A DNA stretch of 64,000 bases, taken from contig CAVTBK010000002.1 in assembly GCA_963732935.1 (NCBI GenBank), positions 611,650 to 675,649 of the forward strand. The letters run 5' to 3'. The DNA is from an uncultured Acidobacteriota bacterium. GTDB lineage: Bacteria; Acidobacteriota; Vicinamibacteria; Fen-336. The notes under the pieces were generated by a model. It was given only the letters and a program-made list of their open reading frames with translations, was not told the origin of the DNA and searched no databases. The position numbers and the translations under genes are program-made. Shown here one piece after another: positions 1 through 64,000 of this stretch (positions within the stretch are counted from its first letter, which is position 1; each line of letters opens with the position of its first letter).

Positions 1-17
1 GAGACGCCACCCGACGT

Positions 18-554
18 CTAGGCTCCGCATCCGAGCACCTTGTAGAGGGTGACCCGATTGGCCCGCCCGGCCAGACGCACCGCCACCAACCCCTGCTGAG
101 CGACCTCGGTGTCTTCGTAGCGCGCCTCCGGGATGATCCCGATCGGGAAGCCGGACGCCTCCAGGAAGCGCGGCGCCTGGTCGCGTGGCTGGTGGATCGG
201 CAGCGGGTGCCCCGCCAGGACGAAACGCCAGGTCCTCCGCTCCGTGTCCAGCACACCGTAGAGCATGGTGAAGTGCTGGCCGGTGCGAACGTCGAAGGGG
301 AACTGCGGCGAGAGGCTCTCGGCCACACGCCGGTGAAGCGACCGGGGATCCATCCGGCGGACGACTGGCATGCGTGGACCGGCATCCGCAGTCGCGTCGA
401 GGAAGCGGGTGTCGAACGGCGCCGGGGGCGTGTAGGGAGTGTGGGGATTGTACGACCCGCCGCCCTCGCTCAGCCTGCGGGATGTCGAGGTACTGGATCG
501 GGAATGAGAATCCGAAGGTCGGCATTCCGACGCGCGTTTCTCCGCAGTCCGCAC
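18..554 (-). pseudogene. PP2C/SpoIIE-family phosphatase domain fragment (C-terminal half only)
   Basis: ORF 18..554. The last ~110 aa fit the SpoIIE/RsbU pattern (FTMLYGVLDT..AGHPLPI..ASGFPIGIIPEARYED). The N-terminal metal-binding part is missing and the first ~60 aa are low complexity. It abuts the distal attC at 591. Confidence 0.4.
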
Positions 555-590
555 ACCGAAACGACAACGCCATCACGCTCCCCCCTTCAG

Positions 591-725
591 GTCCGCAGAA
601 CACCGGCGATAAGCTGCGAGGCGGTGGCCGCGCCTCCCCGCCGTCGCGGCCACGCAGCGGCACCTTCTCGCATTCGTCCGGGTGCCGCTGCGAGCCTCGT
701 CAGCTTCATCGCCTTGTTCGGCGGC
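591..725 (-). repeat. integron attC site (135 bp), distal end of array A
   Basis: Plus strand runs GTCCGCAGAACACCGGCGATAAGCTGCGAGGC...GCCTCGTCAGCTTCATCGCCTTGTTCGGCGGC. The arms are imperfect inverted repeats with GTTCGG/CAGAAC cores and two unpaired bases in the right arm. The same arms occur at 1230, 15260 and 16277. Confidence 0.8.
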
Positions 726-748
726 ACCCTAGCATGGACTCAACAAGG

Positions 749-1216
749 CTATTGCTCTGCGGGTGGCGCAACTGACGCGGCGCTGTGATGCAACACCACC
801 GAGTGAGAGGAGGTGGGTGGCACTTCCGCCCGAACGGCATGTCCCGCGAAACCCTCCTTCTCGAAGGCTAGTTCGTAGACCACGCTGAAGGCATCCGGAT
901 TGGGGTGTGCTAGCGTTCCGAGGGTCGACATGAAGAAGCGGAACGTGAAATGCCCACCATCGTCTGTTGTAGCCCTAAGAGGGCTGGCTTCGGTATCGCC
1001 GCCACTGCGGCGACGCACCTCCAAGGTGACACGGCAGCCGGCTACGGGTTTGCCTGCTTCATCCAGTACCGTGCCGCCGACCGTGTGGCCCATGGTGATG
1101 TTCATGAACCCGTCGCGGCCACTGCCGCCATGTGCACAGCCGATCGCCATGACGAGAGCCGCGAAGAGCGACCCAGCCACTCCCGAATACGGGTTCCCTT
1201 GGAGGCGTTGGCCCAT
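749..1216 (-). CDS. cassette-encoded lipoprotein with carboxypeptidase-regulatory-like (CarboxypepD_reg) fold
   Basis: 155 aa. Lipobox signal ..SLFAALVMAIGC. GTVLDEAGKPVAGCRVTL..TTDDGGHFTF matches the CarboxypepD_reg pattern. Bounded by the attC sites at 591-725 and 1230-1364. Confidence 0.6.
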   Translation of the reverse strand: MGQRLQGNPYSGVAGSLFAALVMAIGCAHGGSGRDGFMNITMGHTVGGTVLDEAGKPVAGCRVTLEVRRRSGGDTEASPLRATTDDGGHFTFRFFMSTLGTLAHPNPDAFSVVYELAFEKEGFAGHAVRAEVPPTSSHSVVLHHSAASVAPPAEQ

Positions 1217-1229
1217 CCTCTACCTCGGT

Positions 1230-1364
1230 GTCCGCCGAACACCGCGGATAAGCTGCGAAGCGGTGCCCGCGTCCATTCTGCCCGCGCGGGCATGAGGCGG
1301 CGCCTCCATACGAGCCACGGTGCCGCCGAAAGCTTCGTCAGCTTCATCCGCTTGTTAGGCGGCG
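1230..1364 (-). repeat. integron attC site (135 bp)
   Basis: GTCCGCCGAACACCGCGGATAAGCTGCGAAGC...GCTTCGTCAGCTTCATCCGCTTGTTAGGCGGCGCC. Includes the classical GTTAGGC core and has the same arm family as the other three sites. Confidence 0.8.
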
Positions 1365-1367
1365 CCA

Positions 1368-1889
1368 CTACCGCGCACCTCGGCGTGTCGCTGTGTGCAC
1401 TGCTGATGTCGTGATGGCCAATCCGTCGGCCAGTGTCGTCTCGGACCGATGCTCCGCCGTGGCAAGGTGAAGCGAGTTCGACAGGATTTGGCTGTCAGCC
1501 GCAAACGACACGCCCAGCATGATGCCGTCGCGCTCGCCGCCGGCCCGCCATATGTTGCCCTCCACTTGCTGCACGCCAAGGGCATGGAACTCCCGGCCGA
1601 AGCGGCTTGCTCGAGCGTGGAACGTGAACACGAGCACCTTCTGCGGAGACTCAACCGGAACGTCGTTGGCAGACATGCTGCACGCAGGAAGCGAAATCGA
1701 ATAGATCGTTCGGCCCTGGAAGCGCACCTCGAGATCCACGACCCGATCCTGTGGACATGGCGCAAACCACTGCCAGACCCTTTGCACGCCCGACGGCGCT
1801 GGCGCGTGCGGAGGGGCCAATGCCACCCCTCTTCCCACGAGCACGACCAACGCCAGCATGCTCACGGTCATCTCGCTCGCCTCGCCCAT
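1368..1889 (-). CDS. cassette-encoded secreted hypothetical protein (first cassette of array A)
   Basis: 173 aa ORF starting 7 nt after the attI/cassette junction. Hydrophobic N-terminus (MTVSMLALVVLVG). The stop lies inside the attC. I recognise no family. Confidence 0.5.
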   Translation of the reverse strand: MGEASEMTVSMLALVVLVGRGVALAPPHAPAPSGVQRVWQWFAPCPQDRVVDLEVRFQGRTIYSISLPACSMSANDVPVESPQKVLVFTFHARASRFGREFHALGVQQVEGNIWRAGGERDGIMLGVSFAADSQILSNSLHLATAEHRSETTLADGLAITTSAVHTATRRGAR

Positions 1890-1895
1890 GAACGC

Positions 1896-2093
1896 GTCCG
1901 CCTAACACGTGATTGAACAGGTCTGTTCAACTCGGTTATCCGACGATATGCAGGTCTGTTCAACATCCCTCGTGCGCCAGAGTCTAGCTGAAGCGAAGTC
2001 CAAGCGGATACGGTAGTTGCCCGCCGGGAGATGCTGTGCGGGCAGGGGCGTTACCCGGTGTTGAACAGACCGGTTCAACTTGGCAGGGGCCAC
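1896..2093 (-). other. attI-like recombination region of integron A
   Basis: Non-coding block between the intI stop (2094) and the junction GTCCGCCTAAC (minus strand GTTAGGCGGAC). Contains palindromes TTGAACAG-GT-CTGTTCAA (1913-1930) and TTGAACAGACCGGTTCAA (2061-2078), and a direct copy of CAGGTCTGTTCAAC (1951-1964). The layout and the TCGGTTATCCGACGATATG / AGAGTCTAGC blocks are conserved at 16988-17173. Confidence 0.65.
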
Positions 2094-2669
2094 TCACAGC
2101 CGATCAGCGGGGCTTCGGACGCCACGTCCACCACGGTTGAGGACGTGCGTGTAGATCATGGTCGTGCTGACGTCGCTGTGGCCGAGAAGCTCCTGAATCG
2201 TGCGCACGTCGTACCCCTCCTCCAGGAGGTGGGTAGCGAAGGAGTGCCGCAGAGTGTGGGGCGTCGCCGGCTTGGCGATGCCGGTTCGGCGGACAGCGTC
2301 CCCCATGGCTTTCTGGATGACGGTTTCATGGAGGTGGTGGCGGTGCTGAGTGCCCGTGTGGGGGTCGAGGTAGAAGCTGGAAGCGGGAAAGACGTACTGC
2401 CACTTCCATTCGCGTGCCGCCCGCGGGTACTCGAGCCCGAGCGCCTCCGGGAGGGGGGCCTCGCCTCGCCCGTGCTCGAGGTCGTCTTGATGAGTCAGTC
2501 GGACGCGTGCGAGGTGATCGCGGAGCTCGCGGCGAAGCGAGTGTGGCAGTGGTGCGACCCGGTCCTTGGCGCCCTTTCCGCGGCGGACTGTCACCTCGTT
2601 GCGATCGAAGTCGATGTCCTTGACCCGGAGGGAGAGGCACTCCAGAAGACGCAGGCGGCGAGGCAGCAT
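2094..2669 (-). pseudogene. intI: integron integrase with in-frame internal deletion (191 aa; lacks the equivalent of residues ~5-176 of the 363-aa copy)
   Basis: Starts MLPR like the full copy, then jumps to [17 protein letters not shown] (full copy: [17 protein letters not shown]). From there it is colinear to an identical C-terminus ..[30 protein letters not shown]. 363-172=191 aa exactly. Confidence 0.85.
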
Positions 2670-2724
2670 GACGGCAAAGCTACCTCCCTCAGCGGACACC
2701 TCGGGTCCGCTCTCCCGCCACGGC

Positions 2725-3006
2725 TCAGGCGACCACGCGCAGGTCGACCTTGTGCCCCGCCCGGGCCGCAAGGGTGATCAGCATCTCGAGGTTGAACTTC
2801 TCCCACTTGCCGCGTACGAGGTCCGAGACCCGCGACTGGCCGATCCCCAGGCGCTGGGCGACTGCTGCCTGAGTGAGCTTGCTGTCGCGGATGAACTCCC
2901 GGAGATCCCCCATGAGGTCCGCTCGCATCTTGAGGACTGCCGCTTCTTCGGGAGGAAAGCCGAGTTGGAGGAAGAGATTCTCGCGGGCCTTCACCGTCTT
3001 CTTCAT
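2725..3006 (-). CDS. higA: HigA-type XRE-family HTH antitoxin
   Basis: 93 aa, [33 protein letters not shown]. Its ATG overlaps the higB stop (ATGA). Confidence 0.8.
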
Positions 3007-3313
3007 CGCAGCAACCTGTAGCGCTCCCGCGCCAAAGCCAGATCCTCCCGCCGCGTCTTGCGGCTCTTCTTCTCGAAGCAGTGCAGCACTAGACGGCGTC
3101 GGCGAAGCGCGCGACGAAAACGACCCGATGCTCGCCGAGAACGTGGATGCGGATCTCCTTGACGCCCACTCCCACGGTTGAGAGCGGCTTCCAATCGGTC
3201 GGCTCGAGACCCCGCTGCACGGCGTCGAGCTGAAAGCCCGCCTCGCGTCGCGCTTCGGCTGGGAAGCGCCGAAGGTCCGCGAGGCTGGCACCCACGAAGT
3301 GCAGATCCTTCAC
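3003..3313 (-). pseudogene. higB: HigB/RelE-family (Gp49-like) toxin with a 1-nt frameshift
   Basis: Frame 1 reads KDLHFVGASLADLRRFP..VKEIRIHVLGEHRVVFVARFADAV and stops. The next frame continues [28 protein letters not shown]. The span is 311 nt, one short of a multiple of 3 (..GCCGTCTA-GTGCTGCAC..). Confidence 0.75.
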
Positions 3314-3359
3314 CGAAGGCCATTATCTAAGAACTGCGATAGATCGGCAGGGGCCGACG

Positions 3360-4357
3360 TCACTCGGGGGGCCGCCTGCGGCGCCGGGCGCCGAGCGGGA
3401 TGCCGAGGTGATCGTTGACGGCAATGGCGATTTCCTGGTGGCTCCCGAGATAGCGCTCGGTCGTCTGGAGCGAGGCGTGGCCGAGGAGCATCTGGATCTG
3501 GTCGAGCCCGCCGCCGGCCGCCCGGCAGAGCCGCGCGCAAGTTCGCCGGAGGTCGTGCGGCGCGAGCGCTCGATCCCTGCGAGGAGGGAGTGCCGGCGGA
3601 CGATCGTCAGCACCGCCGCCCCCGTCATTTCCCCTCGGACGCGGTCGCCCTTGCCGATCGCGCGGAAGATCGAGACCCGAGGAGATACGTGCGGCGCTTC
3701 GTCCAGGAAAGGATCGCGTCCCTCACCCATCTCGGCACCGGAACCGTTCGCACGCGCCCGCCCTTTCCAGGCGATGTCCGCGAAGACGGCTCTCCCCTCT
3801 CGCTCCTGCAGGTCCTCGACCCGCAGCGCCACGAGCTCGCTTCGGCGGAGGGCGCAGCCAAGCAGGACCGCGAGGATCGCGCGGTCGCGCTTGCCGCGGA
3901 GACTCCCTGTGTAGGGGCTCGCCAGGAGCCGCCCAGCCTCCTCGGCGCCCACCCAGTTGCCGAGGCGGACGCCGTGGCGGCGAACGCCCTTGACCCTCGC
4001 GATCGCCACGGCGCGCGCCGGGTCCGGAGGCCGTTGTCGGAGGCCTCGAGGGCGAGCTTCCTGATCGGCGCCAGGCGGAGGTTGATGGTGGAGGGCGAGA
4101 AGGTAACGGCACTCGAGGTGGGCCCGGTACTCCTGAACGGACGCCCGCGTGAAGGGGCGCGGCGGGAGCCAGGCCAGGAACTCCCGAAGACCCCTCCCGT
4201 ACGCCCTGCGGGACTCGGGGCTCGTCACGGAGTCGAGGACGAGGGCGATGAGCCGCTCCCCCTCCGGGACCCCTTCCCGGGGCACCAGGCTCGCCTCCTG
4301 GGGGCCGTTTTCGGGCTCTTCCGGCATCGCCTCCATTTTACTTTCGGGAAGGAGCAT
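3360..4357 (-). pseudogene. tyrosine recombinase (phage-integrase family) with at least five frameshifts
   Basis: Recognisable pieces lie in all three frames: SPESRRAYGRGLREFLAWL..YRAHLE / FSPSTINLRLAPIRKLALEASDNGL / DPARAVAIARVKGVRRHGVRLGNW..RDRAILAVLLGCALRRSELVAL / GKGGRVRTVPVPRWVRDAILSWT / LAPHDLRRTCARLCRAAGGGLDQIQMLLGHASLQTTERYLG. Confidence 0.8.
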
Positions 4358-4409
4358 TACCCGGAGCGGAGCAGCCCGCTCGATCAGCGGGTCCAGCGCT
4401 TGTCGGGGT

Positions 4410-4592
4410 TTACGCTTCTTCCCAGGCCGAGCAGAGGTCGCTGCACTGGTGCGACTCTGTGGCGACCCGGTCGGCAGCGTTTCGCGCCTCGGCGGGAGTC
4501 GGGAAGGTGCCGACGATGCTCGTCGCGTTGCCGTCGATCCGGACGGCCTCGTATTGCTCCTCGTCCTCCTCCTGCGAAACCAGGAACTCCAT
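4410..4592 (-). CDS. conserved small acidic protein, copy A (60 aa)
   Basis: MEFLVSQEEDEEQYEAVRIDGNATSIVG..HQCSDLCSAWEEA. A paralog lies at 19090..19254. Differences in the first 28 codons are mostly synonymous. Confidence 0.55.
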   Translation of the reverse strand: MEFLVSQEEDEEQYEAVRIDGNATSIVGTFPTPAEARNAADRVATESHQCSDLCSAWEEA

Positions 4593-4699
4593 CACGGTGG
4601 TCGCCGCCCCCAACCACCCCGGCTCGGCATGGGTTCGTCGCCACATCCTCGGTGCTCCCCCTCTCGCGACGGTCGCCCTTGGGCGCGTGCCGCCGGCGC

Positions 4700-4816
4700 C
4701 TAGATCCTAATCCTTTCGATCTCGTCGAGCGTCACCTCGTCCTCGGTTCGGTCGTAGAGCTTCTCGGCCTTGCCCGGCGGGCACCGCTTCACGAACTTCC
4801 TCTCCGGCGAGTCGCG
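4700..4816 (-). pseudogene. C-terminal fragment of a second tyrosine recombinase type
   Basis: Translates to ..RDSPERKFVKRCPPGKAEKLYDRTEDEVTLDEIERIRI*. This matches the ..KLYDRTxDEITLDEVERI tail I recall for the recombinase family whose N-terminal part is at 19258..20002. Confidence 0.4.
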
Positions 4817-4817
4817 G

Positions 4818-4979
4818 TACGACTGGCTTGGTCTTCGGGGGTTCTACGCGTCCTCCTCCGAGTGGGGCGACAAGGCCGTCTGGTGCCGCGAGCTGCAGAA
4901 CCTCGACACGCAGGTGAGTCGAACCCACCTGACCGGACGTAGTGGCGTATCCGTTCGCTGCATCAAGGACGCTCGGTAG
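4818..4979 (+). pseudogene. C-terminal fragment of a FISUMP-domain (TIGR02145-like) protein
   Basis: ..GLRGFYASSSEWGDKAVWCRELQNLDTQVSRTHLTGRSGVSVRCIKD matches the YYWSSSE..GFSVRCIKD end of Fibrobacter-type paralogous domains. The N-terminal part is absent. Confidence 0.5.
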
Positions 4980-5262
4980 ACCGGGCGCGTGTCGCACTGG
5001 GGCGACACCGCGAAGAAGACCGCGGCTAAACGAGCAGTATCTGAAACCCCATGCACGAGAGCCCCAAGCAGTCCTGGTTCGACACGACCGGACGAGCGGG
5101 AGAGATCCCGAGCTCAAAGGGGCCGGAGTCCTCCGGTCTCGCCGAGTGGCTGAGTCTCAGCGTCAGACGCTGCCGGACGGTTTTTCCGGCTGAGAACCAG
5201 CCCGGTGCCCCTCGGGCCTGAGAGTCGCCACGGCCTTCGAGAGGGCTCTGGCGTCCGTCGTC

Positions 5263-5785
5263 TTACCAGTGCGCTTCGAGAGTCAAGCCGATAGCCTGGG
5301 GCCCAAGCATCGGCTGGATCGGGACCTTCCCATAGCGCCGCGTGAAGACGAGGTTGGCCGCGATCCCGATCGCCCCGCCAGCCAGGACGTCGGTGGTGTA
5401 GTGCTGCTTCGCGTGGACGCGGCTCCAGGCCACGTAGGTCGCGAGCGCGTACGCGGGCGCTCCGTAAGCCCAGCCGTACCGCATCTGCAGGAAGGCACCG
5501 CCGGCGAAGGCGCTCGCCGAATGGCCGGTGGGGAACGAGTAGTGGCCCCCGTTCGGACGCGTGCGGTTGACGGTCGGCTTCAGGATGTTGACGAGCGCCA
5601 TCGTGGAGCCGTACGCCTCGGCGAGCTGCAAGCACGCCCTTCCCGTCCTTCTTGGCGCCGGCCAGTGCGACGCCGGCGAGCTCGAGACCGTCAACCCCGA
5701 TTCCAGGGCGAGGCCCTCGGCTGGCTCGCGACGCCACACAGCGCTGGCGGCGGGAGTCGCGGTTGGCGGCAAAGTACGATCCCAT
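5263..5785 (-). pseudogene. PAP2-family phosphatase, frameshifted
   Basis: PAP2 motifs KPTVNRTRP..FPTGHSASAF..SRVHAKQHYTTDVLAG lie in one frame. The upstream part (..VDGLELAGVALAGAKKDGKG) is in another frame. Confidence 0.6.
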
Positions 5786-5800
5786 CGGGCTCGTCTCGCC

Positions 5801-6262
5801 TTACTGTGGATGCGCGAGCGGCTTCCCGTCCGGACCGACCTGGACTTCGGACTTCTTGCTCCCGTTGCGAACGGCGGCCTCGTAAGCGACGAGCTTGCCC
5901 CTTTGGTCAGGGACTCGACCTTCGCGATGTGCCCGGATCCCGCAGCCTTTCCGAGGCCCTCGCGAACCGCCGGCGAGAGCGCGCTCAGCGGCACCTCCTC
6001 CTCGACCTCGACGATGCGGCCCTGCTCGTCCATCAAGACGTCGCGACTGTGCCCTTCGACTATCAGCGCCGCCTCGTACATCGTCTCCCATCCTCGACCT
6101 CGCGGGAGAAGCCGCGGATCGCCGCGCCCTTGGTCTGCTCGGAGACCGTCTTCTCCACCGCAGGCGGCAGGTCCTTGCGCTCGATACTCTTCTCGGCGCG
6201 ATAGCTACTGCGATTGGGACCACCGCGAAAGCCAGTACCAACAGGGGTGCGCTTGGTCTCAT
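5801..6262 (-). pseudogene. PepSY-like secreted protein with three single-base frame changes
   Basis: Signal peptide MRPSAPLLVLAFAVVPIAVAIA (frame 1), EKSIERKDLPPAVEKTVSEQTKGAAIRGFSREVEDG (frame 2), MYEAALIVEGHSRDVLMDEQGRIVEVEEEVPLSALSPAVREGLGKAAGSGHIAKVESLTKG (frame 0), then GKLVAYEAAVRNGSKKSEVQVGPDGKPL (frame 1). Confidence 0.65.
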
Positions 6263-6309
6263 GTCACCCTCCTCGCTCCACGGACGTGACGCGCGGGAGC
6301 TCGGTGACC

Positions 6310-6351
6310 ACGCTACCGCGCCAGGCTTAACGCCGGCTGAACGAGCTGGCC
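6310..6351 (-). promoter_or_regulatory. putative response-regulator box plus -10 element upstream of the PepSY-like/PAP2 genes
   Basis: Minus strand: GGCCAGCTC GTTCAG CCGGC GTTAAG CCTGGCGCGG TAGCGT. Direct repeat at 11-bp spacing, then N10, then a TAnnnT hexamer. The same architecture occurs at 13710-13750. Confidence 0.5.
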
Positions 6352-6353
6352 CC

Positions 6354-7679
6354 TCAGGCGACCCCGGTCGCCGGGGCCCAGGCGGGCAGGTCGAGGGCGA
6401 AGGCGGCGTCCTCGTCCGGCCCGGAGACGCAAGAGACGTCGCCGCCATGGAGCCGGGCGATGTGCCTGGCGAGGGGCAAGCCGAGGCCGTGCCCCTTCGG
6501 TGCCGGGCGGGCCTCGGGGCCGCGGTAGAAACGTTCGAAGACCCGTTCCTTGTCGTGGACGGCGACGCGCGCGCCAGGACTGGTCACGACGAGCCGCACC
6601 CGGCCCCCGCTGTCGGCGAGCGAGACGGTGACGGCCTGGCTCTCCGTCGAGAACTTGGCCGCGTTCTCGAGCAGGTTCTCCACGGCGATCCCGAGCAGGG
6701 CCTCGTCTCCGCGAACGAGCGCCTCCTCCGGAAGCCGTGCGAGATCGCTCCCGCCTGCGGGGAGAGTGCGCTCCGCGAGCGAGCGCACCACGTCCGCCAG
6801 GTTCACGACCTCGGGATGGGGAATGCCGGCGGAGACGTCGCGCGCCAGTACGAGGAGCGAATCGACGAGGCGCGCCATGCGATCGATCTCCGCGATCTGG
6901 GCCGCAAGGGCGATGCGCCCCTCGGGCGCGGCCGCGGCCAGCGCGCGCTCCGCGTGCAGCCGGATTCGCGTGAGGGGCGTCCGCAGCTCGTGCGAAGCGT
7001 TGGCGGCGAACTCGGACTCCCGCGCCAGGGCCTGGCTGAGGCTCTTCCAGAGGGAGCGAAACGCCGCGTCCAGTTCCTCGACCTCGACCGATGCCCCTTG
7101 GATGGCCGTGTCCGGCGGCTGGCCGAACGGCCGTATGTCCAGTATCCGACGCTTGAACTCCACGAGGGCGCTCGTGGCGCGACCTCCCGCGAACCGGCCG
7201 ATCACGACGGCCACCCCCAGACAGGCGGGCAAGGCCAGGACGAGGGACCATGCGAAGACGCGCAAGGCCTCGCGATCCCGAGCACGCGCTCCCACCAGCA
7301 CGCTCAGCGAGCCAGCCACGGGCCGCTCCTCGACGAGCCAGCCCGCGGGGGCTGGCTCGCGGAGGTGGCCGAGGGGCGTCCCGGTCGTGTTCGTCGCGAG
7401 CAACCGCTCGCCGACCCACACCTCGATCCGATAGCCCGTGAGGTCGCTCTCCCGGACGGCTTCGGGCGCGGCGGCCTCGAGCGTCGAGCGCTCGTCGGCG
7501 GCTTCTCGGTGGACGGCCTGGCCCAGGGCCTCGGCCGCCTGGCGCAGGTCCCGGCGCTCCTCGGCGCGCCAGAGCCAGAGGCTGATGAGGGCCGCAACGG
7601 TGGCGAGGGTGATGGCCGTGACCAGCGAGGAGAGCAGGGCCGCCCGCGACACCCGCGAGACGATCGAGCTCGCGGTCAC
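6354..7679 (-). CDS. sensor histidine kinase (two TM segments, HAMP, HisKA, HATPase_c)
   Basis: H-box FAANASHELRTPLT, N-box VENLLENAAKFS, G-box GHGLGLPLARHIA. The GTG start overlaps the regulator stop (GTGA). The 606-aa ORF was trimmed to 441 aa. Confidence 0.85.
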   Translation of the reverse strand: MTASSIVSRVSRAALLSSLVTAITLATVAALISLWLWRAEERRDLRQAAEALGQAVHREAADERSTLEAAAPEAVRESDLTGYRIEVWVGERLLATNTTGTPLGHLREPAPAGWLVEERPVAGSLSVLVGARARDREALRVFAWSLVLALPACLGVAVVIGRFAGGRATSALVEFKRRILDIRPFGQPPDTAIQGASVEVEELDAAFRSLWKSLSQALARESEFAANASHELRTPLTRIRLHAERALAAAAPEGRIALAAQIAEIDRMARLVDSLLVLARDVSAGIPHPEVVNLADVVRSLAERTLPAGGSDLARLPEEALVRGDEALLGIAVENLLENAAKFSTESQAVTVSLADSGGRVRLVVTSPGARVAVHDKERVFERFYRGPEARPAPKGHGLGLPLARHIARLHGGDVSCVSGPDEDAAFALDLPAWAPATGVA

Positions 7680-8386
7680 CGTTCGGTGTCCTCCGCCCCG
7701 GCCGCCAGCGCGTATCCGTACCCGCGGAGCGTGCGGATCAGGCTTCCGCCTTCCCCCGGCTCCAGCTTGCGTCGTAGCCGCGCGATGATCACCTCGAGGC
7801 TGGCGGCTGCCTGGGGTGTCGCGTCTCCCCAGACCTCCTCGAGCAGGTCGTCGCGCGACACCGCGTGGCCTCGGGCCGAGCAGAGCCGCTCCAGGACGTC
7901 CAGCTCGCGCCGGGTCAACGGCACTTCGACCGCTCCCACACGCGCCTCGCGCCGAGCGAAGTCCACGCGCAAGGCTCCGCGTTCGAAGATGCGGTCCCGT
8001 GGCCCCTGGCTTCCGCGACGCAGGAGCGCGCGGACCCGCGCGCGCAGCTCCGAGATGGCGAAGGGCTTGACGAGGTAGTCGTCGGCGCCCGCATCGAGCC
8101 CCTCGACGCGCGAGCCGACGTCGGCACGCGCGGTCAGCACCAGGATGGGAAGAACGAACCCAGTCCGGCGCCATTGCCGGCAGAGGTCGATCCCGTTTCC
8201 GTCCGGGAGGAAGACGTCCAGGATCACGGCGGCCACGTCCGCTGTGCCGAGAGCCTGGCTCGCGGCGGCGGCGCGCTCGACCGCCACCACGCGCAGGCCC
8301 TCGGCCGTCAAGGCTCCAGCCACCACTTCGCGCGTCTCGGAGTCGTCTTCGACGATGAGGACCGTGCTGGGCGCAGTGGGCCTCAC
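7676..8386 (-). CDS. OmpR-family two-component response regulator
   Basis: 236 aa. Receiver domain (VLIVEDD..ILDVFLPDGNG..KPF) plus winged-helix output domain (LTRRELDVLERL..IRTLRGYGY). Confidence 0.9.
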   Translation of the reverse strand: MRPTAPSTVLIVEDDSETREVVAGALTAEGLRVVAVERAAAASQALGTADVAAVILDVFLPDGNGIDLCRQWRRTGFVLPILVLTARADVGSRVEGLDAGADDYLVKPFAISELRARVRALLRRGSQGPRDRIFERGALRVDFARREARVGAVEVPLTRRELDVLERLCSARGHAVSRDDLLEEVWGDATPQAAASLEVIIARLRRKLEPGEGGSLIRTLRGYGYALAAGAEDTER

Positions 8387-11300
8387 GCCCCCGGTCTCGA
8401 GATCACGCTGCGGGCGAGGGCGGGCAGCAGGAAGAGCGTCGCCGCCGTCGAGAAGATCAGCCCACCGATGACAGCCACCGCGAGCGGTCGCTGCAGCTCG
8501 GAACCAGCTCCCAGGGAAAACGCCAGGGGCAGCAGGCCGAAGATGGTGCAGAGAGTCGTCATCACGATGGGCCGAAGGCGCCGCCGGCCGGCGCGAAGGA
8601 GCGCCAGGCGGAGCCCTTCGCCCGCCTCGATCCGGCCGAGGGCGTTCTCGACAAGGAGGATCCCGTTCTTCACCACGAGCCCGATCAGGAGCACGAGGCC
8701 CATCAGGGAGGACACATTGAGCGGCACTCCGGTCACTCCCAGGAACAGCACGCCGCCAGCCAGCGCCGAGGGCACTGTCAGCAGCACCAGGAGCGCGGCG
8801 CGCGCCGAGCGGAACTGGGCCACGAGCACAGCGAACACGACCAGCACACCGAGGCCCAGGATCAGCATCAGGTCACGGAAGGCCCGTGCCTGGCTCTCGG
8901 CGCGCCCGCCGATCTCGAGCCGGTAGCCTGCGGGCAGAGTGAGCCCGCGGAGCCGCGCCTCAACCGCCCGGGTCGCCGCGCCCAAGTCGCCCCCCTCGAC
9001 GTCCGAGGAGGCCATCGCCGCGGGCGACAGGTTCTCGCGATAGAGGGTGCTCGCCCCCCGCGCCAGGACGGGCCGCGCCAGGCGGGATATGGGCACGGCC
9101 GACGACCCGACAGCGATCGGGAGCGACCCCAAAGCCTGGGGGTCGAAGCGCACGTCGTCGGGGAAGCGGACCCGGACCGGCACCAGCCGGTCGAGCCTCG
9201 GGATGGAGCCGACGATCTCCCCGCGCAGGGCCGTCGCGAGATCGTCCGAGACCTCGGCCGGCGTGAGCCCCGCCCGCGCGGCAGTGTCGGGATCCACGTC
9301 GTAGCGCAGCACCGGTGCTTGATCCTCCACGCCACGGTAGTAGTCCACGAGATGGGGCGTGCCGTCCAGTCGCCGGCCGACCTCGTCGGCGAGGCGGGAC
9401 AGCACAGTCTGGTCCTCCCCCAGGATGCGGATCTCCAGCGGGCGCGGGTTCCCCGAGAGGTCGTTGAGCACGTCCTCCAGGATCTGCACGAACTCGATCC
9501 GCACGCCCGGCATCTGCGACTCGAGCCGCTCACGAATCCGCGACATCACCTCCTCGGCGCCGGGGCGCTGGCCGCGCGGCACCAGCCGGACGGCGATGTC
9601 GCCTCGGTTGAGCTGGGTCGCCGTGACCGGCCCCAGCTCGGCGCCGGTGCGGCGCGTCCAGGTGGCCACGGCGGCGTCGTGGCGCAGGACGTCCTCGATC
9701 CGCAGGGCGGCGGCGTCCGTGGCCTCGAGGGAAGCTCCGGCGGGCAGGAAGTAGTCGAGCACGAACGCACCCTCGTCCATCACCGGCAGGAAACCGGATG
9801 GGATGCGCCTCGCCACGACCCCTCCGGCGAGCACCGCCACCGCGAGCGCGCCCCACGCGAGGCCCGGCCGCCGCAGGAAGCCCCGCAAGGCCAGCCCATA
9901 GCGCTTCTCGAGTCCCGACACCGAGCGCGCCCGCTCCCCCCCGCGTCGGCGGAGGAAGCGGGCCGCGAGCAGAGGGAGGAGAAAGAGGGCGAAGAAGAGG
10001 GAGACGAGCACGGCGGACCCCAGTGTGATGGCCAGCGTCGCGAAGAACTTCCCGGCGAGCCCTGACAAGAAGCCGAGGGGCAGCAGGACCACGACCGTCG
10101 TCACGGTCGTGCCGATGACGGGTGCCATCATCTCGCGCAGGCCTTCGCCCACGGCGACATCGCGCTCGTGACCCTCCTCCAGGTGACGCATGATGGCCTC
10201 GACGACGACGATCGCGTCGTCGATGACGAGCCCGATCGCCACGGCCATGCCGCCCAGCGACATCAGGTTGAGCGTCTGGCCGGCGAGGTCCACGGCAAGG
10301 AAGGTGACGAGGAGCGTGAAGGGCACGGAGAGCGCCGCAACGAACCCGGCGCGGGCGTCGCGGAGGAAGAGGGCGAGAACGCCCACAGTCAGCAGGATCC
10401 CCAGCACGATGGCGTCGCGGATGCCCAGGATCGCTTCGTCGATCAGCAGGCCCTGGTTGTAGACCTCGACGAGCCGGATGTGCTCCGGCAGCGCGAGGCC
10501 GGCCCCGACCTCGCTGATGCCGCGAACGACGTCCGGCGCCGCGGCTCCCGGCATGCGTGACACGCTGACCTGCACCGCGTCGCCGTCGGGCCCGTGGACC
10601 GCCAGCGCGCGGTCGGGGGCCCCTTGGAACACCTGTGCCACGTCCTGGAGCGCCAGGGAGCCGTTGGAACCGGAGCCGAAGCCGGAGCGGCGGAGCTGCT
10701 CCTCGCCGGCGGACGCCGAGGCAGTGACGGTGATCGTCTGTCCTTCGTGGTCGAAACGGCCGACCGCGCTTCTCACCAGGTCGCCCGCGACGCGCTGGGC
10801 CGCCTGCGCCGGCCGGACGTGCTGCGCGGCCAGGCGAGCCGGGTCCAGGACGACCTCGATCTCGCGCGGGTCGCCGCCCACGACCTCGACGCGGCCCACG
10901 CCCGGCACGCGCGAGAACGCAGGGCGCACGATGAACTCCGCGGCCTCCCGTCGCGCGAGAGACGTCCCTCCGACGAGGTTGTACGAGAGGATGGGAAAGT
11001 CGGCCGGTGTGATCTTCTGGGTCTCGATCTCCGTGTCCGCCGGCAGCGCTCCGCGCGCCCGGCTCACGGCGGCGTCGGCGAGCTGCAGACCGCGCCACAT
11101 GTCGGAGCCCTCCGCGAACTGGAGGGCGATCTCGGCCGATCCCCGGATGATGCGCGTCCGGATGCGGCGCACGCCGAGCACGGTCGCAAGCTGCTCCTCG
11201 AGGGGACGCACGACGGCCGCTTGCATCTGCTCCGGCGGGAGGTCGCTCGATCGCGCCACCACGACGATCCGGGGGAACTCCACCTCGGGGTAGATCCCCG

Positions 11301-11415
11301 AGCCGAGCCGCCGGGCCGAGACGAAGCCCGCGAGCATCAGCACTGCGCTCAGCGTGAAGACGAGCGCGCGCTGGCGGACCAAGAGGCCGTAGAGGCCGCC
11401 ACGGTCCGTACTCAC
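8383..11415 (-). CDS. RND efflux transporter permease subunit
   Basis: 1010 aa with the AcrB/CzcA-like 12-TM layout and two large periplasmic loops. The GTG start overlaps the MFP stop. Confidence 0.9.
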   Translation of the reverse strand: MSTDRGGLYGLLVRQRALVFTLSAVLMLAGFVSARRLGSGIYPEVEFPRIVVVARSSDLPPEQMQAAVVRPLEEQLATVLGVRRIRTRIIRGSAEIALQFAEGSDMWRGLQLADAAVSRARGALPADTEIETQKITPADFPILSYNLVGGTSLARREAAEFIVRPAFSRVPGVGRVEVVGGDPREIEVVLDPARLAAQHVRPAQAAQRVAGDLVRSAVGRFDHEGQTITVTASASAGEEQLRRSGFGSGSNGSLALQDVAQVFQGAPDRALAVHGPDGDAVQVSVSRMPGAAAPDVVRGISEVGAGLALPEHIRLVEVYNQGLLIDEAILGIRDAIVLGILLTVGVLALFLRDARAGFVAALSVPFTLLVTFLAVDLAGQTLNLMSLGGMAVAIGLVIDDAIVVVEAIMRHLEEGHERDVAVGEGLREMMAPVIGTTVTTVVVLLPLGFLSGLAGKFFATLAITLGSAVLVSLFFALFLLPLLAARFLRRRGGERARSVSGLEKRYGLALRGFLRRPGLAWGALAVAVLAGGVVARRIPSGFLPVMDEGAFVLDYFLPAGASLEATDAAALRIEDVLRHDAAVATWTRRTGAELGPVTATQLNRGDIAVRLVPRGQRPGAEEVMSRIRERLESQMPGVRIEFVQILEDVLNDLSGNPRPLEIRILGEDQTVLSRLADEVGRRLDGTPHLVDYYRGVEDQAPVLRYDVDPDTAARAGLTPAEVSDDLATALRGEIVGSIPRLDRLVPVRVRFPDDVRFDPQALGSLPIAVGSSAVPISRLARPVLARGASTLYRENLSPAAMASSDVEGGDLGAATRAVEARLRGLTLPAGYRLEIGGRAESQARAFRDLMLILGLGVLVVFAVLVAQFRSARAALLVLLTVPSALAGGVLFLGVTGVPLNVSSLMGLVLLIGLVVKNGILLVENALGRIEAGEGLRLALLRAGRRRLRPIVMTTLCTIFGLLPLAFSLGAGSELQRPLAVAVIGGLIFSTAATLFLLPALARSVISRPGA

Positions 11416-12488
11416 CGCTTGGCGTCCACCGGCATGCCGTCGACGATCCCGACCACGTCCTCGACGACGACCTCGTCCCCCGCCCCGAGGCCGGAGGAGA
11501 TCTCGACGCGCCCGCCCTCGGTGATTCCCGTCGAGACGGTCCTCACCGAAGCCTTGCCGCCCGCCGCGACCACTACCTCGGCATGACCCTCAGGCCCGTG
11601 CCGCACGGCCGACTCCGGCACAGTGAGCGCGCCCTTTCTCTCCCTCACGACGATGCGCACGTCGACAGGCGTCCCCAGGACCAGCGCCGCTGCCGCGTCG
11701 CTCACGGCCAGGCGCACCTCGCCCGCTCCCGAAGCAGGGTCGACCGATCGGGCCACCCGTGTGACGCGTGCCGCGCGCGCGGCCGTCGTCGCGTCGCGCA
11801 CCGAGACCTCGGCGGGCGCGCCCGGACGGATCTCCTGCAGGCTCTCGGCGACGGCGTCCGCGGCGATCTCGACGGGCCACTGCGCGGCGAGCTCCACGAC
11901 ACCCGTGGCGGGCGAGCCGTCCACCGGCTCGCCCGCCCGACGCACGACCTTGACGACGACACCGTCGAAGGGGGCTCGAAGCTCGGCCCAGCCCCGGCGT
12001 CGCTGGGCCGTGGCGAGAGCCGCACGCGCCTCGGCCAGTCCGGACTCGGCAGCCGTCGCGGCGGCCTCGTCGGCCTCGGCCTCCTGACGCGAGGCCACGC
12101 CCTTGTCGAGCAGGTTGCGCGTGCGTACGGCGGCCTTGGCGCGGAACTCGGCTTCCGCCGCCGCCCGCTTCTCCGCCGCCTCGGCGGCCCGAAGCGCGTC
12201 ATCGAGCGGCGCGGGATCGACCCGCGCGACCACCTCCCCCTTGCGCACCACTTCGCCCTGGCGGACCGCGACGTCCAGGAGCACCCCCGCGACCTGCGGC
12301 GCCAGGGTCGCGTCGCGGTCCGGCGGAGGCACGACCCGGCCGAAAAGCCTCACCCACTCCCGCACCGTCTCCGTGCGGGCCGGAGCCACCCGCACCGGAA
12401 TCGGCGCGGATGTCGCCTCGCCCTTGGTTCCGGAGGCGCAGCCTGTGCCGGCAAGGAGGCCGGCGACGACGAGCATCCACTTGTCCAT
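11412..12488 (-). CDS. RND periplasmic adaptor (membrane fusion) lipoprotein
   Basis: 358 aa from MDKWMLVVAGLLAGTGCAS (lipobox), with HlyD-like coiled-coil and beta-barrel regions. The ORF track entry is N-terminally over-extended. Confidence 0.85.
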   Translation of the reverse strand: MDKWMLVVAGLLAGTGCASGTKGEATSAPIPVRVAPARTETVREWVRLFGRVVPPPDRDATLAPQVAGVLLDVAVRQGEVVRKGEVVARVDPAPLDDALRAAEAAEKRAAAEAEFRAKAAVRTRNLLDKGVASRQEAEADEAAATAAESGLAEARAALATAQRRRGWAELRAPFDGVVVKVVRRAGEPVDGSPATGVVELAAQWPVEIAADAVAESLQEIRPGAPAEVSVRDATTAARAARVTRVARSVDPASGAGEVRLAVSDAAAALVLGTPVDVRIVVRERKGALTVPESAVRHGPEGHAEVVVAAGGKASVRTVSTGITEGGRVEISSGLGAGDEVVVEDVVGIVDGMPVDAKR

Positions 12489-12490
12489 CT

Positions 12491-13693
12491 TCACGGAGCT
12501 TCCTCGCCTTCGATCTCGAGCAGGTCCGCGTAGGCCGCCCCCCACGCCTCGAGGGCATCGGCGCGCAGCAACGTCGCCTCGGCAAGGGCCCGCTCGGCGT
12601 CGAGCACGCGGAAGATGTCGACCCGACCCTCGCGGTACGCTAGGCTGGTCAGCTCCGCTGCTTCCCGCGCCGCAGGCAGCGCCTCGCCGTCGACGGCTTC
12701 GAACCGAAGCCGCGCCGCCCGCGCCGCGTGCCAGGCGGACTCGCCCGCCTCCATGGCGAGCCTGCGCTCGCGCTCCACGGCCGCCTCCTCTCCCTCCCGG
12801 TCCGCCCGTGCCACGGCCACGGCCGCACCTTTCCCGAAGGGCACGCTGACGTCGAGACCGACCCACTTGTCGGTGCCGGGCTGAGTGGGGTCGTTCCAGT
12901 TCGCACCTCCGGCCAGGGTGAGGTTCGGCCAGCGAAGGCGCCGCTCCAGCCCCAGCCGGGCCACGGCCTGATCCAGCCGCGCCTGCTCCACGCGGAGGGT
13001 AGGCGACGCTTGGGCGACCCGATCCAGGTAGCCATCCAATGCTGGCTCGGCGACCGGCCGCGCAGCGGGCCCGGCGGTCGAGACGGAGGCGCCCGGGCCG
13101 AGCCCCATCAGCAGGCCCAGGCGTGCCGCGGCTGCCGCGCTCTGCTCCTGCGCCGCTCCCGACTCCGAGCGGGCGAGTGCCGCGTCGGCGGAGGCGCGGA
13201 CGTGATCGAGTCTCGAGACCCGTCCCTCTTCGAGCATCGACTGGACCGCGCTCAGGTTCCGCGCCGCCCTCTCGCTGCGATCGGCGACGGCTCGGGCGCG
13301 TTCCTCGGCGCTCGCCAGGGCGAACCAGGCCGCGCGCAGCTCGCGCCGCGCCTGCAGAAGCGTCTCCGCCCGCGACAGCGCGGCCACGACCACCCCGGAC
13401 CGGGCGGCGCCCACGCGTGCGCCCCGCTCGAGCGGCAGCGGGAAAGCGCCCGACAGCGACGCGTGCGCCGACACTGAGTAGCTCGAGAAGGACACCGAGC
13501 CGTCCGCGAGCGCGCCCGCGACGCGAACGGCGGCATCGGCCGCGCGCTCTGCCGCGCGCGCCACGACCATCTCGGGCGCTCGCTCCGCCGCCGCCAGGGC
13601 CTGTTCGAGGCTGACGCGCACCTGCGCCGCGGGCACCGTTGCTTGTGCCGGGATCGCCGCAGGCAGAGCGCAGATCAGCAATGCGATCACCAT
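12491..13693 (-). CDS. TolC-family outer membrane efflux protein
   Basis: 400 aa with a signal peptide and two OEP-type repeats rich in coiled-coil Ala/Arg/Glu. First gene of the efflux operon. Confidence 0.8.
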   Translation of the reverse strand: MVIALLICALPAAIPAQATVPAAQVRVSLEQALAAAERAPEMVVARAAERAADAAVRVAGALADGSVSFSSYSVSAHASLSGAFPLPLERGARVGAARSGVVVAALSRAETLLQARRELRAAWFALASAEERARAVADRSERAARNLSAVQSMLEEGRVSRLDHVRASADAALARSESGAAQEQSAAAAARLGLLMGLGPGASVSTAGPAARPVAEPALDGYLDRVAQASPTLRVEQARLDQAVARLGLERRLRWPNLTLAGGANWNDPTQPGTDKWVGLDVSVPFGKGAAVAVARADREGEEAAVERERRLAMEAGESAWHAARAARLRFEAVDGEALPAAREAAELTSLAYREGRVDIFRVLDAERALAEATLLRADALEAWGAAYADLLEIEGEEAP

Positions 13694-13709
13694 CGCTCCT
13701 CCCTGCGTA

Positions 13710-13750
13710 ACCCTAGGGCATAGGCCTTAACGAAAGCTGAACGGCTGGCC
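13710..13750 (-). promoter_or_regulatory. putative response-regulator box plus -10 element upstream of the efflux operon
   Basis: Minus strand: GGCCAGCC GTTCAG CTTTC GTTAAG GCCTATGCCC TAGGGT, followed by TACGCAGGGAGGAGCG ATG (SD and start of the OMP gene). Confidence 0.5.
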
Positions 13751-13869
13751 TTGACGCACAGGATACGCGGCGAGCCTCGTGGGATCATGAACGACGCTCG
13801 TTGGCAGGCTGACGACGGCGCCGCGCGCGACCGTGGGGGGCGCCGGGGCTTGCCTCTTGGAGGTCGATC

Positions 13870-14931
13870 ATGCGTGCCCGAGACACAATGCTTGCCGCCT
13901 CTGTCGTGGTCCTCGTTCAACTAGGCCTTTCTTCCACCGGCGTCGCTCAGGACCAGCCCTCGAACGTCGTTCCCTCCAGCTCCGCCGTTGCGGCCATCCC
14001 GCTCCCGGGCGCGCCTCACGGGGGGCTCTTCCTCGATTACCTGGCCGTGGACCGAGCGCATCACCGGGTGTGGGTGCCCGCGGGTGCCACCGGAAGGGTC
14101 GACGTGATCGACACCGAGACCGGGCGGCTGCAGCCGATCGAGAAGTTCCCGACATCGGAGATCGAGCGTCGGGGCCGGAAGATGTCGATCGGCCCGAGCT
14201 CCGCGACGGTCGGCGATGGCTACGTCTACGTTGGCAACCGCGCCGACTCGACCGTATGCGCCGTGAATGCGGTGAGCCTCGCCCGGGAAGGCTGCGTCAC
14301 CATTCCGTCGAGCCCGGACGGACTCGCCTATGTCGCGAGCGCACACGAGGTGTGGGTCACGACCCCGCGAACCAAGTCGCTCTATGTGCTCGACGTCTCG
14401 AAGCCCTCGGCGCCGCGCGTAGCCGGCAGTCTCGTTCTCGAAGGGGAGCCCGAAGGCTACGCCGTCGACGACGCCCACGGCGTCTTCTACACGAACCTCG
14501 AGGACAAGGACCGCACGCTGCGGATCGACGTGAAGACGCGGAAAGTCTCGTCGACGTGGCTGCCGGCTTGTGGCGAGGGCGGGCCAAGGGGGCTGGCGGT
14601 GGAGCCGGCCGACCAGATTCTCGTCGTCGCCTGCCCGGACCACGTCGAGACCATGGACGTGCGCCACGACGGCAAGATCCTCTCGAAGCTCGACACGGGC
14701 GAGGGCGTCGACAACATCGACTACCTGCCCGCGTCGCGGTCGCTCTATGTCGCCGCGGGCAGGGCGGGGACGCTGACCGTCGCTCACCTGGACGACAAGG
14801 GCGCCCTCTCCAAGACTGCCTCGAGCCCCACGTCGCGGGGCGCCCGGAACGCGGTGGCCGACGACAAGGGCGTCGCCTACGTCGCCGACGGGCCGGAGGG
14901 GAGGATTCTCGTGATTGCACCCGCGCACTGA
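13870..14931 (+). CDS. secreted beta-propeller protein (YncE/YVTN-like repeats)
   Basis: 353 aa with a signal peptide. Repeated ..VWV../..YV.. blade-like segments (GRVDVIDTETG, GYVYVGN, EVWVTTP, LYVLDV, VFYTNL, LYVAAG, VAYVADG). Confidence 0.65.
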   Translation: MRARDTMLAASVVVLVQLGLSSTGVAQDQPSNVVPSSSAVAAIPLPGAPHGGLFLDYLAVDRAHHRVWVPAGATGRVDVIDTETGRLQPIEKFPTSEIERRGRKMSIGPSSATVGDGYVYVGNRADSTVCAVNAVSLAREGCVTIPSSPDGLAYVASAHEVWVTTPRTKSLYVLDVSKPSAPRVAGSLVLEGEPEGYAVDDAHGVFYTNLEDKDRTLRIDVKTRKVSSTWLPACGEGGPRGLAVEPADQILVVACPDHVETMDVRHDGKILSKLDTGEGVDNIDYLPASRSLYVAAGRAGTLTVAHLDDKGALSKTASSPTSRGARNAVADDKGVAYVADGPEGRILVIAPAH

Positions 14932-15006
14932 CCGAGCCGTACCGGTCACCGTGAGCCTGCCGCCAGGGCTCCGCACCGCAATAGCTCACCGCCACAGATC
15001 TCGGCA

Positions 15007-15034
15007 CGCGACTGCTCCCTCGGCGGCAGTCGCG
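15007..15034 (+). terminator. GC-rich hairpin downstream of the propeller gene
   Basis: Perfect 9-bp stem CGCGACTGC / GCAGTCGCG with a 10-nt loop. No U-tract follows, so terminator function is uncertain. Confidence 0.3.
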
Positions 15035-15259
15035 CGCTGCCTCGCCCTCACTCCGACGACCGACTGTCCTCGACACGAAGCAAACAACGGTGGCCTCCCC
15101 TTGAGTGGCTTCCGTGCGTTTCCAGCCGGTCGGCCGCCTTCAGACGATCAAAGCGCAGCTCACGACCGCAGGACGACGTCAGCACAGCCAGGCTCAGCGC
15201 TGCGACGTGTGCGTGTCCATCCCCGTTCACCGGCCGGCCAACGCGACGCCCTGCCTCAG

Positions 15260-15338
15260 GTCCGCCCAACACCGGGGATAAGCTGCGAAGCTCCGAAGTT
15301 CACCAGGCTTCGTCAGCTTCATCCCCTTGTTCGGCGGC
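15260..15338 (-). repeat. integron attC site (79 bp)
   Basis: GTCCGCCCAACACCGGGGATAAGCTGCGAAGC TCCGAAGTTCACCAG GCTTCGTCAGCTTCATCCCCTTGTTCGGCGGCC. The full structure folds as R-box, spacer, L-box with unpaired C and T in the right arm. Confidence 0.85.
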
Positions 15339-15376
15339 CTCGCAGTCCGGCCGTGACCTTCCTTTAGGGCCATCGT

Positions 15377-16258
15377 CTATTTCTTGCTCACGACCTCTGC
15401 AATGCACATGTACTCCAGCCCGTGTGTGTCGGACAGAACTCTCAATCCCTCTTGGCGCACATACTCACGGGCGCTGTTGTTGGGGAAGCCAAAGACCACA
15501 GGCTCACCCCATCGCGCATACACGTGATGTGGATTGTTTACAGCAGGATTATCCGCGCCAAAGTAGTCGAAGGCGATTCGGCTACCCGACGCGGAATGGT
15601 CCCGCACGAAGTGCAGTGTGTCCTTCACCGCCGAGTCGGGCAGATAGTAGGTGACACCTTCCCACAGAAAGAAGGTCTTCTGTTGTTCAGAGTAACCTGC
15701 GTTGCGGAGTTGTTCTAGGAGATTGTCCTTCGTGAAGTCCATCGCTACAAATGACACGTTCGATGGTATCGCTTCCGAAATTTCGCCCAACCTGCGTTTC
15801 TTGTATGCCTGCGTTGGACCATAGTCCACTTCCATGACGCGGACATCGCCAAGCTGAGCGTGAAAGCGATATGCGCGGCTATCGAAACCAGCTCCGAGCA
15901 CGACTACTTGTGTAGCGCCGTTCTGAAGGGCATCCAGCAATGCCGCATCAAACCGTTTCGTCCGGTAAGTCATCACCGCGACAGGAAGGTGTGGACCGAG
16001 TTGCTTCATGGCGCTGTCGAAATCAAGGTCTAACGCATCCATCGGAAGGTCGCGGAGCACAGCGCGTTCACGTGGCCCGAGAAGCCTGATGGCGAGATAG
16101 TCGGGATTGCGCCGCTGAGGATCAGGGTCTTTGGAGCCGATAGCTCGCGCGGCGGTTACGTAGATCGCTGTCTTAGAGGGAAGCCCGGTCTCTACCGCCC
16201 TCAATGTCCCCGCCAAGCACAGGGTGATGGTTGCGCACGCAGCGCTTTTCTTTGGCAT
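15377..16258 (-). CDS. cassette-encoded class I SAM-dependent O-methyltransferase (leucine carboxyl methyltransferase / TIGR00027-like), secreted
   Basis: 293 aa from MPKKSAACATITLCLAG (signal). AARAIGSKDPDPQRRNPDYLAIRLLGP.. and VVVLGAGFDSRAYR are typical of the family. Flanked by attC sites. Confidence 0.75.
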   Translation of the reverse strand: MPKKSAACATITLCLAGTLRAVETGLPSKTAIYVTAARAIGSKDPDPQRRNPDYLAIRLLGPRERAVLRDLPMDALDLDFDSAMKQLGPHLPVAVMTYRTKRFDAALLDALQNGATQVVVLGAGFDSRAYRFHAQLGDVRVMEVDYGPTQAYKKRRLGEISEAIPSNVSFVAMDFTKDNLLEQLRNAGYSEQQKTFFLWEGVTYYLPDSAVKDTLHFVRDHSASGSRIAFDYFGADNPAVNNPHHVYARWGEPVVFGFPNNSAREYVRQEGLRVLSDTHGLEYMCIAEVVSKK

Positions 16259-16276
16259 CGGTCCTAAGCCCTCAAG

Positions 16277-16425
16277 GTCCGCAGAACACTGGCGATAAGC
16301 TGCGAGCCGGTACCCGCGGTTTCGAACCTTCGCGGGTACGAGGCGGCGCCTCCGCCCACGCCACTTGTGCAATCCAGGCCGGGTGCCGCCGAGAGGCTCG
16401 TCAGCTTCATCGCGTTGTTCGGTGG
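16277..16425 (-). repeat. integron attC site (149 bp)
   Basis: GTCCGCAGAACACTGGCGATAAGCTGCGAGCC...GGCTCGTCAGCTTCATCGCGTTGTTCGGTGG. Lies directly after the doc stop (16438). Confidence 0.8.
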
Positions 16426-16437
16426 CCGGGCACGATC

Positions 16438-16745
16438 ACTTGCTCAGTGGCCGAACGTGCCCAGAGAGCCAGGCGACGAGCTCCGCCCGCGACTGCTTGC
16501 CTGCCGCCAAGCGGAGCCACCCGCTTGTTCCCGTCCACGAACGGGTGATTGCTGACCAGCGAGTAGGCCAGTGCGGCAGCCTTCTCGACCAGCGACGGGT
16601 ACAGGTCCTGAGCGCCGAACGCGCCGAGAGGCTGCGCGACAGCAGACTCCAGAAGCCCCAGATCGCGAAGACCCCACGGTCCGCCCGACTCTTGCATCAG
16701 CCGGTGATGAAGAGCCAGGACCTCAGCCAGGGTCAGATAGCGCAT
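16438..16745 (-). pseudogene. doc: Doc (Fic-fold) toxin with internal deletion and frameshift
   Basis: [48 protein letters not shown] is Doc-like. Right after GNKR the frame is lost. The Doc-like C-terminus [18 protein letters not shown] is in the +1 frame, and about 35 aa that normally lie between are missing. Confidence 0.7.
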
Positions 16746-16940
16746 CTACGCCAAGCGCCGGTACAGCTCCGCGTTCTTGACGAGCACCCGCGCCGTAGCT
16801 GCTTCGAAGTCCGCCGCCTGCTTGCCGGCCAGGTCCGCCAAGGCCGCCCGAGCGAGTTGCTCAAGGCCAATGCCCAGTCGATCGGCGACCTTCCGAAGCT
16901 CGCTGGCTTCCTCGTCAGGCAGTTCGACGAGAAGGTTCAT
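16746..16940 (-). CDS. Phd/RHH-type antitoxin of the doc cassette
   Basis: 64 aa. Its stop abuts the doc start (TAGATG). Its size and position match the antitoxin of Doc modules. Confidence 0.6.
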   Translation of the reverse strand: MNLLVELPDEEASELRKVADRLGIGLEQLARAALADLAGKQAADFEAATARVLVKNAELYRRLA

Positions 16941-16987
16941 GCAGCGATTCTCGCTCTGCCCGTGGCGCTCCGCAACACCTCACCAGG

Positions 16988-17173
16988 TCCACCGAACACG
17001 CGATTGAACGGGTCCGCTCAAGTCGGTTATCCGACGATATGCCGACCCGCTCAACATGACCTCCGGTGAGAGTCTAGCCGAACGGAAGACGAATCCGAGG
17101 AGGAAGTTGCTGAGAAGGCGGAGCGGGTGCTGGCCCAGATTGAACAGGTCTGTTCATCGTGGCGACCGCGCGG
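16988..17173 (-). other. attI-like recombination region of integron B
   Basis: The junction GTCCACCGAAC is followed by TTGAACGG-GT-CCGCTCAA, TCGGTTATCCGACGATATG, CCGACCCGCTCAAC, AGAGTCTAGC and TTGAACAGGTCTGTTCA just before the intI stop. Order and spacing match 1896-2093. Confidence 0.65.
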
Positions 17174-18265
17174 TCAGAGGCGATCCGCTGGACTCCGGAC
17201 GCCCCGCCCGCCGCGGTTGAGGACGTGGGTGTAGATCATGGTCGTGCTCACGTCGCTGTGGCCCAGGAGCTCTTGGATCGTCCTGACGTCGTACCCTTCT
17301 TCGAGGACGTGGGTTGCGAACGAGTGGCGAAGCGTGTGCGGTGTTGCCGGCTTGCGGATGCCCGTGCGGCGCACCGCCTCCCCCATGGCCTTTTGGATGA
17401 CGGTCTCGTGGAGGTGGTGACGGCGTTGCACGCCTGTCCGTGGATCGGGATAGAAACTGGAGGCCGGGAAGACGTACTGCCACTTCCACTCGCGGCCAGC
17501 GCGGGGGTACTTGAGGGCAAGTGCCTCCGGAAGCAGGGCCTCGCCTCGCCCGTGCTCGAGGTCGTCCTGGTGAATCCGGCGCACCTCCTCGACGTGCGCT
17601 TGAAGCCCCTTGCGAATCGACTGCGGCAGCGGCGCCACGCGGTCCTTCGCGCCTTTCCCTCGGCGCACCGTTACCTCGTTGCGCTCGAAGTCGATGTCCT
17701 TCACCCGCAGCGAGAGACCTTCGAGGAGACGGATGCCCGTACCGTAGAGCGGCCAGCAGACGAGCCGGGGTACGCCGTCCACGGCTTCGAGAAGGGTCCT
17801 CACCTCGGTCTGGGTGAGCACCACCGGAAGACGCTTCGGGGCTTTCGCGCGCTCGATCCCTTCGATGGGCCCGATATCCTTCTCGAGGACGCGGAAAAGC
17901 AGGAGGAGGGCGCAGAGCGCCTGGTTCCGGGTCGCCGCGCTGACCCTCTCGTCGATAGCCAAGTGGGAGAGGAAGCAGCGGATCTCGTCCGGGCCGATGT
18001 CGTCGACGCTTCGCCGGGCGTAGAAGGTGAGGAAGCGCCGAGCCCAGTAGAGGTAGGCCTTCTCCGTCCGGACGCTGTAGTGGGCTGTCCGGATCCCTCT
18101 TCGAAGGCACTCGAGAGCGGCATGTGGCGCTTCCCCGGCTGGTCGCTGTGGACGAGCTGCTGGCGTTGGGAAGGGGATCGCGAGGCCGGGGGGAGGCGTG
18201 AGGGCCTCGAGCGGCGTGGCGGATCGGAGGGGAAACCGGCGCAGGACTTGGGGGCGGGGCAGCAT
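17174..18265 (-). CDS. intI: integron integrase IntI (363 aa)
   Basis: Tyrosine recombinase with the IntI-specific insertion [38 protein letters not shown]. Box I is TGIRLLE. C-terminus is [25 protein letters not shown]. Confidence 0.92.
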   Translation of the reverse strand: MLPRPQVLRRFPLRSATPLEALTPPPGLAIPFPTPAARPQRPAGEAPHAALECLRRGIRTAHYSVRTEKAYLYWARRFLTFYARRSVDDIGPDEIRCFLSHLAIDERVSAATRNQALCALLLLFRVLEKDIGPIEGIERAKAPKRLPVVLTQTEVRTLLEAVDGVPRLVCWPLYGTGIRLLEGLSLRVKDIDFERNEVTVRRGKGAKDRVAPLPQSIRKGLQAHVEEVRRIHQDDLEHGRGEALLPEALALKYPRAGREWKWQYVFPASSFYPDPRTGVQRRHHLHETVIQKAMGEAVRRTGIRKPATPHTLRHSFATHVLEEGYDVRTIQELLGHSDVSTTMIYTHVLNRGGRGVRSPADRL

Positions 18266-18329
18266 GGCGGAAACTACCTCCCGGGTCGGGCGCCGCAGGT
18301 CCGTTTCCCTCGAGCGTGCCGCGGGCCTT

Positions 18330-19089
18330 GCTCCGCGTGCGTGTGGCGCGGGAAGCAGCGCCCGAGAACCTTGCCGCTCGCCACCTCGAGGGCGGCGAAG
18401 AGGCTCGTCGTACCGTGTCGCTTGTAGTCGTGCGTCATGCGCGCCGGCAAGCCCGGTCTGAGAGGGAGGATCGGCTGCGTTCGGTTCAACGCCTGGATCT
18501 GCGACTTCTCGTCCACGCAGAGCACCAGGGTCTTCTCAGGCGGGTCGAGGTAGAGCCCGACGATGTCCGCGAGCTTCTGCTCGAACGCAGGATCCTTGCT
18601 GAACTTGAAGGTCGTAGTCCGATGCGGCTGCAGGTCATATTTGCGCCAGATCCGGTGGACGGTGGACGGGCTGAGACCAACCTCCCTCGCCAAGCGACGA
18701 CAGCTCCAGTGAGTGGTCGCCTTCGGTGTCGTGAGCGTCTTGGCCACGACCGATTGCTCCTTCGCGTCACTGATGCGCCGCGGGCGGCCGGAGCGCTCCC
18801 GTGTCTTGAGTGCCGCCAGTCCCCCTTCCGAGTAGCGCTGCCGCCACTGGCAGACTGTGGCGGGCGTCACCTCCAACCGGCGTGCCGTGGCTCTCACAGC
18901 CTCACCTTGGCCGGCTGCGAGCACGATCCGCGCCCGCAGCGCCCACTGCTGCGGCATGGTGGGACATCTGAGCCACTGCTCCAGGGTCCGGCGGTGCGTT
19001 CGCGCGATCACGAACGGCGGTGCCGTAAAGGGCATACGGCATCATCTCACAAGTCTCGATCGTGTTCTATTGACTTTAGACACAGCACA
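18330..19089 (-). mobile_element. IS630-family insertion sequence remnant (transposase truncated after the first DDE aspartate)
   Basis: ORF 18274..19035. N-terminal HTH, then ..LVLCVDEKSQIQALNRTQPILPLRPG..DYKRHGTTSLFAAL typical of IS630/DDE_3. Homology ends near RCFPRHTH, so the second D, the E and the distal end are missing. Confidence 0.8.
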
Positions 19090-19254
19090 CTAGGCCTCTT
19101 CCCAGGCGGCGCAGAGGGCCCCGCATGTGTGCGCCTCTGGCGGCCACTCGGTCCACGGCTGCCATCGCCTCCCGACGATGCTCGTCTCGTTGCCGTCGAT
19201 GCGGATGGGCTCGTACTGCTCCTCGTCCTCCTCTTGCGAGACCAGAAACTCCAT
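19090..19254 (-). CDS. conserved small acidic protein, copy B (54 aa; central part out of frame relative to copy A)
   Basis: MEFLVSQEEDEEQYEPIRIDGNETSIVG..TCGALCAAWEEA. Its middle matches copy A only in another frame (EAMAAVDRVAARGAH versus EARNAADRVATESHQ). Confidence 0.45.
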   Translation of the reverse strand: MEFLVSQEEDEEQYEPIRIDGNETSIVGRRWQPWTEWPPEAHTCGALCAAWEEA

Positions 19255-19257
19255 GAC

Positions 19258-20002
19258 CCGTGCGCGCGACGCTCGAGCGGAAGAGCGGCGAGTCACGCTC
19301 GCGGGCGATCCCGGCCGCCTCGACGTAGGCGTCGAGGTAGTCCCCCGCCCGGTGATGGACGGGCACCTGGTGGTACTTCCCGCCCTTCTCGTGCAGACGA
19401 AACCAGGATCTCTTCCCCTGGGTGTAGTAGTCCTTGACGTCCATCTTCACGACGGCACCCACGCGCGCGAAGGAGTAGGTCATCACCGCCAGGAACGCCC
19501 GATCACGGAGGCCGACGACCCCGGAGACGTCGATCGAGTCGAAGAGATCCCGTGTCTCCTCCTCCGAGAGGACCGGCGTCTTCCCCACCTCGACGACGTG
19601 CTTCGGTCCCCGGACGGAAGACGCCGGGTTATGCGGAAGGACACCGCCCGTCACGAGGTAATCGAAGAGCCGCCGGATCGCGGCGAGGTGCTGTTTCACC
19701 GAGGGGGCCGCGAGCTCCTTCTGCAGCTCCTCAATGTAAGCCGCGACGAGCACGGGCTCGATCTTTTCGAGCGGGAGGCCGTGCGTCTCGCACCAGGCCG
19801 TGAAGCGCGCGACGGCGAAGCCGTAGGCCCGGCGCGTCTTCTCATTCCGGATCTGCGCCGTGAAGAACTCGAGAAACCGCCGCGAGGCCCGCTCCCCCGC
19901 CCGCGTCACGAGCGCCGGGAGCGCCACGCCTCGCGGAAGGGTCACGTCCCCTGAGCCGATCCTCACGAGGCCTTCGCCCTCGGCCACCCTCGCCTCCCCC
20001 AT
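19258..20002 (-). pseudogene. tyrosine recombinase, N-terminal ~248 aa only (3' part deleted)
   Basis: ..RRFLEFFTAQIRNEKTRRAYGFAVARFTAWCE..SVKQHLAAIRRLFDYLV..GLRDRAFLAVMTYSFARVGAVV..LHEKGGKYHQVPVHH..PLFRS. The sequence then runs straight into the small ORF start. The catalytic HxxR/Y region is absent. Confidence 0.75.
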
Positions 20003-20312
20003 CGTCCGGACGCCCCAAGACGTCCCGAAATGCCCTACCCCTGCTCCGTCAGCACCGAGCCCATCCTGGCCGACTCCCCTCCCCGGCCCGGTCCACCCCT
20101 CATTCGGGAAACGCCGCGAGCCCGGGGAATGGTCGTTTTGACCCCTTCGACCCCAGGTGCCCCACTCCCGAGGCGTCTACTGGTGACGGTTCCGCGCCCT
20201 GCTGCGTTTGCGGGTTCAAGGACTTGGTGCGGAGGCGGCGGTAGGTGATGGCGGCGGAGCCGAATACGTAGGCGGCGGCCTGCTAGACTCCTCATCCACC
20301 GAGGAGGGATGA

Positions 20313-20663
20313 ATGGCTGGAGGCACGCTCGTGCTCATCACGAAACCCGCGCTGGGCACGGTCGAGGGCGGTGACGCCGAGTTCGGCGTGCAGATGCTGG
20401 ACAAGTTCCTGCACGCGCTCGAAAGCGAGGCCGGCCGGCCGTCGGCGATCTGCTTCTACACGGAGGGCGTGCGCCTGGTCTGCAAGGGTTCCAAGGTGCT
20501 CCTCGGGCTCGAGCTCCTACACGGCCTCGGTGTCCGTCTCCTCGCATGCCAGAGCTGCCTGGAGCACTACGGACTCGTCGACGCGGTCGCCGTTGGCGAG
20601 GTCGGGAACATGAAGCAGATCGTGGGCCTCATGATGGCGGCCGACAGGGTGATCACCGTGTAG
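20313..20663 (+). CDS. DsrE/DsrF-like family protein
   Basis: 116 aa. Family-typical layout with ..ICFYTEGV.. and ..LLACQSCLEHYGL..VGNMKQIVGLMMAADRVITV. GGAGGG lies 6 nt upstream of the ATG. Confidence 0.5.
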   Translation: MAGGTLVLITKPALGTVEGGDAEFGVQMLDKFLHALESEAGRPSAICFYTEGVRLVCKGSKVLLGLELLHGLGVRLLACQSCLEHYGLVDAVAVGEVGNMKQIVGLMMAADRVITV

Positions 20664-20726
20664 GTACGCGGCGGAGGCTGGCGGCGAAGCCAACGAAAAG
20701 CGTGGCACGACCCGTGCGCGCGCGGC

Positions 20727-21296
20727 TCAACCTTCGCAGAGATCCCCCGTCCCCACCACGCGGCAGAATTCCGCCGCCAGCGTCGCGACGTGAACCCGGT
20801 GGATCTCGCCGGCCGGAATGATCCCGCCGCCGAGCGCGTCGGGCAGCTCCATGCAGTCGCAGGCGTCCGCCACCATCACCATCTCCCAACCCATGTTGTC
20901 GCCGGTCCGGATGGTGGTCGACACGCACATGTCGGTCGCCCAGCCGAAGCAGACCACTCGCTTCGCCCCGAGCCGGCGCAGGCGCAGATCGAGGTCGGTG
21001 CCGATGAAGGCGGAACTGACCGACTTCACCACCAGCGCCTCGCCCGCCCGCGGCTCGAAGCCGGGACGCGGCGCGCTGCCGGGGTGATCGGGACGAAACA
21101 GGCTCTCCGCTTCGACCGAGTCGTGTCGCACATGGATGATCGGCAGCCCCTTCTCCCGCCACGACGCGAGGAGACGCAGCCCGTTCTCGTCGAGCGCGGG
21201 ATTGCCTCGGCGCGGTCGGCCCGGCCAATCGATCGCTCGCTGCATGTCGATGGGAAGAAGCACGGCACCGGAAGAATCGAAGGGGAAGCTCGTCAT
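20727..21296 (-). CDS. isochorismatase-family cysteine hydrolase
   Basis: 189 aa. LLPIDMQ.., ..VVKSVSSAFIGTDLDLRLRRLGAKRVVCFGWATDMCVSTTIR (catalytic Cys context). Confidence 0.8.
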   Translation of the reverse strand: MTSFPFDSSGAVLLPIDMQRAIDWPGRPRRGNPALDENGLRLLASWREKGLPIIHVRHDSVEAESLFRPDHPGSAPRPGFEPRAGEALVVKSVSSAFIGTDLDLRLRRLGAKRVVCFGWATDMCVSTTIRTGDNMGWEMVMVADACDCMELPDALGGGIIPAGEIHRVHVATLAAEFCRVVGTGDLCEG

Positions 21297-21312
21297 CTCA
21301 TCCTTTCGCTCA

Positions 21313-22641
21313 CTAGCCTTCCGCCTCCCACAGGTGCCGGCGCGTCTCCTCGACGATGACGCCGTTGAGGGCGAGGAGGGCGATGAGGTTGGGGACGGCC
21401 ATCAGGCCGTTGGCGACGTCGGCGAAGGACCAGACGGCCTTCAAGGTCAGGACCGAGCCTGCCAGGACCGCGGCCACCCAGAGCCAGCGGTAGGGAGCGA
21501 TGGCGCCGGAGCCGAAGAGGTACTCGGCGGCCTTCTCGCCGTAGTAGGACCAGCCCAGGATGGTCGAGAACACGAACGTCAGGAGGCCCGCGACCAGGAC
21601 GAACGGGCCCACGGGTCCGAGGTCGGCGAAGGCGGCGTGGGTCAGGGAGACGCCGGCCAGGCCCTGGTGCCAGGCGCCGGAGTTCACCACCACGATGCCG
21701 GTCATGGCGCAGACGACGACGGTGTCCCAGAAGGTGCCGGTCGCGGAGACGAGGGCCTGGCGCACCGGGTTGCTGGTCTGGGCGGCCGCGGCGACGATGG
21801 GGGCGCTGCCCAGGCCGGACTCGTTGGAGAAGAGGCCCCGGGCGATGCCGTAGCGGACCGCCTCGCGCGCGGTGGCGCCCAGGAAGCCGCCCAGGGCGGC
21901 CTGTCCCGTGAAGGCGCTCGTCACGATCAGCCGGATGGTGCCGGGGATGGCCCCCGCATGGTGGACGAGGAGCGCCAGGCAGCCGAGCACGTAGAGGACC
22001 GCCATCACGGGGACCAGCCATTGGCAGACCCGTGCGATCGAGCGCACGCCGCCCAGGATGACGACGGCGGTGAGCCCGGCCAGCAGCAGGCCCGTCCAGT
22101 AGGGCTCGATCCCGGTCGCGCTCTTCACCAGGTCGGCGATCGAGTTCGCCTGCACCATGCAGCCGATGCCGAAGGCGGCGACGGCGGTCAAGGCCGCGAA
22201 GACGATCCCCAGCCAGCGCGCGCCCAGGCCGCGTTCGAGCGCGTACATCGGGCCGCCCGCCATCTCGCCGCGCCCGGTGGTGATGCGGTATCGCACCGCC
22301 AGCACCGCCTCGGCGTACTTGGTGGCGATGCCGAAGACGCCGGTGAGCCACATCCACAGCACGGCGCCCGGCCCGCCGGCGGCGATCGCGGTCGCGACCC
22401 CCACGATGTTGCCGGTGCCGATGGTGGCGGCGAGGGCGGTGGTGAGAGCGCCGAACTGGCTGATGTCGCCCGCTCCTTCCCGCTTCCGGGAGAGCGAGAG
22501 CCGGATGGCCCGGGGCAGGTAGCGCTGCACGAAGCGCAGCCGGACGGTCAGGAACAGGTGGGTCCCGAAGAGCAGCACCAGCAGGGGCGGCCCCCAGACC
22601 CAGTCGCTGATCGTCGAGAGCAGGCGCTCCAGGGCGGCCAT
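21313..22641 (-). CDS. alanine/glycine:cation symporter (AGCS family)
   Basis: 442 aa from MAALERLLSTISDWVWGPPLL. GDISQFGALTTALAATIGTGNIVGVATAI is the AGCS signature region. The 563-aa ORF was trimmed. Confidence 0.85.
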   Translation of the reverse strand: MAALERLLSTISDWVWGPPLLVLLFGTHLFLTVRLRFVQRYLPRAIRLSLSRKREGAGDISQFGALTTALAATIGTGNIVGVATAIAAGGPGAVLWMWLTGVFGIATKYAEAVLAVRYRITTGRGEMAGGPMYALERGLGARWLGIVFAALTAVAAFGIGCMVQANSIADLVKSATGIEPYWTGLLLAGLTAVVILGGVRSIARVCQWLVPVMAVLYVLGCLALLVHHAGAIPGTIRLIVTSAFTGQAALGGFLGATAREAVRYGIARGLFSNESGLGSAPIVAAAAQTSNPVRQALVSATGTFWDTVVVCAMTGIVVVNSGAWHQGLAGVSLTHAAFADLGPVGPFVLVAGLLTFVFSTILGWSYYGEKAAEYLFGSGAIAPYRWLWVAAVLAGSVLTLKAVWSFADVANGLMAVPNLIALLALNGVIVEETRRHLWEAEG

Positions 22642-22741
22642 GCCGGTCCTCCTTGGTGGACCGGGAAGCGTAGCAGGAGCGAGCGGGAAGGGGGACCCGA
22701 CCTCGCGCGGCGGCGCTCCGAAGCGGTGGTAGTCTCCTGGC

Positions 22742-23812
22742 GTGAGCACGTCGCCGGGCCCCGAGCCCCCGCTCCCTCCGACCCCCAGACGCCGACTGCC
22801 TCCGGCGGAATGGGAGAGCTGGGACGACGAGCGCCTGCTCGCCCTGCGCCTCTCCGACCTGGACCTGCGCATCGAGGACAGCCCGCTCGCGCCGCTGGTC
22901 GTCGGGCTCGACTCCGAGCTGGCGGCGCGGGGCCTCGTCTTCCGTCCCCACTTCTGGCTCTCCGACGAGTTCTTCACCCCGGACGGGATCCCGGGAGGGG
23001 CCATCCCCTTCTACCTGGCCCACCCGCGTCTCGTCCGGCTCGAGCGCGCGCAGATGCTGGAGGCCGAAGGCGAGACGCCGGACTGGTGCCTGCGCATCCT
23101 GCGCCACGAGTGCGGCCACGCGATCGAGAACGCCTACCAGATCCGGCGCCGGCGCAAGCGGCAGGAGCTGTTCGGTAAGACCTCGGAGCCCTATCCCGAC
23201 TCCTACGCCCCCAAGCCCTACAGCCGCAGCTTCGTCATCCACCTGGAGTCCTGGTACGCGCAGAGCCACCCCGACGAGGACTTCGCCGAGACCTTTGCGG
23301 TCTGGCTGACACCCGGCTCGGACTGGCGCGCGCGCTACCAGGACTGGCCAGCGCTCAAGAAGCTCGAGTACGTGGACGCTCTCATGACGGAGCTGGCCGG
23401 GCGGGTGCCGCTGGTCACGCACCGCCACACCGTCGACCCGCTCTCGCGCCTGCGCAAGACCCTGCGCACGCACTACCGGAGAAAGCGCGAGCGCTATGCC
23501 TTCGACCGGGCGGGCGTCTACGACCGCGACCTGCGGCGGCTCTTCTCCGACGCCCCGGAGCATGCCCACGCGCCCACCGCGGTCAGCTTCCTGTCCCGGA
23601 TCCGGCGGGATACGCGGCGGCTGGTTCGGAGCTGGACCAGCGTCCGCCAGTACAGCATCGACCAGGTCTTCGAGGAGATGCTCGAACGCTGCCGCGAGCG
23701 GGGGCTGCGCCTGGCGGTGTCCGAGGACCGGGCCCGGCTCGAGTTCACGGTCCTGCTCACCGTCCAGACCCTCAAGGCCCTCCACGAGGGCAGGCTGCGG
23801 CTGGCCCTGTGA
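22742..23812 (+). CDS. putative zinc metallopeptidase (Peptidase_Mx-like, HExxH)
   Basis: 356 aa with a GTG start. LRHECGHAIENAY..HPDEDFAETFAVWL. Its stop overlaps the next start (GTGA). Confidence 0.6.
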   Translation: MSTSPGPEPPLPPTPRRRLPPAEWESWDDERLLALRLSDLDLRIEDSPLAPLVVGLDSELAARGLVFRPHFWLSDEFFTPDGIPGGAIPFYLAHPRLVRLERAQMLEAEGETPDWCLRILRHECGHAIENAYQIRRRRKRQELFGKTSEPYPDSYAPKPYSRSFVIHLESWYAQSHPDEDFAETFAVWLTPGSDWRARYQDWPALKKLEYVDALMTELAGRVPLVTHRHTVDPLSRLRKTLRTHYRRKRERYAFDRAGVYDRDLRRLFSDAPEHAHAPTAVSFLSRIRRDTRRLVRSWTSVRQYSIDQVFEEMLERCRERGLRLAVSEDRARLEFTVLLTVQTLKALHEGRLRLAL

Positions 23813-24837
23813 GGAAGCTGCGGATACTCGCCCTGATGCACGAGGCGCTCGTCCCCCCGCAGGACGTGAGCGGCCTGGACCTCGGTGAGATGGAGTGGAA
23901 GACCGAGTTCGACGTGGTCGACCATCTGCGTCAGCTCGGACACGAGGTGTTGCCGTTGGGCGTCGCCGGGGAGCTCGCGCCGATCCGCGACGCGATCCGC
24001 GAGTTCCGGCCGGAGATCGCCTTCAACCTGCTGGAGGCCTTCGATGACGTGGTCACCTGGGACCAGAACGTGGTGGCTTACCTGGAGCTGATGAAGCTGC
24101 CCTACACCGGCTGCAACTCGCGCGGGCTGATGCTGGGGCGCGACAAGGCGATCGCCAAGAAGCTGCTCGCCTACCACCGGATCCGGGTGCCGGAGTTCGC
24201 CATCTTCCCGATCGGGCGCAGGGTCCGCCGGCCGCGCCGGCTGGCCTTCCCGCTGATCGTGAAGTCGCTCACCCTCGACGCCTCCATCGGCATCTCGCAG
24301 GCGTCGGTGGTGGACAGCGACGAGCGGCTGGCCGAGCGGGTCCACTTCGTCCACGAGAACCTCGGCACCGACGCCCTGGCCGAGCGCTACATCGAGGGGC
24401 GGGAGCTCTACGCGGGTGTCATGGGCAACCACCGCCTGCTCGCGCTGCCGGTCTGGGAGCTGGACCTGGCCGGCCTCCCCGACGGCTGCCCCCGGATCGC
24501 CACCGAGCGCCTGAAGTCCGTGAGCGCCTATCGCAAGCGGTATGGCATCGCCACCGCGGAGGCGAAGGAACTGCCGCCCGGGATGGTCGAGCGCGTCCAG
24601 AGCGTCTGCAAGCGCGTCTACCGGATCCTCAACCTGAGCGGGTACGCGCGCATCGACCTGCGCCTGGACGCGAAGGGGGACCTCTACGTGCTGGAGGCCA
24701 ACCCGAACCCGGAGCTGGCCCACGGCGAGGACTTCGCGGACTCCGCCGAGAAGGCGGGCATCCCGTACGGTCCACTGCTGCAGCGGATCGTCAACCTGGG
24801 CCTTTCCTGGGGCCGGGCCTCGGCGATCGACGCCTGA
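23809..24837 (+). CDS. D-alanine--D-alanine ligase-family ATP-grasp protein
   Basis: 342 aa. ..GRDKAIAKKLLAYHRIRVP..FPLIVKSL..ERYIEGRELY..YARIDLRLDAKGDLYVLEANPNP. Confidence 0.75.
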   Translation: MRKLRILALMHEALVPPQDVSGLDLGEMEWKTEFDVVDHLRQLGHEVLPLGVAGELAPIRDAIREFRPEIAFNLLEAFDDVVTWDQNVVAYLELMKLPYTGCNSRGLMLGRDKAIAKKLLAYHRIRVPEFAIFPIGRRVRRPRRLAFPLIVKSLTLDASIGISQASVVDSDERLAERVHFVHENLGTDALAERYIEGRELYAGVMGNHRLLALPVWELDLAGLPDGCPRIATERLKSVSAYRKRYGIATAEAKELPPGMVERVQSVCKRVYRILNLSGYARIDLRLDAKGDLYVLEANPNPELAHGEDFADSAEKAGIPYGPLLQRIVNLGLSWGRASAIDA

Positions 24838-24916
24838 GCCTCCGCAGTCTGCGCCGCCCGGGCGGTTTGCCTGACCTTCGATCTCTGCCATCATTCGGAG
24901 GTTCGAGTCACTCGCC

Positions 24917-26551
24917 ATGAAAGACGACGGCCTCTGGTACAAGGACGCCATCTTCTACGAGCTGCACGTCAAGGCCTACAGCGACGCCGACGCCAACGGC
25001 ATGGGCGACTTCGCCGGCCTGACGGCCCGGCTCGGCCATCTGAAGGACCTGGGCGTCACCTGCCTGTGGCTGCTGCCCATGTACCCCTCGCCCTTCCGCG
25101 ACGACGGCTACGACATCTCCGACTACCGCGACATCCACCCGCTCTATGGCAACCTGGCCGACTTCCGCCGGTTCCTGGATGCCGCCCACGAGAACGGCCT
25201 GCGGGTCGTCACGGAGCTGGTGCTGAACCACACCTCGGACCAGCACGCGTGGTTCAAGGAGGCCCGCTCCGCCGCCGACAACCCGCGCCGGGACTACTAC
25301 GTCTGGAGCGAGAGCGACGAGCGCTACTCCGGCGTCCGCATCATCTTCCGCGACACCGAGCTGTCCAACTGGGCCTGGGACCCGGTTTCCAAGGCCTACT
25401 ACTGGCACCGCTTCTTCAGCCACCAGCCCGACCTGAACTTCGACAACCCGGAGGTGCGCGAGGAGGCCTGGAGGGTGATGCGCTTCTGGCTGGAGATGGG
25501 CGTCGACGGCTTCCGGGTTGACGCCGTGCCCTACCTGGTGGAGCGCGAGGGCACCTCCTGCGAGAACCTGCCGGAGACGCACGAGGTGCTGAAGGAGCTG
25601 CGCCAGAGGATGGACGCCGAGTTCCCGGGCCGGATGCTGCTGGCCGAGGCCAACATGTGGCCCGAGGACGTGCGGCCCTACTTCGGGGACGGCGACGAGT
25701 TCCACATGGCCTTCCACTTCCCGCTGATGCCGCGCATGTTCATGGCGCTGCGGCTGGAGGACCGCAAGCCGATCATCGAGATCGTGGAGCGCACGCCGGA
25801 GATCCCCGGAGGGTGCCAGTGGGCCCTCTTCCTGCGCAACCACGACGAGCTGACACTCGAGATGGTCACCGACGCCGAGCGGGACTACATGTACGAGGAG
25901 TACGCACGCGACCCGGTGGCGCGGCTGAACCTGGGGATCCGCCGCCGGCTGGCCCCGCTGCTGGAAGGCGACCGGCGCCGGATCGAGCTCATGAACGCGC
26001 TCCTCTTCTCCCTGCCGGGGAGCCCGGTCCTCTATTACGGCGACGAGATCGGGATGGGCGACAACGTCTACCTGGGCGACCGCAACGGCGTCCGGACACC
26101 CATGCAGTGGAGCGGGGGCTGGAACGCCGGCTTCTCGACCGCCGATCCCGAGCAGCTCTACCAGCCGCTCATCTCGAACCCCGTCTACGGCTACCAGGCG
26201 GTGAACGTCGAGTCGCAAAAGCGCCAGGACAGCTCGCTGCTCAACTGGATGAAGCGGCTGATCCGGGTCCGCCGTTCCAGCCCGGCCTTCAGCCGCGGCT
26301 CGATCGAGTTCCTGCGGCCCGCCAACCACCGGGTGCTCGCCTACGTGCGGAGCCTGGACGGCGAGAAGATCCTGGTCATCAACAACCTCTCCGCCACCGC
26401 CCAGGCGGTCGAGCTGGACCTGCGCTCGCTGGCGGGGGCGATCCCGATCGAGATGTTCGGACGCAGCGTCTTCCCCAGGATCCACGAGACGCCCTACGTG
26501 ATGACCCTGGGACCGTTCGACTTCTTCTGGTTCAGGCTGCGTTGGCTGTGA
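24917..26551 (+). CDS. treS: trehalose synthase (maltose alpha-D-glucosyltransferase), GH13
   Basis: 544 aa. [85 protein letters not shown]. Confidence 0.9.
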
Positions 26552-27810
26552 GCAGCATCCTCTCCGACGAGCTGCTGGACGCGCTCATCGCCTGCGGGCA
26601 GGTCGACGTGCTGGTGGGCCTGCCCACCCTCAACCACGCGGACACCCTGGGTCCGGCGCTGCGCGCGACCCGTGCCGCCTTCAACAACCATTTCTCGCGG
26701 GAGCGCACGGTCCTGCTCAACTCCGACGGCGGGTCGACCGACGGCACCACCGACCTGGTGCGCGACGCGCCCCTGGCGGAGGGGGAAACGCTCCTCACCT
26801 CGCAGAGCCTGCGCACCCGCCATCGCATCAGCGCCCCCTACCACGGTGTCCCGGGCAAGGCCGGGGCCATCCAGACCATCTTCGCCGCCGCGGATCTCCT
26901 GCAGGCGCGCGCCGTGGCCGTGCTCGACCCCGAGGTGGTGAGCGTGACGGCCGACTCCCTGGCGGCCCTCGTGCGCCCGGTCCTGCGGGACGGCATCGAC
27001 TTCGTCTCGCCGGCCTACGCCCGCCATCCCCTCGACGGCCCGCTGGTGACACAGGTGGTGCGACCCGTCTTCCGGGCCGCCTTCGGACCGCCCCTGCAGG
27101 AGCCGCTGGCCGGGGAGTTCGCCTGCTCCGGCTCCTTCGCCGCCCATTGCCTCACGCTCAAGGACTGGGCGAACGACCAGCTGCGGGTCGCCATCGACCT
27201 GTGGCTGACCGCGGTCGCCGCGGGCGGCTCTTTCCGTCTCGGCGAGGCTCTGCTCGGCCCCCGCCAGCTCGCGCCCCATCCCGGGCCGGGGATCTCGGGA
27301 CTGGTGGCCCAGGTGCTGGACGCCCTCTTCACCTGCCTGCGGCTGCAGGAAGAGGCCTGGACGACGCGCGGCACCGTCGAGCCGGTCGCCAGCTTCGGCT
27401 CCGCCCAGCCCGCGCCGGAGGCCACCGCCGTCGTCGACGTCCCGGGAGAGGCGGCCCGTTTCCGGGAGGGCCTGGCGGCGTTCGAGCCGATGTTGGCGCG
27501 GGCGCTGCGTGCCGAGACGCTCGACGCGCTGCGCGCCGCCGCGGCTGCCGAGGGAGCGCTGCGGCTCTCCGACGAGCTGTGGGCCCGGGCCATCATCGAT
27601 CTGGCCGTCGCGCACGCGAAGGCCACGCTGAGCCGCGACCACCTGGTCCAGGCCGCCGTCCCCCTCTACCTGGGGCGGCTCGCCTCCTTCGCGGCGGAAG
27701 CCGCCGGCGACACGGTCGAGGTAGTCCAGCAGCGGCTCGAGGAGCTATCGCTCCAGTTCGAAAGACTCCGGCCCGAGCTCGTCGAGCTCTGGGCCACCGT
27801 CGGGAGGTGA
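26548..27810 (+). CDS. GT-A-fold glycosyltransferase-like protein, coupled to treS
   Basis: 420 aa. The GTG overlaps the treS stop (GTGA). [37 protein letters not shown] resembles family-2-type nucleotide-sugar transferases. The exact family is not resolved. Confidence 0.5.
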
Positions 27811-27813
27811 CCT

Positions 27814-28515
27814 GTGGCCGACGCCATTCTCCGCACGTTGCGCGACACCTGGACCGGCTACCTGGACATGGTGCTCGCGATCCTGCCACGCCTGCTCTCG
27901 ATGGTCAGCATCGTCGTGGTGGGGATCCTGATCGCGGCCCTGGCCCGGTTCGTCACCGTACGGGGCCTCCGCCTGCTGCGGCTGCCGCGGCTCGCCGAGC
28001 GCACCGGCACGGCGGAGCTGCTGCGCAAGGCCGAGCTGCCCCCCGCCGAGCGGCTGCTCGCCTCGCTCGTCTTCTGGCTCTTCCTCGCCGGCTTCCTGCT
28101 GGTGGGCCTGGACGTCCTCGGTGTCCACGTGCTCGGGTCGCTGCGGAACGAGGTCTCCTTGCTGGTACCGCGTTTCATGGCCTCGCTCGCCATCCTGGCC
28201 ATCGGCCTGGTGCTAGCCAACGTCGCCCTGCGCGTGCTGCTGCTGGCCACGGTCAACGCGGGCTGGCCATTCGGCCGCGCGGTCAGCAACGGCGTCTACG
28301 TGCTCCTGGTCACGGTGACCATCGCCATGGCCCTGGAGCACCTGGGCGTCGCACGGTCTATCGTTCTGGTCGCCTTCGCGATCGCCTTCGGCGCCCTCAT
28401 GCTCGCGCTCGCGATCGCTCTCGGCATGGGCGGCGGGCCGATCGTGCGACGCATGCTCGAGGAGCGCCTGGCCGAGCGCCAGAGACCTCGCCCCGATCCC
28501 TCGGCCCACCTCTGA
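27814..28515 (+). CDS. polytopic membrane protein with conserved TM-helix repeats (mechanosensitive-channel-associated type)
   Basis: 233 aa with four or more hydrophobic helices. GTG start 3 nt after the previous stop. Confidence 0.45.
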   Translation: MADAILRTLRDTWTGYLDMVLAILPRLLSMVSIVVVGILIAALARFVTVRGLRLLRLPRLAERTGTAELLRKAELPPAERLLASLVFWLFLAGFLLVGLDVLGVHVLGSLRNEVSLLVPRFMASLAILAIGLVLANVALRVLLLATVNAGWPFGRAVSNGVYVLLVTVTIAMALEHLGVARSIVLVAFAIAFGALMLALAIALGMGGGPIVRRMLEERLAERQRPRPDPSAHL

Positions 28516-28545
28516 GGATCGGCGGCAGGGCGGTGGCCAGGCCGC

Positions 28546-31500
28546 TCACCGGTGTCGTCGGTTGTCGTCGCGCCGGTCGGGATCGCCTCGGTCTGCGTCC
28601 TGCTCGCCCGGCTCCTCCGCGTGGATCAGCAGGAAGCTGCTGGCGTCGGAGAGCACCGTCTGGGGATCCAGCCGCTGCAGCACGCGGACCTGATGCGCCC
28701 CGACCTGCAGGGCGCCGGGGACCAGCTTGGTGCGGAAGCTGCCGTCCTGGTTCACGGCCACGGGCACCTTGACCGGCGCCCCGTCCAGGGTGATCTCGAT
28801 CGGCGCCTGGGCGTCCAGGGCGAAGTTGCGGCCTTGGATCTCGAGCGGCTCTCCGAAGGCGACGAGAGGCGTTCCGTCCATGACGGAGCCCGATACGAGC
28901 TGAAGGTACGGCTTGCCCTCGACGCCCGAAGTGGACTTTCCGAGGTCCTGGAAGGGCACGACCGGACCGGGCACCGCCAGCTGCGCGACCTCCTTGGAGG
29001 CCACCAGGTAGCGGATGCTGTCCCCCTTGAGAGCCAGGCCCCGCAGCACCAGGCCCGCGGACTGGAGCCTGCGAACGGCAGGCAGCCCGGCGAAAGCGAA
29101 GGGCAGGCGTCGTCCCGAGTCGTCGACGGGGAGGGTGACCTTCGGGTCGTCCGAGAGGACGAGCGCGGTCGCGCCCGGGTCGACGGAGACGCTGCGCAGC
29201 ACACCCCCGGGGGCACGCAGAGACTCGATCCGCCCGTCGAAGACCAGCAGGATGCGGTCCACGTCGACGAGCTGGGGAACCGGCCCCAGCTGGAAGAAGC
29301 GCGGATCGAAGGCGAGGCAGGAGCCCAGGCAGAGCGGCTGGTAGGCGTCGATGGCGGGACGGATGAAGAGCCGGACCTTCCAGAGCCCCCGCCCGTAGGT
29401 CGACACGATCGCGCTCGAGTCCGACTCCCAGTGGAAGGAGGTGACGTAGGTCGCCCGCTCCGAGCCGGCGATCCGCTCCCAGGCCGAGCCGCGGTCCTTC
29501 GAGAAGTAGATGCCGCCCTCCGAGGTGCCGAGCAGGACGAAGTTCGGGTTCTGCGGACAGAAGCTGACCGCGGTCACCAGGGGGAAGGCGTAGGAGCCGG
29601 TCGTGTAGGGGTCGTCGTCGGTGAAGGTGAGCGCCCCGCGGTGGGTGATGAAGTCGGTGAGGTCCGTCATCTCCCGCCAGGTCTCGCCGCCATCCCAGGA
29701 CTGCTTGAGTTTGCCCTCGAGGGCGTCGGGCGCGATCAGGTGCATGGGATCGGTCGGGTCCACGCCGAACACCTTGTACCAGGCGAACATGGTGGGGTTG
29801 GTGCCGAGACCGGAGAAGCCGGTCATGGCGGGATAGGTGAGGCTGCCCGAGGGGGAGCCCAGGAAGTCGGAGACGCGAGCGAGCGAGATGATCTCGTTGC
29901 CGTCGGCGTTCACTCCGGTGCGGACGGCCTGGTAGAAGACCGGATCCGACTCCGGCCCGGAAAGCTTGGGCAGCTCGCGGAACTCCTCGGGGATCTCGAC
30001 GAACTGCCGCCAGCTCGCCCCCAGGTCCTCCGTGATCGATTCGCCCTGGGGGGAAGTGTCGGTGGCCGGCGAGTGCTGGATGTGGACGCCCCGCGTCACG
30101 AAGACGGGGCTCCCGAAGCCGGGCTGCGGGTCCGGCCAGTCCACCTGGTTGCGGAAGTTCGCGTCACTCATCACCGTGTTGCAGCCTGCGCAGACGACGT
30201 AGGTGACCTTCGTCTCGGCGGCGGACGATACGTGCCGCTCGAGCTGCAGGTGGAAGCCCTCGGCCCCGGTCCTGTAGTTCCAGGTGCGCCCGTCGTCGGT
30301 GGAGGACCACAGGTCGTTGTCCTGGGTCGCGAAGTAGAGGTCGTAGCGCCGGTAGTCACCCACCTTCTGCCCGGCCACCTCGGTGACCTGGAGCGCGTTC
30401 AACCCGCCCGGCCCGCTGCCCGAGACCCGGAAGTTCCTGCCTCCGTCGCGTGTCACGTGGAAGCCGCCGTCCGTGCCGAGATAGCGTGGCCACCGCGCGC
30501 CGTCGAAGGCGAGTACGCGCGCGTCGGAGTGATCGGCGCTCATCTCCTGCCAGGTCCCCCCGTAGTCGGGCCGGCCGGTGGTCGGAGAGATGGGCGCGTA
30601 CAGGCGCGAGGCGTCGCAGCGGTTCCCGTAGTAGAGCTCGATCGCCGGCCGGCGCGAGGGCAGGAGCGGAGAGAAGGGCGGCCGAAGCGCCTGCACGAAC
30701 TCGATGCCGCCGCAGCCGCCCCATCCTCCGGGAGCGCTCTCGATGGGGGTCCAGGAGGCGCCCGCGTCCTCCGAGACGAAGAGTCGCGTGTCGCGGTTGA
30801 CTACGTACGCGTCCAGCGGCCGTACCGGCGAGCGCGAGAAGGCGCGGATGGAGATGACCTGGCCCACGCCGGGCGTCGACGCGGTCCAACTGCTCCCGCC
30901 GTCCGCCGAGTACCAGATCCCGGTGAACCCACCCAGCAGCACGTGGCCCCCTCCGAGCGCCTCGACCGAGGCGAAGATGGACTGGGCGGAGTCCGACGGG
31001 TTCCTGGTGTAGGGGATCTCCACGTGGCTCCAGGAGGCGCCGCCGTCGTCACTCGAGGAGACCCCGCAGTCCGTGGCGACGTAGAGGGCGCCGCTGTCGG
31101 GCGCGATCGAGAGACCGTACGCGGTGGGACGTGCCAGGCACTTCGGACTCTCGGGCGGGACCGAGCCGGCCGGCTTCTCCCAGGTCAGCCCGCCGTCGAC
31201 GCTGCGCCAGATGCCGCCGCCACCCGGCAGCTTGAAGTCGCGCCCGGTGGTGGCGATCACGGTTTCGCCTTCGGCGTCGACGTAGGCGACCCGCCGCATC
31301 CGGAAGCAGGGGAGGCCGTCCACGTGCGTCCAGTGCGCCCCGCTGTCCGTGCTCCGGAAGAGTCCCCCGCTCTCGGTGGCCGCGAGCAGCTCGCTCGAAC
31401 GAAGCGGGTGGACCGCGATGTCGTTCACGCGCCCGCCCCAGGGAATGTCCGGCTGGAACTCCTCGATGGTGGGTGTGACGGCGATGAGGCGGGGATCCAG

Positions 31501-31569
31501 AACCGGCTGCGCGGCGACGGCGACCGCCGAAAACAGCAGGGCGCCCGCGAGAGTCAGCTGCCTCGTCAT
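28546..31569 (-). CDS. secreted BNR/Asp-box repeat protein (sortilin/Vps10- or sialidase-like propellers) with Ig-like C-terminus
   Basis: 1007 aa with a signal peptide and about ten SxDxGxTW motifs (STDSGAHW, SVDGGLTW, SDDGGASW, SADGGSSW, SEDAGASW, STDDGRTW, SWDGGETW, SKDRGSAW). Confidence 0.8.
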   Translation of the reverse strand: MTRQLTLAGALLFSAVAVAAQPVLDPRLIAVTPTIEEFQPDIPWGGRVNDIAVHPLRSSELLAATESGGLFRSTDSGAHWTHVDGLPCFRMRRVAYVDAEGETVIATTGRDFKLPGGGGIWRSVDGGLTWEKPAGSVPPESPKCLARPTAYGLSIAPDSGALYVATDCGVSSSDDGGASWSHVEIPYTRNPSDSAQSIFASVEALGGGHVLLGGFTGIWYSADGGSSWTASTPGVGQVISIRAFSRSPVRPLDAYVVNRDTRLFVSEDAGASWTPIESAPGGWGGCGGIEFVQALRPPFSPLLPSRRPAIELYYGNRCDASRLYAPISPTTGRPDYGGTWQEMSADHSDARVLAFDGARWPRYLGTDGGFHVTRDGGRNFRVSGSGPGGLNALQVTEVAGQKVGDYRRYDLYFATQDNDLWSSTDDGRTWNYRTGAEGFHLQLERHVSSAAETKVTYVVCAGCNTVMSDANFRNQVDWPDPQPGFGSPVFVTRGVHIQHSPATDTSPQGESITEDLGASWRQFVEIPEEFRELPKLSGPESDPVFYQAVRTGVNADGNEIISLARVSDFLGSPSGSLTYPAMTGFSGLGTNPTMFAWYKVFGVDPTDPMHLIAPDALEGKLKQSWDGGETWREMTDLTDFITHRGALTFTDDDPYTTGSYAFPLVTAVSFCPQNPNFVLLGTSEGGIYFSKDRGSAWERIAGSERATYVTSFHWESDSSAIVSTYGRGLWKVRLFIRPAIDAYQPLCLGSCLAFDPRFFQLGPVPQLVDVDRILLVFDGRIESLRAPGGVLRSVSVDPGATALVLSDDPKVTLPVDDSGRRLPFAFAGLPAVRRLQSAGLVLRGLALKGDSIRYLVASKEVAQLAVPGPVVPFQDLGKSTSGVEGKPYLQLVSGSVMDGTPLVAFGEPLEIQGRNFALDAQAPIEITLDGAPVKVPVAVNQDGSFRTKLVPGALQVGAHQVRVLQRLDPQTVLSDASSFLLIHAEEPGEQDADRGDPDRRDDNRRHR

Positions 31570-31719
31570 ACGGTCCTCCTCCTGGGCACCGCCACCATGC
31601 GGCGCTCCGCGCCGCGGAGCACGTCACGGCCCGCGCCCGACTGCTGGGCTGGAATGTGAAAAGCTGTGTCATGATAGCGCAACTCGAGCTTGGGCGGAAA
31701 CGGCCGCTGGGGAGACGGC

Positions 31720-32307
31720 TCAGCCCCGCTCGGGTCCGCCCAGGATCTTGTCCGCGAACTCCGGGTAGAGGCGCCGCGTGCATTCCGGGCAGAGCCCGTG
31801 GGTGAACTCGGCATCGGTGTGATCCCTGACGTAGGCCTCGATCTGGCTCCACGAGCCCTGGTCGTCGCGGATGCGCTTGCAGGCGCTGCAGATCGGCAGA
31901 AGACCGCGGAGCTGCTTGACCTCGCCGAGCGCGGTCTCGGTCTCGACCCGCAGCGCCCGCTCCCGCGCCGCCCTCGCCCTCAGGTGGCTGACGCCGAGCG
32001 CGATCACCGCGAAAGCGATCAGCCGAATCACCCCGTTCCAATAGGCGAGCCGGGGATTCAGGTAGGGATGGCCGGAGTGGACATCGGCGACCAACCAGGC
32101 CAGCGCGGCGAGGAGCGAAGTCGCCAGCCCGGCGGCCCGCCCTAGGCGCCAGGCCGCGAGTGCGATGGGCAGATAGTAGAAGACGAAGAACTGCAGGTCG
32201 TAGCCGGTCGCGTCGTCGAGCCACCCGATGCCGACGAGCAACGCCACGACGGCGACGGCTGTGACCATCACGCGAGAGCGCCCGCGCATTCGGCTCGACT
32301 CTAGCAT
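31720..32307 (-). CDS. membrane protein with coiled coil and Cys-rich C-terminal LPICxxCKxIRDD..HGxCPxC module
   Basis: 195 aa with 3-4 TM helices, then ..LRGLLPICSACKRIRDDQGSWSQIEAYVRDHTDAEFTHGLCPECTRRLYPE. Confidence 0.6.
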   Translation of the reverse strand: MLESSRMRGRSRVMVTAVAVVALLVGIGWLDDATGYDLQFFVFYYLPIALAAWRLGRAAGLATSLLAALAWLVADVHSGHPYLNPRLAYWNGVIRLIAFAVIALGVSHLRARAARERALRVETETALGEVKQLRGLLPICSACKRIRDDQGSWSQIEAYVRDHTDAEFTHGLCPECTRRLYPEFADKILGGPERG

Positions 32308-32350
32308 GCTCGGCCGGTGGACCCCCGCCGGGGCGCCTCGGCGGCGCGCC

Positions 32351-34318
<1,968 letters not shown>

Positions 34319-34365
34319 CGGTGCGCGGCGGCGTTGCCTGTAGGGAGCCTAGACTAGCACGTGGC

Positions 34366-36441
34366 TCACCACACCCGGACGCGGTCGGCGGGGGCCAGAT
34401 AGAGCGCCTGGCCGGGGCGGACGCCGAAGGCCGCGTACCAGGGATCGAGGTTCCTGACCGTGTCGGCGCGGTACTCGCCGGGCGCGTGGCCGTCCTGGAT
34501 GACCTGCTGGCGCAGCGCGGCCTCGCGCACCTTGATCCGCCAGCTCTGCGCGAAGCTCAGGAAGAACTGCTGGTCGGGCGAGAGGCCCGCCGTCACGACA
34601 CCCGCCTGGCCGTCCAGGGAGAGGTGGTAGGCGTCGTAGGCGGCCGCCAGTCCGGCCACGTCCGCGAGGTTCTCGCTCAGGGTGAGCTTGCCGTTCACGT
34701 GCAGGTCGGGGAACGGTCGGTAGGCGTCGTACTGCGCGACCAGGCGCTCCGCGGCCTTCTCGAAGTGGGCGCGGTCGGCGTCCGTCCACCAGTCCCGCAG
34801 CCGGCCGGTGGCGTCGAACTGAGACCCCTGGTCGTCGAAGCTGTGGCTCACCTCGTGGCCGATCACGGCTCCGATCGCCCCGTAGTCCATCGCCAGCGGC
34901 CGGTCGGGATCGAAGAAAGGAGGCTGCAGGATGGCGGCCGGGAAGTTGAGGGCGTTCATCGCCGGCAGGTTCACGGCGTTCACCGTCTGCGGCGTCATCA
35001 CCCACTCGGAGCGGTCGACCGGCCGGTCGAGCTTGGCGAGGTCGCGGTGCAGCTCGAAGATCTCCGCGCGACGGAAGTTGCCGAAAGCGTCTCCTCGCAC
35101 GACCACGAGGCCGGAGTAGTCCCGCCAGTGGTCCGGGTAGCCCACGCCCACCCGGAGCACGGCAAGCTTCTGCCTGGCCTGGGCCTTGGTGCTCGCAGCC
35201 ATCCAGTCCAGGCGGTCGATGCGCCGGCCGAAGGCGGTGATCAGGTTCCGGACCATGCCTTCGATCCGCGCCTTCGCAGCCGGCGGGAAGTAGCGAGCCA
35301 CGTAGAGGCGGCCCACGGCTTCGCCCAGGGCGGCGCTGGTGGCGTCCACCGCCCGCTTCCACGCCTCGCGTCGGACCGGCACTCCCGCCATCACGGTCCC
35401 GTGGAAGGCGAACTGCTCCTCTCCGAACGCGCGAGGCAGGACCGATGCGTGGTGCACGAGGGCATGGAAGGTCAGGTAGTCCTTCCAGTTCTCCAGGGGC
35501 ACCTCCCCGACCAGGACCGAGATTCCGGCCACGGCCGCGGGATGCCAGACCACGAACTCCTGCTGGCTCCCGAGCCCGGCCGCCTCGAAGAAGACGTTCC
35601 AGTCGAGGCCGGGCGCCCTCCGCACGAACTCCGCGCGCGACCAGTGGTTGTCCCCTTTGCGCACGTCCTCCGAGTCCTCCCGCGTCGCGTGCACCTGGGC
35701 GATGCGGTGCTCGAGGTCGACGATGCGCGCGGCCTGGGCCTCCACCTCGGGAAGGTGGGCGAGGGTGAGCACCTTCGCCACGTGGGCTCGGAACCGACTT
35801 CGCACCTCCGCCATGCGCGGCGACTCGTCCAGGTAGTACTCGCGAGCCGGCATCTCGAGACCACCCTGTAGGAGGAAGGGGAGGTAGCGGGTGGGCTGGT
35901 CGAGGTCCTGGGCGACCCAGAGGCCGAGCAGGTTGTCGGTGTAGAGGTTGGTCGCGTTGAGGGGGTCGACGTCGGCGCGCAGCGTCCCACCGAGGAAGCG
36001 CGCCAGCACGGCGCGATCGGTGATCGCCGCGATGCTGTCGAGCGTGGACTGCAGCGGCGCCAGTCCCTTCGCCTCGATGGCCGCCTCGTCCGTGAGGCTC
36101 GCGTAGTAGTCGCCGATCTTCCGCTCGTCGGAGCCCGCGGGCGCTCCCGCCTTCGCCGCGTGCTGGATCAGCTCCGCCGTGCGCCGGGTGGTCAGCTCGG
36201 CCAGCACCGCTCCGGGGCCGTAGGCGGCGCGGTCTGCCGGGATCTCGGTCGCCTTCAGCCAGGCGCCGTTGGCGTAGCGGAAGAAGTCGTCGCCGGGAAC
36301 GACCGCGTGGTCGGTCCCGGCGAGGTCGAGACCGACTCCCGCGGCGGTGTTCGCCTCCCGGACGGAGAGCGCGGCCGCGAAGAAGACGGCGCTGAACAGA
36401 ACGGCGGCGATCTGAGCGGTTCTGCGGGCGAGGACGGGCAT
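34366..36441 (-). CDS. M13-family zinc metallopeptidase (PepO / endothelin-converting-enzyme-like)
   Basis: 691 aa from MPVLARRTAQIAAVLF (signal). GDDFFRYANGAWL.., HEVSHSFDDQG, ENLADVAGL, ends ..VW. Confidence 0.85.
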   Translation of the reverse strand: MPVLARRTAQIAAVLFSAVFFAAALSVREANTAAGVGLDLAGTDHAVVPGDDFFRYANGAWLKATEIPADRAAYGPGAVLAELTTRRTAELIQHAAKAGAPAGSDERKIGDYYASLTDEAAIEAKGLAPLQSTLDSIAAITDRAVLARFLGGTLRADVDPLNATNLYTDNLLGLWVAQDLDQPTRYLPFLLQGGLEMPAREYYLDESPRMAEVRSRFRAHVAKVLTLAHLPEVEAQAARIVDLEHRIAQVHATREDSEDVRKGDNHWSRAEFVRRAPGLDWNVFFEAAGLGSQQEFVVWHPAAVAGISVLVGEVPLENWKDYLTFHALVHHASVLPRAFGEEQFAFHGTVMAGVPVRREAWKRAVDATSAALGEAVGRLYVARYFPPAAKARIEGMVRNLITAFGRRIDRLDWMAASTKAQARQKLAVLRVGVGYPDHWRDYSGLVVVRGDAFGNFRRAEIFELHRDLAKLDRPVDRSEWVMTPQTVNAVNLPAMNALNFPAAILQPPFFDPDRPLAMDYGAIGAVIGHEVSHSFDDQGSQFDATGRLRDWWTDADRAHFEKAAERLVAQYDAYRPFPDLHVNGKLTLSENLADVAGLAAAYDAYHLSLDGQAGVVTAGLSPDQQFFLSFAQSWRIKVREAALRQQVIQDGHAPGEYRADTVRNLDPWYAAFGVRPGQALYLAPADRVRVW

Positions 36442-36629
36442 GTTCAACCCCTTGAAGATGGGTGAGGCCGTGCGCACTTGGATTCTCGCGCCGCGGCGGC
36501 GGAAGGCAAGGGAGCCGGCGCACTCGGTCTCCCGGTCCCAGGACCCTCGACCCGCTCGCCGCGGCGGGCTAACATGACCGGTTGCCCCCACGCGCCGCGA
36601 AAGCGGCGACAGCGGGGCCAGGGGAGGCC

Positions 36630-39487
<2,858 letters not shown>

Positions 39488-39491
<4 letters not shown>

Positions 39492-40234
39492 CCGCCGATG
39501 CCGGGGATCGGTTCACCGGAGCGGCGGACCTCTACGCGCGACACCGTCCCGGCTACCCGCCGGCGCTCGTCGATTGGGTGATCCGCGAGGCGGGGCTCGC
39601 CCACGGCGATCGGGTGGCGGACGTCGGCTGCGGGACGGGGATTGCCTCTCGCCTCCTGGCGGAACACGGACTCCGGGTGATCGGCGTCGACCCGAACGCG
39701 GACATGCTCCGCGAGGCGGCCGGGCAAGGGGGCGCACGCTACCTGCGCGCGAGGGCCGAGGCGACCGGCCTCGCCGACGCGAGCGTCCGGCTCGTGGTGC
39801 TGGCCCAGGCCCTGCACTGGCTCGCCCTGGAGCCCGCCCTCGCCGAGCTCGGACGTGTGCTCACGCCCGGCGCCCGGCTGGCCGTCCTCTACAACCTCCG
39901 TGGCGAGAGCCCGTTCATGGCCGAGTACGACGCGCTGCTGCGCCGCTTTAGCGGGGAGTACCGGGTGCTCGAGAGCTGGCGACAGGCGCTCGCGACGCTC
40001 GAGGCGCACACGCGGGTCCGGGACCCTCTGCGGTGCGAGCTCTCCCACGCGCAGCGGCTCGACGCCGAGGGGCTGCTGGGCCGCGCCTTCTCGAGCTCCT
40101 ACGTCTTCCGCGGGGTCGCCGACCGCGAGGGCTTCGCCCAGGCGCTCCGCGCGCTCCACCACCGGTACGCCCGCGACGGCCGGATCGAGTTCCCCTATCG
40201 GGCGGTCGGCGTCCTGGTCCGTCTTCTGTCCTGA
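39488..40234 (+). CDS. class I SAM-dependent methyltransferase
   Basis: 248 aa. VADVGCGTGIASRLL motif I. Its ATG overlaps the uvrA stop (ATGA). Confidence 0.75.
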
Positions 40235-40289
40235 CCCGCGGCAGGCGGCCGCGCGCCGGACGATGCCGACGCCCGCCGGGAGGCCGTTC

Positions 40290-41036
40290 TCACTCCGGTG
40301 AGCGCTCCACGTAGCGGCTGAGGAGGAGGGCGGCCTCGTCGAGGGCCGTCTCGCGCTCGAAGCGGTCGGCCGGCCCGTGCGCCAGCCAGCCGCTCACCGT
40401 CTCCGTCACCTCGAAGAGGAGATGCGCCATGAGCTCGGTGTCGTCGCGCCGGACGTCGGCGCGCGCCCGCAGGATCCGCGCGAGCTCGGCCCGGTACACC
40501 TCTTCGTAGTGGCCGAAGGCGGCGGGCACGCGCGGCATCTGACCGACCTGCTCCTCGACCGCACGCGCCATCCGAGGATCGGCCTCGTGGAGCGCGAGCA
40601 GGCGCGCGAGCAGGTTGCGGACGCCCGCCCGCAAGGGGACAGCGGGGTCGGCGAGCAGCGGCACGCACTCCCGAATGGTGGCGGCCACCGCCTGCAGGTG
40701 CCGGTCGAGCAGGGCCGTCAGGATCGCGTCCTTGTTCGGGAAGTACTGGTAGAGAGACCCGACCGAGATGCCCGCCCGCCGGGCCATCTCGTTGGTGGTC
40801 GTCCGAGGGTAGCCGCGGGAGGCGAAGGTAGCGACGGCGGCGCCCAGGATCGCCTCCACGGTCGCCCGCGACCGCTCCTGGGTGGGGTCCTTCCGAGGGG
40901 CGAGGCGGCGGGGCAACGCGGGGCGGGCGGGCGGCGCGGGAACGCGAGCCGCTCGTCTCGCGACCCCGCGCGAGCCGCGCGGACGGCCCCGTCCCGGCCC
41001 GCCTTTCCGGCCATTCTGCCGCGTCCCCTCGCCCAT
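40290..41036 (-). CDS. TetR/AcrR-family transcriptional regulator
   Basis: 248 aa (alternative start at 41075). HTH is TTNEMARRAGISVGSLYQYFPNKDAIL. Divergent from the methyltransferase at 41094. Confidence 0.8.
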   Translation of the reverse strand: MGEGTRQNGRKGGPGRGRPRGSRGVARRAARVPAPPARPALPRRLAPRKDPTQERSRATVEAILGAAVATFASRGYPRTTTNEMARRAGISVGSLYQYFPNKDAILTALLDRHLQAVAATIRECVPLLADPAVPLRAGVRNLLARLLALHEADPRMARAVEEQVGQMPRVPAAFGHYEEVYRAELARILRARADVRRDDTELMAHLLFEVTETVSGWLAHGPADRFERETALDEAALLLSRYVERSPE

Positions 41037-41093
41037 GCCAGCCCCCTCCAAATGCGAGTCGACAATGTGAGCCATCACTCGTATTTTGTGGGC

Positions 41094-41711
41094 ATGATAT
41101 CGAACCAAGCCTCGCAGGGGAAGCCGGCATCGCAAGACAGAACGCCCGGGCGCATCTGCCCCTGGTGGGCGGGCCCGCTGCTGTGCTGCCCGGTGCGCAA
41201 CTGGCTGGAATCGCCGAAGGCCCTGCTCGCCCCTCACGTCCGCCCGGGCATGACGGTGCTGGAGCCCGGCTGCGGGATGGGGTTCTTCAGCCTGCCCCTG
41301 GCCCGGATGGTCGGCACGTCGGGACGCGTCGTCTGCGTGGACGTCCAACCCCGGATGGTGGCCGGCCTCGCCCGGCGGGCGCGGCGGGCCGGTCTCTCCG
41401 AGCGCATCACCGCCATGGCCTGCCCTCCGGGCGATCTGGGTGTCGCAGAGTGGACCGGCCGCGTCGATCTCGCCGTGGCCATCCATGTCGTGCACGAGAT
41501 CGGCGATCCGGAGCGCTTCTTCCGTCAGATCGGGAGCGCGCTGCGACCCGGCGGCCGTCTCTTCGTGCTGGAGCCGCGAGGACACGTCTCCCCGGAGGGA
41601 TTCGAAGAGGAGATTGCGATCGCCCGGCGGACGGGCCTAGTCATGGTCGATGGCTCAGGCTTCAAGCGGAACCACGCCGCGCTTCTCTCCAGGCCGGAGG
41701 TGGGCCAGTGA
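41094..41711 (+). CDS. class I SAM-dependent methyltransferase
   Basis: 205 aa. VLEPGCGMGFFSLPLA motif I. Divergent from the TetR gene with a gap of under 60 bp. Confidence 0.7.
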   Translation: MISNQASQGKPASQDRTPGRICPWWAGPLLCCPVRNWLESPKALLAPHVRPGMTVLEPGCGMGFFSLPLARMVGTSGRVVCVDVQPRMVAGLARRARRAGLSERITAMACPPGDLGVAEWTGRVDLAVAIHVVHEIGDPERFFRQIGSALRPGGRLFVLEPRGHVSPEGFEEEIAIARRTGLVMVDGSGFKRNHAALLSRPEVGQ

Positions 41712-41924
41712 GCGTGAGCGGCATGGGCATCGCGGTGGCCGCGACCATCGTGCTTCTGCACCTCGCCGGCTACCTCGGCCTCGGCGTCCTGCTGCTGTTG
41801 GTCGGGCCGAGGCGGCGCGAGCGGCTCAGGGCCAAGCTCGGGTGGCCCCGGCGCAGGTCCGGAGCCGGGCCCACGGCCTAGGACCGGCGCGTCGCCGTCG
41901 GCGCACGCTACACTGGCAGTCGGG

Positions 41925-42554
41925 ATGGCGCTGGCCGGACGGCAAGGAAGACCGCGGCTCGGGTGTCTCGGCGGCATCGCCCTGTTGCTCGTCGTGGGTC
42001 CCGTCCTGTTTCTCCTGATCGACGCGGTCTTCGCGCCCTGGGCGTTCGTGATGGGTGGCCACTTCCACCCCCTGCCCTACTGGCAGGGGTGGGGTGTGCT
42101 CCACGCCCGGCCGGCCGGCGACTTCGTCGTCCTCGTGCGCATGTGGCCCACGCCCGGCTCGCGCAACGGCTATTCCGCCGTCACCGGGACCGCGGAGCTG
42201 TGCGCGCCCCGCGGTGAGCGTTTCTCGCTGCAGCTCAGCGGCGAATTCGTGCGGAAGCACGTCTGGCTTCACCCGGACGGCGAGCCGATGTACCTGCACC
42301 TCTACCGGCGGCCCTGGTACTACAGCTTCGTCACGGTGGACCGCCGCCCGCGTCTCGACCTCCACGGACCGTGGCGCGGCCCCGACCTGGTGATGGACGA
42401 CCACGGCACGCTCTCGCGCGCCTTCCTGCCGGACGGGCGGCTCTTCCCGGGACCGCCGGGCGATCAGCCTGCCGCGCGCGGCAGCGCGAAGGTCACGCTC
42501 CGCGAGGGCAGCCACGCCGATTTCGACGCAGCCTGCCGGGCGGCAGCGCGCTGA
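41925..42554 (+). CDS. membrane-anchored hypothetical protein
   Basis: 209 aa with an N-terminal TM helix (IALLLVVGPVLFLLI). Non-repetitive composition. I recognise no family. Confidence 0.45.
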   Translation: MALAGRQGRPRLGCLGGIALLLVVGPVLFLLIDAVFAPWAFVMGGHFHPLPYWQGWGVLHARPAGDFVVLVRMWPTPGSRNGYSAVTGTAELCAPRGERFSLQLSGEFVRKHVWLHPDGEPMYLHLYRRPWYYSFVTVDRRPRLDLHGPWRGPDLVMDDHGTLSRAFLPDGRLFPGPPGDQPAARGSAKVTLREGSHADFDAACRAAAR

Positions 42555-42656
42555 GGCCGCGGGGGGGCGGAAGGCGCCCTTGCCGCGCCCGCCGGGCGAT
42601 GCCGGGTCCGGTGCTAGCATTCAGCCTTCCCTGAAACGACGGTCGAGAGGACGAGC

Positions 42657-44270
42657 ATGAGCACGAATGCCGCGCTGGCGACGTTGTTTCCGACGCGGGA
42701 CACCGTGCCCGCGGAGCACTGGCGCACGCCCGACGAGGCCGGTCTGACCCTGCTCGTGGCGGGGGAGATCCGCCGCTGGCAGGGAGAGACGGCCGAGATC
42801 CGCTCGGCGGTCTGCGCGCGGGACGCGCAGGGACGCTTGGAGCGGCTCGATCTGGGGAAGGGCGCGCGCTCCAGCGCCGCGACCGCGAGGGAGACGGTCG
42901 AGGCTGCGGCACGCGCGTGGGCTGGGGGACGCGGAGACTGGCCGCGGGCCTCGGCCGCCGAGCGCATCGCCTGCATGCTCGACTTCGTGCGTCGCGCCCG
43001 CCCCCTGCGGGAGGCTGTGGCGCGCGCTCTGATGTGGGAGATCGGCAAGCCCTGGCCGGACTGCCTGAAGGAGTTCGACCGCACCGTCGAGTACATCGAG
43101 GCGACCGCCGAGGCGCTGCGGGAGATCGAGAGGATCGCGGCGGTGCCGGTAGCGGCGGGCGGGTTCCTGGCGCGCGTCCGGCGTGCGCCCCTCGGCGTCG
43201 CCCTCTGCCTGGGTCCCTACAACTACGCGGTCAACGAGGTCTTCACGACCGTCATCCCCGCCCTGGTGATGGGCAACCCGGTGATCATGAAGACGCCGCG
43301 CTACGGCGTCCTCGCCAACGCCCTCCTGGTGCCGGCCCTGCGCGAGAGCTTCCCCCCCGGGGTGGTGAGCCTGCTTTCCGGCCATGGGCCCTCCGTCGTC
43401 TCGCCCATGATGGAGAGCGGCCTCGTGGACGTGCTCGCGCTGATCGGATCGGCCCGTACCGCGTCGATCCTCCTGAAGCAGCACCCGCGCCCGTATCGCC
43501 TGCGGACCTTGCTCGGCATGGGAGCGAAGAACCCCGCCATCGTGCTCGCGGACGCGGACCTGGACGCGGCCGCCGCCGAGATCGTTTCCGGTGCGCTCGG
43601 CTTCAACGGCCAGCGCTGCACGGCGCTCAAGCACGTGCTGGTGGAGCGGAAGGTGGCCGAACCGCTCGTCGAGCGGCTCTCGGATCGCGTGTCCCGCGTG
43701 GGTGTGGGCATGCCCTGGGACGCCGGTGTCACGGTGACGCCGCTGCCCGACCCCGAGAAGCCGGCCTTCCTCGCCGACCTCGTCCAGGACGCGGTCGCCC
43801 ACGGCGCGCGGGTCGTCAACCCGGGCGGCGGCGAGTGGGCCGGAACGCTCTATCGGCCCGCGGTCGTGCATCCGGTGGCGCCGGAGGCGAAGCTCTTCCG
43901 CGTCGAGCAGTTCGGACCGGTGCTCCCGGTGAGCGTCGTCGACTCCGCGGAGCAGGCCGTGGCCGTGGTCGCGAGCTCGGATCTGGGCCAGCAGGTCTCG
44001 GTCTTCGGCCGCGATCCGGCGACCATCGGCCGGCTGGTCGATCACCTCGCCAACCTGGTGTGCCGGGTGAACCTGAACACGCAATGCCGCCGGGGCCCGG
44101 ACGTGTATCCCTTCGCCGGCCGCAAGGACTCCGCGGTCGGGACGCTCTCCGTGACCGACGCCCTCCGCGTCTTCTCGATCCGCAGCCTGGTGGCGCTCCC
44201 GGAGGGAGAGCGGGCGCTGCTCGACCAGCTCGGCTCGCGCTCGGTCTTCCTCGGGCCGCCCCCCGACTGA
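42657..44270 (+). CDS. NADP-dependent aldehyde dehydrogenase (GapN-like non-phosphorylating GAPDH family)
   Basis: 537 aa. ..LGVALCLGPYNYAVNE..GFNGQRCTALK (catalytic Cys)..EQFGPVLPV..PFAGRKDSAVG. Confidence 0.75.
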   Translation: MSTNAALATLFPTRDTVPAEHWRTPDEAGLTLLVAGEIRRWQGETAEIRSAVCARDAQGRLERLDLGKGARSSAATARETVEAAARAWAGGRGDWPRASAAERIACMLDFVRRARPLREAVARALMWEIGKPWPDCLKEFDRTVEYIEATAEALREIERIAAVPVAAGGFLARVRRAPLGVALCLGPYNYAVNEVFTTVIPALVMGNPVIMKTPRYGVLANALLVPALRESFPPGVVSLLSGHGPSVVSPMMESGLVDVLALIGSARTASILLKQHPRPYRLRTLLGMGAKNPAIVLADADLDAAAAEIVSGALGFNGQRCTALKHVLVERKVAEPLVERLSDRVSRVGVGMPWDAGVTVTPLPDPEKPAFLADLVQDAVAHGARVVNPGGGEWAGTLYRPAVVHPVAPEAKLFRVEQFGPVLPVSVVDSAEQAVAVVASSDLGQQVSVFGRDPATIGRLVDHLANLVCRVNLNTQCRRGPDVYPFAGRKDSAVGTLSVTDALRVFSIRSLVALPEGERALLDQLGSRSVFLGPPPD

Positions 44271-44272
44271 AG

Positions 44273-45172
44273 CTACTCCGGGTCGAGAAAGCGCTGGTCG
44301 ATCCCGCCGTAGGCGTCGATCCGCCGGTCGCGCAGGAAGGGCCAGTCCTGTCGGACCTCGTCGATCCGAGGCAGGCGCACCTCGCCGACCAGGATCTCCT
44401 CGCGATCAGCTGAAGCCTCGGCGACGACGACTCCGAAGGGATCGACCAGGAAGGAGCTGCCCCAGAACTCGAGACCGTCCCCGCCCTCGGCCGGGCGCTC
44501 GTGCCCGACCCGGTTCACGGCCGCGACGTAGACGCCGTTGGCGATCGCGTGTGCGCGCTGGATCGTCTGCCAGGCGGCCCGCTGTTCCGCCCCGTGCGCT
44601 TCTTTCTCGCGCGGGTGCCAGCCGATCGCGGTCGGGTAGAAGAGCACGGACGCGCCCCGCAACGCGGTGAGCCGGGCGGCCTCGGGGTACCACTGGTCCC
44701 AGCAGATCAGAACGCCGATCCTGGCCTTGCCGAGGTCGAAGGCACGGAAGCCCAGGTCGCCGGGAGCAAAGTAGTACTTCTCGTAGAAGAGGGGGTCGTC
44801 CGGGATGTGCATCTTGCGGTAGACGCCCAGAAGCTCGCCGCGCGCGTCGAGGACGGCGGCGCTGTTGTGGTGGACGCCGGGCGCGCGCCGCTCGAAGACC
44901 GGCACCACCACGGCGACGCCCGCTTCCTTCGCGACGCGGCCGAGCGCCTCGGTGCTGGGACCGGGGACGGGCTCGGCGAGCGCGAAGGCCGCGGGATCCT
45001 CCTTCTGGCAGAAATAGGGCGTGCGGAAGAGCTCGGGCAGGCAGACCACGTCGGCCCCGAGCGAGGCAGCCTCGCGCACTTTCGCGAGCGCCTTCTCGGT
45101 GTTCTCCCCGGGGGCCGCCGACATCGACATCTGGACGAGCCCGACCCGGAAGCTCTGCTGCTGGGCGCTCAT
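44273..45172 (-). CDS. aguB: N-carbamoylputrescine amidase (carbon-nitrogen hydrolase)
   Basis: 299 aa. VVCLPELFRTPYFCQ..YRKMHIPDDPLFYEKYYFAPGDLGF..GVLICWDQWYPEAARL..WPFLRDRRIDAY. Confidence 0.75.
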   Translation of the reverse strand: MSAQQQSFRVGLVQMSMSAAPGENTEKALAKVREAASLGADVVCLPELFRTPYFCQKEDPAAFALAEPVPGPSTEALGRVAKEAGVAVVVPVFERRAPGVHHNSAAVLDARGELLGVYRKMHIPDDPLFYEKYYFAPGDLGFRAFDLGKARIGVLICWDQWYPEAARLTALRGASVLFYPTAIGWHPREKEAHGAEQRAAWQTIQRAHAIANGVYVAAVNRVGHERPAEGGDGLEFWGSSFLVDPFGVVVAEASADREEILVGEVRLPRIDEVRQDWPFLRDRRIDAYGGIDQRFLDPE

Positions 45173-45182
45173 GGCGGCCAGT

Positions 45183-46031
45183 TTAGCGCGTCATCGACTC
45201 GCACAGCCGGAAGAGAGCCTCCTCCGCGTCCGGGTCGCGGAAGCGGCAGGGGCGCTGGCGCCGATCCGCCCAGTAGAGCCCGCTCATCCCCTCGACCTCG
45301 GGGCTCACCGCGAGGTAGACGACTGTATCGGCCCCCTGCGCGGGCGTACGCCCGCCCAGCCTGGCGGCGAGCGTGGCGACCATGGCCTTCCATCCCCCAC
45401 CCTTGGCGAAGATCTCGGTCGAGACGAAGCCCGGGTGGAGGGCGTTCACCGTCACGCCGCTGTCCGCGAGGCGGCGGGCGAGCGCCCAGCTCAGCATGCG
45501 GTCCGCCTGCTTGCTCTGTGCGTAGGCGGCGCGGCCCTCATAGGGCCGGCGCTGGAACTCGACGTCGTCGAGGTCGAGACCGCCGGCGAGGTGGGAGGCA
45601 ACATTCACGATACGGGCGCGGGGAGCGGCCTTCAGGAGCGGGCGCAGCAGCTCCGAGGTGAGAAAGTAGCCGAGCACGTTCGTGGCCCAGGTCCGCTCGA
45701 TACGGTCCGGCCCCGTCTGCCTGCGGGAGAGCCAGACCCCGGCGTTGTTGACCAGCAGGTCGAGCCGAGAGACGCGCCCAGCGAGCTCGCTCGCGAAGCG
45801 GCGTATCGAGCTCGGACTGGCGAGGTCCACGAGCGCCAGCTCGACCTCCTGGTTACCCGTCGCCCGCACGATCTCGCGCCGCGCCTCCTCGCCTTTCTCG
45901 GCGTTGCGCACCGCCAACACGACCCGGCCGCCCAGGCGGGCGAGGGCCGAGGCGGTCGCCTTGCCGATCCCCGCGCTGGCGCCGGTGACGAGGCAGGTCC
46001 TTCCGGTGAGGTCGGCGCGCACGGGATCCAT
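45183..46031 (-). CDS. short-chain dehydrogenase/reductase (SDR)
   Basis: 282 aa. VTGASAGIGKATA..LVNNAGVW..YAQSK. Confidence 0.85.
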   Translation of the reverse strand: MDPVRADLTGRTCLVTGASAGIGKATASALARLGGRVVLAVRNAEKGEEARREIVRATGNQEVELALVDLASPSSIRRFASELAGRVSRLDLLVNNAGVWLSRRQTGPDRIERTWATNVLGYFLTSELLRPLLKAAPRARIVNVASHLAGGLDLDDVEFQRRPYEGRAAYAQSKQADRMLSWALARRLADSGVTVNALHPGFVSTEIFAKGGGWKAMVATLAARLGGRTPAQGADTVVYLAVSPEVEGMSGLYWADRRQRPCRFRDPDAEEALFRLCESMTR

Positions 46032-46032
46032 C

Positions 46033-46809
46033 CTAGGAGCCGCTCCCGTCCGAGAGGACGAACTCGAGGCCGTCCTCGTCGAGAGGCTGCGAGGACTCGG
46101 CGCTCGGGGGCTCGACGCGGTGAAGGAGCCCGATCACCCGAAAGGCCCACAGGTTGCGGCACACCTCGAAGTGATTGAGCGCCGACTCCGCGCAGAGCGA
46201 CTCCAGGTCGCGGACCCCCTGGACCGAGCTCAGAAGCACGGTCTGGTCGACGTCCAGGGTGAGCTGACGGAGCAGCGACCCGGCCTCGGCCGCCGGCGCG
46301 TAGCGCGCGGCGAGCCCTCCGCAGGCGCGCTCGACGCGGGTCCAGGACTCGATCTGGGAGATCCCGTCCAGCACCAGCTGCGGCGTGCTGATCTTGAGCG
46401 TGATGTCCTCGCCGGCGGCCTTGCCCTCGGTGAGCCGGTAGCTCCCCGAGGTCCAGCGAAAGGCGTGCAGGATGATCTCCCGCGTCTGGTCCACGACGCC
46501 GCGCACGAGCTGCTTCGGCTCCAGGACGCCGCTCTCCACGAGCACGGTACCAAAGCGCTTGCCGGCGGTCTGGTTTCGAACGGCGTCCTCCATCTGCCGC
46601 AGGGTGATGGCACCCCCGCGCAGCAGCATCGGCCCCAGGCGGTGGTCGGGGTCGGAGGAGGACGCGAACACCAACCGGCCTTCCTCGACCGAGACCACGA
46701 CGCGGTCATCCCCTCGCTCGAGGAGCAGGCGGCCCGTGAAGCGGCGTTGTCCCAGCTCCTGGACGAGGTCAGCGACGTCCAGCTGCTCGAGCGTTCCCTC
46801 GTCGTTCAC
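46033..46809 (-). CDS. DUF4388 (PatA-N-like) domain protein
   Basis: 258 aa. GTLEQLDVADLVQELGQRRFTGRLLLERGD..VSVEEGRLVFASS..RLGPMLL. The GTG start overlaps the upstream stop. Confidence 0.65.
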   Translation of the reverse strand: MNDEGTLEQLDVADLVQELGQRRFTGRLLLERGDDRVVVSVEEGRLVFASSSDPDHRLGPMLLRGGAITLRQMEDAVRNQTAGKRFGTVLVESGVLEPKQLVRGVVDQTREIILHAFRWTSGSYRLTEGKAAGEDITLKISTPQLVLDGISQIESWTRVERACGGLAARYAPAAEAGSLLRQLTLDVDQTVLLSSVQGVRDLESLCAESALNHFEVCRNLWAFRVIGLLHRVEPPSAESSQPLDEDGLEFVLSDGSGS

Positions 46810-47812
46810 CGCCGCCTCCGGCGTGCGTCACGTTCGACGAGGCCGGCGGCGAGCAGGGGGACCAGGATCTCGTGGGGTCCGGTGATCCTGTACCCGCGGC
46901 CGCTGCCGGCGACGGGCCGCTGGACCACGTTGACACCGGGGCGGTAGGACTGGATGAAGTCCAGGTTGGCGGTGGCGAAGTCGACGCAGGCGATGGCCGA
47001 GGTTGCGCGCCAGGGTCACCGCCTTCAGGAAGACCTCGGGCAGCACCACCGCCGAGCCCACGTTCAGGTACACGCCGCCGCCGCCCAGGCGCGCCGCCTG
47101 CGCCCGCGAAGATCCGGAAGTCGAGGTGGGTCGCGCGCCCGAGGGCCGCCGGATCGCAGGCCGGGTGCAGGTGGACGATGTCCGTGCCCATGGCGACGTG
47201 GACGGTGGCCGGGAGGCCAGGCGCCAGGCCGCGGCGAGGAGGCTCACGTCGACGTGGCGGGGCCGGGGCCGCGGTCGGTCAGGTAGCGGCCGATGGCCGC
47301 CGCCCAGGCCGAGCCCGTCGCGGTCGCCCTCGACGATCGCGCGGTTGATCTCCTCGCCCGTCTCGCGCGCCATCCCGAAGGCGCCGCTGTCGAGGCCCGC
47401 CGCCACGTCCTCCGAGGTGCTGCCCGGCGACCGCCAGCTCGAAGTCGTGCACGACGCCCGGCGCCGTTGAGCGCGATGGCCGTGACGAAGCCGCGCTCCA
47501 TGAGGTCGATGACCACCGGCGAGAGGCCCACCTTGACGACGTGCGCGCCCGATGCCCCAGACGAGGGGACTGCCGCCTCGTGCGCGGACCGCGCAGGATC
47601 TCGTCGCGCAACGCGCGCAGCGTCTCGCCCGCGAGCAGACGGGGCAGGCCGTCCAGGAAGTCCGCCAGGGAGGCGCCCCGGCGGTGGGGACGCGCCGCGT
47701 GGCGCAGGTCGACCTTGCTGGCACGCCGAGCCAGGGGATAGGTGGTGAGACCTTCGAGGCACAACGGCGCCGGACGCCGTCCCTGCCGCGCGAGCCTCGC
47801 CCCGCGGGCCAT
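46806..47812 (-). pseudogene. deoxyhypusine-synthase-like family gene with about nine frame changes
   Basis: Conserved blocks alternate among all three frames: ..LADFLDGLPRLLAGETLRALRDEIL / AVRARGGSPLVWGIG / AHVVKVGLSPVVIDLMERGFVTAIALNGAG / VVHDFELAVAGQ / TSEDVAAGLDSGAFGMARETGEEINRAI / ..LPATVHVAMGTDIVHLHPACDPAALGRATHLDFRIF / GGGVYLNVGSAVVLPEVFLKAVTLARNLGH / VDFATANLDFIQSYRPGVNVVQRPV..ITGPHEILVPLL. The start and stop overlaps with the neighbouring genes are intact. The family call is tentative. Confidence 0.6.
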
Positions 47813-48384
47813 CAGCTGACGGCAGCCTCCTCGACAATCTGCGCGAGCAGATGCAGGACCATCCCGTGCACCTCCTGGATCCGCTGGGTGTCGGGGTGGG
47901 GGACGTCGATCAGGGTGTCGACGGCCGCCGCCAGCGCCCCGCCGCCGTTGCCGGTGAGACCGACCGTGACGAGACCCCGCTCGCGCGCGACACGCACGCC
48001 GGCGAGCACGTTCGGCGAGCGACCCGAGGTGCTGATCGCGAGCGCCAGGTCACCCGGCCGACCGTGTGCCTCCACCTGTCGAGCGAAGACGGCCTCGAAC
48101 CCGAGGTCGTTGCCGACCGCGGTGACGATCGAGGGGTCGGTGGTGAGGGCGATCGCGGCGAGGGCGCGCCGCTCGCGGGCGAGCCGGCCCACCAGCTCCG
48201 AGGCGAAGTGCTGCGCGTCGGCCGCCGAGCCGCCGTTGCCGAAGACGAGCACGCGCCCCCCGTCGAGCAACCGCTCCGCCATCCGCCGGCCCAGGTCCAG
48301 CAGCAGCGACGCTTTGGCGGCGAAGAAGCGCTCCTTCAGCGAAGCGCTCTCGGCGACGATCGCACGGACATCATCCGGGGTCAT
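47812..48384 (-). CDS. gmhA: SIS-domain phosphoheptose isomerase
   Basis: 190 aa. VFGNGGSAADAQHFASELVGR..TAVGNDLGFEAVFARQVEA..ISTSGRSPNVL..RIQEVH. Confidence 0.7.
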   Translation of the reverse strand: MTPDDVRAIVAESASLKERFFAAKASLLLDLGRRMAERLLDGGRVLVFGNGGSAADAQHFASELVGRLARERRALAAIALTTDPSIVTAVGNDLGFEAVFARQVEAHGRPGDLALAISTSGRSPNVLAGVRVARERGLVTVGLTGNGGGALAAAVDTLIDVPHPDTQRIQEVHGMVLHLLAQIVEEAAVS

Positions 48385-48469
48385 GGTGCGCCGCCATTAT
48401 GCTCGTTCACCCGGGTCAATGCGACGGCGAGGCGGGCGCCGCCTGCGAAGGCCGGCCCCGCAAGGGCGC

Positions 48470-49042
48470 CTACAGCCGGTGACGCAGGTGCACGGTCAGG
48501 AGGAGCGAGGGAGTGGCGGGGTCGTCGGTCCGGACCTCGAACACGGTGCCTTCGCGAGAGCGGGCGGGTACGTGCACCGGGACGGGCAGCCGGCGGCTGA
48601 CCTTGCCGTCTCCCTGGCAGCGCTCGCAGCTCAGGAGATAGCCACCCGTGCCGTTGCAGCTGTCACAGACCGCCGTCACGGGGATGTCCAGCGAAAGCAG
48701 CGTGCCCCTTTCCGCCTCCTCGGCGGCGAGCACGACCTCGGCGGCCAGGCTGGTCGGGGTATAGGGCCTGCGCAGGTCGCCCGCCGCGGGACGCCGGAGA
48801 TGAGACCACTCGACGGGCAGCGGTCGCTGATCCTGCAGCTCGTCGTCGTAGCGGCGCCGCCGGTCTGCGTCGCTGAGCGTCTCGAAGGCGACCTGGATCT
48901 CGGCAAGCGCCGGCTGCGCGTCCGCGGGCTCCTGGACGGGAGAATCCCGTCGCGTCAGGCGCCGGAAGGCCCTGCGGATCGCCGTGAGGCTCGCGTCACG
49001 CGGAACGCCGAGCAGCTGGTAGTAATCCTTGGGTTTCTCCAT
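48470..49042 (-). CDS. J-domain-like protein lacking the HPD motif, with one CxxCxGxG zinc centre
   Basis: 190 aa from MEKPKDYYQLLGVPRDASLTAIRRAFRRLTRRDSPV (SPV replaces HPD)..LSDADRRRRYD..CDSCNGTGGYLLSCERCQGDG. Confidence 0.7.
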   Translation of the reverse strand: MEKPKDYYQLLGVPRDASLTAIRRAFRRLTRRDSPVQEPADAQPALAEIQVAFETLSDADRRRRYDDELQDQRPLPVEWSHLRRPAAGDLRRPYTPTSLAAEVVLAAEEAERGTLLSLDIPVTAVCDSCNGTGGYLLSCERCQGDGKVSRRLPVPVHVPARSREGTVFEVRTDDPATPSLLLTVHLRHRL

Positions 49043-49051
49043 CCCGCCCCC

Positions 49052-49140
49052 ACCATATTTTGCGGTTGGAACCCGTGTCAAGTGGTGAATCCCTGCGAGC
49101 CCCGAGTGGCTAATGCCTGCGAGCGGGTGGTGAATGGCGG
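49052..49140 (-). promoter_or_regulatory. sigma70-like promoter (TTGACA-N18-TATGGT) preceded by three tandem ~20-bp repeats
   Basis: Minus strand: ..CCATTCACCAC CCGCTCGCAGGCATTAGCCAC TCGGGGCTCGCAGGGATTCACCAC TTGACA CGGGTTCCAACCGCAAAA TATGGT GGGGGCGGG ATG. The repeats are at 49081-49100, 49105-49124 and 49126-49140. Confidence 0.4.
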
Positions 49141-49190
49141 CCAAGAAGGATGTTCGCCGGTGTCGGCCGTGAGGGGAGCGGACGGGTGCC

Positions 49191-50021
49191 TCAGCCGCGG
49201 ACGCGCGTCCAGACCTCGACGCCAATGGCGAGAGCCAGCAGCAGGACAGCCGCCACCAGGATCGAGGTGCGCCAGCGCGGGAGGAGGGCGCGGTCGGCCG
49301 CGATCGCGACGCTCGCCGGCGCAACGCTGGTCCGGACCGGCGCCTCGCCCCGCGTCTCGGCGACGATCTCCACGGAATGCCGCGTCCCGCGCGGGGCACC
49401 CGCGCGCACCAGCGGCAACGACGCGACCACCGCGCCCTGGGCCGGGACCTCGACCTCGACCCCGTCGCCTTCCGCGCGCAGTCCGCGCGGCGTGAAAGCG
49501 CGCAGGCGGACGCGGTGCGGCGCGCCGTCGGCGCTGCGAACCTCGACCTGGAGCGGGCCGGTCACCTCCAGCCGCGCGGGACTCGGCTGGAGCCGGACGG
49601 CCGGGCCCGCCTGGGACCCGAGCCCGACCAGCAGGGCGGCACGCTGGCTCGCGAGCGGCGGGTTCCCGGCGGCATCCGGTGCGCCCTCGATCGCGTGCTC
49701 GAGCAGGAGAACCAGCGCGTAGACACCGGGGAGCGCCCGGGCGGCCCCGAAGTCGAGCAGGACCGTGCGGCTGTCCCCCGCTGGAACCCCGCTCAGGATT
49801 CGACCTTCCTGCCGCTGTCCGAGCAGGTCGCCGACGATCTGGACGGCCGGTACGGCCCGCGGGCTTCGATTCCTGACCTCGACCCGCACCTGCAAGGACG
49901 GTGTCGTCCCGACCACCTCGGCCGCGACCGCGAGCTCCGGCTCGGTCCGCGCCGGACCCGCGCTCAGCAGCGTGAGGCCGAGGGTGAGAGCGACGAGGCC
50001 GAGGCGTGCCGGGCGGCGCAC
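49191..50021 (-). CDS. signal-peptide protein with two Ig/CARDB-like segments and a C-terminal TM anchor
   Basis: 276 aa with a GTG start 1 nt after the upstream stop. N-terminus LGLVALTLGLTLLSAG, C-terminus SILVAAVLLLALAIGVEVW. Confidence 0.5.
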   Translation of the reverse strand: MRRPARLGLVALTLGLTLLSAGPARTEPELAVAAEVVGTTPSLQVRVEVRNRSPRAVPAVQIVGDLLGQRQEGRILSGVPAGDSRTVLLDFGAARALPGVYALVLLLEHAIEGAPDAAGNPPLASQRAALLVGLGSQAGPAVRLQPSPARLEVTGPLQVEVRSADGAPHRVRLRAFTPRGLRAEGDGVEVEVPAQGAVVASLPLVRAGAPRGTRHSVEIVAETRGEAPVRTSVAPASVAIAADRALLPRWRTSILVAAVLLLALAIGVEVWTRVRG

Positions 50022-50022
50022 C

Positions 50023-50514
50023 TCAGCGACCGGCGGCGACGAAGACGACGCCCGTGGCCAGGAAGCCGTCGTCGAGCTTCTTCCCCTGCTTCCTGTGGGT
50101 GGCGAAGACCTTGATCGCCGCTGCCCGCGCGGCGTCCCGCTCGAGGGGCGGGAACTCGCAGGCGGCTCGGACCTGGATCTGATAGGTGCTCGTGCGTCGG
50201 GGCTGGTAGGCATCGTCGACGGCCTGGACGTAGTACTCGATCGCCTTGGTCTTGGCGCGCGGCGCCGGCAGGGTCGCGCAGTAGTTGACCCCCGTGAAGG
50301 CCATGTCGACGAAGGAGTAGTAGTCCTTGCCGGCCTTGCGGAAGTAGACACGCGCCGCCGCCACAGTGCCGTCGTCGCTGATCGCCGCGCAGAGCGAGAG
50401 GGGCTTCTCGGGCACCGTGCACGATGCCGGCTGGTGTTCGATCAGGGGCGGCTCGTCGGCGGCGGCGAGCGCGGGCAGAACGGCGACGACGAGCACGAGA
50501 GCACGCATCCTCAT
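50023..50514 (-). CDS. secreted hypothetical protein (163 aa)
   Basis: MRMRALVLVVAVLPALAAA signal and four Cys. I recognise no family. Confidence 0.5.
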   Translation of the reverse strand: MRMRALVLVVAVLPALAAADEPPLIEHQPASCTVPEKPLSLCAAISDDGTVAAARVYFRKAGKDYYSFVDMAFTGVNYCATLPAPRAKTKAIEYYVQAVDDAYQPRRTSTYQIQVRAACEFPPLERDAARAAAIKVFATHRKQGKKLDDGFLATGVVFVAAGR

Positions 50515-50591
50515 CCGAGCCTCCGTGGGGCGCGCAGAACCGACCGGGGCGGCTCCCGGCCGGCGCGACGATCTTACCCGGAGGGTAAAGC

Positions 50592-52907
50592 CTACTTCCA
50601 GGCGAGCGTGCTCGAGTACGTCTCGCCCGCGGCCGTGAAGAGCGAGACCTCGATCGTCCAGCTGCGGGTGCCCTCGCGCAGCAGCTGGTCGCGCGTCTGG
50701 AAGACGAGGGCGCGGTCGCGGGGCGCGACGGTCGTGGAGAGGAGGGGCACGCGGCCCTTCTGCGTCCTCCCGTCGACGGTGGTCGCGACCAGCATGCTGG
50801 CGAGCCCGATCGGCTGCGAGCCTTCGTTGACCAGGAAGGCGCTCACGCTGAACTTCTCCCCGGGCTGGGGCGCCGCCGGGATCGTCTCGAAGCGGATCTT
50901 GCCGGGCAGCTCGGCCGCCTGGGTCGCCCGCTTGACGGGGATCCCCGACTCCTCGAACCCGACCAGGCCCGTCGACGCCTCGCGCCCCTTGGCCTCGGTT
51001 CGGCCGGCGACGAAGCCGTGGACGGGAGCGGCGGAGGCCCGGCCGGCGGAGGCCGCCTCCGCGACGGTCTTGGCGGTGACGGCGTTGCTCTTGCCGGTGA
51101 GCGCGGCGACGTTGCCGGGATCGATCTCGAGCACCTGGTTGTAAGCGACGACCGCGGCGTCGAACTGCCTCGCCTCCATGGCGCTGGCACCTCGCGAGAG
51201 CAGGGAGTTGACGCGGGCGGTCTTCTCCTGCTGCGCCTTCGCCTCCCCCTCCTGCCGCGCCTCGTCTTTGGCGGCCTCGACCCGCGACCGCAGCTCGACG
51301 GCGGAACGGTCCCAGGGCGCCTCCGCGAGCGCCAGGGCCGCCTCGCGTTCGGCCTCGGCGAGGTCGCCTCGCGCTAGAGCGGCGCCGCCCGAGGCGACTC
51401 GCGTGAGCGCCCGCGCTCCGACGCTTGCCTGCTCGAGCAGCTGTCGGGCCGTCGCGCTGCCGGGGTCGTCTCGCAGCGCCTGCTGCGCCGCGCCGACCGC
51501 CCGGTCGTAGCGGCCCGCCTCGAAGGCCGTGCGCGCCGAGCGCAGGGAGGCGGTGGCACGACCCTCCGCGGGAGCGAAGGTCGGCTGGGGCGCCGCGGTC
51601 ACGGGCGGCGGCGCCAGCGTGGCGGCGGTCACCGGAGGGGCGGTCAGGGGCGAGGCACTCGCCGCGGGCGCGAGCGGGGACGGCGCCGCCGAGGGGGACG
51701 GTCCGCGAGGCGCGAGGGAGGTCCGGCTCCACGATGCGAGCGAGGCCCGGTTCCACCAGAGGAACGCACCTGCCCCCGCGATCACGAGCAGCGAAGCGAG
51801 CGCGAGCCAGGGCGCGAGCCCATGCCGGCCACGCCGGGCTCGGCGGGCCGGGAGGGGAGTTCGGCGCACCCCCGGCCGAGAGGCCGACGGCTCATGCACG
51901 GTCGGACCCGTGGCGCGCGTCGCGGCCGCCGTCCGGCGCCCGATCGGCCCCGTGCGCGGCTGCGCCAGATCCACCGTGACGCCTGTCGGCGTGAGGCTCG
52001 CCGGGCCGTTCACGACCGTCGGACCCGCCTCGGCGAGCGCTGCGTCCGCGGCCGGCGCGTGCGTCCGCAGCCAGGAACGCAGGTCGCTCGCGAACTCGCT
52101 CGCCGTCTGGTAGCGCTCGGCGGCGTCCCGGGACAGGGCCTTGCGCAGCACCGGCGGCAGCCCCTCCGCCGGACCCGCCGGGATCAGGCTGAAGTCCGCC
52201 TCCTCGTGGGTGATCTTGTAGAAGATCGCCATCAGGCTTTCGGCATGGAATGGACGGCGACCGGCGAGCAGCTCGAACAGGAGGCAGCCGACGCTGAACA
52301 GATCGCTCCGCCCGTCGACCTTCGCCCCCTGTACCTGCTCGGGAGACATGTAGTCGGCGGTGCCGACGATGTTGCCGGTTCCCGTGAGCGACGCGGTGGT
52401 GAGCCGGGCCACGCCGAAGTCCATGATCTTTACGGAGCCGTCTTCCCGGATGAAGATGTTGGCCGGCTTGATGTCCCGGTGGACGATCCCCGCCTGGTGC
52501 GCCTGCCCCAGCCCGGCCAGCACCTGGACGATGATCGCGACCTTGCGCTCGAGCGGAAGCGGCGTCTGGCGCATCGCCTTCTGCAGGTCCAGGCCCCGCA
52601 GCAGCTCCATGGCGATATAGGGCGAGCCGTCGGTGTGATTGCCCAGGTCGAAGACGGTCACCACGTTCGGGTGGGTCATCTTCGCGATCGCCCTGGCCTC
52701 GCGCTCGAAGCGCTGCTTGAGCTCGGGGTCGTCGGCGATCTGCGCGACCATCACCTTGAGCGCGACGTCCCGGTCGAGCACCGTGTCGTGCGCCACGTAC
52801 ACGTGACCCATCGCGCCGCGACCGAGCGGGCGCAGGATCTGGTACTTGCCGATCCGCCCGGTCAGCTCCCGGGGAAACTCTCTGCCGCCCGGCTCAGCCA
52901 TCCCCAC
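50592..52907 (-). CDS. Ser/Thr protein kinase with TM segment, TPR-like region and Ig-like C-terminal domain
   Basis: 771 aa. GRGAMGHVYVA..VALKV..HRDIKPANIF..DFGVAR..GTADYMSPEQ. Confidence 0.9.
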   Translation of the reverse strand: MGMAEPGGREFPRELTGRIGKYQILRPLGRGAMGHVYVAHDTVLDRDVALKVMVAQIADDPELKQRFEREARAIAKMTHPNVVTVFDLGNHTDGSPYIAMELLRGLDLQKAMRQTPLPLERKVAIIVQVLAGLGQAHQAGIVHRDIKPANIFIREDGSVKIMDFGVARLTTASLTGTGNIVGTADYMSPEQVQGAKVDGRSDLFSVGCLLFELLAGRRPFHAESLMAIFYKITHEEADFSLIPAGPAEGLPPVLRKALSRDAAERYQTASEFASDLRSWLRTHAPAADAALAEAGPTVVNGPASLTPTGVTVDLAQPRTGPIGRRTAAATRATGPTVHEPSASRPGVRRTPLPARRARRGRHGLAPWLALASLLVIAGAGAFLWWNRASLASWSRTSLAPRGPSPSAAPSPLAPAASASPLTAPPVTAATLAPPPVTAAPQPTFAPAEGRATASLRSARTAFEAGRYDRAVGAAQQALRDDPGSATARQLLEQASVGARALTRVASGGAALARGDLAEAEREAALALAEAPWDRSAVELRSRVEAAKDEARQEGEAKAQQEKTARVNSLLSRGASAMEARQFDAAVVAYNQVLEIDPGNVAALTGKSNAVTAKTVAEAASAGRASAAPVHGFVAGRTEAKGREASTGLVGFEESGIPVKRATQAAELPGKIRFETIPAAPQPGEKFSVSAFLVNEGSQPIGLASMLVATTVDGRTQKGRVPLLSTTVAPRDRALVFQTRDQLLREGTRSWTIEVSLFTAAGETYSSTLAWK

Positions 52908-53035
52908 CTCGCGCCCCAGTACGCTGCCACCGACAGGCGAACGTCCGCCTCGGGCGGGCCCTGCGAGCGAGCGGATTAGACGGCAACCTTCCGACGAGTG
53001 TCAACTGCCGGAAGCGGACGACGGCCCCGCGGCCC

Positions 53036-53054
53036 GGCCGCGGGACCGTCGCGC
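53036..53054 (-). terminator. GC palindrome 12 nt downstream of pal
   Basis: CCCGCGGCC-C-GGCCGCGGG. No U-tract follows, so this is tentative. Confidence 0.3.
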
Positions 53055-53065
53055 TCCGCCAGAGG

Positions 53066-53620
53066 CTAGGGCGTCTTCGACGTAACCGTGAACTTGTCGA
53101 CCCGGTTCTTCTGCCAGCACGCCTCGGTCGACTCGGTGCAGAAGGGGACTTCCTTGCCGTAGGAGACGTTCTTCAGCCGCGCCGCGGGCACGCCGAGCGA
53201 GACGAGGTAGTCGATCACCGCCTGCGAACGGCGCTCGCCGAGCGCGATGTTGTACTCGATCGTGCCGCGCTCGTCGCAGTGACCCTCGACCGTGACGCGG
53301 AGGAAATCGTACTTCTTGAGCACGTCCGCGTCCTTGGTGAGAGTGGCCCGCTCGCTGTCACGGATGTTGGCGCTGTCGAAGTCGAAGTAGACGCTGTCCA
53401 GCAGGCCCAGCTTGTCGATCTCTTCGGGGCTCATCGCCTTGATCCGGGCGTACTCGTCCACCTGCGGCGCCACCTGCGGCGCCGGAGCAGGAGCCGGCGG
53501 AGGAGCCTCGGGGGCGACGGGGGCCGGGGGGGGCGGTGGGGGCGGCAGCTTCTTCTTGCCGCAGGCGGGCAGCGTCACGAGCGCCAACGCGATCACGAGG
53601 AGGATCGGCTTCTTCATCAT
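53066..53620 (-). CDS. pal: peptidoglycan-associated lipoprotein (OmpA_C family)
   Basis: 184 aa. Lipobox LVTLPACG, Pro-rich linker, VYFDFDSANIR..VEGHCDERGTIEYNIALGERR. Confidence 0.9.
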   Translation of the reverse strand: MMKKPILLVIALALVTLPACGKKKLPPPPPPPAPVAPEAPPPAPAPAPQVAPQVDEYARIKAMSPEEIDKLGLLDSVYFDFDSANIRDSERATLTKDADVLKKYDFLRVTVEGHCDERGTIEYNIALGERRSQAVIDYLVSLGVPAARLKNVSYGKEVPFCTESTEACWQKNRVDKFTVTSKTP

Positions 53621-53662
53621 CAGCTTCCCTCTGCTCTTTCGGCAGTCCCGTGGCGGGACGTT

Positions 53663-53827
53663 CTAGCTCTTCTTGTCGGGGTCGTCCGAGTCGCCTCTCA
53701 GGGATTCCTTGAAATTGCGGATGCCCTCGCCGATCCCCTTCCCGAGCTGCGGCAGTCGGCCGACGCCGAAGATCAGGACGACGATGACGAGGATGAGGAG
53801 CAGCTCGGGAACGCCGAGACCGAACAT
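53663..53827 (-). CDS. tatA: twin-arginine translocase subunit TatA/E
   Basis: 54 aa. [40 protein letters not shown]. The ORF track entry is over-extended at the N-terminus. Confidence 0.9.
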
Positions 53828-53893
53828 GTGATTAGCCTCCGGGGCGCGGTGGGGATGACGCCCTCTCAGCAATCATATACCCGGATCCAGCAC

Positions 53894-54730
53894 TCAATGC
53901 GTGACCTCGACGACGCGCAGGGCCTCGTTCAGCCGCCCGCGGCGGTAGCCCTGAGGGTCGATCTCCGCTCCCGAATAGCCGCTCGCGACCACGGCCCGCA
54001 GGACGGCGTCCCTCAGGATCGGGTCGCCCAGACGCGCCAGCTCCTCGCGTGCGATCTCGACGCGTGCCGTCTCGCCCAGGTGCCGGACGCGCAGCTCGCG
54101 GAACCCGAGCGCCCGCAGCGCCGACTCGGCTCGATCGACGCGGGCAAGAGCCTCCTGGGTGACCGGCGTCCCGTAGGGCAGGCGCGAGGCGAGGCAGGGC
54201 GAGGCCGGCAGCTCGGCGGTCGGCAGATCGAGCTGCCGCGAGAGCGCCCGGACGTCCTCCTTCGTGAAGCCTGCCTCTGCGAGCGGAGCGCGGGCGCCGG
54301 CCTGGTCGGCGGCGCGGCGGCCAGGCCGGTAGTCCGTCAGGTCGTCGACGATCAGCCCGTAGACGACGTGGGCGAAGCCCTCGGCGGCCGCGAGCGGGCG
54401 CAGCTGCCGGAAGAGCTCCGTCTTGCAGTGATAGCAGCGCTCGGCGTCGTTGCGGGCGTACTCCGGGTCGGCGAGCTCCTGGGTCCGGATCAGACGGTGC
54501 GCGAAGCCGAAGCGCAAGGCCAGCTCGAGGGCGAGCGCCCGTTGATCCGCCGAGAGCGAGGCGGAGTCGGCCGTGACGGCGAGCGAGCGGGCTCCCAGAA
54601 CGCGGTGTGACACGAGGGCCAGGCAGGCGCTGTCGACGCCGCCCGAGTAGGCGACGATCACGGAGCCCAGCTCCGCGAGGATCCGCTCCAGCCTCTCCCG
54701 CTTGGCCCGCAGCTCGGTCGGCTCGCTCAC
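53894..54730 (-). CDS. larE: LarE-type PP-loop ATP-dependent sulfur transferase (TIGR00268 family)
   Basis: 278 aa. VAYSGGVDSACL (PP-loop)..RCYHCK..SPCLASRLPYG..RVRHLGETARVEI. The GTG overlaps the stop of the upstream small ORF (GTGA). Confidence 0.75.
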   Translation of the reverse strand: MSEPTELRAKRERLERILAELGSVIVAYSGGVDSACLALVSHRVLGARSLAVTADSASLSADQRALALELALRFGFAHRLIRTQELADPEYARNDAERCYHCKTELFRQLRPLAAAEGFAHVVYGLIVDDLTDYRPGRRAADQAGARAPLAEAGFTKEDVRALSRQLDLPTAELPASPCLASRLPYGTPVTQEALARVDRAESALRALGFRELRVRHLGETARVEIAREELARLGDPILRDAVLRAVVASGYSGAEIDPQGYRRGRLNEALRVVEVTH

Positions 54731-54894
54731 TCCTGCCACTCCTCTTCGTCCTGCGGCGCGATCTCCAGTTCCAGGGGCGCGAGCCCCACCACCGCTAGCT
54801 CGATCCCGCACTCCGGACAGCTGATGATCTCCCCCTTGTCCACGTCGAACTCGTCGATCTCGACGTCCGCTTCGCACTCGGGGCAGACGGCCAT
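54727..54894 (-). CDS. lysW: LysW/ArgW-like amino-group carrier zinc-ribbon protein (55 aa; absent from the ORF track)
   Basis: My own translation: MAVCPECEADVEIDEFDVDKGEIISCPECGIELAVVGLAPLELEIAPQDEEEWQE*. Two CPEC pairs and an acidic EEWQE tail, like the EDWGE tail I recall for Thermus LysW. Confidence 0.6.
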   Translation of the reverse strand: MAVCPECEADVEIDEFDVDKGEIISCPECGIELAVVGLAPLELEIAPQDEEEWQE

Positions 54895-54944
54895 GAGATG
54901 ACCCTCCCTTGCGGATCTTAACCCGACCGCTCCGGCCGGAGCGC

Positions 54945-55460
54945 TCAGTCGGCCCGGTACTCGCCGCTGCGGCCGCCGGACTTCCGCACCAGGCGGATCT
55001 CGCCGATCCGCATGGCGCGGTCCACGGCCTTCACCATGTCGTACACGGTGAGGGCGGCGATGGCCACCGCGTGCAGGGCCTCCATCTCGGCGCCCGTGCG
55101 CGCCTCGGTCTCGACGCGCGCCTCGATCTCGAACCCGTCCCGGCGGGGTGTGAGCTCGACGTCGACACGGGTGAGCGGGATCGGGTGGCAGAGCGGGATC
55201 GTCTCGGGCGTGCGCTTGGCGGCGAGGATGCCGGCAATTCGGGCGACCTCGAAGGGGGCACCCTTCGCCAGCCGGCCCGCACGCACGAGCCGCATCGCCG
55301 CCGGGGCGATCCGGATCCGTCCCCGCGCTACCGCCGCGCGGGCGGTGACGGGCTTGTCCGAGATGTCGACCATGCGGGCGCGTCCCGCGCGGTCGAAGTG
55401 CGTGAGCGAGGGACCGGGCGGTCCCGCGGCAGGGCGTCCGACGCTAGGCTGGCGCACCAT
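54945..55460 (-). CDS. moaC: cyclic pyranopterin monophosphate synthase MoaC
   Basis: 171 aa. LTHFD..MVDISDKPVT.R.A.A..TIPLCHPIPL..EMEALHAVAIAALTVYDM. Confidence 0.9.
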   Translation of the reverse strand: MVRQPSVGRPAAGPPGPSLTHFDRAGRARMVDISDKPVTARAAVARGRIRIAPAAMRLVRAGRLAKGAPFEVARIAGILAAKRTPETIPLCHPIPLTRVDVELTPRRDGFEIEARVETEARTGAEMEALHAVAIAALTVYDMVKAVDRAMRIGEIRLVRKSGGRSGEYRAD

Positions 55461-56667
55461 CGTCCTCCAGGAAGCTCGAGAGCAGGAGTGCCTCCGCGGT
55501 CTCGCCGGGGGCGGCCTCGGTGCGACCCGCCTCGATCACGACCAGCGCGTTCGCCCTGGCGTGCGCTACGAGATCGGCCGAGCCCAGCGAGCGCAGGAGC
55601 CGGGCCGCGAGACGTCCCTCCCGCCATAGCAGGCGGGCCGGCAGGTGGCTCGCGCGCCCCGAGCGGTTGCGCACGGCCGACTCGAGCACCACCGGGATGC
55701 GGGGCCGCGCCAGGGAACGCGCCCCCTGCATCCGGCGCAGGCACGGCCGGACGAACAGCTCGAAGGTGACCTGGGCCGAGACCGGGTTGCCGGGCAGGCC
55801 GAAGACGAGCGTCCGGCCGCGCTGGCCGAAGACGAGAGGCGCACCGGGCCTGATGGCGACGGCTGTGAACGAGAAGACGAAGCCGGCCTGGCGCAGGGCC
55901 GGCTCGACGAGGTCGTAGGCGCCCGCCGAGACGCCTCCCGAGACGACCAGCAGGTCCTTGCCGTCGGCGCGGGCCAGCGCCGCGCCGATCGCGTCCAGGC
56001 GATCCGCAGCGACGCCGAGCAGCTCTACCTCGGCGCCCGCGGCGCGGGCCAGCGCCGTGAGCGCCGGGCCGTTGCTGTTGCGGATCCGACCCGGGGCGGG
56101 CGTCTCCTCGACGGGGACGAGCTCGTCGCCGGTCACCAGCAGCGCCAGCCTCGGCCGTCGCGCACAGAGCGGCCGTGCGCAGCCGACCGCCGCCAGCACG
56201 CCGATCGTCGCCGGGTCGAGCTCGCGGCCCCGCTCCACGACCACCGCCCCGGCCGCGACCTCCGAGCCCCGGCGGGCAACATGGGCGCCCGGCTCGACGG
56301 CTTCCAGGATCTCGACCCGGTCGGGACCGGGCCGCGTCTTCTCGATCTGCTGGACGGCCGTGGCGCCCTCGGGCACGGGGGCTCCGGTCATGACGCGCAG
56401 CGCCTCGCCCGCGGCGAGCGGTCGCACGGGCCACTCGCCCGCCCGCAGCTCGCCCACCACGCGGAGCCAGACGGGCGGTGCTCCCACGTCCTCGGCACGC
56501 AGCGCGTAGCCGTCCATCGCCGCCCGGTCGAACGGCGGCAAGTCCGCGTCCGCCCGAAGGTCGCGGCTCAGCATGCGCCCCGCCGCGTCGGCAAGCGCGA
56601 CCTCTTCCTCGTCGAGCAGCGGGGTCTCGCGCAGCACGATCGCAAGGGCTTCGTCGAAGGGGATCAC
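55444..56667 (-). CDS. moeA: molybdopterin molybdotransferase MoeA
   Basis: 407 aa. ..PPFDRAAMDGYA..VSGGVSAGAYD..GLPGNPVSA. Confidence 0.88.
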   Translation of the reverse strand: MIPFDEALAIVLRETPLLDEEEVALADAAGRMLSRDLRADADLPPFDRAAMDGYALRAEDVGAPPVWLRVVGELRAGEWPVRPLAAGEALRVMTGAPVPEGATAVQQIEKTRPGPDRVEILEAVEPGAHVARRGSEVAAGAVVVERGRELDPATIGVLAAVGCARPLCARRPRLALLVTGDELVPVEETPAPGRIRNSNGPALTALARAAGAEVELLGVAADRLDAIGAALARADGKDLLVVSGGVSAGAYDLVEPALRQAGFVFSFTAVAIRPGAPLVFGQRGRTLVFGLPGNPVSAQVTFELFVRPCLRRMQGARSLARPRIPVVLESAVRNRSGRASHLPARLLWREGRLAARLLRSLGSADLVAHARANALVVIEAGRTEAAPGETAEALLLSSFLEDDGAPA

Positions 56668-56936
56668 GAAGCGATTCTAGCCTCGGTCCCGACGGCTGCG
56701 CGCTCGCCTTCCGTCCCCCGCCCAACCCACTCGTCCAGAAAGAGTTGCCGCGATCCCAGCCAGGCGCTACACTCGCCCCCGCTGGTAGCGTCGTCCGCGA
56801 GGACGACGCGCCAGGTCGCCCGCTCGCCGGCGGGCGTTTGGGGGGAGACAGGCCCGGTGCCGCGGCACCCCGCAGCCGTCGCAGCTCGTTTCGTCGCGTG
56901 GCGAGCAGGTCCGTCTCGCGGAGCGCGCGAGTGGTG

Positions 56937-58700
56937 ATGCTGGCGGTGGCATTGCTCTCGATCGCGGCGGCCCGGATCGAGTCGATCACGCTGACGCAGG
57001 TGGGCTCGCGCCCCGCCGTCCGGGTGAGCGTATCGGGAACCCCGGGCACGGTCGTGCTGGGGCGAGAGCGCAGCGCCGCGCGCCTCGTGATCACGGACGC
57101 GGAGCTGGGGCTCCGCTTCTCGGGGGCGCGGCGTGTATCCTGGTCGCCCGGGGAGCGGACGAGCCCCGGCTGGCTCTCGGGCTCCCGGGGACGATGGTTG
57201 CGGAGGATCGAAGTCGGCGAGGGGGCGGGTCTCGTGTACGTCGTCGTGCTCTCCCCCGGTGCGGCAGCGGAGCTGCGGCGTGACGCGCAGGGCCTGCTGG
57301 TCATTCTGCCGCGCGCGCGGGGCGCCCGCGAAACGAGCGAGGCTGCCGAGGAGGGCCCGCCTCCGGAGGCAATCTCGGCACCGCCGACCGACGGTGGGCA
57401 CGGGGACCCTCCGCCGCCGATCGTCGGACCCGAGGACCCCTCGGCACGGAGCCAGCCGCAGACCGACGAGCCGGCGCCGGGTGATCGCTCCGTCGCGAAG
57501 CTCTACCCGCAGCTGTTCCCACCGCCGACGGGCGGGGAGAGCGCCCGCGCTCCAATCACGTTACCTGTCCGCGAGCGCGGTGCAACACTCGGTCCTTTCC
57601 GCCTGAGCGGCTCCGTCGAGACGCGCTACGTCGACGCGGACACTTATCTGCAGGCCGCCGACCAGCGGGTGCGCGACCACTACCTGGAGATCGATCCCCG
57701 AGCCGGCCTCGAGCTGCCGATGGGAGCCGGGAGTCTCGCGGTCGAGTACAAGCCGGCTCTGCGAGCGCTCGCGACCTACGGCCAGATGAACAGCAGCAGC
57801 CACTACCTGAACGGCACGCTGGACCTGCCGCTCGGCGAGCGCTTGACCCTGCGCGCGGACGAGCGCTTCGTGCTGGGCACCCTCGACACGCGAATCGTCG
57901 ACCCCGGGGGCGAGTACTTCTTCTCGCTCGGGCGCTTCCGCCGCAACGACGTCAACGGGGGGCTCAGCGTCCTGATCGGCCCGCGCACCAGCCTCGAGCT
58001 CTCGGGCGGCGCCGGGAACGTCCACTTCCTGCGGGAGTCGAGCTTCTTCGACTACGACAGCCGCCGTTTCACGGCGGGCGTCGGCTTCGAGGTCACCCCG
58101 AACCTGAAGGCCGTCGCCGGGTATGCCTACGACCTCGTCCCCCGGCCCCCCGATCATCCCCAGGCCGAGGCGCAGGCGCACTCGGCGAACCTCGCCTTGA
58201 GCGGGGAGCTGCTGCCGCTGCTGAGCGGGGAGCTGGCCCTCGCCTATCGCGACCAGCGGAATCCCGCCGCGGGCGCGGGAGGACGGCACTATGCGGGCCT
58301 CACGTTCTCCGGCGTGCTGACCCGCCAGCTGGCGCCGGAGGCGAGCCTCTCGCTCTATCTGTCGCGGGGCCTGCCGGTCTCGGCTTACGAGGCGAACGGC
58401 TTCTACGTCTCGACGGCGGCGCAGGCCGCGCTCCAGCTCCCGCTGCCGCTCGCGCTCCAGGTGCGCTTCGGCGTCGGGCATCAGTGGAACGGTTATCGCG
58501 TGGCCAGCGAAGGCGGGCTGCGCGAAGACCGGATCTTCAGCTGGTACGCCACCCTGCGTCGCGCCCTCCGCGGGCATCTGGCGCTGAGCGGCAGCTACCG
58601 CCTGGAGCGGCGCCGCTCGAGCCTGGCCGCCTTCGACACCGACAGCAGCGGACTGCTGCTCCAGCTCGAATGGCAGGCCGTGGGGAGACCGGCACGATGA
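56937..58700 (+). CDS. outer-membrane beta-barrel protein of an EPS export locus, with an N-terminal AMIN-like domain
   Basis: 587 aa (alternative GTG starts at 56931/56934). IESITLTQVGSRPAVRVSVSG.. is AMIN-like. The C-terminal ~400 aa show alternating beta-strand patterns and end ..LLLQLEW. The stop overlaps the next ATG. Confidence 0.55.
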   Translation: MLAVALLSIAAARIESITLTQVGSRPAVRVSVSGTPGTVVLGRERSAARLVITDAELGLRFSGARRVSWSPGERTSPGWLSGSRGRWLRRIEVGEGAGLVYVVVLSPGAAAELRRDAQGLLVILPRARGARETSEAAEEGPPPEAISAPPTDGGHGDPPPPIVGPEDPSARSQPQTDEPAPGDRSVAKLYPQLFPPPTGGESARAPITLPVRERGATLGPFRLSGSVETRYVDADTYLQAADQRVRDHYLEIDPRAGLELPMGAGSLAVEYKPALRALATYGQMNSSSHYLNGTLDLPLGERLTLRADERFVLGTLDTRIVDPGGEYFFSLGRFRRNDVNGGLSVLIGPRTSLELSGGAGNVHFLRESSFFDYDSRRFTAGVGFEVTPNLKAVAGYAYDLVPRPPDHPQAEAQAHSANLALSGELLPLLSGELALAYRDQRNPAAGAGGRHYAGLTFSGVLTRQLAPEASLSLYLSRGLPVSAYEANGFYVSTAAQAALQLPLPLALQVRFGVGHQWNGYRVASEGGLREDRIFSWYATLRRALRGHLALSGSYRLERRRSSLAAFDTDSSGLLLQLEWQAVGRPAR

Positions 58701-59527
58701 GCGCCCTCACCGCCGCGGCGCTCCTGCTGCTGCTCGCGGAGGCACCCGCCTCGACCTCGACTTCGACCGACGAGTACCGCGTCGGCCCCGGCGATCTGCT
58801 GGAGGTGGTGGTCGCGGGCAGACCGGACCTCAGTCGCCTGGCGACGGTCCAGACGACCGGCACGATCCGGCTGCCACGCGCCGGCGAGCTCGGCGTCCGA
58901 GGCCTGAGCGTCGGAGAGATCGCCGAACGCCTGGCGCCGCTGCTGGCCGCGGAGGCCCTCGAGCCGCCCCGCATCACGGTCCGCGTCCGCGAATACCACA
59001 GCCAGTTCGTCTGGACGCGGGGGGCGCTGGCCCGCCCAGGCCGCAAGCCCCTGGCCGGCGGCACCCGGCTCGTCGACGTCCTGCTCGCGTCGGGCGGATT
59101 CCTCTCCGAGGCCTCGGGCGAGGTGGTGATCGACCGAGCGAACGGTGTCTTCGAGGGCGGCGGCCACAGGCTCGCCCTGCGCTTCGGCCGCCCGACCCCG
59201 GGACCCGGGGACCTGGAGCGGATGGCCCTTCCGCTCGCACCCGGCGACATCGTGACCGCTTCCGCGCAACAATGGGTCGTCGTGAGCGGAGCCGCCAGGA
59301 GACCGGGCCGTCATCCCTACCAGCCGGCGCTCACGCTGACCCGCGCGGTCCAAGGCGCGGGAGGGCTGCTGCCGGCGGCCAGTCGGCGCGTCAGGGTCCT
59401 GCGCGGGGATGCGCCCGCCGCGCGACGCGAGATCGAGGCCGATCTCGATGCGATCCGTCGGGGGAGGCAGGAGGACCTGCTGCTGCAGCCTGGCGACGAG
59501 ATCGTGATCGAGGCGCGGCGCCTGTGA
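58697..59527 (+). CDS. polysaccharide export protein (Wza-like: Poly_export + SLBB)
   Basis: 276 aa. YRVGPGDLLEVVV..GTIRLPRAGELGVRGLSVGEIAE.. and GDIV.. / GDEIVI motifs. Confidence 0.75.
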   Translation: MSALTAAALLLLLAEAPASTSTSTDEYRVGPGDLLEVVVAGRPDLSRLATVQTTGTIRLPRAGELGVRGLSVGEIAERLAPLLAAEALEPPRITVRVREYHSQFVWTRGALARPGRKPLAGGTRLVDVLLASGGFLSEASGEVVIDRANGVFEGGGHRLALRFGRPTPGPGDLERMALPLAPGDIVTASAQQWVVVSGAARRPGRHPYQPALTLTRAVQGAGGLLPAASRRVRVLRGDAPAARREIEADLDAIRRGRQEDLLLQPGDEIVIEARRL

Positions 59528-61605
59528 GCACGCCCTCCGTCGGCCCTCCTCCCGAGACCAGCCTGCTCGGTCGTGAGCTGGACCTGCGCTACTACGCGGA
59601 GCTGCTCTGGCACCGGAGGATCCTGCTTGCCGCCACCGCCCTCGGAGGCCTGCTGCTCGGCGTCCTGGCCGGCGAGCTGCAGGTTCCCCGTTACCGGGCC
59701 CGCGCGCTGCTGCAGGTGATGCCGCCCAATCCCACCTCGCTGAGCGTGACCGACGCTCTGGTGCAGACCGGCAACCCGCTCCGGGATCGGCAGTTCTTCA
59801 ACACGCAGCTGAGCGTCCTGCGCTCCCGGGCGGTCGCGGAGCGGGCGATCGAGAAGCTCAAGCTCACGCCCGCGGCCGGGCGCCCCGATCCTGTCGCCGT
59901 GCTCTTGCGCTCGCTCACGGTCGAGCCGATACCCGAGACCTACGTGGTCGAGGTGAACGTCACCCACGACGACCCGAAGGATGCCGCGCTCTGGGCCAAC
60001 ACTCTCGTCGACGTCTACATGGACTACAGCATCGAGGGCCAGGTGGAAGCCGCCCGGCGCGCCTACGAGTGGGTGAACCAAAGGCTCGCCGAGACCCAGG
60101 TGGGCATGCAGGAGGCGCAGGACAAGCTGCTCAAGAGCTATCAAGGCCAGGACGTGTTCGTGCCCCAGGGCGGCGTCTCCTCGATCACGACCTCGATCTC
60201 GAGGCTGACCGACGACCACGTCCTCGCCCAGGCGCGCCGGATCGAGCTGGAGGCCGAGATCGGGGACTTCGCGGCGATGCGCCGGCAGGGGCGCCCGCTG
60301 GACTCGATCCCGCAGGTGGGCGACGATCCCGCGATCGCGGAGATCAACAGCCAGCTCCAGGCGCTCACGCTCGATCTCGCCCGGCTCCGCGCCAAGTACA
60401 AGGAGGGCCACCCCGAGGTCCGCAAGGTGCAGGCGCAGATGCAGCAGCTGCACGCGGACTACGATTCGCGGGTCACCCAGATCGAGGAGGGCCTGCACGC
60501 CCAGCATCGTCAGCTCGAGCGGCGCGAGGCGGAGCTCGAGCAGGCGATCGAGGACCACAAGTCGCGCGCCGCCGAGCAGAGCCGCAAGCTCACCGAGCTC
60601 GAGTCCCTCAAGAAGCGCGCCGACTCGGCAGCGGGCCTCTACGGCGTCCTGCTCCAGAAGCTGAACGAGACGAACATCGCCTCCTCGATCCAGAACAACA
60701 ACATCCGCCTGCTCGACCGGGCCGTCGCGCCGACGCGTCCCTTCTGGCCGCGCAAGCGCCGGATCGCGCTCGGTACGCTGGTGGTGGGGCTTTTGCTGGG
60801 AGCCGGCTGGGTGCTGCTCCGCGACGCGCTCGACGACACGCTCAAGACCACGGACGACGTCGAGCGTCACCTGCACCTCGAGGTGCTCGCGGTGATCCCT
60901 CGCTACGCGGCGGGCGACGCCGCCCTCGCCACCGAGGCCTACCAGAACCTGCGCACCGCTCTCATCTTCGCTCGCCGAGCCGGCGCCGGGCACACGGTGC
61001 TGGTGACGGGCACCGCACCCGGAGAAGGCAAGACGACGACACTCGTGAACCTGGCCCGGCTGCTGGCCGTCTCGGGCGAGAGTGTCGTGATGGTCGACTG
61101 CGACCTGCGGCGCGCGAAGCTGCACCTGGAGCTGGACCTGCCTCGCGAGCCCGGGCTCACGGACTTCTTCGTCGAGGAGCTCGAGCCGACCCGCCTGGTT
61201 CGCGCGACGCGGCTTCCCGGGTTGTCACTGATCCCCTCGGGTCGGCTGCCGCCGCATCCGCCCGCCCTGCTCGCCCGGCCGGAGCTCGGGTCACTGCTCG
61301 ACGCCCTCAAGGCCCGGCACCGCTGGGTCCTGGTCGACTCGCCGCCGGTCGCCGCCGTCACCGACGCGTTGCTGCTCGCGCCGCATGCCGATTCGACGCT
61401 GCTCGTCGTCCGACAGAACAAGGTCGACCGCGCGACCGTCAAGCGGGCGGTGGCCGCGCTGCGCAAGGCGACCCCGCGCCTGAGCGGGGTGGTTCTGAAC
61501 GCCGTCGACGTCCGGAACAAGGATTACTACGCCTACTCCGAGTACCGGGAGCGCGGGGCGAAGCCGGAGCGCGCCCGCGCCGCCGACGGAGAGCCGAAGG
61601 CGTGA
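59524..61605 (+). CDS. polysaccharide chain-length determinant / tyrosine autokinase (Wzc/GumC-like)
   Basis: 693 aa. Wzz N-terminal domain, long coiled coil, P-loop VTGTAPGEGKTTTLVNLA, and a Tyr cluster (YYAYSEY) at the C-terminus. Confidence 0.85.
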   Translation: MSTPSVGPPPETSLLGRELDLRYYAELLWHRRILLAATALGGLLLGVLAGELQVPRYRARALLQVMPPNPTSLSVTDALVQTGNPLRDRQFFNTQLSVLRSRAVAERAIEKLKLTPAAGRPDPVAVLLRSLTVEPIPETYVVEVNVTHDDPKDAALWANTLVDVYMDYSIEGQVEAARRAYEWVNQRLAETQVGMQEAQDKLLKSYQGQDVFVPQGGVSSITTSISRLTDDHVLAQARRIELEAEIGDFAAMRRQGRPLDSIPQVGDDPAIAEINSQLQALTLDLARLRAKYKEGHPEVRKVQAQMQQLHADYDSRVTQIEEGLHAQHRQLERREAELEQAIEDHKSRAAEQSRKLTELESLKKRADSAAGLYGVLLQKLNETNIASSIQNNNIRLLDRAVAPTRPFWPRKRRIALGTLVVGLLLGAGWVLLRDALDDTLKTTDDVERHLHLEVLAVIPRYAAGDAALATEAYQNLRTALIFARRAGAGHTVLVTGTAPGEGKTTTLVNLARLLAVSGESVVMVDCDLRRAKLHLELDLPREPGLTDFFVEELEPTRLVRATRLPGLSLIPSGRLPPHPPALLARPELGSLLDALKARHRWVLVDSPPVAAVTDALLLAPHADSTLLVVRQNKVDRATVKRAVAALRKATPRLSGVVLNAVDVRNKDYYAYSEYRERGAKPERARAADGEPKA

Positions 61606-62429
61606 GGTCCAGCGCGCGCCCACGACTGCCTTGGGCCGCGATGGCGCTCCTGGCTCTCGTCGCCGGTGGCGCCGCGACGCGCGCCCCCACTCCGCCGCCG
61701 ATCGCGCGGCTGGCCTTCGCCGAGCCGAAGGACGAGGTGGCCCTGGACGACGGGGGCGGGCGCAGCGCGTCCGAGGGTTCCGCGGTCACGCTGGGCGAGA
61801 CGGTGAGGGTCGGCCGCGACGCGGTGGCGCGGCTGGAGCTGCCCTGGATGACGCTGACGCTCGGCTCGGACGCCCGCCTGCGTTTCTCCGACGCGTTCCT
61901 GCTCTCCGTGCGGCTCGAGAGCGGGCGCGCGCTGATCGCGTCCGAGACCCACGACTGCCTGAAGGTCGTGACGGGCGAGGCGGAGGTTCGCGGTCGCGGG
62001 CGCGCGGTCGTGCGTCGGCGCGAGCACGCGACCCTCGTCACCTGTCTATCGGGCCGCTTCGAGGTCTTCTCGGCCAAGGGCTCGGCCACGCTCGACCCGG
62101 GCCAGGGGATCGTCGCCCTGGCCGGCCGGCCGCCCGGCCCGCCCCTGGCGACGCCTGAGGCGCCCGCGGTGGTCTGGCCCGGTCGTGACCCCGTCTACGT
62201 CGAGCGCGGAGCGCCGATCGAGCTGCGCTGGTCGGGCGAGGCACCCTCCTACCACCTCGAGCTGCTGCCGGTCGGGAGTGACGTGGTGCTGCTCCAGCGC
62301 GACGTCCTGGCCTCGCCCGAACGGATCGAGATCCCGTGGCACGGGGCCTTCCGCTGGCGCGCGTCCGCCCTGGACCACCGCGGGCTCGAGGGACCGCCTT
62401 CCGGAGAGGGGTTGATCGCCGTCGAGTGA
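61602..62429 (+). CDS. FecR-domain protein with C-terminal Ig-like domain
   Basis: 275 aa. The GTG overlaps the upstream stop. ..VTLGETVRVGRDAVARLELPWMTLTLGSDARLRF..EAEVRGRGRAVV fits the FecR pattern. Confidence 0.6.
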   Translation: MRSSARPRLPWAAMALLALVAGGAATRAPTPPPIARLAFAEPKDEVALDDGGGRSASEGSAVTLGETVRVGRDAVARLELPWMTLTLGSDARLRFSDAFLLSVRLESGRALIASETHDCLKVVTGEAEVRGRGRAVVRRREHATLVTCLSGRFEVFSAKGSATLDPGQGIVALAGRPPGPPLATPEAPAVVWPGRDPVYVERGAPIELRWSGEAPSYHLELLPVGSDVVLLQRDVLASPERIEIPWHGAFRWRASALDHRGLEGPPSGEGLIAVE

Positions 62430-62481
62430 CCGCCGCGCGAGGGAGACGGGCGGCCGGTGTCCAGCGCGAGAGGCGGCCTGC

Positions 62482-63378
62482 TCAGCGTGAGGGTGGGTAG
62501 CCCCGGGCGGAAACGAACTCCCAGCGGAAGGCCTCCGGCACCGGCCCCGCGCTGCCCTCGAAGACGCCCGTGTCGAGCGCGTTCACACCCGGCTTCTTGC
62601 GGTCCGGGGCGACGCGCTCCAGCAGGTCGGCGACGCGGGCATCGACCCGGTGCGCGGGCGGCAGCAGGATCAGGGGACGCTCGTCCGCGACGAAGTCCTC
62701 GCCGCTCAAGCGCTCGATCCTGACCTGGATCGCGGTCAGGCGCCAGGCGGTCGCGTTGTAGACGGTGAGCCTCAACGTGTCGCCCGACCAGGCGGCCACC
62801 CCCCGCAGCCTGCGCAGCTCCGCGGCAGGCAAGTCGCTTTCGTCTTCGGCGAGGCTGGGGGCGCTTCGCGCGGGCGCGGCGGCGCCGGGCACGGGAGAGG
62901 GCTCGGCGGCAGACGGGAGCGCCATCGGAGCCCGCCGTGCGCCGGGGGAGCGCAGCGGTGCGGGAGCGGCCGGCGACGCGGCCGAGACGGCGGGGGTCGG
63001 CAGGCTGCTCACAGCGCTTGGCCGCGCTCTCACCAGGGATTCGGCGGAGCGCTGCCGCAGCACCACGAGCGCAACCGCGGCGACGGCGACGATCACGGCC
63101 AGGCCCGCGAGCAGGCGAAGGGCGGTCGTGCCCTTCCTGGTCGGCGGGACCGACTCGGCCCTGTCCGCCAGGGGTGGCGCGCCCTCCGGTGAACGCGACT
63201 GCTCGAGCCGCCGTTCGATCTCGGTGACTGCCTCGGCGAGGGTCCAGTCGCGGAGGCCTTTGCGCCAGACGAGCACCGCGCGTGGATCAGGCTCGGCACG
63301 GACGGCCGTGACGACCTCCTCGAGCGAGAAGGGCCCTCGCCTCTGGGCGCCCTGCGCGAAGAACCAGCGCTCCCGCAT
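62482..63378 (-). CDS. GYF_2 (DUF4339) domain membrane protein
   Basis: 298 aa. WFFAQGAQRRGPFSLEEVV..VWRKGLRDWTLAEAV, then a TM helix (LLAGLAVIVAVAAVALVVL). Confidence 0.65.
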   Translation of the reverse strand: MRERWFFAQGAQRRGPFSLEEVVTAVRAEPDPRAVLVWRKGLRDWTLAEAVTEIERRLEQSRSPEGAPPLADRAESVPPTRKGTTALRLLAGLAVIVAVAAVALVVLRQRSAESLVRARPSAVSSLPTPAVSAASPAAPAPLRSPGARRAPMALPSAAEPSPVPGAAAPARSAPSLAEDESDLPAAELRRLRGVAAWSGDTLRLTVYNATAWRLTAIQVRIERLSGEDFVADERPLILLPPAHRVDARVADLLERVAPDRKKPGVNALDTGVFEGSAGPVPEAFRWEFVSARGYPPSR

Positions 63379-63390
63379 GAGCGTCGTGCC

Positions 63391-64000
63391 TCAGCGCGGG
63401 GCGAGGGAGCGCGACTGCTCGGTAGAGGCGCCAGCGAGGGTCGCGCGCACGATGAGCTCCCTGGCGTCGCCGCTCTGCAAGTACTCGCTGAAGGAGCCGT
63501 CGCCCATCACCCGGGTGGCCACGCCGTTCAACGTCACCGCCGCCCGCGGGTCGGCATGCCCCGCCACCAGGACGATGCCGGGCGCCACTTGCTCGACCGA
63601 ATCGAGCCCGAGCCGCGGCGGAGCGGCCGGACGAGGGGAGGCGCTGGGCCGCGGCTCGGGCACGACGATCGCGAAGAGGGACGTGCGCGAGAAGGCACCC
63701 TCGAGCCCCGCCTGGCTCACCGCCGCCACCCTCCAGAAGTAGCGGCCCTTCTCGAGCCCGGCCAGCTCGCGACTGGTACCGGTTATCCCCGGCTCGTCGA
63801 GCGCCGCCGAGAGGAGCAGGTTGGCCTGGGCGACGTTGTAGTCGATCGCGAGTCGGTAGCTCGCCCCGCCGGGCGAGGGCGTCCAGCTGAGCTCGGCGAC
63901 GGCGCCGGCGGGGATCTGAGCGCTGGCTGCGGGCGCCACGAGTGTCGGCGGCGGCGGCAGCGGCAGCTTGCCGCCGGCCTGGCCGGCCGCGTCCACCTGC
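63391..64000 (-). CDS. Ig/FN3-like domain protein, C-terminal part (continues beyond the window)
   Basis: The ORF is open to the window edge. ..YRLAIDY..GRYFWRVAAVSQAGLEG.. resembles the C-terminal domain of the FecR-domain protein at 61602..62429. Confidence 0.5.
   Translation of the reverse strand, partial: QVDAAGQAGGKLPLPPPPTLVAPAASAQIPAGAVAELSWTPSPGGASYRLAIDYNVAQANLLLSAALDEPGITGTSRELAGLEKGRYFWRVAAVSQAGLEGAFSRTSLFAIVVPEPRPSASPRPAAPPRLGLDSVEQVAPGIVLVAGHADPRAAVTLNGVATRVMGDGSFSEYLQSGDARELIVRATLAGASTEQSRSLAPR

Follow-up and report, generated by a model that had tools for sequence, protein, structure and literature searches.

Two integron integrase (intI) genes of unequal length lie on the stretch of 64,000 nucleotides that we analysed (the window), which comes from an uncultured soil or sediment bacterium (Vicinamibacteria, Acidobacteriota). 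Given that the shorter gene, copy A, sits beside an apparent cassette array, we questioned whether its locus is a genuine integron, how the gene came to be short, and whether the array can still be moved. We consider it very probable that locus A (584-2709) is a genuine chromosomal integron of the inverted layout that has begun to decay, its intI having lost ~516 bp. Read along its coding strand, the locus contains:

2670-2709, minus strand: leader of intI-A, with a Shine-Dalgarno-like GGAGGT, conserved with intI copy B and with the relative P0002 in a three-way comparison
2094-2669, minus strand: copy A (delta-intI), a truncated integron integrase gene of 191 codons
2654-2656, minus strand: deletion junction, a 3-nt microhomology (GCC) common to both flanks
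1896-2093, minus strand: predicted attI-A region, downstream of the intI stop, 83% identical to 16987-17057, delimited by motif scan and three-way alignment
1364-1895, minus strand: cassette A1, with an open reading frame (ORF) of 173 aa at 1368-1889
1223-1363, minus strand: attC of A1, ~141 nt, R'' GCCTAAC and R' GTTCGGC, with a variable part that forms a three-way junction
726-1222, minus strand: cassette A2, with an ORF of 155 aa at 749-1216 that has a weak CarboxypepD_reg-like domain
584-725, minus strand: attC of A2, the final attC that the window shows for array A

Whether these parts amount to an integron depends first on the recombination sites. Only four attC-type repeats are present in the 64 kb, all on the minus strand and all with near-identical arms that follow the consensus R'' GCCKAAC and R' GTTSKGC; the arms of array A differ from those of the second array, array B, by 0-2 bases in 21-22. 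Each site forms a long bulged hairpin, with folding energies of -54 to -93 kcal/mol. When the plus strand is folded, two extra-helical bases project from its 3' arm, which identifies this strand as the bottom strand that recombines and the minus strand as the one that codes for the cassettes. Each unit closed by an attC holds one ORF or one toxin-antitoxin pair. A domain search of the Pfam type returned no family match for the 173-aa protein of cassette A1. Beyond the attC of A2 lies a fragment of a SpoIIE-like gene (18-554).

After the intI stop codon, a block of ~190 nt is conserved in A, B and L081 (the contig that carries P0002) and terminates in GTGTTAGGC (GTTRRRY), 16 nt ahead of the first cassette ORF; on this position we assign the block as attI. 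The attI-A and attI-B sequences are ~83% identical in the core block. When 165 related loci were searched for a block of the A/B type, it was found only in L081, suggesting that this attI type is specific to the small A/B/P0002 subfamily. Within attI-A we located TTGAAC-N6-GTTCAA palindromes at 2061-2078 and 1913-1930 with a half copy at 1946-1963, a conserved AGCTAGACTCT at 1979-1989, and the core GTTAGGC at 1906-1900, at the start of cassette 1. All three attI regions (A, B and L081) also contain an invariant GCTAGACTCT, and our guess is that it could hold the -10 element of Pc; a scan of both loci returned no sigma-70 consensus promoter (Pc) and no terminators. A shortened Pc spacer in A was also considered and dropped, since it is contradicted by the attI alignment. 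An Rfam search found no known RNA in the window.

The minus strand reads intI, attI, cassette, attC, cassette, attC at both loci, and on this order we assign both to the inverted integron-integrase layout. Each combines an integrase gene bearing the IntI-specific insertion with attC sites and an attI, the components that define an integron. Locus A, with two attC sites beside a truncated and presumably non-functional intI, also falls within the CALIN/degenerate-integron category.

The second locus provides the reference against which copy A can be read:

17174-18265, minus strand: intI copy B, an intact integron integrase gene encoding 363 aa and beginning MLPRPQVLRR
16987-17173, minus strand: predicted attI-B region, conserved with attI-A and L081
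15253-16986, minus strand: array B, with the two cassettes B1 and B2
16746-16940 and 16407-16745, minus strand: antitoxin-like ORF and Fic/Doc toxin of cassette B1, with attC at 16270-16426
15377-~16258, minus strand: LCM-type methyltransferase of cassette B2, with attC at 15253-15338

Copy B scores 418 bits against TIGR02249 over profile positions 2-315, carries both PF13495 and PF00589, and aligns to residues 8-320 of VchIntIA (2A3V; E 3e-78). Its homologues include thousands that are named 'integron integrase' at source, with relatives of up to 60% identity among the matches listed in a scan of a genome collection with IntI-B; a metagenome scan with copy A likewise listed relatives of up to 70% identity. 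IntI-A and IntI-B themselves gave no entry in a contig index, and L081 is the only orthologous locus recovered with flanking sequence. The IntI subfamily to which A and B belong has an N-terminal extension of ~50 aa (MLPR...TPLEALTPPPGL) that VchIntIA lacks.

We then aligned the two copies. Residues 6-191 of A correspond to residues 178-363 of B without a gap, with 161/186 residues identical (86.6%; BLASTP, E 5e-118), and copy A shows no stop or frameshift across these C-terminal 186 codons. At the nucleotide level blastn returned two separate matches, one of 76% that covers attI and the 3' half of intI (1896-2651 with 16987-17731) and one of 75% over 56 nt that covers the first codons and the leader (2654-2709 with 18250-18303), so that the start of copy A matches the start of copy B over the first 4-5 codons and ~40-55 nt of leader. 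Over the 186 shared codons the copies are 78.8% identical, with dS 1.25, dN 0.084 and dN/dS 0.07. Copy A is closer to P0002 (82.7%), a metagenomic gene that is its closest full-length relative, and A, B and P0002 form one clade in 190/200 bootstraps, with a poorly supported branching order inside it. A dS of ~1.25 makes A and B old, diverged relatives rather than the products of a recent duplication; they may have arisen either by duplication in this genome or by two separate acquisitions, two origins that are indistinguishable here. Together, these comparisons bear out most of the initial annotation, which had described a second integron of the same subfamily ~15 kb away (we find 15,080 bp start to start, with attI and two cassettes with attC at each locus), ~50 bp of upstream leader conserved with copy B, colinearity from the junction to the C-terminus, and DNA similarity of ~80% with many synonymous changes between copies without a recent duplication. 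Its central claim, an in-frame deletion of 172 codons that keeps the native start and leader, agrees with BLASTP, blastn and the leader comparison alike.

It had also stated that the N-terminal core-binding domain is gone. This part stands, as Pfam finds no match to PF13495 (the SAM-like core-binding domain) in copy A while copy B matches it at 5e-21, but the statement understates the damage. The linker between the domains is missing as well, and PF00589 aligns to copy A over profile positions 36-169 of 172 only, with positions 1-35 absent, corresponding to the loss of the first two helices of the catalytic domain. TIGR02249 gives copy A 282.8 bits, above the cut-off of 265, yet covers only positions 130-315 of its 315, so 129/315 positions are absent. 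Mapped through copy B onto VchIntIA, copy A begins at about residue 133, ~2 residues ahead of the catalytic Arg, whose context reads RLRLLE in A, GIRLLE in B and GLRLME in VchIntIA. What remains is the catalytic Arg (R7), GKGAKDR, HxxR, the following H and Y, and the IntI-specific insertion, such that the R-K-H-R-H-Y set is complete despite the clipped PF00589. Judged by the architecture of a functional IntI, copy A has neither a core-binding domain nor a complete catalytic domain; with the former gone and the latter clipped, binding of attC or attI and synapsis are very unlikely, and by the domain architecture of tyrosine recombinases (2A3V; PMC2727003) the 191-aa product is most likely an inactive remnant.

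We next examined how the gene was shortened. The front 47% of intI-A has been lost in frame, a difference of 172 codons (363-191) that holds against both copy B and P0002, which is also 363 aa long; the loss relative to the true ancestor may deviate by a few codons, since relatives differ in length within the first 20 residues. The nearest relatives are short Logan contigs from three unrelated metagenomes, X2 (bioreactor), X3 and X4 (sediment), which are ~94% identical to copy A over 2296-2656. All three leave copy A at 2656 and run on as ...LVCWLLYGTG, the stretch that immediately precedes box I in a normal integrase. A second X2 contig matches 2654-2746 (the leader and ATG CTG CCT CGC CGC C) and continues as CG TGG CCC ACG GGG TCC GTG ACA CCA CTC, which encodes MLPRRPWPTGSVTPL and resembles the N-termini of P0002 (MLPRREAPRRWPPGSGTPLE) and copy B. 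The undeleted gene in these nearest relatives places the deletion specifically in the lineage of copy A. The leader and start, GAGGTAG..ATGCTGCC.CG, are common to copies A and B and the full-length P0002 of L081, which likewise begins MLPRR, and we read MLPR as the native start of the A/B/P0002 subfamily.

In the relatives the two flanks read ATG CTG CCT CGC CGC C/CG TGG on the 5' side and ACG G/GC CTG CGT on the 3' side (slash at the break), and share GCC. This 3-nt overlap points to an illegitimate deletion at the level of microhomology. Deletion by IntI itself was rejected, as neither flank has a GTT core. We therefore favour a sequence of events in which an illegitimate deletion between two GCC triplets would have removed ~516 bp (~170 codons) and, by chance in frame, fused the leader, the ribosome-binding site and the first five codons to the codon just before the catalytic Arg. 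The resulting 191-aa product, deprived of the N-terminal domain that clamps DNA and of the opening helices of the catalytic domain, would most likely be inactive, and the two cassettes of array A would have lost mobilisation by the integrase of their own locus. IntI-B, intact and 15 kb away, could still excise them, which is plausible given that the two arrays share one type of attC: attC is recognised by its structure and recombined by non-cognate IntI, whereas attI is used only by the cognate enzyme (PMC2095811). It is thus reasonable to infer that array A stays frozen as long as IntI-B does not act on it in trans. Insertion at attI-A by IntI-B is less certain, since attI-A is only ~83% identical to attI-B in the core block.

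The genes around the two integrons bear both on the decay of locus A and on the reliability of the contig. Upstream of copy A, a -1 frameshift at ~3089 cuts short a higB toxin gene (3089-3313), at the very position of an additional G in a relative from run X1, and the neighbouring gene for an Xer-like recombinase (3323-4357) has at least three frame changes. Two long genes, uvrA (2.9 kb) and one encoding an RND pump (3 kb), are undamaged and have their normal length, which makes a generally error-ridden assembly unlikely. The UvrA protein also places the host in the Vicinamibacteria, as it shares 83-88% identity with proteins that carry this label at NCBI and up to 93% with its best, unlabelled matches. 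Between the integrons lie ordinary chromosomal genes, encoding a PAP2 protein, a two-component system, an RND efflux operon and a beta-propeller protein. Upstream of copy B, the intI leader is directly adjoined by a fragment of an IS630-type transposase (the HTH part only), and a further Xer-like gene is represented by its 5' part.

Of the other explanations, the one that survives best holds that the deletion is an artefact of assembly or a variant of a sub-population, and that the organism carries two full-length intI genes. It draws on the fact that the close relatives seen (X2, X3 and X4) are all undeleted, and on a search of sequencing runs in which no public run was found to hold this genome for mapping across 2640-2680 (best word shares 0.16 and 0.08). 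Nevertheless, the 3 nt common to the flanks are far too short for a k-mer or repeat collapse, cross-assembly of A with B is unlikely at 79% identity, the long neighbouring genes are intact and the contig extends over 768 kb. On balance we regard an artefact as improbable.

A second alternative is that the 191-aa catalytic core is made and has been kept for a function, either by joining and poisoning IntI-B tetramers or by binding attC or attI as a regulator. With catalytic residues and translation signals intact, the protein could indeed be expressed: the leader, the Shine-Dalgarno-like site, the ATG and the open frame are all in place, the IntI-specific insertion is retained, and the score against TIGR02249 exceeds the cut-off. 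The dN/dS on the A branch is also low (~0.06-0.07), which shows constraint for most of the history of the gene, but that history lies mostly before the deletion, and the open, constrained-looking C-terminal 186 codons fit a recent deletion equally well. Comparing A with X2, X3 and X4, and polarising the changes with B and P0002, we counted ~3 non-synonymous changes (e.g. K80E and A78G) and a few synonymous ones specific to A since its split from the 94% relatives, too few sites to assess relaxed selection. Further evidence speaks against a retained function: ~35 catalytic profile positions and the entire core-binding domain are absent, the nearest relatives are full length, the surroundings are decaying, an in-frame outcome has a chance of 1/3, and open frames are long-lived in DNA of 71% GC. 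Short integrase genes are moreover common, as many database entries for an 'integron integrase' of 180-216 aa consist of the C-terminal domain only. Three such genes on long contigs have simply lost their 5' part or are split, and lie next to unrelated genes; in L082 and L084 no N-terminal coding DNA is left and the gene adjoins an unrelated chromosomal gene, and in L085 the intI is split in two. Copy A is another of these C-terminal-domain remnants, special only in having an internal, in-frame deletion that spares the start. We accordingly judge a retained catalytic core to be very unlikely, and it appears highly doubtful, on what the sequence offers, that an expressed 191-aa protein damps the cassette shuffling of IntI-B, for instance as a dominant-negative subunit (a 'half-integrase' regulator). 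Finally, a chimera of two integron copies, one having supplied the 5' leader and the other the 3' half, might be entertained because three related lineages (A, B and P0002) branch in a poorly supported order and the X2 matches to leader and body lie on separate contigs, but both X2 contigs are nearer to A (~89-94%) than B or P0002 are (75-83%), consistent with a single A-type parent, and the window holds no second A-type fragment, which makes such an origin extremely unlikely.

Decay of locus A by a deletion within intI thus remains our preferred reading, and comparison with known systems places it among familiar kinds. In class 2 integrons, IntI2 is cut by a premature stop at codon 179 and the cassettes stay in place unless mobilised in trans by another integrase; IntI2 keeps its N-terminal part and loses the C-terminal catalytic part, and copy A does the reverse. 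Locus A represents ordinary integron decay in a new host, an element of a kind already known, and there is ample documentation both of intI genes decaying through deletions and of several integrons sharing one genome. More than one intI occurs in ~20% of integron-bearing genomes, intI pseudogenes beside attC clusters have been described, and loss of intI in one of several integrons per genome is an expected scenario (PMC4889954). Like the CALIN with an intI pseudogene of Cury et al. 2016 (PMC4889954), locus A groups attC sites that have no working integrase of their own, beside a remnant in which the C-terminal signature of IntI is still matched; it differs in having only two attC sites and in that its remnant is still an ORF with intact attI and translation signals. 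The inverted integron-integrase group of the Treponema denticola type (PMC4889954) shares with A and B the codirectional intI and cassettes and an attI past the 3' end of intI, whereas A and B come from another phylum and another IntI subfamily, with the N-terminal extension of ~50 aa. In Xanthomonas, most intI genes are inactivated by frameshifts, stops or large deletions, and the arrays left behind are stable (10.1101/2025.06.18.660453). As presented in the same source, the chromosomal integrons of this genus (Gillings et al. 2005) resemble locus A in being sedentary, with a disabled intI and a short stable array; compared with that account, copy A has an acidobacterial host, an inverted layout, an internal in-frame deletion that keeps the start, and an intact second integron 15 kb off.

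Collectively, these findings leave the general picture of integrons unchanged, and their value lies in the particular arrangement: a live integron alongside a decaying one, alike in subfamily and attC type, in a genome of the little-studied Acidobacteriota (Vicinamibacteria). They also carry a warning for annotation, as copy A scores above the TIGR02249 cut-off and has an open frame with its own start, so that pipelines would probably count a second functional integron. For the biology of the family, the pair illustrates in nature how an array of cassettes becomes fixed, and how an intact integrase in the same genome might reach an array orphaned in this way.

Several genes lie upstream of the truncated intI of integron A (first two entries) and of the intact intI of integron B (last two).

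3089-3313 with 2725-3021 (-): higB/higA-like toxin-antitoxin pair, with a Gp49 toxin and an HTH_37 antitoxin
3323-4357 (-): gene for a Xer-like tyrosine recombinase whose reading frame shifts three times or more, around positions 3770, 3690 and 3565
18274-19035 (-): IS630-type transposase fragment, HTH domains only, without the DDE part
19297-20002 (-): 5' two-thirds of a second Xer-like recombinase, upstream of the IS630-type fragment

The higB/higA-like pair lies directly upstream of the truncated gene, and its toxin loses frame at about 3089, resuming in another frame as LVLHCFEKKSRKTRRE... When compared with a contig from sequencing run X1 that is 96% identical to this region, the toxin frame break corresponds to an extra G in the X1 sequence, and the context downstream on that contig is unlike that of the window. 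The neighboring Xer-like gene looks like a pseudogene. On the integron B side, the IS630-type fragment directly abuts the intI leader, and the second Xer-like gene ends abruptly at a segment holding a small ORF.

This small ORF of about 60 aa occurs upstream of both integrons, at 4410-4592 (-) and 19090-19257 (-), with the protein pattern MEFLVSQEEDEEQYE.VRIDGN.TSIVG...C..LC.AWEEA. DNA likeness between them is bounded by the ATG at one end and the stop codon at the other, reaching 90% identity over the first 86 nt, which exceeds that between the two intI genes; the B copy carries a 1-nt insertion and a 19-nt gap. Searches of Pfam and NCBIfam returned no match, and the ORF is not present upstream of intI in L081, the metagenomic contig encoding the full-length IntI relative P0002.

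C-terminal-domain-only or split intI remnants were observed in other metagenomic genomes (L082, 4001-4651; L084, 4001-4588; L085, 3783-4642), either adjoining unrelated chromosomal genes (histidine kinase, TonB-dependent receptor) or in two pieces. 5'-truncated intI appears to be common.

Two further features concern the arrays.

16407-16940 (-): cassette B1, the first of integron B, with an antitoxin-like ORF and a Fic/Doc toxin
18-554 (-): ORF past the last attC of array A; of the 192 positions in the SpoIIE/PP2C phosphatase profile it matches only the middle ones, 36-118

Cassette B1 recalls toxin-antitoxin cassettes reported as stabilizing chromosomal integrons. The ORF at 18-554 is possibly a piece of a gene marking the boundary of array A; because the window ends at this ORF, the array could also extend further, outside the window. 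Three attC sites (584-725, 1223-1363 and 16270-16426) are long, at 141-157 nt, with a variable part that folds as a three-way junction, and a fourth (15253-15338) spans only 86 nt with the same arms.

In the IntI subfamily of IntI-B (17174-18265 (-)) and P0002 (L081, 812-1903), the N-terminus is extended by about 50 aa (MLPR...TPLEALTPPPGL..., residues 1-52 of IntI-B). This extension is conserved between the two proteins at the protein level and is lacking in the Vibrio cholerae integrase VchIntIA. Integrons A and B and the P0002 locus also share the palindrome TTGAAC-N6-GTTCAA, found directly past the intI stop codon and again beside the attI core.

2061-2078 and 1913-1930: palindromes of integron A
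17140-17157 and 17004-17021: palindromes of integron B
about 1915-1935 and 2060-2080 of L081: palindromes of the P0002 locus

Between the two palindromes, GCTAGACTCT is invariant in all three. In this type of attI, the palindromes and GCTAGACTCT might serve as binding sites for the integrase or as promoter elements.

Follow-up and report, generated by a model that had tools for sequence, protein, structure and literature searches.

The 64-kb stretch of DNA analysed here, hereafter the window, contains a complete integron; an integrase gene, an attI site and a cassette array bounded by attC sites were all confirmed, with the integrase gene transcribed toward attI and the cassettes. This gene, intI-1 (17174..18265, minus strand; stop codon TGA at 17176-17174), is full-length and encodes an integron integrase of 363 amino acids. 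In a profile search the product scored 418 bits against TIGR02249 'integron integrase' (cut-off 265), residues 51-363 matching positions 2-315 of the 315 in the profile, and both PF13495 and PF00589 were matched as well. The alignment to VchIntIA (PDB 2A3V) is unbroken over residues 53-363 (E 3e-78) and passes without a gap through the IntI-specific insertion, which ends ...RRHHLHE; the alignments of XerA and XerC to the same protein are broken in two at around residue 226. The catalytic R, K, HxxR, H and Y are those of VchIntIA (aligned as GIRLLE, GKGAKDR, HTLRHSF, LGHSD and IYTHV). It is clear from the TIGR02249 score, and from the alignment that crosses the insertion, that the sequence-only reading was right to call an IntI with the integron-specific insertion and a catalytic C-terminus; judged on its sequence, IntI-1 is confirmed as an IntI-family tyrosine recombinase with the additional domain and a complete catalytic set. 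A homologue of equal length (P0002) is 77% identical to it, and the best IntI match in a scan of genome contigs has 60% identity.

An IS630-family transposase gene (18274..19035, minus strand) lies around 10 bp upstream of the intI-1 ORF; it is 3'-truncated, matching only positions 2-207 of 299 in NF033545, and the conserved 5' region left in front of intI-1 is some 60 bp long. This region, which includes the ribosome binding site (RBS), is kept in three platforms. The truncated IS630 leaves only these ~60 bp, and expression of intI-1 may be weak or even absent. Tyrosine-recombinase pseudogenes, together with the IS630 remnant, adjoin intI-1. No attC was found upstream of the gene with the covariance model R1 described below. 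The motif CGGACC, which stands some 45 bp in front of the intI ATG, was considered as the remnant of an attC R', which would make intI itself cassette-like; it was ruled out, having neither the GTT core nor a hairpin.

The attI site and its point of crossover

An attI site had been proposed after the stop codon of intI, and this was borne out by comparative junction mapping and by conservation in relatives. The site, attI-1 (16997..17173, minus strand), is a non-coding platform of 177 bp that follows the intI-1 stop, and the non-coding block terminates in GTGTTCGGTGGAC (16999-16987). The crossover maps between G16997 and T16996 of GTGTT/CGGTGGAC, 177 bp past the stop. It is placed there, firstly, because the homology between this integron and a second one in the window (16987-17716 against 1896-2636) breaks at the core, as does the homology with the 77%-identical relative L086, which ends at 16995. 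Secondly, the start of cassette 1, TTCGGTGG, is complementary to its own R'', CCACCGAA; cassette 5' ends show 1 mismatch in total when compared to their own R'' and 5 when compared to the neighbouring R'. Furthermore, the attI-1 block is conserved in L086 and in three other related loci (L081, L083 and L085).

Directly past the intI stop lies repeat A (17140..17157, minus strand), a palindrome of the form ATGAAC-N6-GTTCAA and a candidate IntI-binding site, which is kept in attI-2 of the second integron (2061-2078) and partly in L085, L083 and L081. The block GCTAGACTCT (17069..17078, minus strand) is identical in attI-1, attI-2 (1979-1988) and L086; the TAGACT of this conserved block could, speculatively, be the -10 of a cassette promoter. 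Two further repeats on the same strand (17004..17054), B (17042-17054, a half site) and C (17004-17021, TTGAGCGGACCCGTTCAA), flank the invariant CATATCGTCGGATAACCGA. The GTTCAA repeats of attI are candidates for IntI binding. A sigma-70 scan gave no sigma-70-type promoter in 14900-18500, and no terminator-like site was found on the minus strand between intI-1 and the cassettes; since there is no such terminator, transcription of the cassettes probably starts at a promoter within attI or the 3' part of intI, or else reads through from intI.

attC sites, cassettes and the second integron

As Rfam has no attC model, a covariance model (R1) was built from 25 attCs, all from other genomes; covariation in its seed alignment was 0.341, compared to 0.118 after shuffling. 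The Rfam scan itself gave no family at gathering score in the whole window. R1 gave four matches in the 64-kb window, all of them on the minus strand, at 30-38 bits and with E-values from 1.5e-7 to 1.9e-5; these are 15264-15335 (38.1 bits, fold z -7.2), 16281-16423 (33.2 bits, z -4.4), 595-722 (33.4 bits, z -9.0) and 1234-1360 (30.0 bits, z -5.8). The next-best match in the window scored 14 bits; read on the plus strand, the best site reached 11.6 bits, and R1 found no attC in the window beyond the four. In DNA folding, each is an imperfect hairpin (z -4.4 to -9.0) in which two 1-nt bulges, C and T, lie 6 bp apart in the plus-strand 3' arm, and the arms are near-identical among the four. The attC sites that had been read at 16277-16425 and 15260-15338 are therefore recovered on the minus strand within a few nucleotides, and the unpaired C and T that had been described on the plus-strand 3' arm of all four sites are present in 4/4 folds. 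The folds and the strand of the R1 matches also agree with the earlier deduction that the plus strand is the folded bottom strand and the minus strand the cassette top strand; above 14 bits, R1 matched the predicted strand only.

Similar results were obtained with a structure-based detector, which found the same four attCs in the window and none in a reversed-sequence control of it. When R''/R' complementarity was required the detector missed the doc attC, since the R' in an array derives from the next cassette; the final version has no strict requirement of this kind, and a k-mer prefilter was used for the runs on related loci. Nine singletons from those runs (L004 8872, L017 4511, L030 5343, L031, L041, L044 14121, L060, L066 and L078) were un-attC-like and were deemed false positives, in line with the 13 detector hits given by reversed-sequence controls; the four in loci that were also searched with R1 (L017 4511, L031, L044 14121 and L066) were not reported by it. 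For the core motif GTTNNGNGGAC there are 8 occurrences where 1.9 would be expected, and 6 of the 8 are integron sites. The matches at 2284 and 29548, both on the plus strand, were rejected as attC by R1 and are at chance level, one of them lying inside the delta-intI coding sequence described below.

Cassette 1 of this integron (16287..16996, minus strand, 710 bp) consists of a small ORF, a doc/Fic remnant and the attC at 16281-16423. It had been read as an intact phd-doc pair, which it is not: the doc/Fic toxin gene (16407-16745, minus strand) is internally deleted and frameshifted, such that PF02661 (Fic/DOC) covers residues 3-77 only, TIGR01550 is matched only at positions 50-76 of its 122, and the C-terminal part of Doc runs on in a different frame. 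The small ORF in the antitoxin position (16746-16940, minus strand) has no Phd/YefM match and no family above threshold, its only match being a sub-threshold one to a FitA-like RHH (E 0.079). Cassette 2 (15270..16286, minus strand, 1017 bp) has a GC content of 56.7%, compared to 70.8% for the window, and ends in the attC at 15264-15335. Here the methyltransferase that had been claimed was upheld; the ORF (15377-16261, minus strand) encodes a SAM-dependent methyltransferase of the LCM/TIGR00027 family, with 193 bits to TIGR00027 and 151 bits to PF04072. The array end (14950..15269, minus strand) has a cassette-type 5' start, TTGGGCGGACC, with neither an attC nor a supported ORF, and is adjoined by a convergent beta-propeller gene (13870-14931, plus strand). 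The integron cassettes carry no cargo for resistance or virulence.

The sequence-only reading had overlooked a second co-directional integron at the start of the window (1-2687, minus strand), whose attI is homologous to that of the first and whose array counts two or three cassettes. Its integrase gene, delta-intI-2 (2094..2669, minus strand), carries an in-frame internal deletion in which approximately residues 7-177 are absent and the RBS and ATG region are kept. The remainder is 87% identical in amino acids to residues 178-363 of IntI-1, with an alignable 5' region, and comparison of the two genes gives a dN/dS of 0.067 at a dS of 1.25. attI-2 (1906..2093, minus strand) is homologous to attI-1, with the crossover in GTG/TTAGGCGGAC (1908-1896). 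The first cassette (1240..1905, minus strand) has the 5' end TTAGGCGG, in agreement with its own R'', CCGCCTAA, and contains an ORF of 173 aa (1368-1889), for which no Pfam family was matched, and the attC at 1234-1360. The second (601..1239, minus strand) contains an ORF of 155 aa (749-1216), with a weak CarboxypepD_reg-like match under the Pfam cut-off, and the attC at 595-722. The third unit (1..600, minus strand) has a cassette-type start, TTCTGCGGACC, followed by a SpoIIE/PP2C gene fragment (PF07228 positions 36-118 of 192); no attC was found in it up to the window edge.

Layout in relatives and in named systems

In both integrons intI and the attC top strands are on the minus strand, and the array is downstream of the intI 3' end. 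The strand of the attCs, the presence of the additional domain and the side of intI on which relatives carry their arrays are all consistent with the complete, co-directional integron that had been claimed. By its layout the element is of the known "inverted integrase" type, which has been recognised since 2007 and is routine in IntegronFinder-based pipelines (PMC13323075, methods; PMC4889954; PMC3607928; PMC3575428). The co-directional layout is thus real and of a known type, but the rarity attached to it in the earlier reading, that of a few lineages, was overstated, since it is common in the non-proteobacterial relatives surveyed. Arrays are co-directional in 15 related loci, from Acidobacteriota, Gemmatimonadota, Eisenbacteria, Nitrospirota and unclassified metagenome contigs, and in every informative non-proteobacterial relative surveyed except the Methylomirabilis locus L028; proteobacterial relatives have the classical layout. 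No opposite-strand attCs were found downstream of intI in any surveyed locus. In the closest relatives (IntI identity 63-77%) the array is on the same side of intI as here, and the conserved attI block is absent upstream of intI in close relatives. In L085, five co-directional attCs follow an intI whose product is 66% identical to IntI-1, and the attCs of L085 and L083 are near-identical in their arms to those of the window. In a neighbour-joining tree of IntI, midpoint-rooted, without support values and with no Xer outgroup or Treponema/Chlorobi reference, the window groups with the co-directional loci, apart from the classical proteobacterial clade. Inverted IntIs have been described as a sub-clade within the soil/freshwater clade (PMC8352920), and the inverted group as paraphyletic (Cury 2016, PMC4889954). 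The find is sound but ordinary, the layout being usual in non-proteobacterial relatives of IntI-1.

The carrying contig is 768,731 bp long; the IS630 remnant is the only such element linked to the integron, and no tni or Tn402 genes are. Being chromosomal, with a homogeneous attC family and without a transposition module, this is a sedentary chromosomal integron. The array is small, unlike those of textbook sedentary chromosomal integrons.

The "inverted integrase" integrons of the Treponema denticola type (the "inverted integrase group" of Boucher 2007) are likewise chromosomal and sedentary, and have an attI R box like the attC R', as here (PMC3607928, PMC4889954, PMC13323075). They differ in that the arrays here are very short and the relatives of IntI-1, in a tree without a Treponema IntI, are MAGs of Acidobacteriota, Gemmatimonadota, Eisenbacteria and Nitrospirota, not Spirochaetes. 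IntI1 of class 1 integrons belongs to the same IntI family (51% identity over IntI-1 residues 51-363), and betaproteobacterial IntIs are 53-60% identical to IntI-1. The attC architecture (R''-L''...L'-R', with two extrahelical bases 6 bp apart) and the G/TT crossover are shared with class 1 and soil/freshwater proteobacterial integrons. In contrast to these, intI here is reversed relative to attI and the array, attI being 3' of intI rather than 5'; at the first extrahelical position C is the usual base here, in place of the G of classical relatives, and unlike class 1 integrons there is no Tn402 and there are no resistance cassettes. VchIntIA (PDB 2A3V) can be aligned end-to-end with IntI-1, including the additional domain and the catalytic residues. 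The V. cholerae superintegron also has a homogeneous attC family in its array and a toxin-antitoxin cassette, which here is a remnant; there, however, VchIntIA is divergent from an array of ~180 cassettes, whereas here the integrase is co-directional with 2-3 cassettes.

Working model and alternatives

The locus is very probably a small chromosomal "inverted integrase" integron of a high-GC (71%) uncultured bacterium. In such an element IntI-1 would bind double-stranded attI, which starts right past its own stop codon, and would also bind the folded bottom (plus) strand of the attC hairpin of a cassette. One strand would be exchanged at G/TT (16997/16996), and incoming cassettes would land just behind the 3' end of intI, their ORFs reading in the same direction as intI; excision would come about by recombination between two attC sites. 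Of the two cassettes present in integron 1, one is a toxin-antitoxin unit in decay and the other a low-GC methyltransferase of foreign origin. Integron 2, an older paralogue 15 kb away, has a crippled integrase, and its array could be serviced in trans only, by IntI-1. The short array, the pseudogene and the broken sister integrase are compatible with a decaying system.

It is possible that the platform is structurally complete but inactive, a dead relic in which the intI-1 promoter was lost to IS630 and the arrays are frozen leftovers. The truncated IS630 directly upstream of intI-1, the doc remnant, the lack of an attC in the final unit of either array, the internal deletion in delta-intI-2 and the presence of only 2-3 cassettes in each array would fit this. 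We nevertheless consider it unlikely: the IntI-1 ORF is intact with its catalytic residues complete, the dN/dS of 0.067 against the paralogue indicates long-term purifying selection, the attC hairpins and the cassette-specific complementarity of R'' and cassette start are intact, and the conserved ~60 bp with the RBS has been kept in three platforms.

Alternatively, intI of a classical divergent integron could have been flipped by a local IS-mediated inversion. The IS630 remnant and tyrosine-recombinase pseudogenes do adjoin intI, and there is a precedent in the one-off inversion of intI in a class 1 integron of Acinetobacter baumannii 1656-2 (Cury 2016, PMC4889954). Such an event is very improbable here, as the long-diverged (dS 1.25) integron 2 is laid out in this way too, its homologous attI likewise following the intI stop, the same layout is seen in L081, L083, L085 and L086 in other genomic contexts without IS630, and the arrangement is clade-wide. 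A CALIN (an attC cluster without its own integrase) beside an unrelated intI, the real attI and array being elsewhere or lost, is scarcely credible even though such clusters are common (PMC4889954) and two attC clusters lie within the window, for both start precisely at a conserved attI block that runs directly on from an intI 3' end, their attC family is that of the closest IntI relatives (as in the near-identical arms of L085 and L083), and the window holds no further attC.

The "inverted integrase" reading could be taken further, with the co-directional layout ancestral in the soil-type clade and the classical one derived in Proteobacteria, the cassettes promoterless and in one operon with intI, and the array of delta-intI-2 kept in trans; this extended version seems to us rather improbable. 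If the operon were real, cassette expression and shuffling would be switched on together.

Established knowledge of integrons is unchanged by this find. To our knowledge, there is hardly any work that characterises the attI sites or the cassette promoters of a less-studied group, the inverted-integrase integrons of non-proteobacterial soil lineages. The locus adds one more well-delimited integron of this kind from such a lineage, with attI and cassette boundaries that are precise to the base. Further, the two diverged platforms and the four relatives allow a comparative definition of attI, namely three repeats of the GTTCAA type plus the core GTGTT/NGGNGGAC, which could guide a recombination assay.

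The integrase and the strand of its attC sites

The integrase gene intI-1 (17174-18265, minus strand) encodes a 363-aa protein, IntI-1, that matches the NCBIfam model TIGR02249 (integron integrase) over the entire profile with 418 bits (cut-off 265); PF13495 and PF00589 are both present. Its alignment with the Vibrio cholerae integron integrase (PDB 2A3V) runs from residue 53 of IntI-1 to the C-terminus (E 3e-78) and spans the IntI-specific insertion free of gaps (...RRHHLHE in IntI-1, LKEKYPNAPYEFRWHYLFP...RRHHMNE in 2A3V); the two proteins share identical catalytic motifs (R, K, HxxR, H and Y). The alignments of XerA and XerC to IntI-1 are split in two at this insertion, and IntI1 is 51% identical to IntI-1. 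The profile score, the unbroken 2A3V alignment and the identical motifs bear out the sequence-only reading, which had described an IntI with the integron-specific insertion and a catalytic C-terminus.

All four candidate attC sites form long imperfect hairpins (z from -4.4 to -9.0 relative to dinucleotide-shuffled sequence); in each, two 1-base bulges, C and T, lie 6 bp apart in the plus-strand 3' arm. A detector was run on AAC...GTT pairs spaced by 48-160 nt: it folds their arms using DNA parameters and accepts only stems of 16 bp or more with two 1-nt bulges on the bottom-strand 3' arm. It returned exactly these four sites from the 64 kb and none from the reversed window sequence, which served as a control. 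A covariance model, R1, was built on 25 attC sites from other genomes only, both classical (intI divergent from the array) and co-directional (array on the intI strand, 3' of intI), with the window and its closest relatives left out; the seed alignment is 82.7% paired, with covariation of 0.341 against 0.118 when shuffled. With filters off, R1 gave four full-length matches in the window (E 1.5e-7 to 1.9e-5): the attC sites of cassette 2 (15264-15335, 38.1 bits) and cassette 1 (16281-16423, 33.2 bits) of the first integron, and those of the second (595-722, 33.4 bits) and first (1234-1360, 30.0 bits) cassettes of a second integron. The fifth-ranked match in the window has only 14 bits, and the best site scores 11.6 bits on the plus strand; no attC was found upstream of intI. 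Since all four matches are on the minus strand, this is the cassette top strand, with which the ORF orientation agrees. The covariance-model check proposed with the sequence-only reading thus returned matches on the predicted strand and, with the bulge position and the ORF direction, upholds its assignment of the plus strand as the folded bottom strand.

attI and the cassettes of the first integron

Three independent lines place the predicted attI-1 crossover at G16997|T16996 in GTGTT|CGGTGGAC, 177 bp past the intI stop. The two copies of the platform are 77% identical in nucleotide sequence (17716-16987 in copy 1, 2636-1896 in copy 2) and their homology ends at the GTT core, while in a 77%-identical relative, locus L086, homology extends from 16 bp 5' of the ATG to 16995, with none beyond. 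The first bases of a cassette originate from its own circular attC, and the cassette starts here agree with their own R'' more closely than does the adjacent array R' (R'' and R' are the outer attC boxes), with 1 mismatch against 5 in total: the doc cassette start TTCGGTGG pairs with its own R'' CCACCGAA, those of the second integron pair as TTAGGCGG/CCGCCTAA and TTCGGCGG/CCGCCGAA, and the methyltransferase cassette has the one mismatch. Finally, the attI block is also kept in the related loci L085, L083 and L081 (63-67% IntI identity), the common element being ...GACCYGTWCAAT-N4-GTGTT|NGGCGGAC. The breakpoints, the own-R'' match and this conservation confirm that attI lies directly 3' of the intI stop, as had been proposed. 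attI contains three repeats of GTTCAA type, of which two are 18-bp palindromes (TTGAAC-N6-GTTCAA) and the third is a half site, along with two invariant blocks, GCTAGACTCT and CATATCGTCGGATAACCGA; these are candidate IntI-binding sites or promoter elements.

Cassette 1 (16996-16287, minus) holds a Doc/Fic ORF (16407-16745, minus) and, in the antitoxin position, an ORF of 64 aa. The Doc/Fic ORF matches its family only up to residue 77, and the C-terminal sequence expected of it is found in a different frame; doc has therefore undergone an internal deletion and a frameshift and is a remnant. The 64-aa ORF has no above-threshold family, its sole match being to a FitA-like RHH family (E 0.079) and not to Phd/YefM, so the phd-doc cassette of the sequence-only reading is not an intact pair. 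Its methyltransferase cassette stands: the product of cassette 2 (16286-15270, minus) is a SAM-dependent methyltransferase of the LCM/TIGR00027 family (193 bits). At 56.7% GC, falling locally to near 53%, this cassette stands out from the window (70.8%) in a 71% GC genome; the difference points to a foreign origin and indicates that the cassette was recently acquired from another host. Past the last attC come about 320 bp that start like a cassette, lack an attC and abut a convergent gene.

A second integron, recombination and expression

The window contains an additional integron (1-2687, minus), beyond the one described earlier. Its integrase gene, delta-intI-2 (2669-2094, minus), lacks approximately residues 7-177 through an in-frame internal deletion; its RBS/ATG region is retained, as is a C-terminal part of 186 residues with 87% identity to IntI-1. 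It is followed by attI-2 (1906-2093, minus; crossover 1906/1905), homologous to attI-1, by two cassettes (1905-1240 and 1239-601, minus), each ending in an attC, and by a third unit, which continues into part of a SpoIIE gene. The two intI copies, with a dN/dS of 0.067 and a dS of about 1.25, are old paralogues or were acquired separately; they evolved as functional genes, and the deletion came late.

Ordinary integron recombination is the best-supported mechanism. Double-stranded attI would recombine with the folded attC bottom strand: one strand would be exchanged at G|TT and replication would resolve the exchange, and the geometry alone would put new cassettes 3' of intI. A truncated IS630-family transposase (18274-19035, minus; up to profile position 207 of 299) stops some 10 bp short of the intI-1 ORF, so that a conserved leader of only about 60 bp is left; the native promoter of intI may have been displaced as a result. 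Together with the doc pseudogene and the broken integrase of the second integron, this remnant would fit a system that is no longer active, a real possibility though less likely than not. For cassette expression, the candidates are read-through from intI, no terminator-like site having been found between intI and the cassettes, and an unrecognised attI promoter (TAGACT block); no sigma-70-type promoter was found. A recent local inversion as the origin of the layout is ruled out, since the co-directional arrangement occurs twice, in diverged copies. Ordinary chromosome separates the two integrons over 12 kb (8383-13693, minus). It encodes a two-component system, a beta-propeller gene and an RND efflux pump made up of an inner-membrane pump, a membrane-fusion protein and an outer-membrane protein of the OEP family, so the two arrays are not one interrupted array.

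Several other features lie near the integrons. An RRCGGACCYG element about 45 bp 5' of the intI ATG is conserved in three diverged platforms (18281-18320, 2687-2720 and L086 at about 760-800); it resembles the GCGGACC tail of cassette starts, lacks the GTT core and hairpin, and may be a regulatory site. Degenerate Xer-like tyrosine recombinase genes (3323-4357 and 19076-20002, both minus), 25% identical to each other and each with a partial Pfam match and an out-of-frame C-terminus, lie 0.7-0.8 kb upstream of each intI; on the contig of P0003, a 69%-identical IntI relative, intI is directly preceded on its own strand by an intact 331-aa tyrosine recombinase and a TfoX_N gene, and a tyrosine recombinase may be a recurrent intI neighbour in this lineage. 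A small ORF, MEFLVSQEEDEEQYE.IRIDGN.TSIVG..., occurs integron-proximally at 4410-4646 and 19090-19296 (both minus) on an 83-bp repeat (4510-4592 and 19172-19254, 90% identical), with no convincing family match. Directly upstream of delta-intI-2, outside the cassette array, is a HigB-like (Gp49/DUF891) toxin gene (3089-3313, minus) that appears to meet an early stop, with a 104-aa ORF (2725-3037, minus; no Pfam match) in the antitoxin position.

Co-directional integrons in related genomes

A scan of genome contigs gave 80 related loci (50-60% identity), and a protein search with contig look-ups gave closer ones (63-77%). The detector found 89 matches in the related loci against 13 in reversed controls. 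A few non-attC-like matches aside, these fall into two classes: classical, with attC on the strand opposite to intI and upstream of it (mainly Proteobacteria, one Methylomirabilis and one unclassified locus), and co-directional, with attC downstream on the intI strand; none was downstream on the opposite strand. When R1 was run on 38 loci, every match was on the intI strand in 15, namely L001, L017, L025, L039, L052, L055, L063 and L077 (Acidobacteriota), L003 (Eisenbacteria), L050 (Gemmatimonadales), L067 (Nitrospiraceae), L054, L081, L083 and L085; only L044, L028 and L074 were classical. An array on the 3' side of intI is therefore also seen in the related genomes of L081, L083 and L085. 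As their first extrahelical base, attC sites of co-directional arrays mostly have C (of 38 sites, the window's four included, 20 are C/T and 7 are G/T), and those of classical proteobacterial arrays mostly have G (31 of 40 are G/T).

In L077, from a Thermoanaerobaculia MAG, at least 17 very uniform 60-nt attC sites (9883-16774; 17 by R1) lie downstream of a co-directional intI; large co-directional arrays are therefore found outside Proteobacteria. attC sites on the intI strand flank intI on both sides in L025 (130-2944, 10353-11497) and L017 (6875), which suggests possible tandem co-directional integrons or arrays, as in the window.

The layout is of a known type. An 'inverted integrase group' is given as one of three IntI groups in a passage of PMC3575428 citing Boucher 2007, and in Treponema integrons intI is transcribed toward attI (PMC3607928). 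The inverted group came out paraphyletic in Cury et al. (PMC4889954), Ghaly et al. placed inverted IntIs as a sub-clade within a soil/freshwater clade (PMC8352920), and integrons of Acidobacteriota and Gemmatimonadota are already on record (PMC8618304). The integron anatomy of the sequence-only reading was right, but with the type already described and 15 related loci co-directional, its view of the layout as rare has to be given up; the window integron is a further example of the inverted layout. In a neighbour-joining IntI tree, rooted at the midpoint and lacking both outgroup and support values, the window groups with L081-L085 in a co-directional, non-proteobacterial part, and the classical loci fall together in a clade made up mostly of Proteobacteria. 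The window, L083 and L085 also have in common an attC sequence family, GATGAAGCTGACGA...CGCAGCTTATC, as would be expected of a sedentary chromosomal integron lineage.
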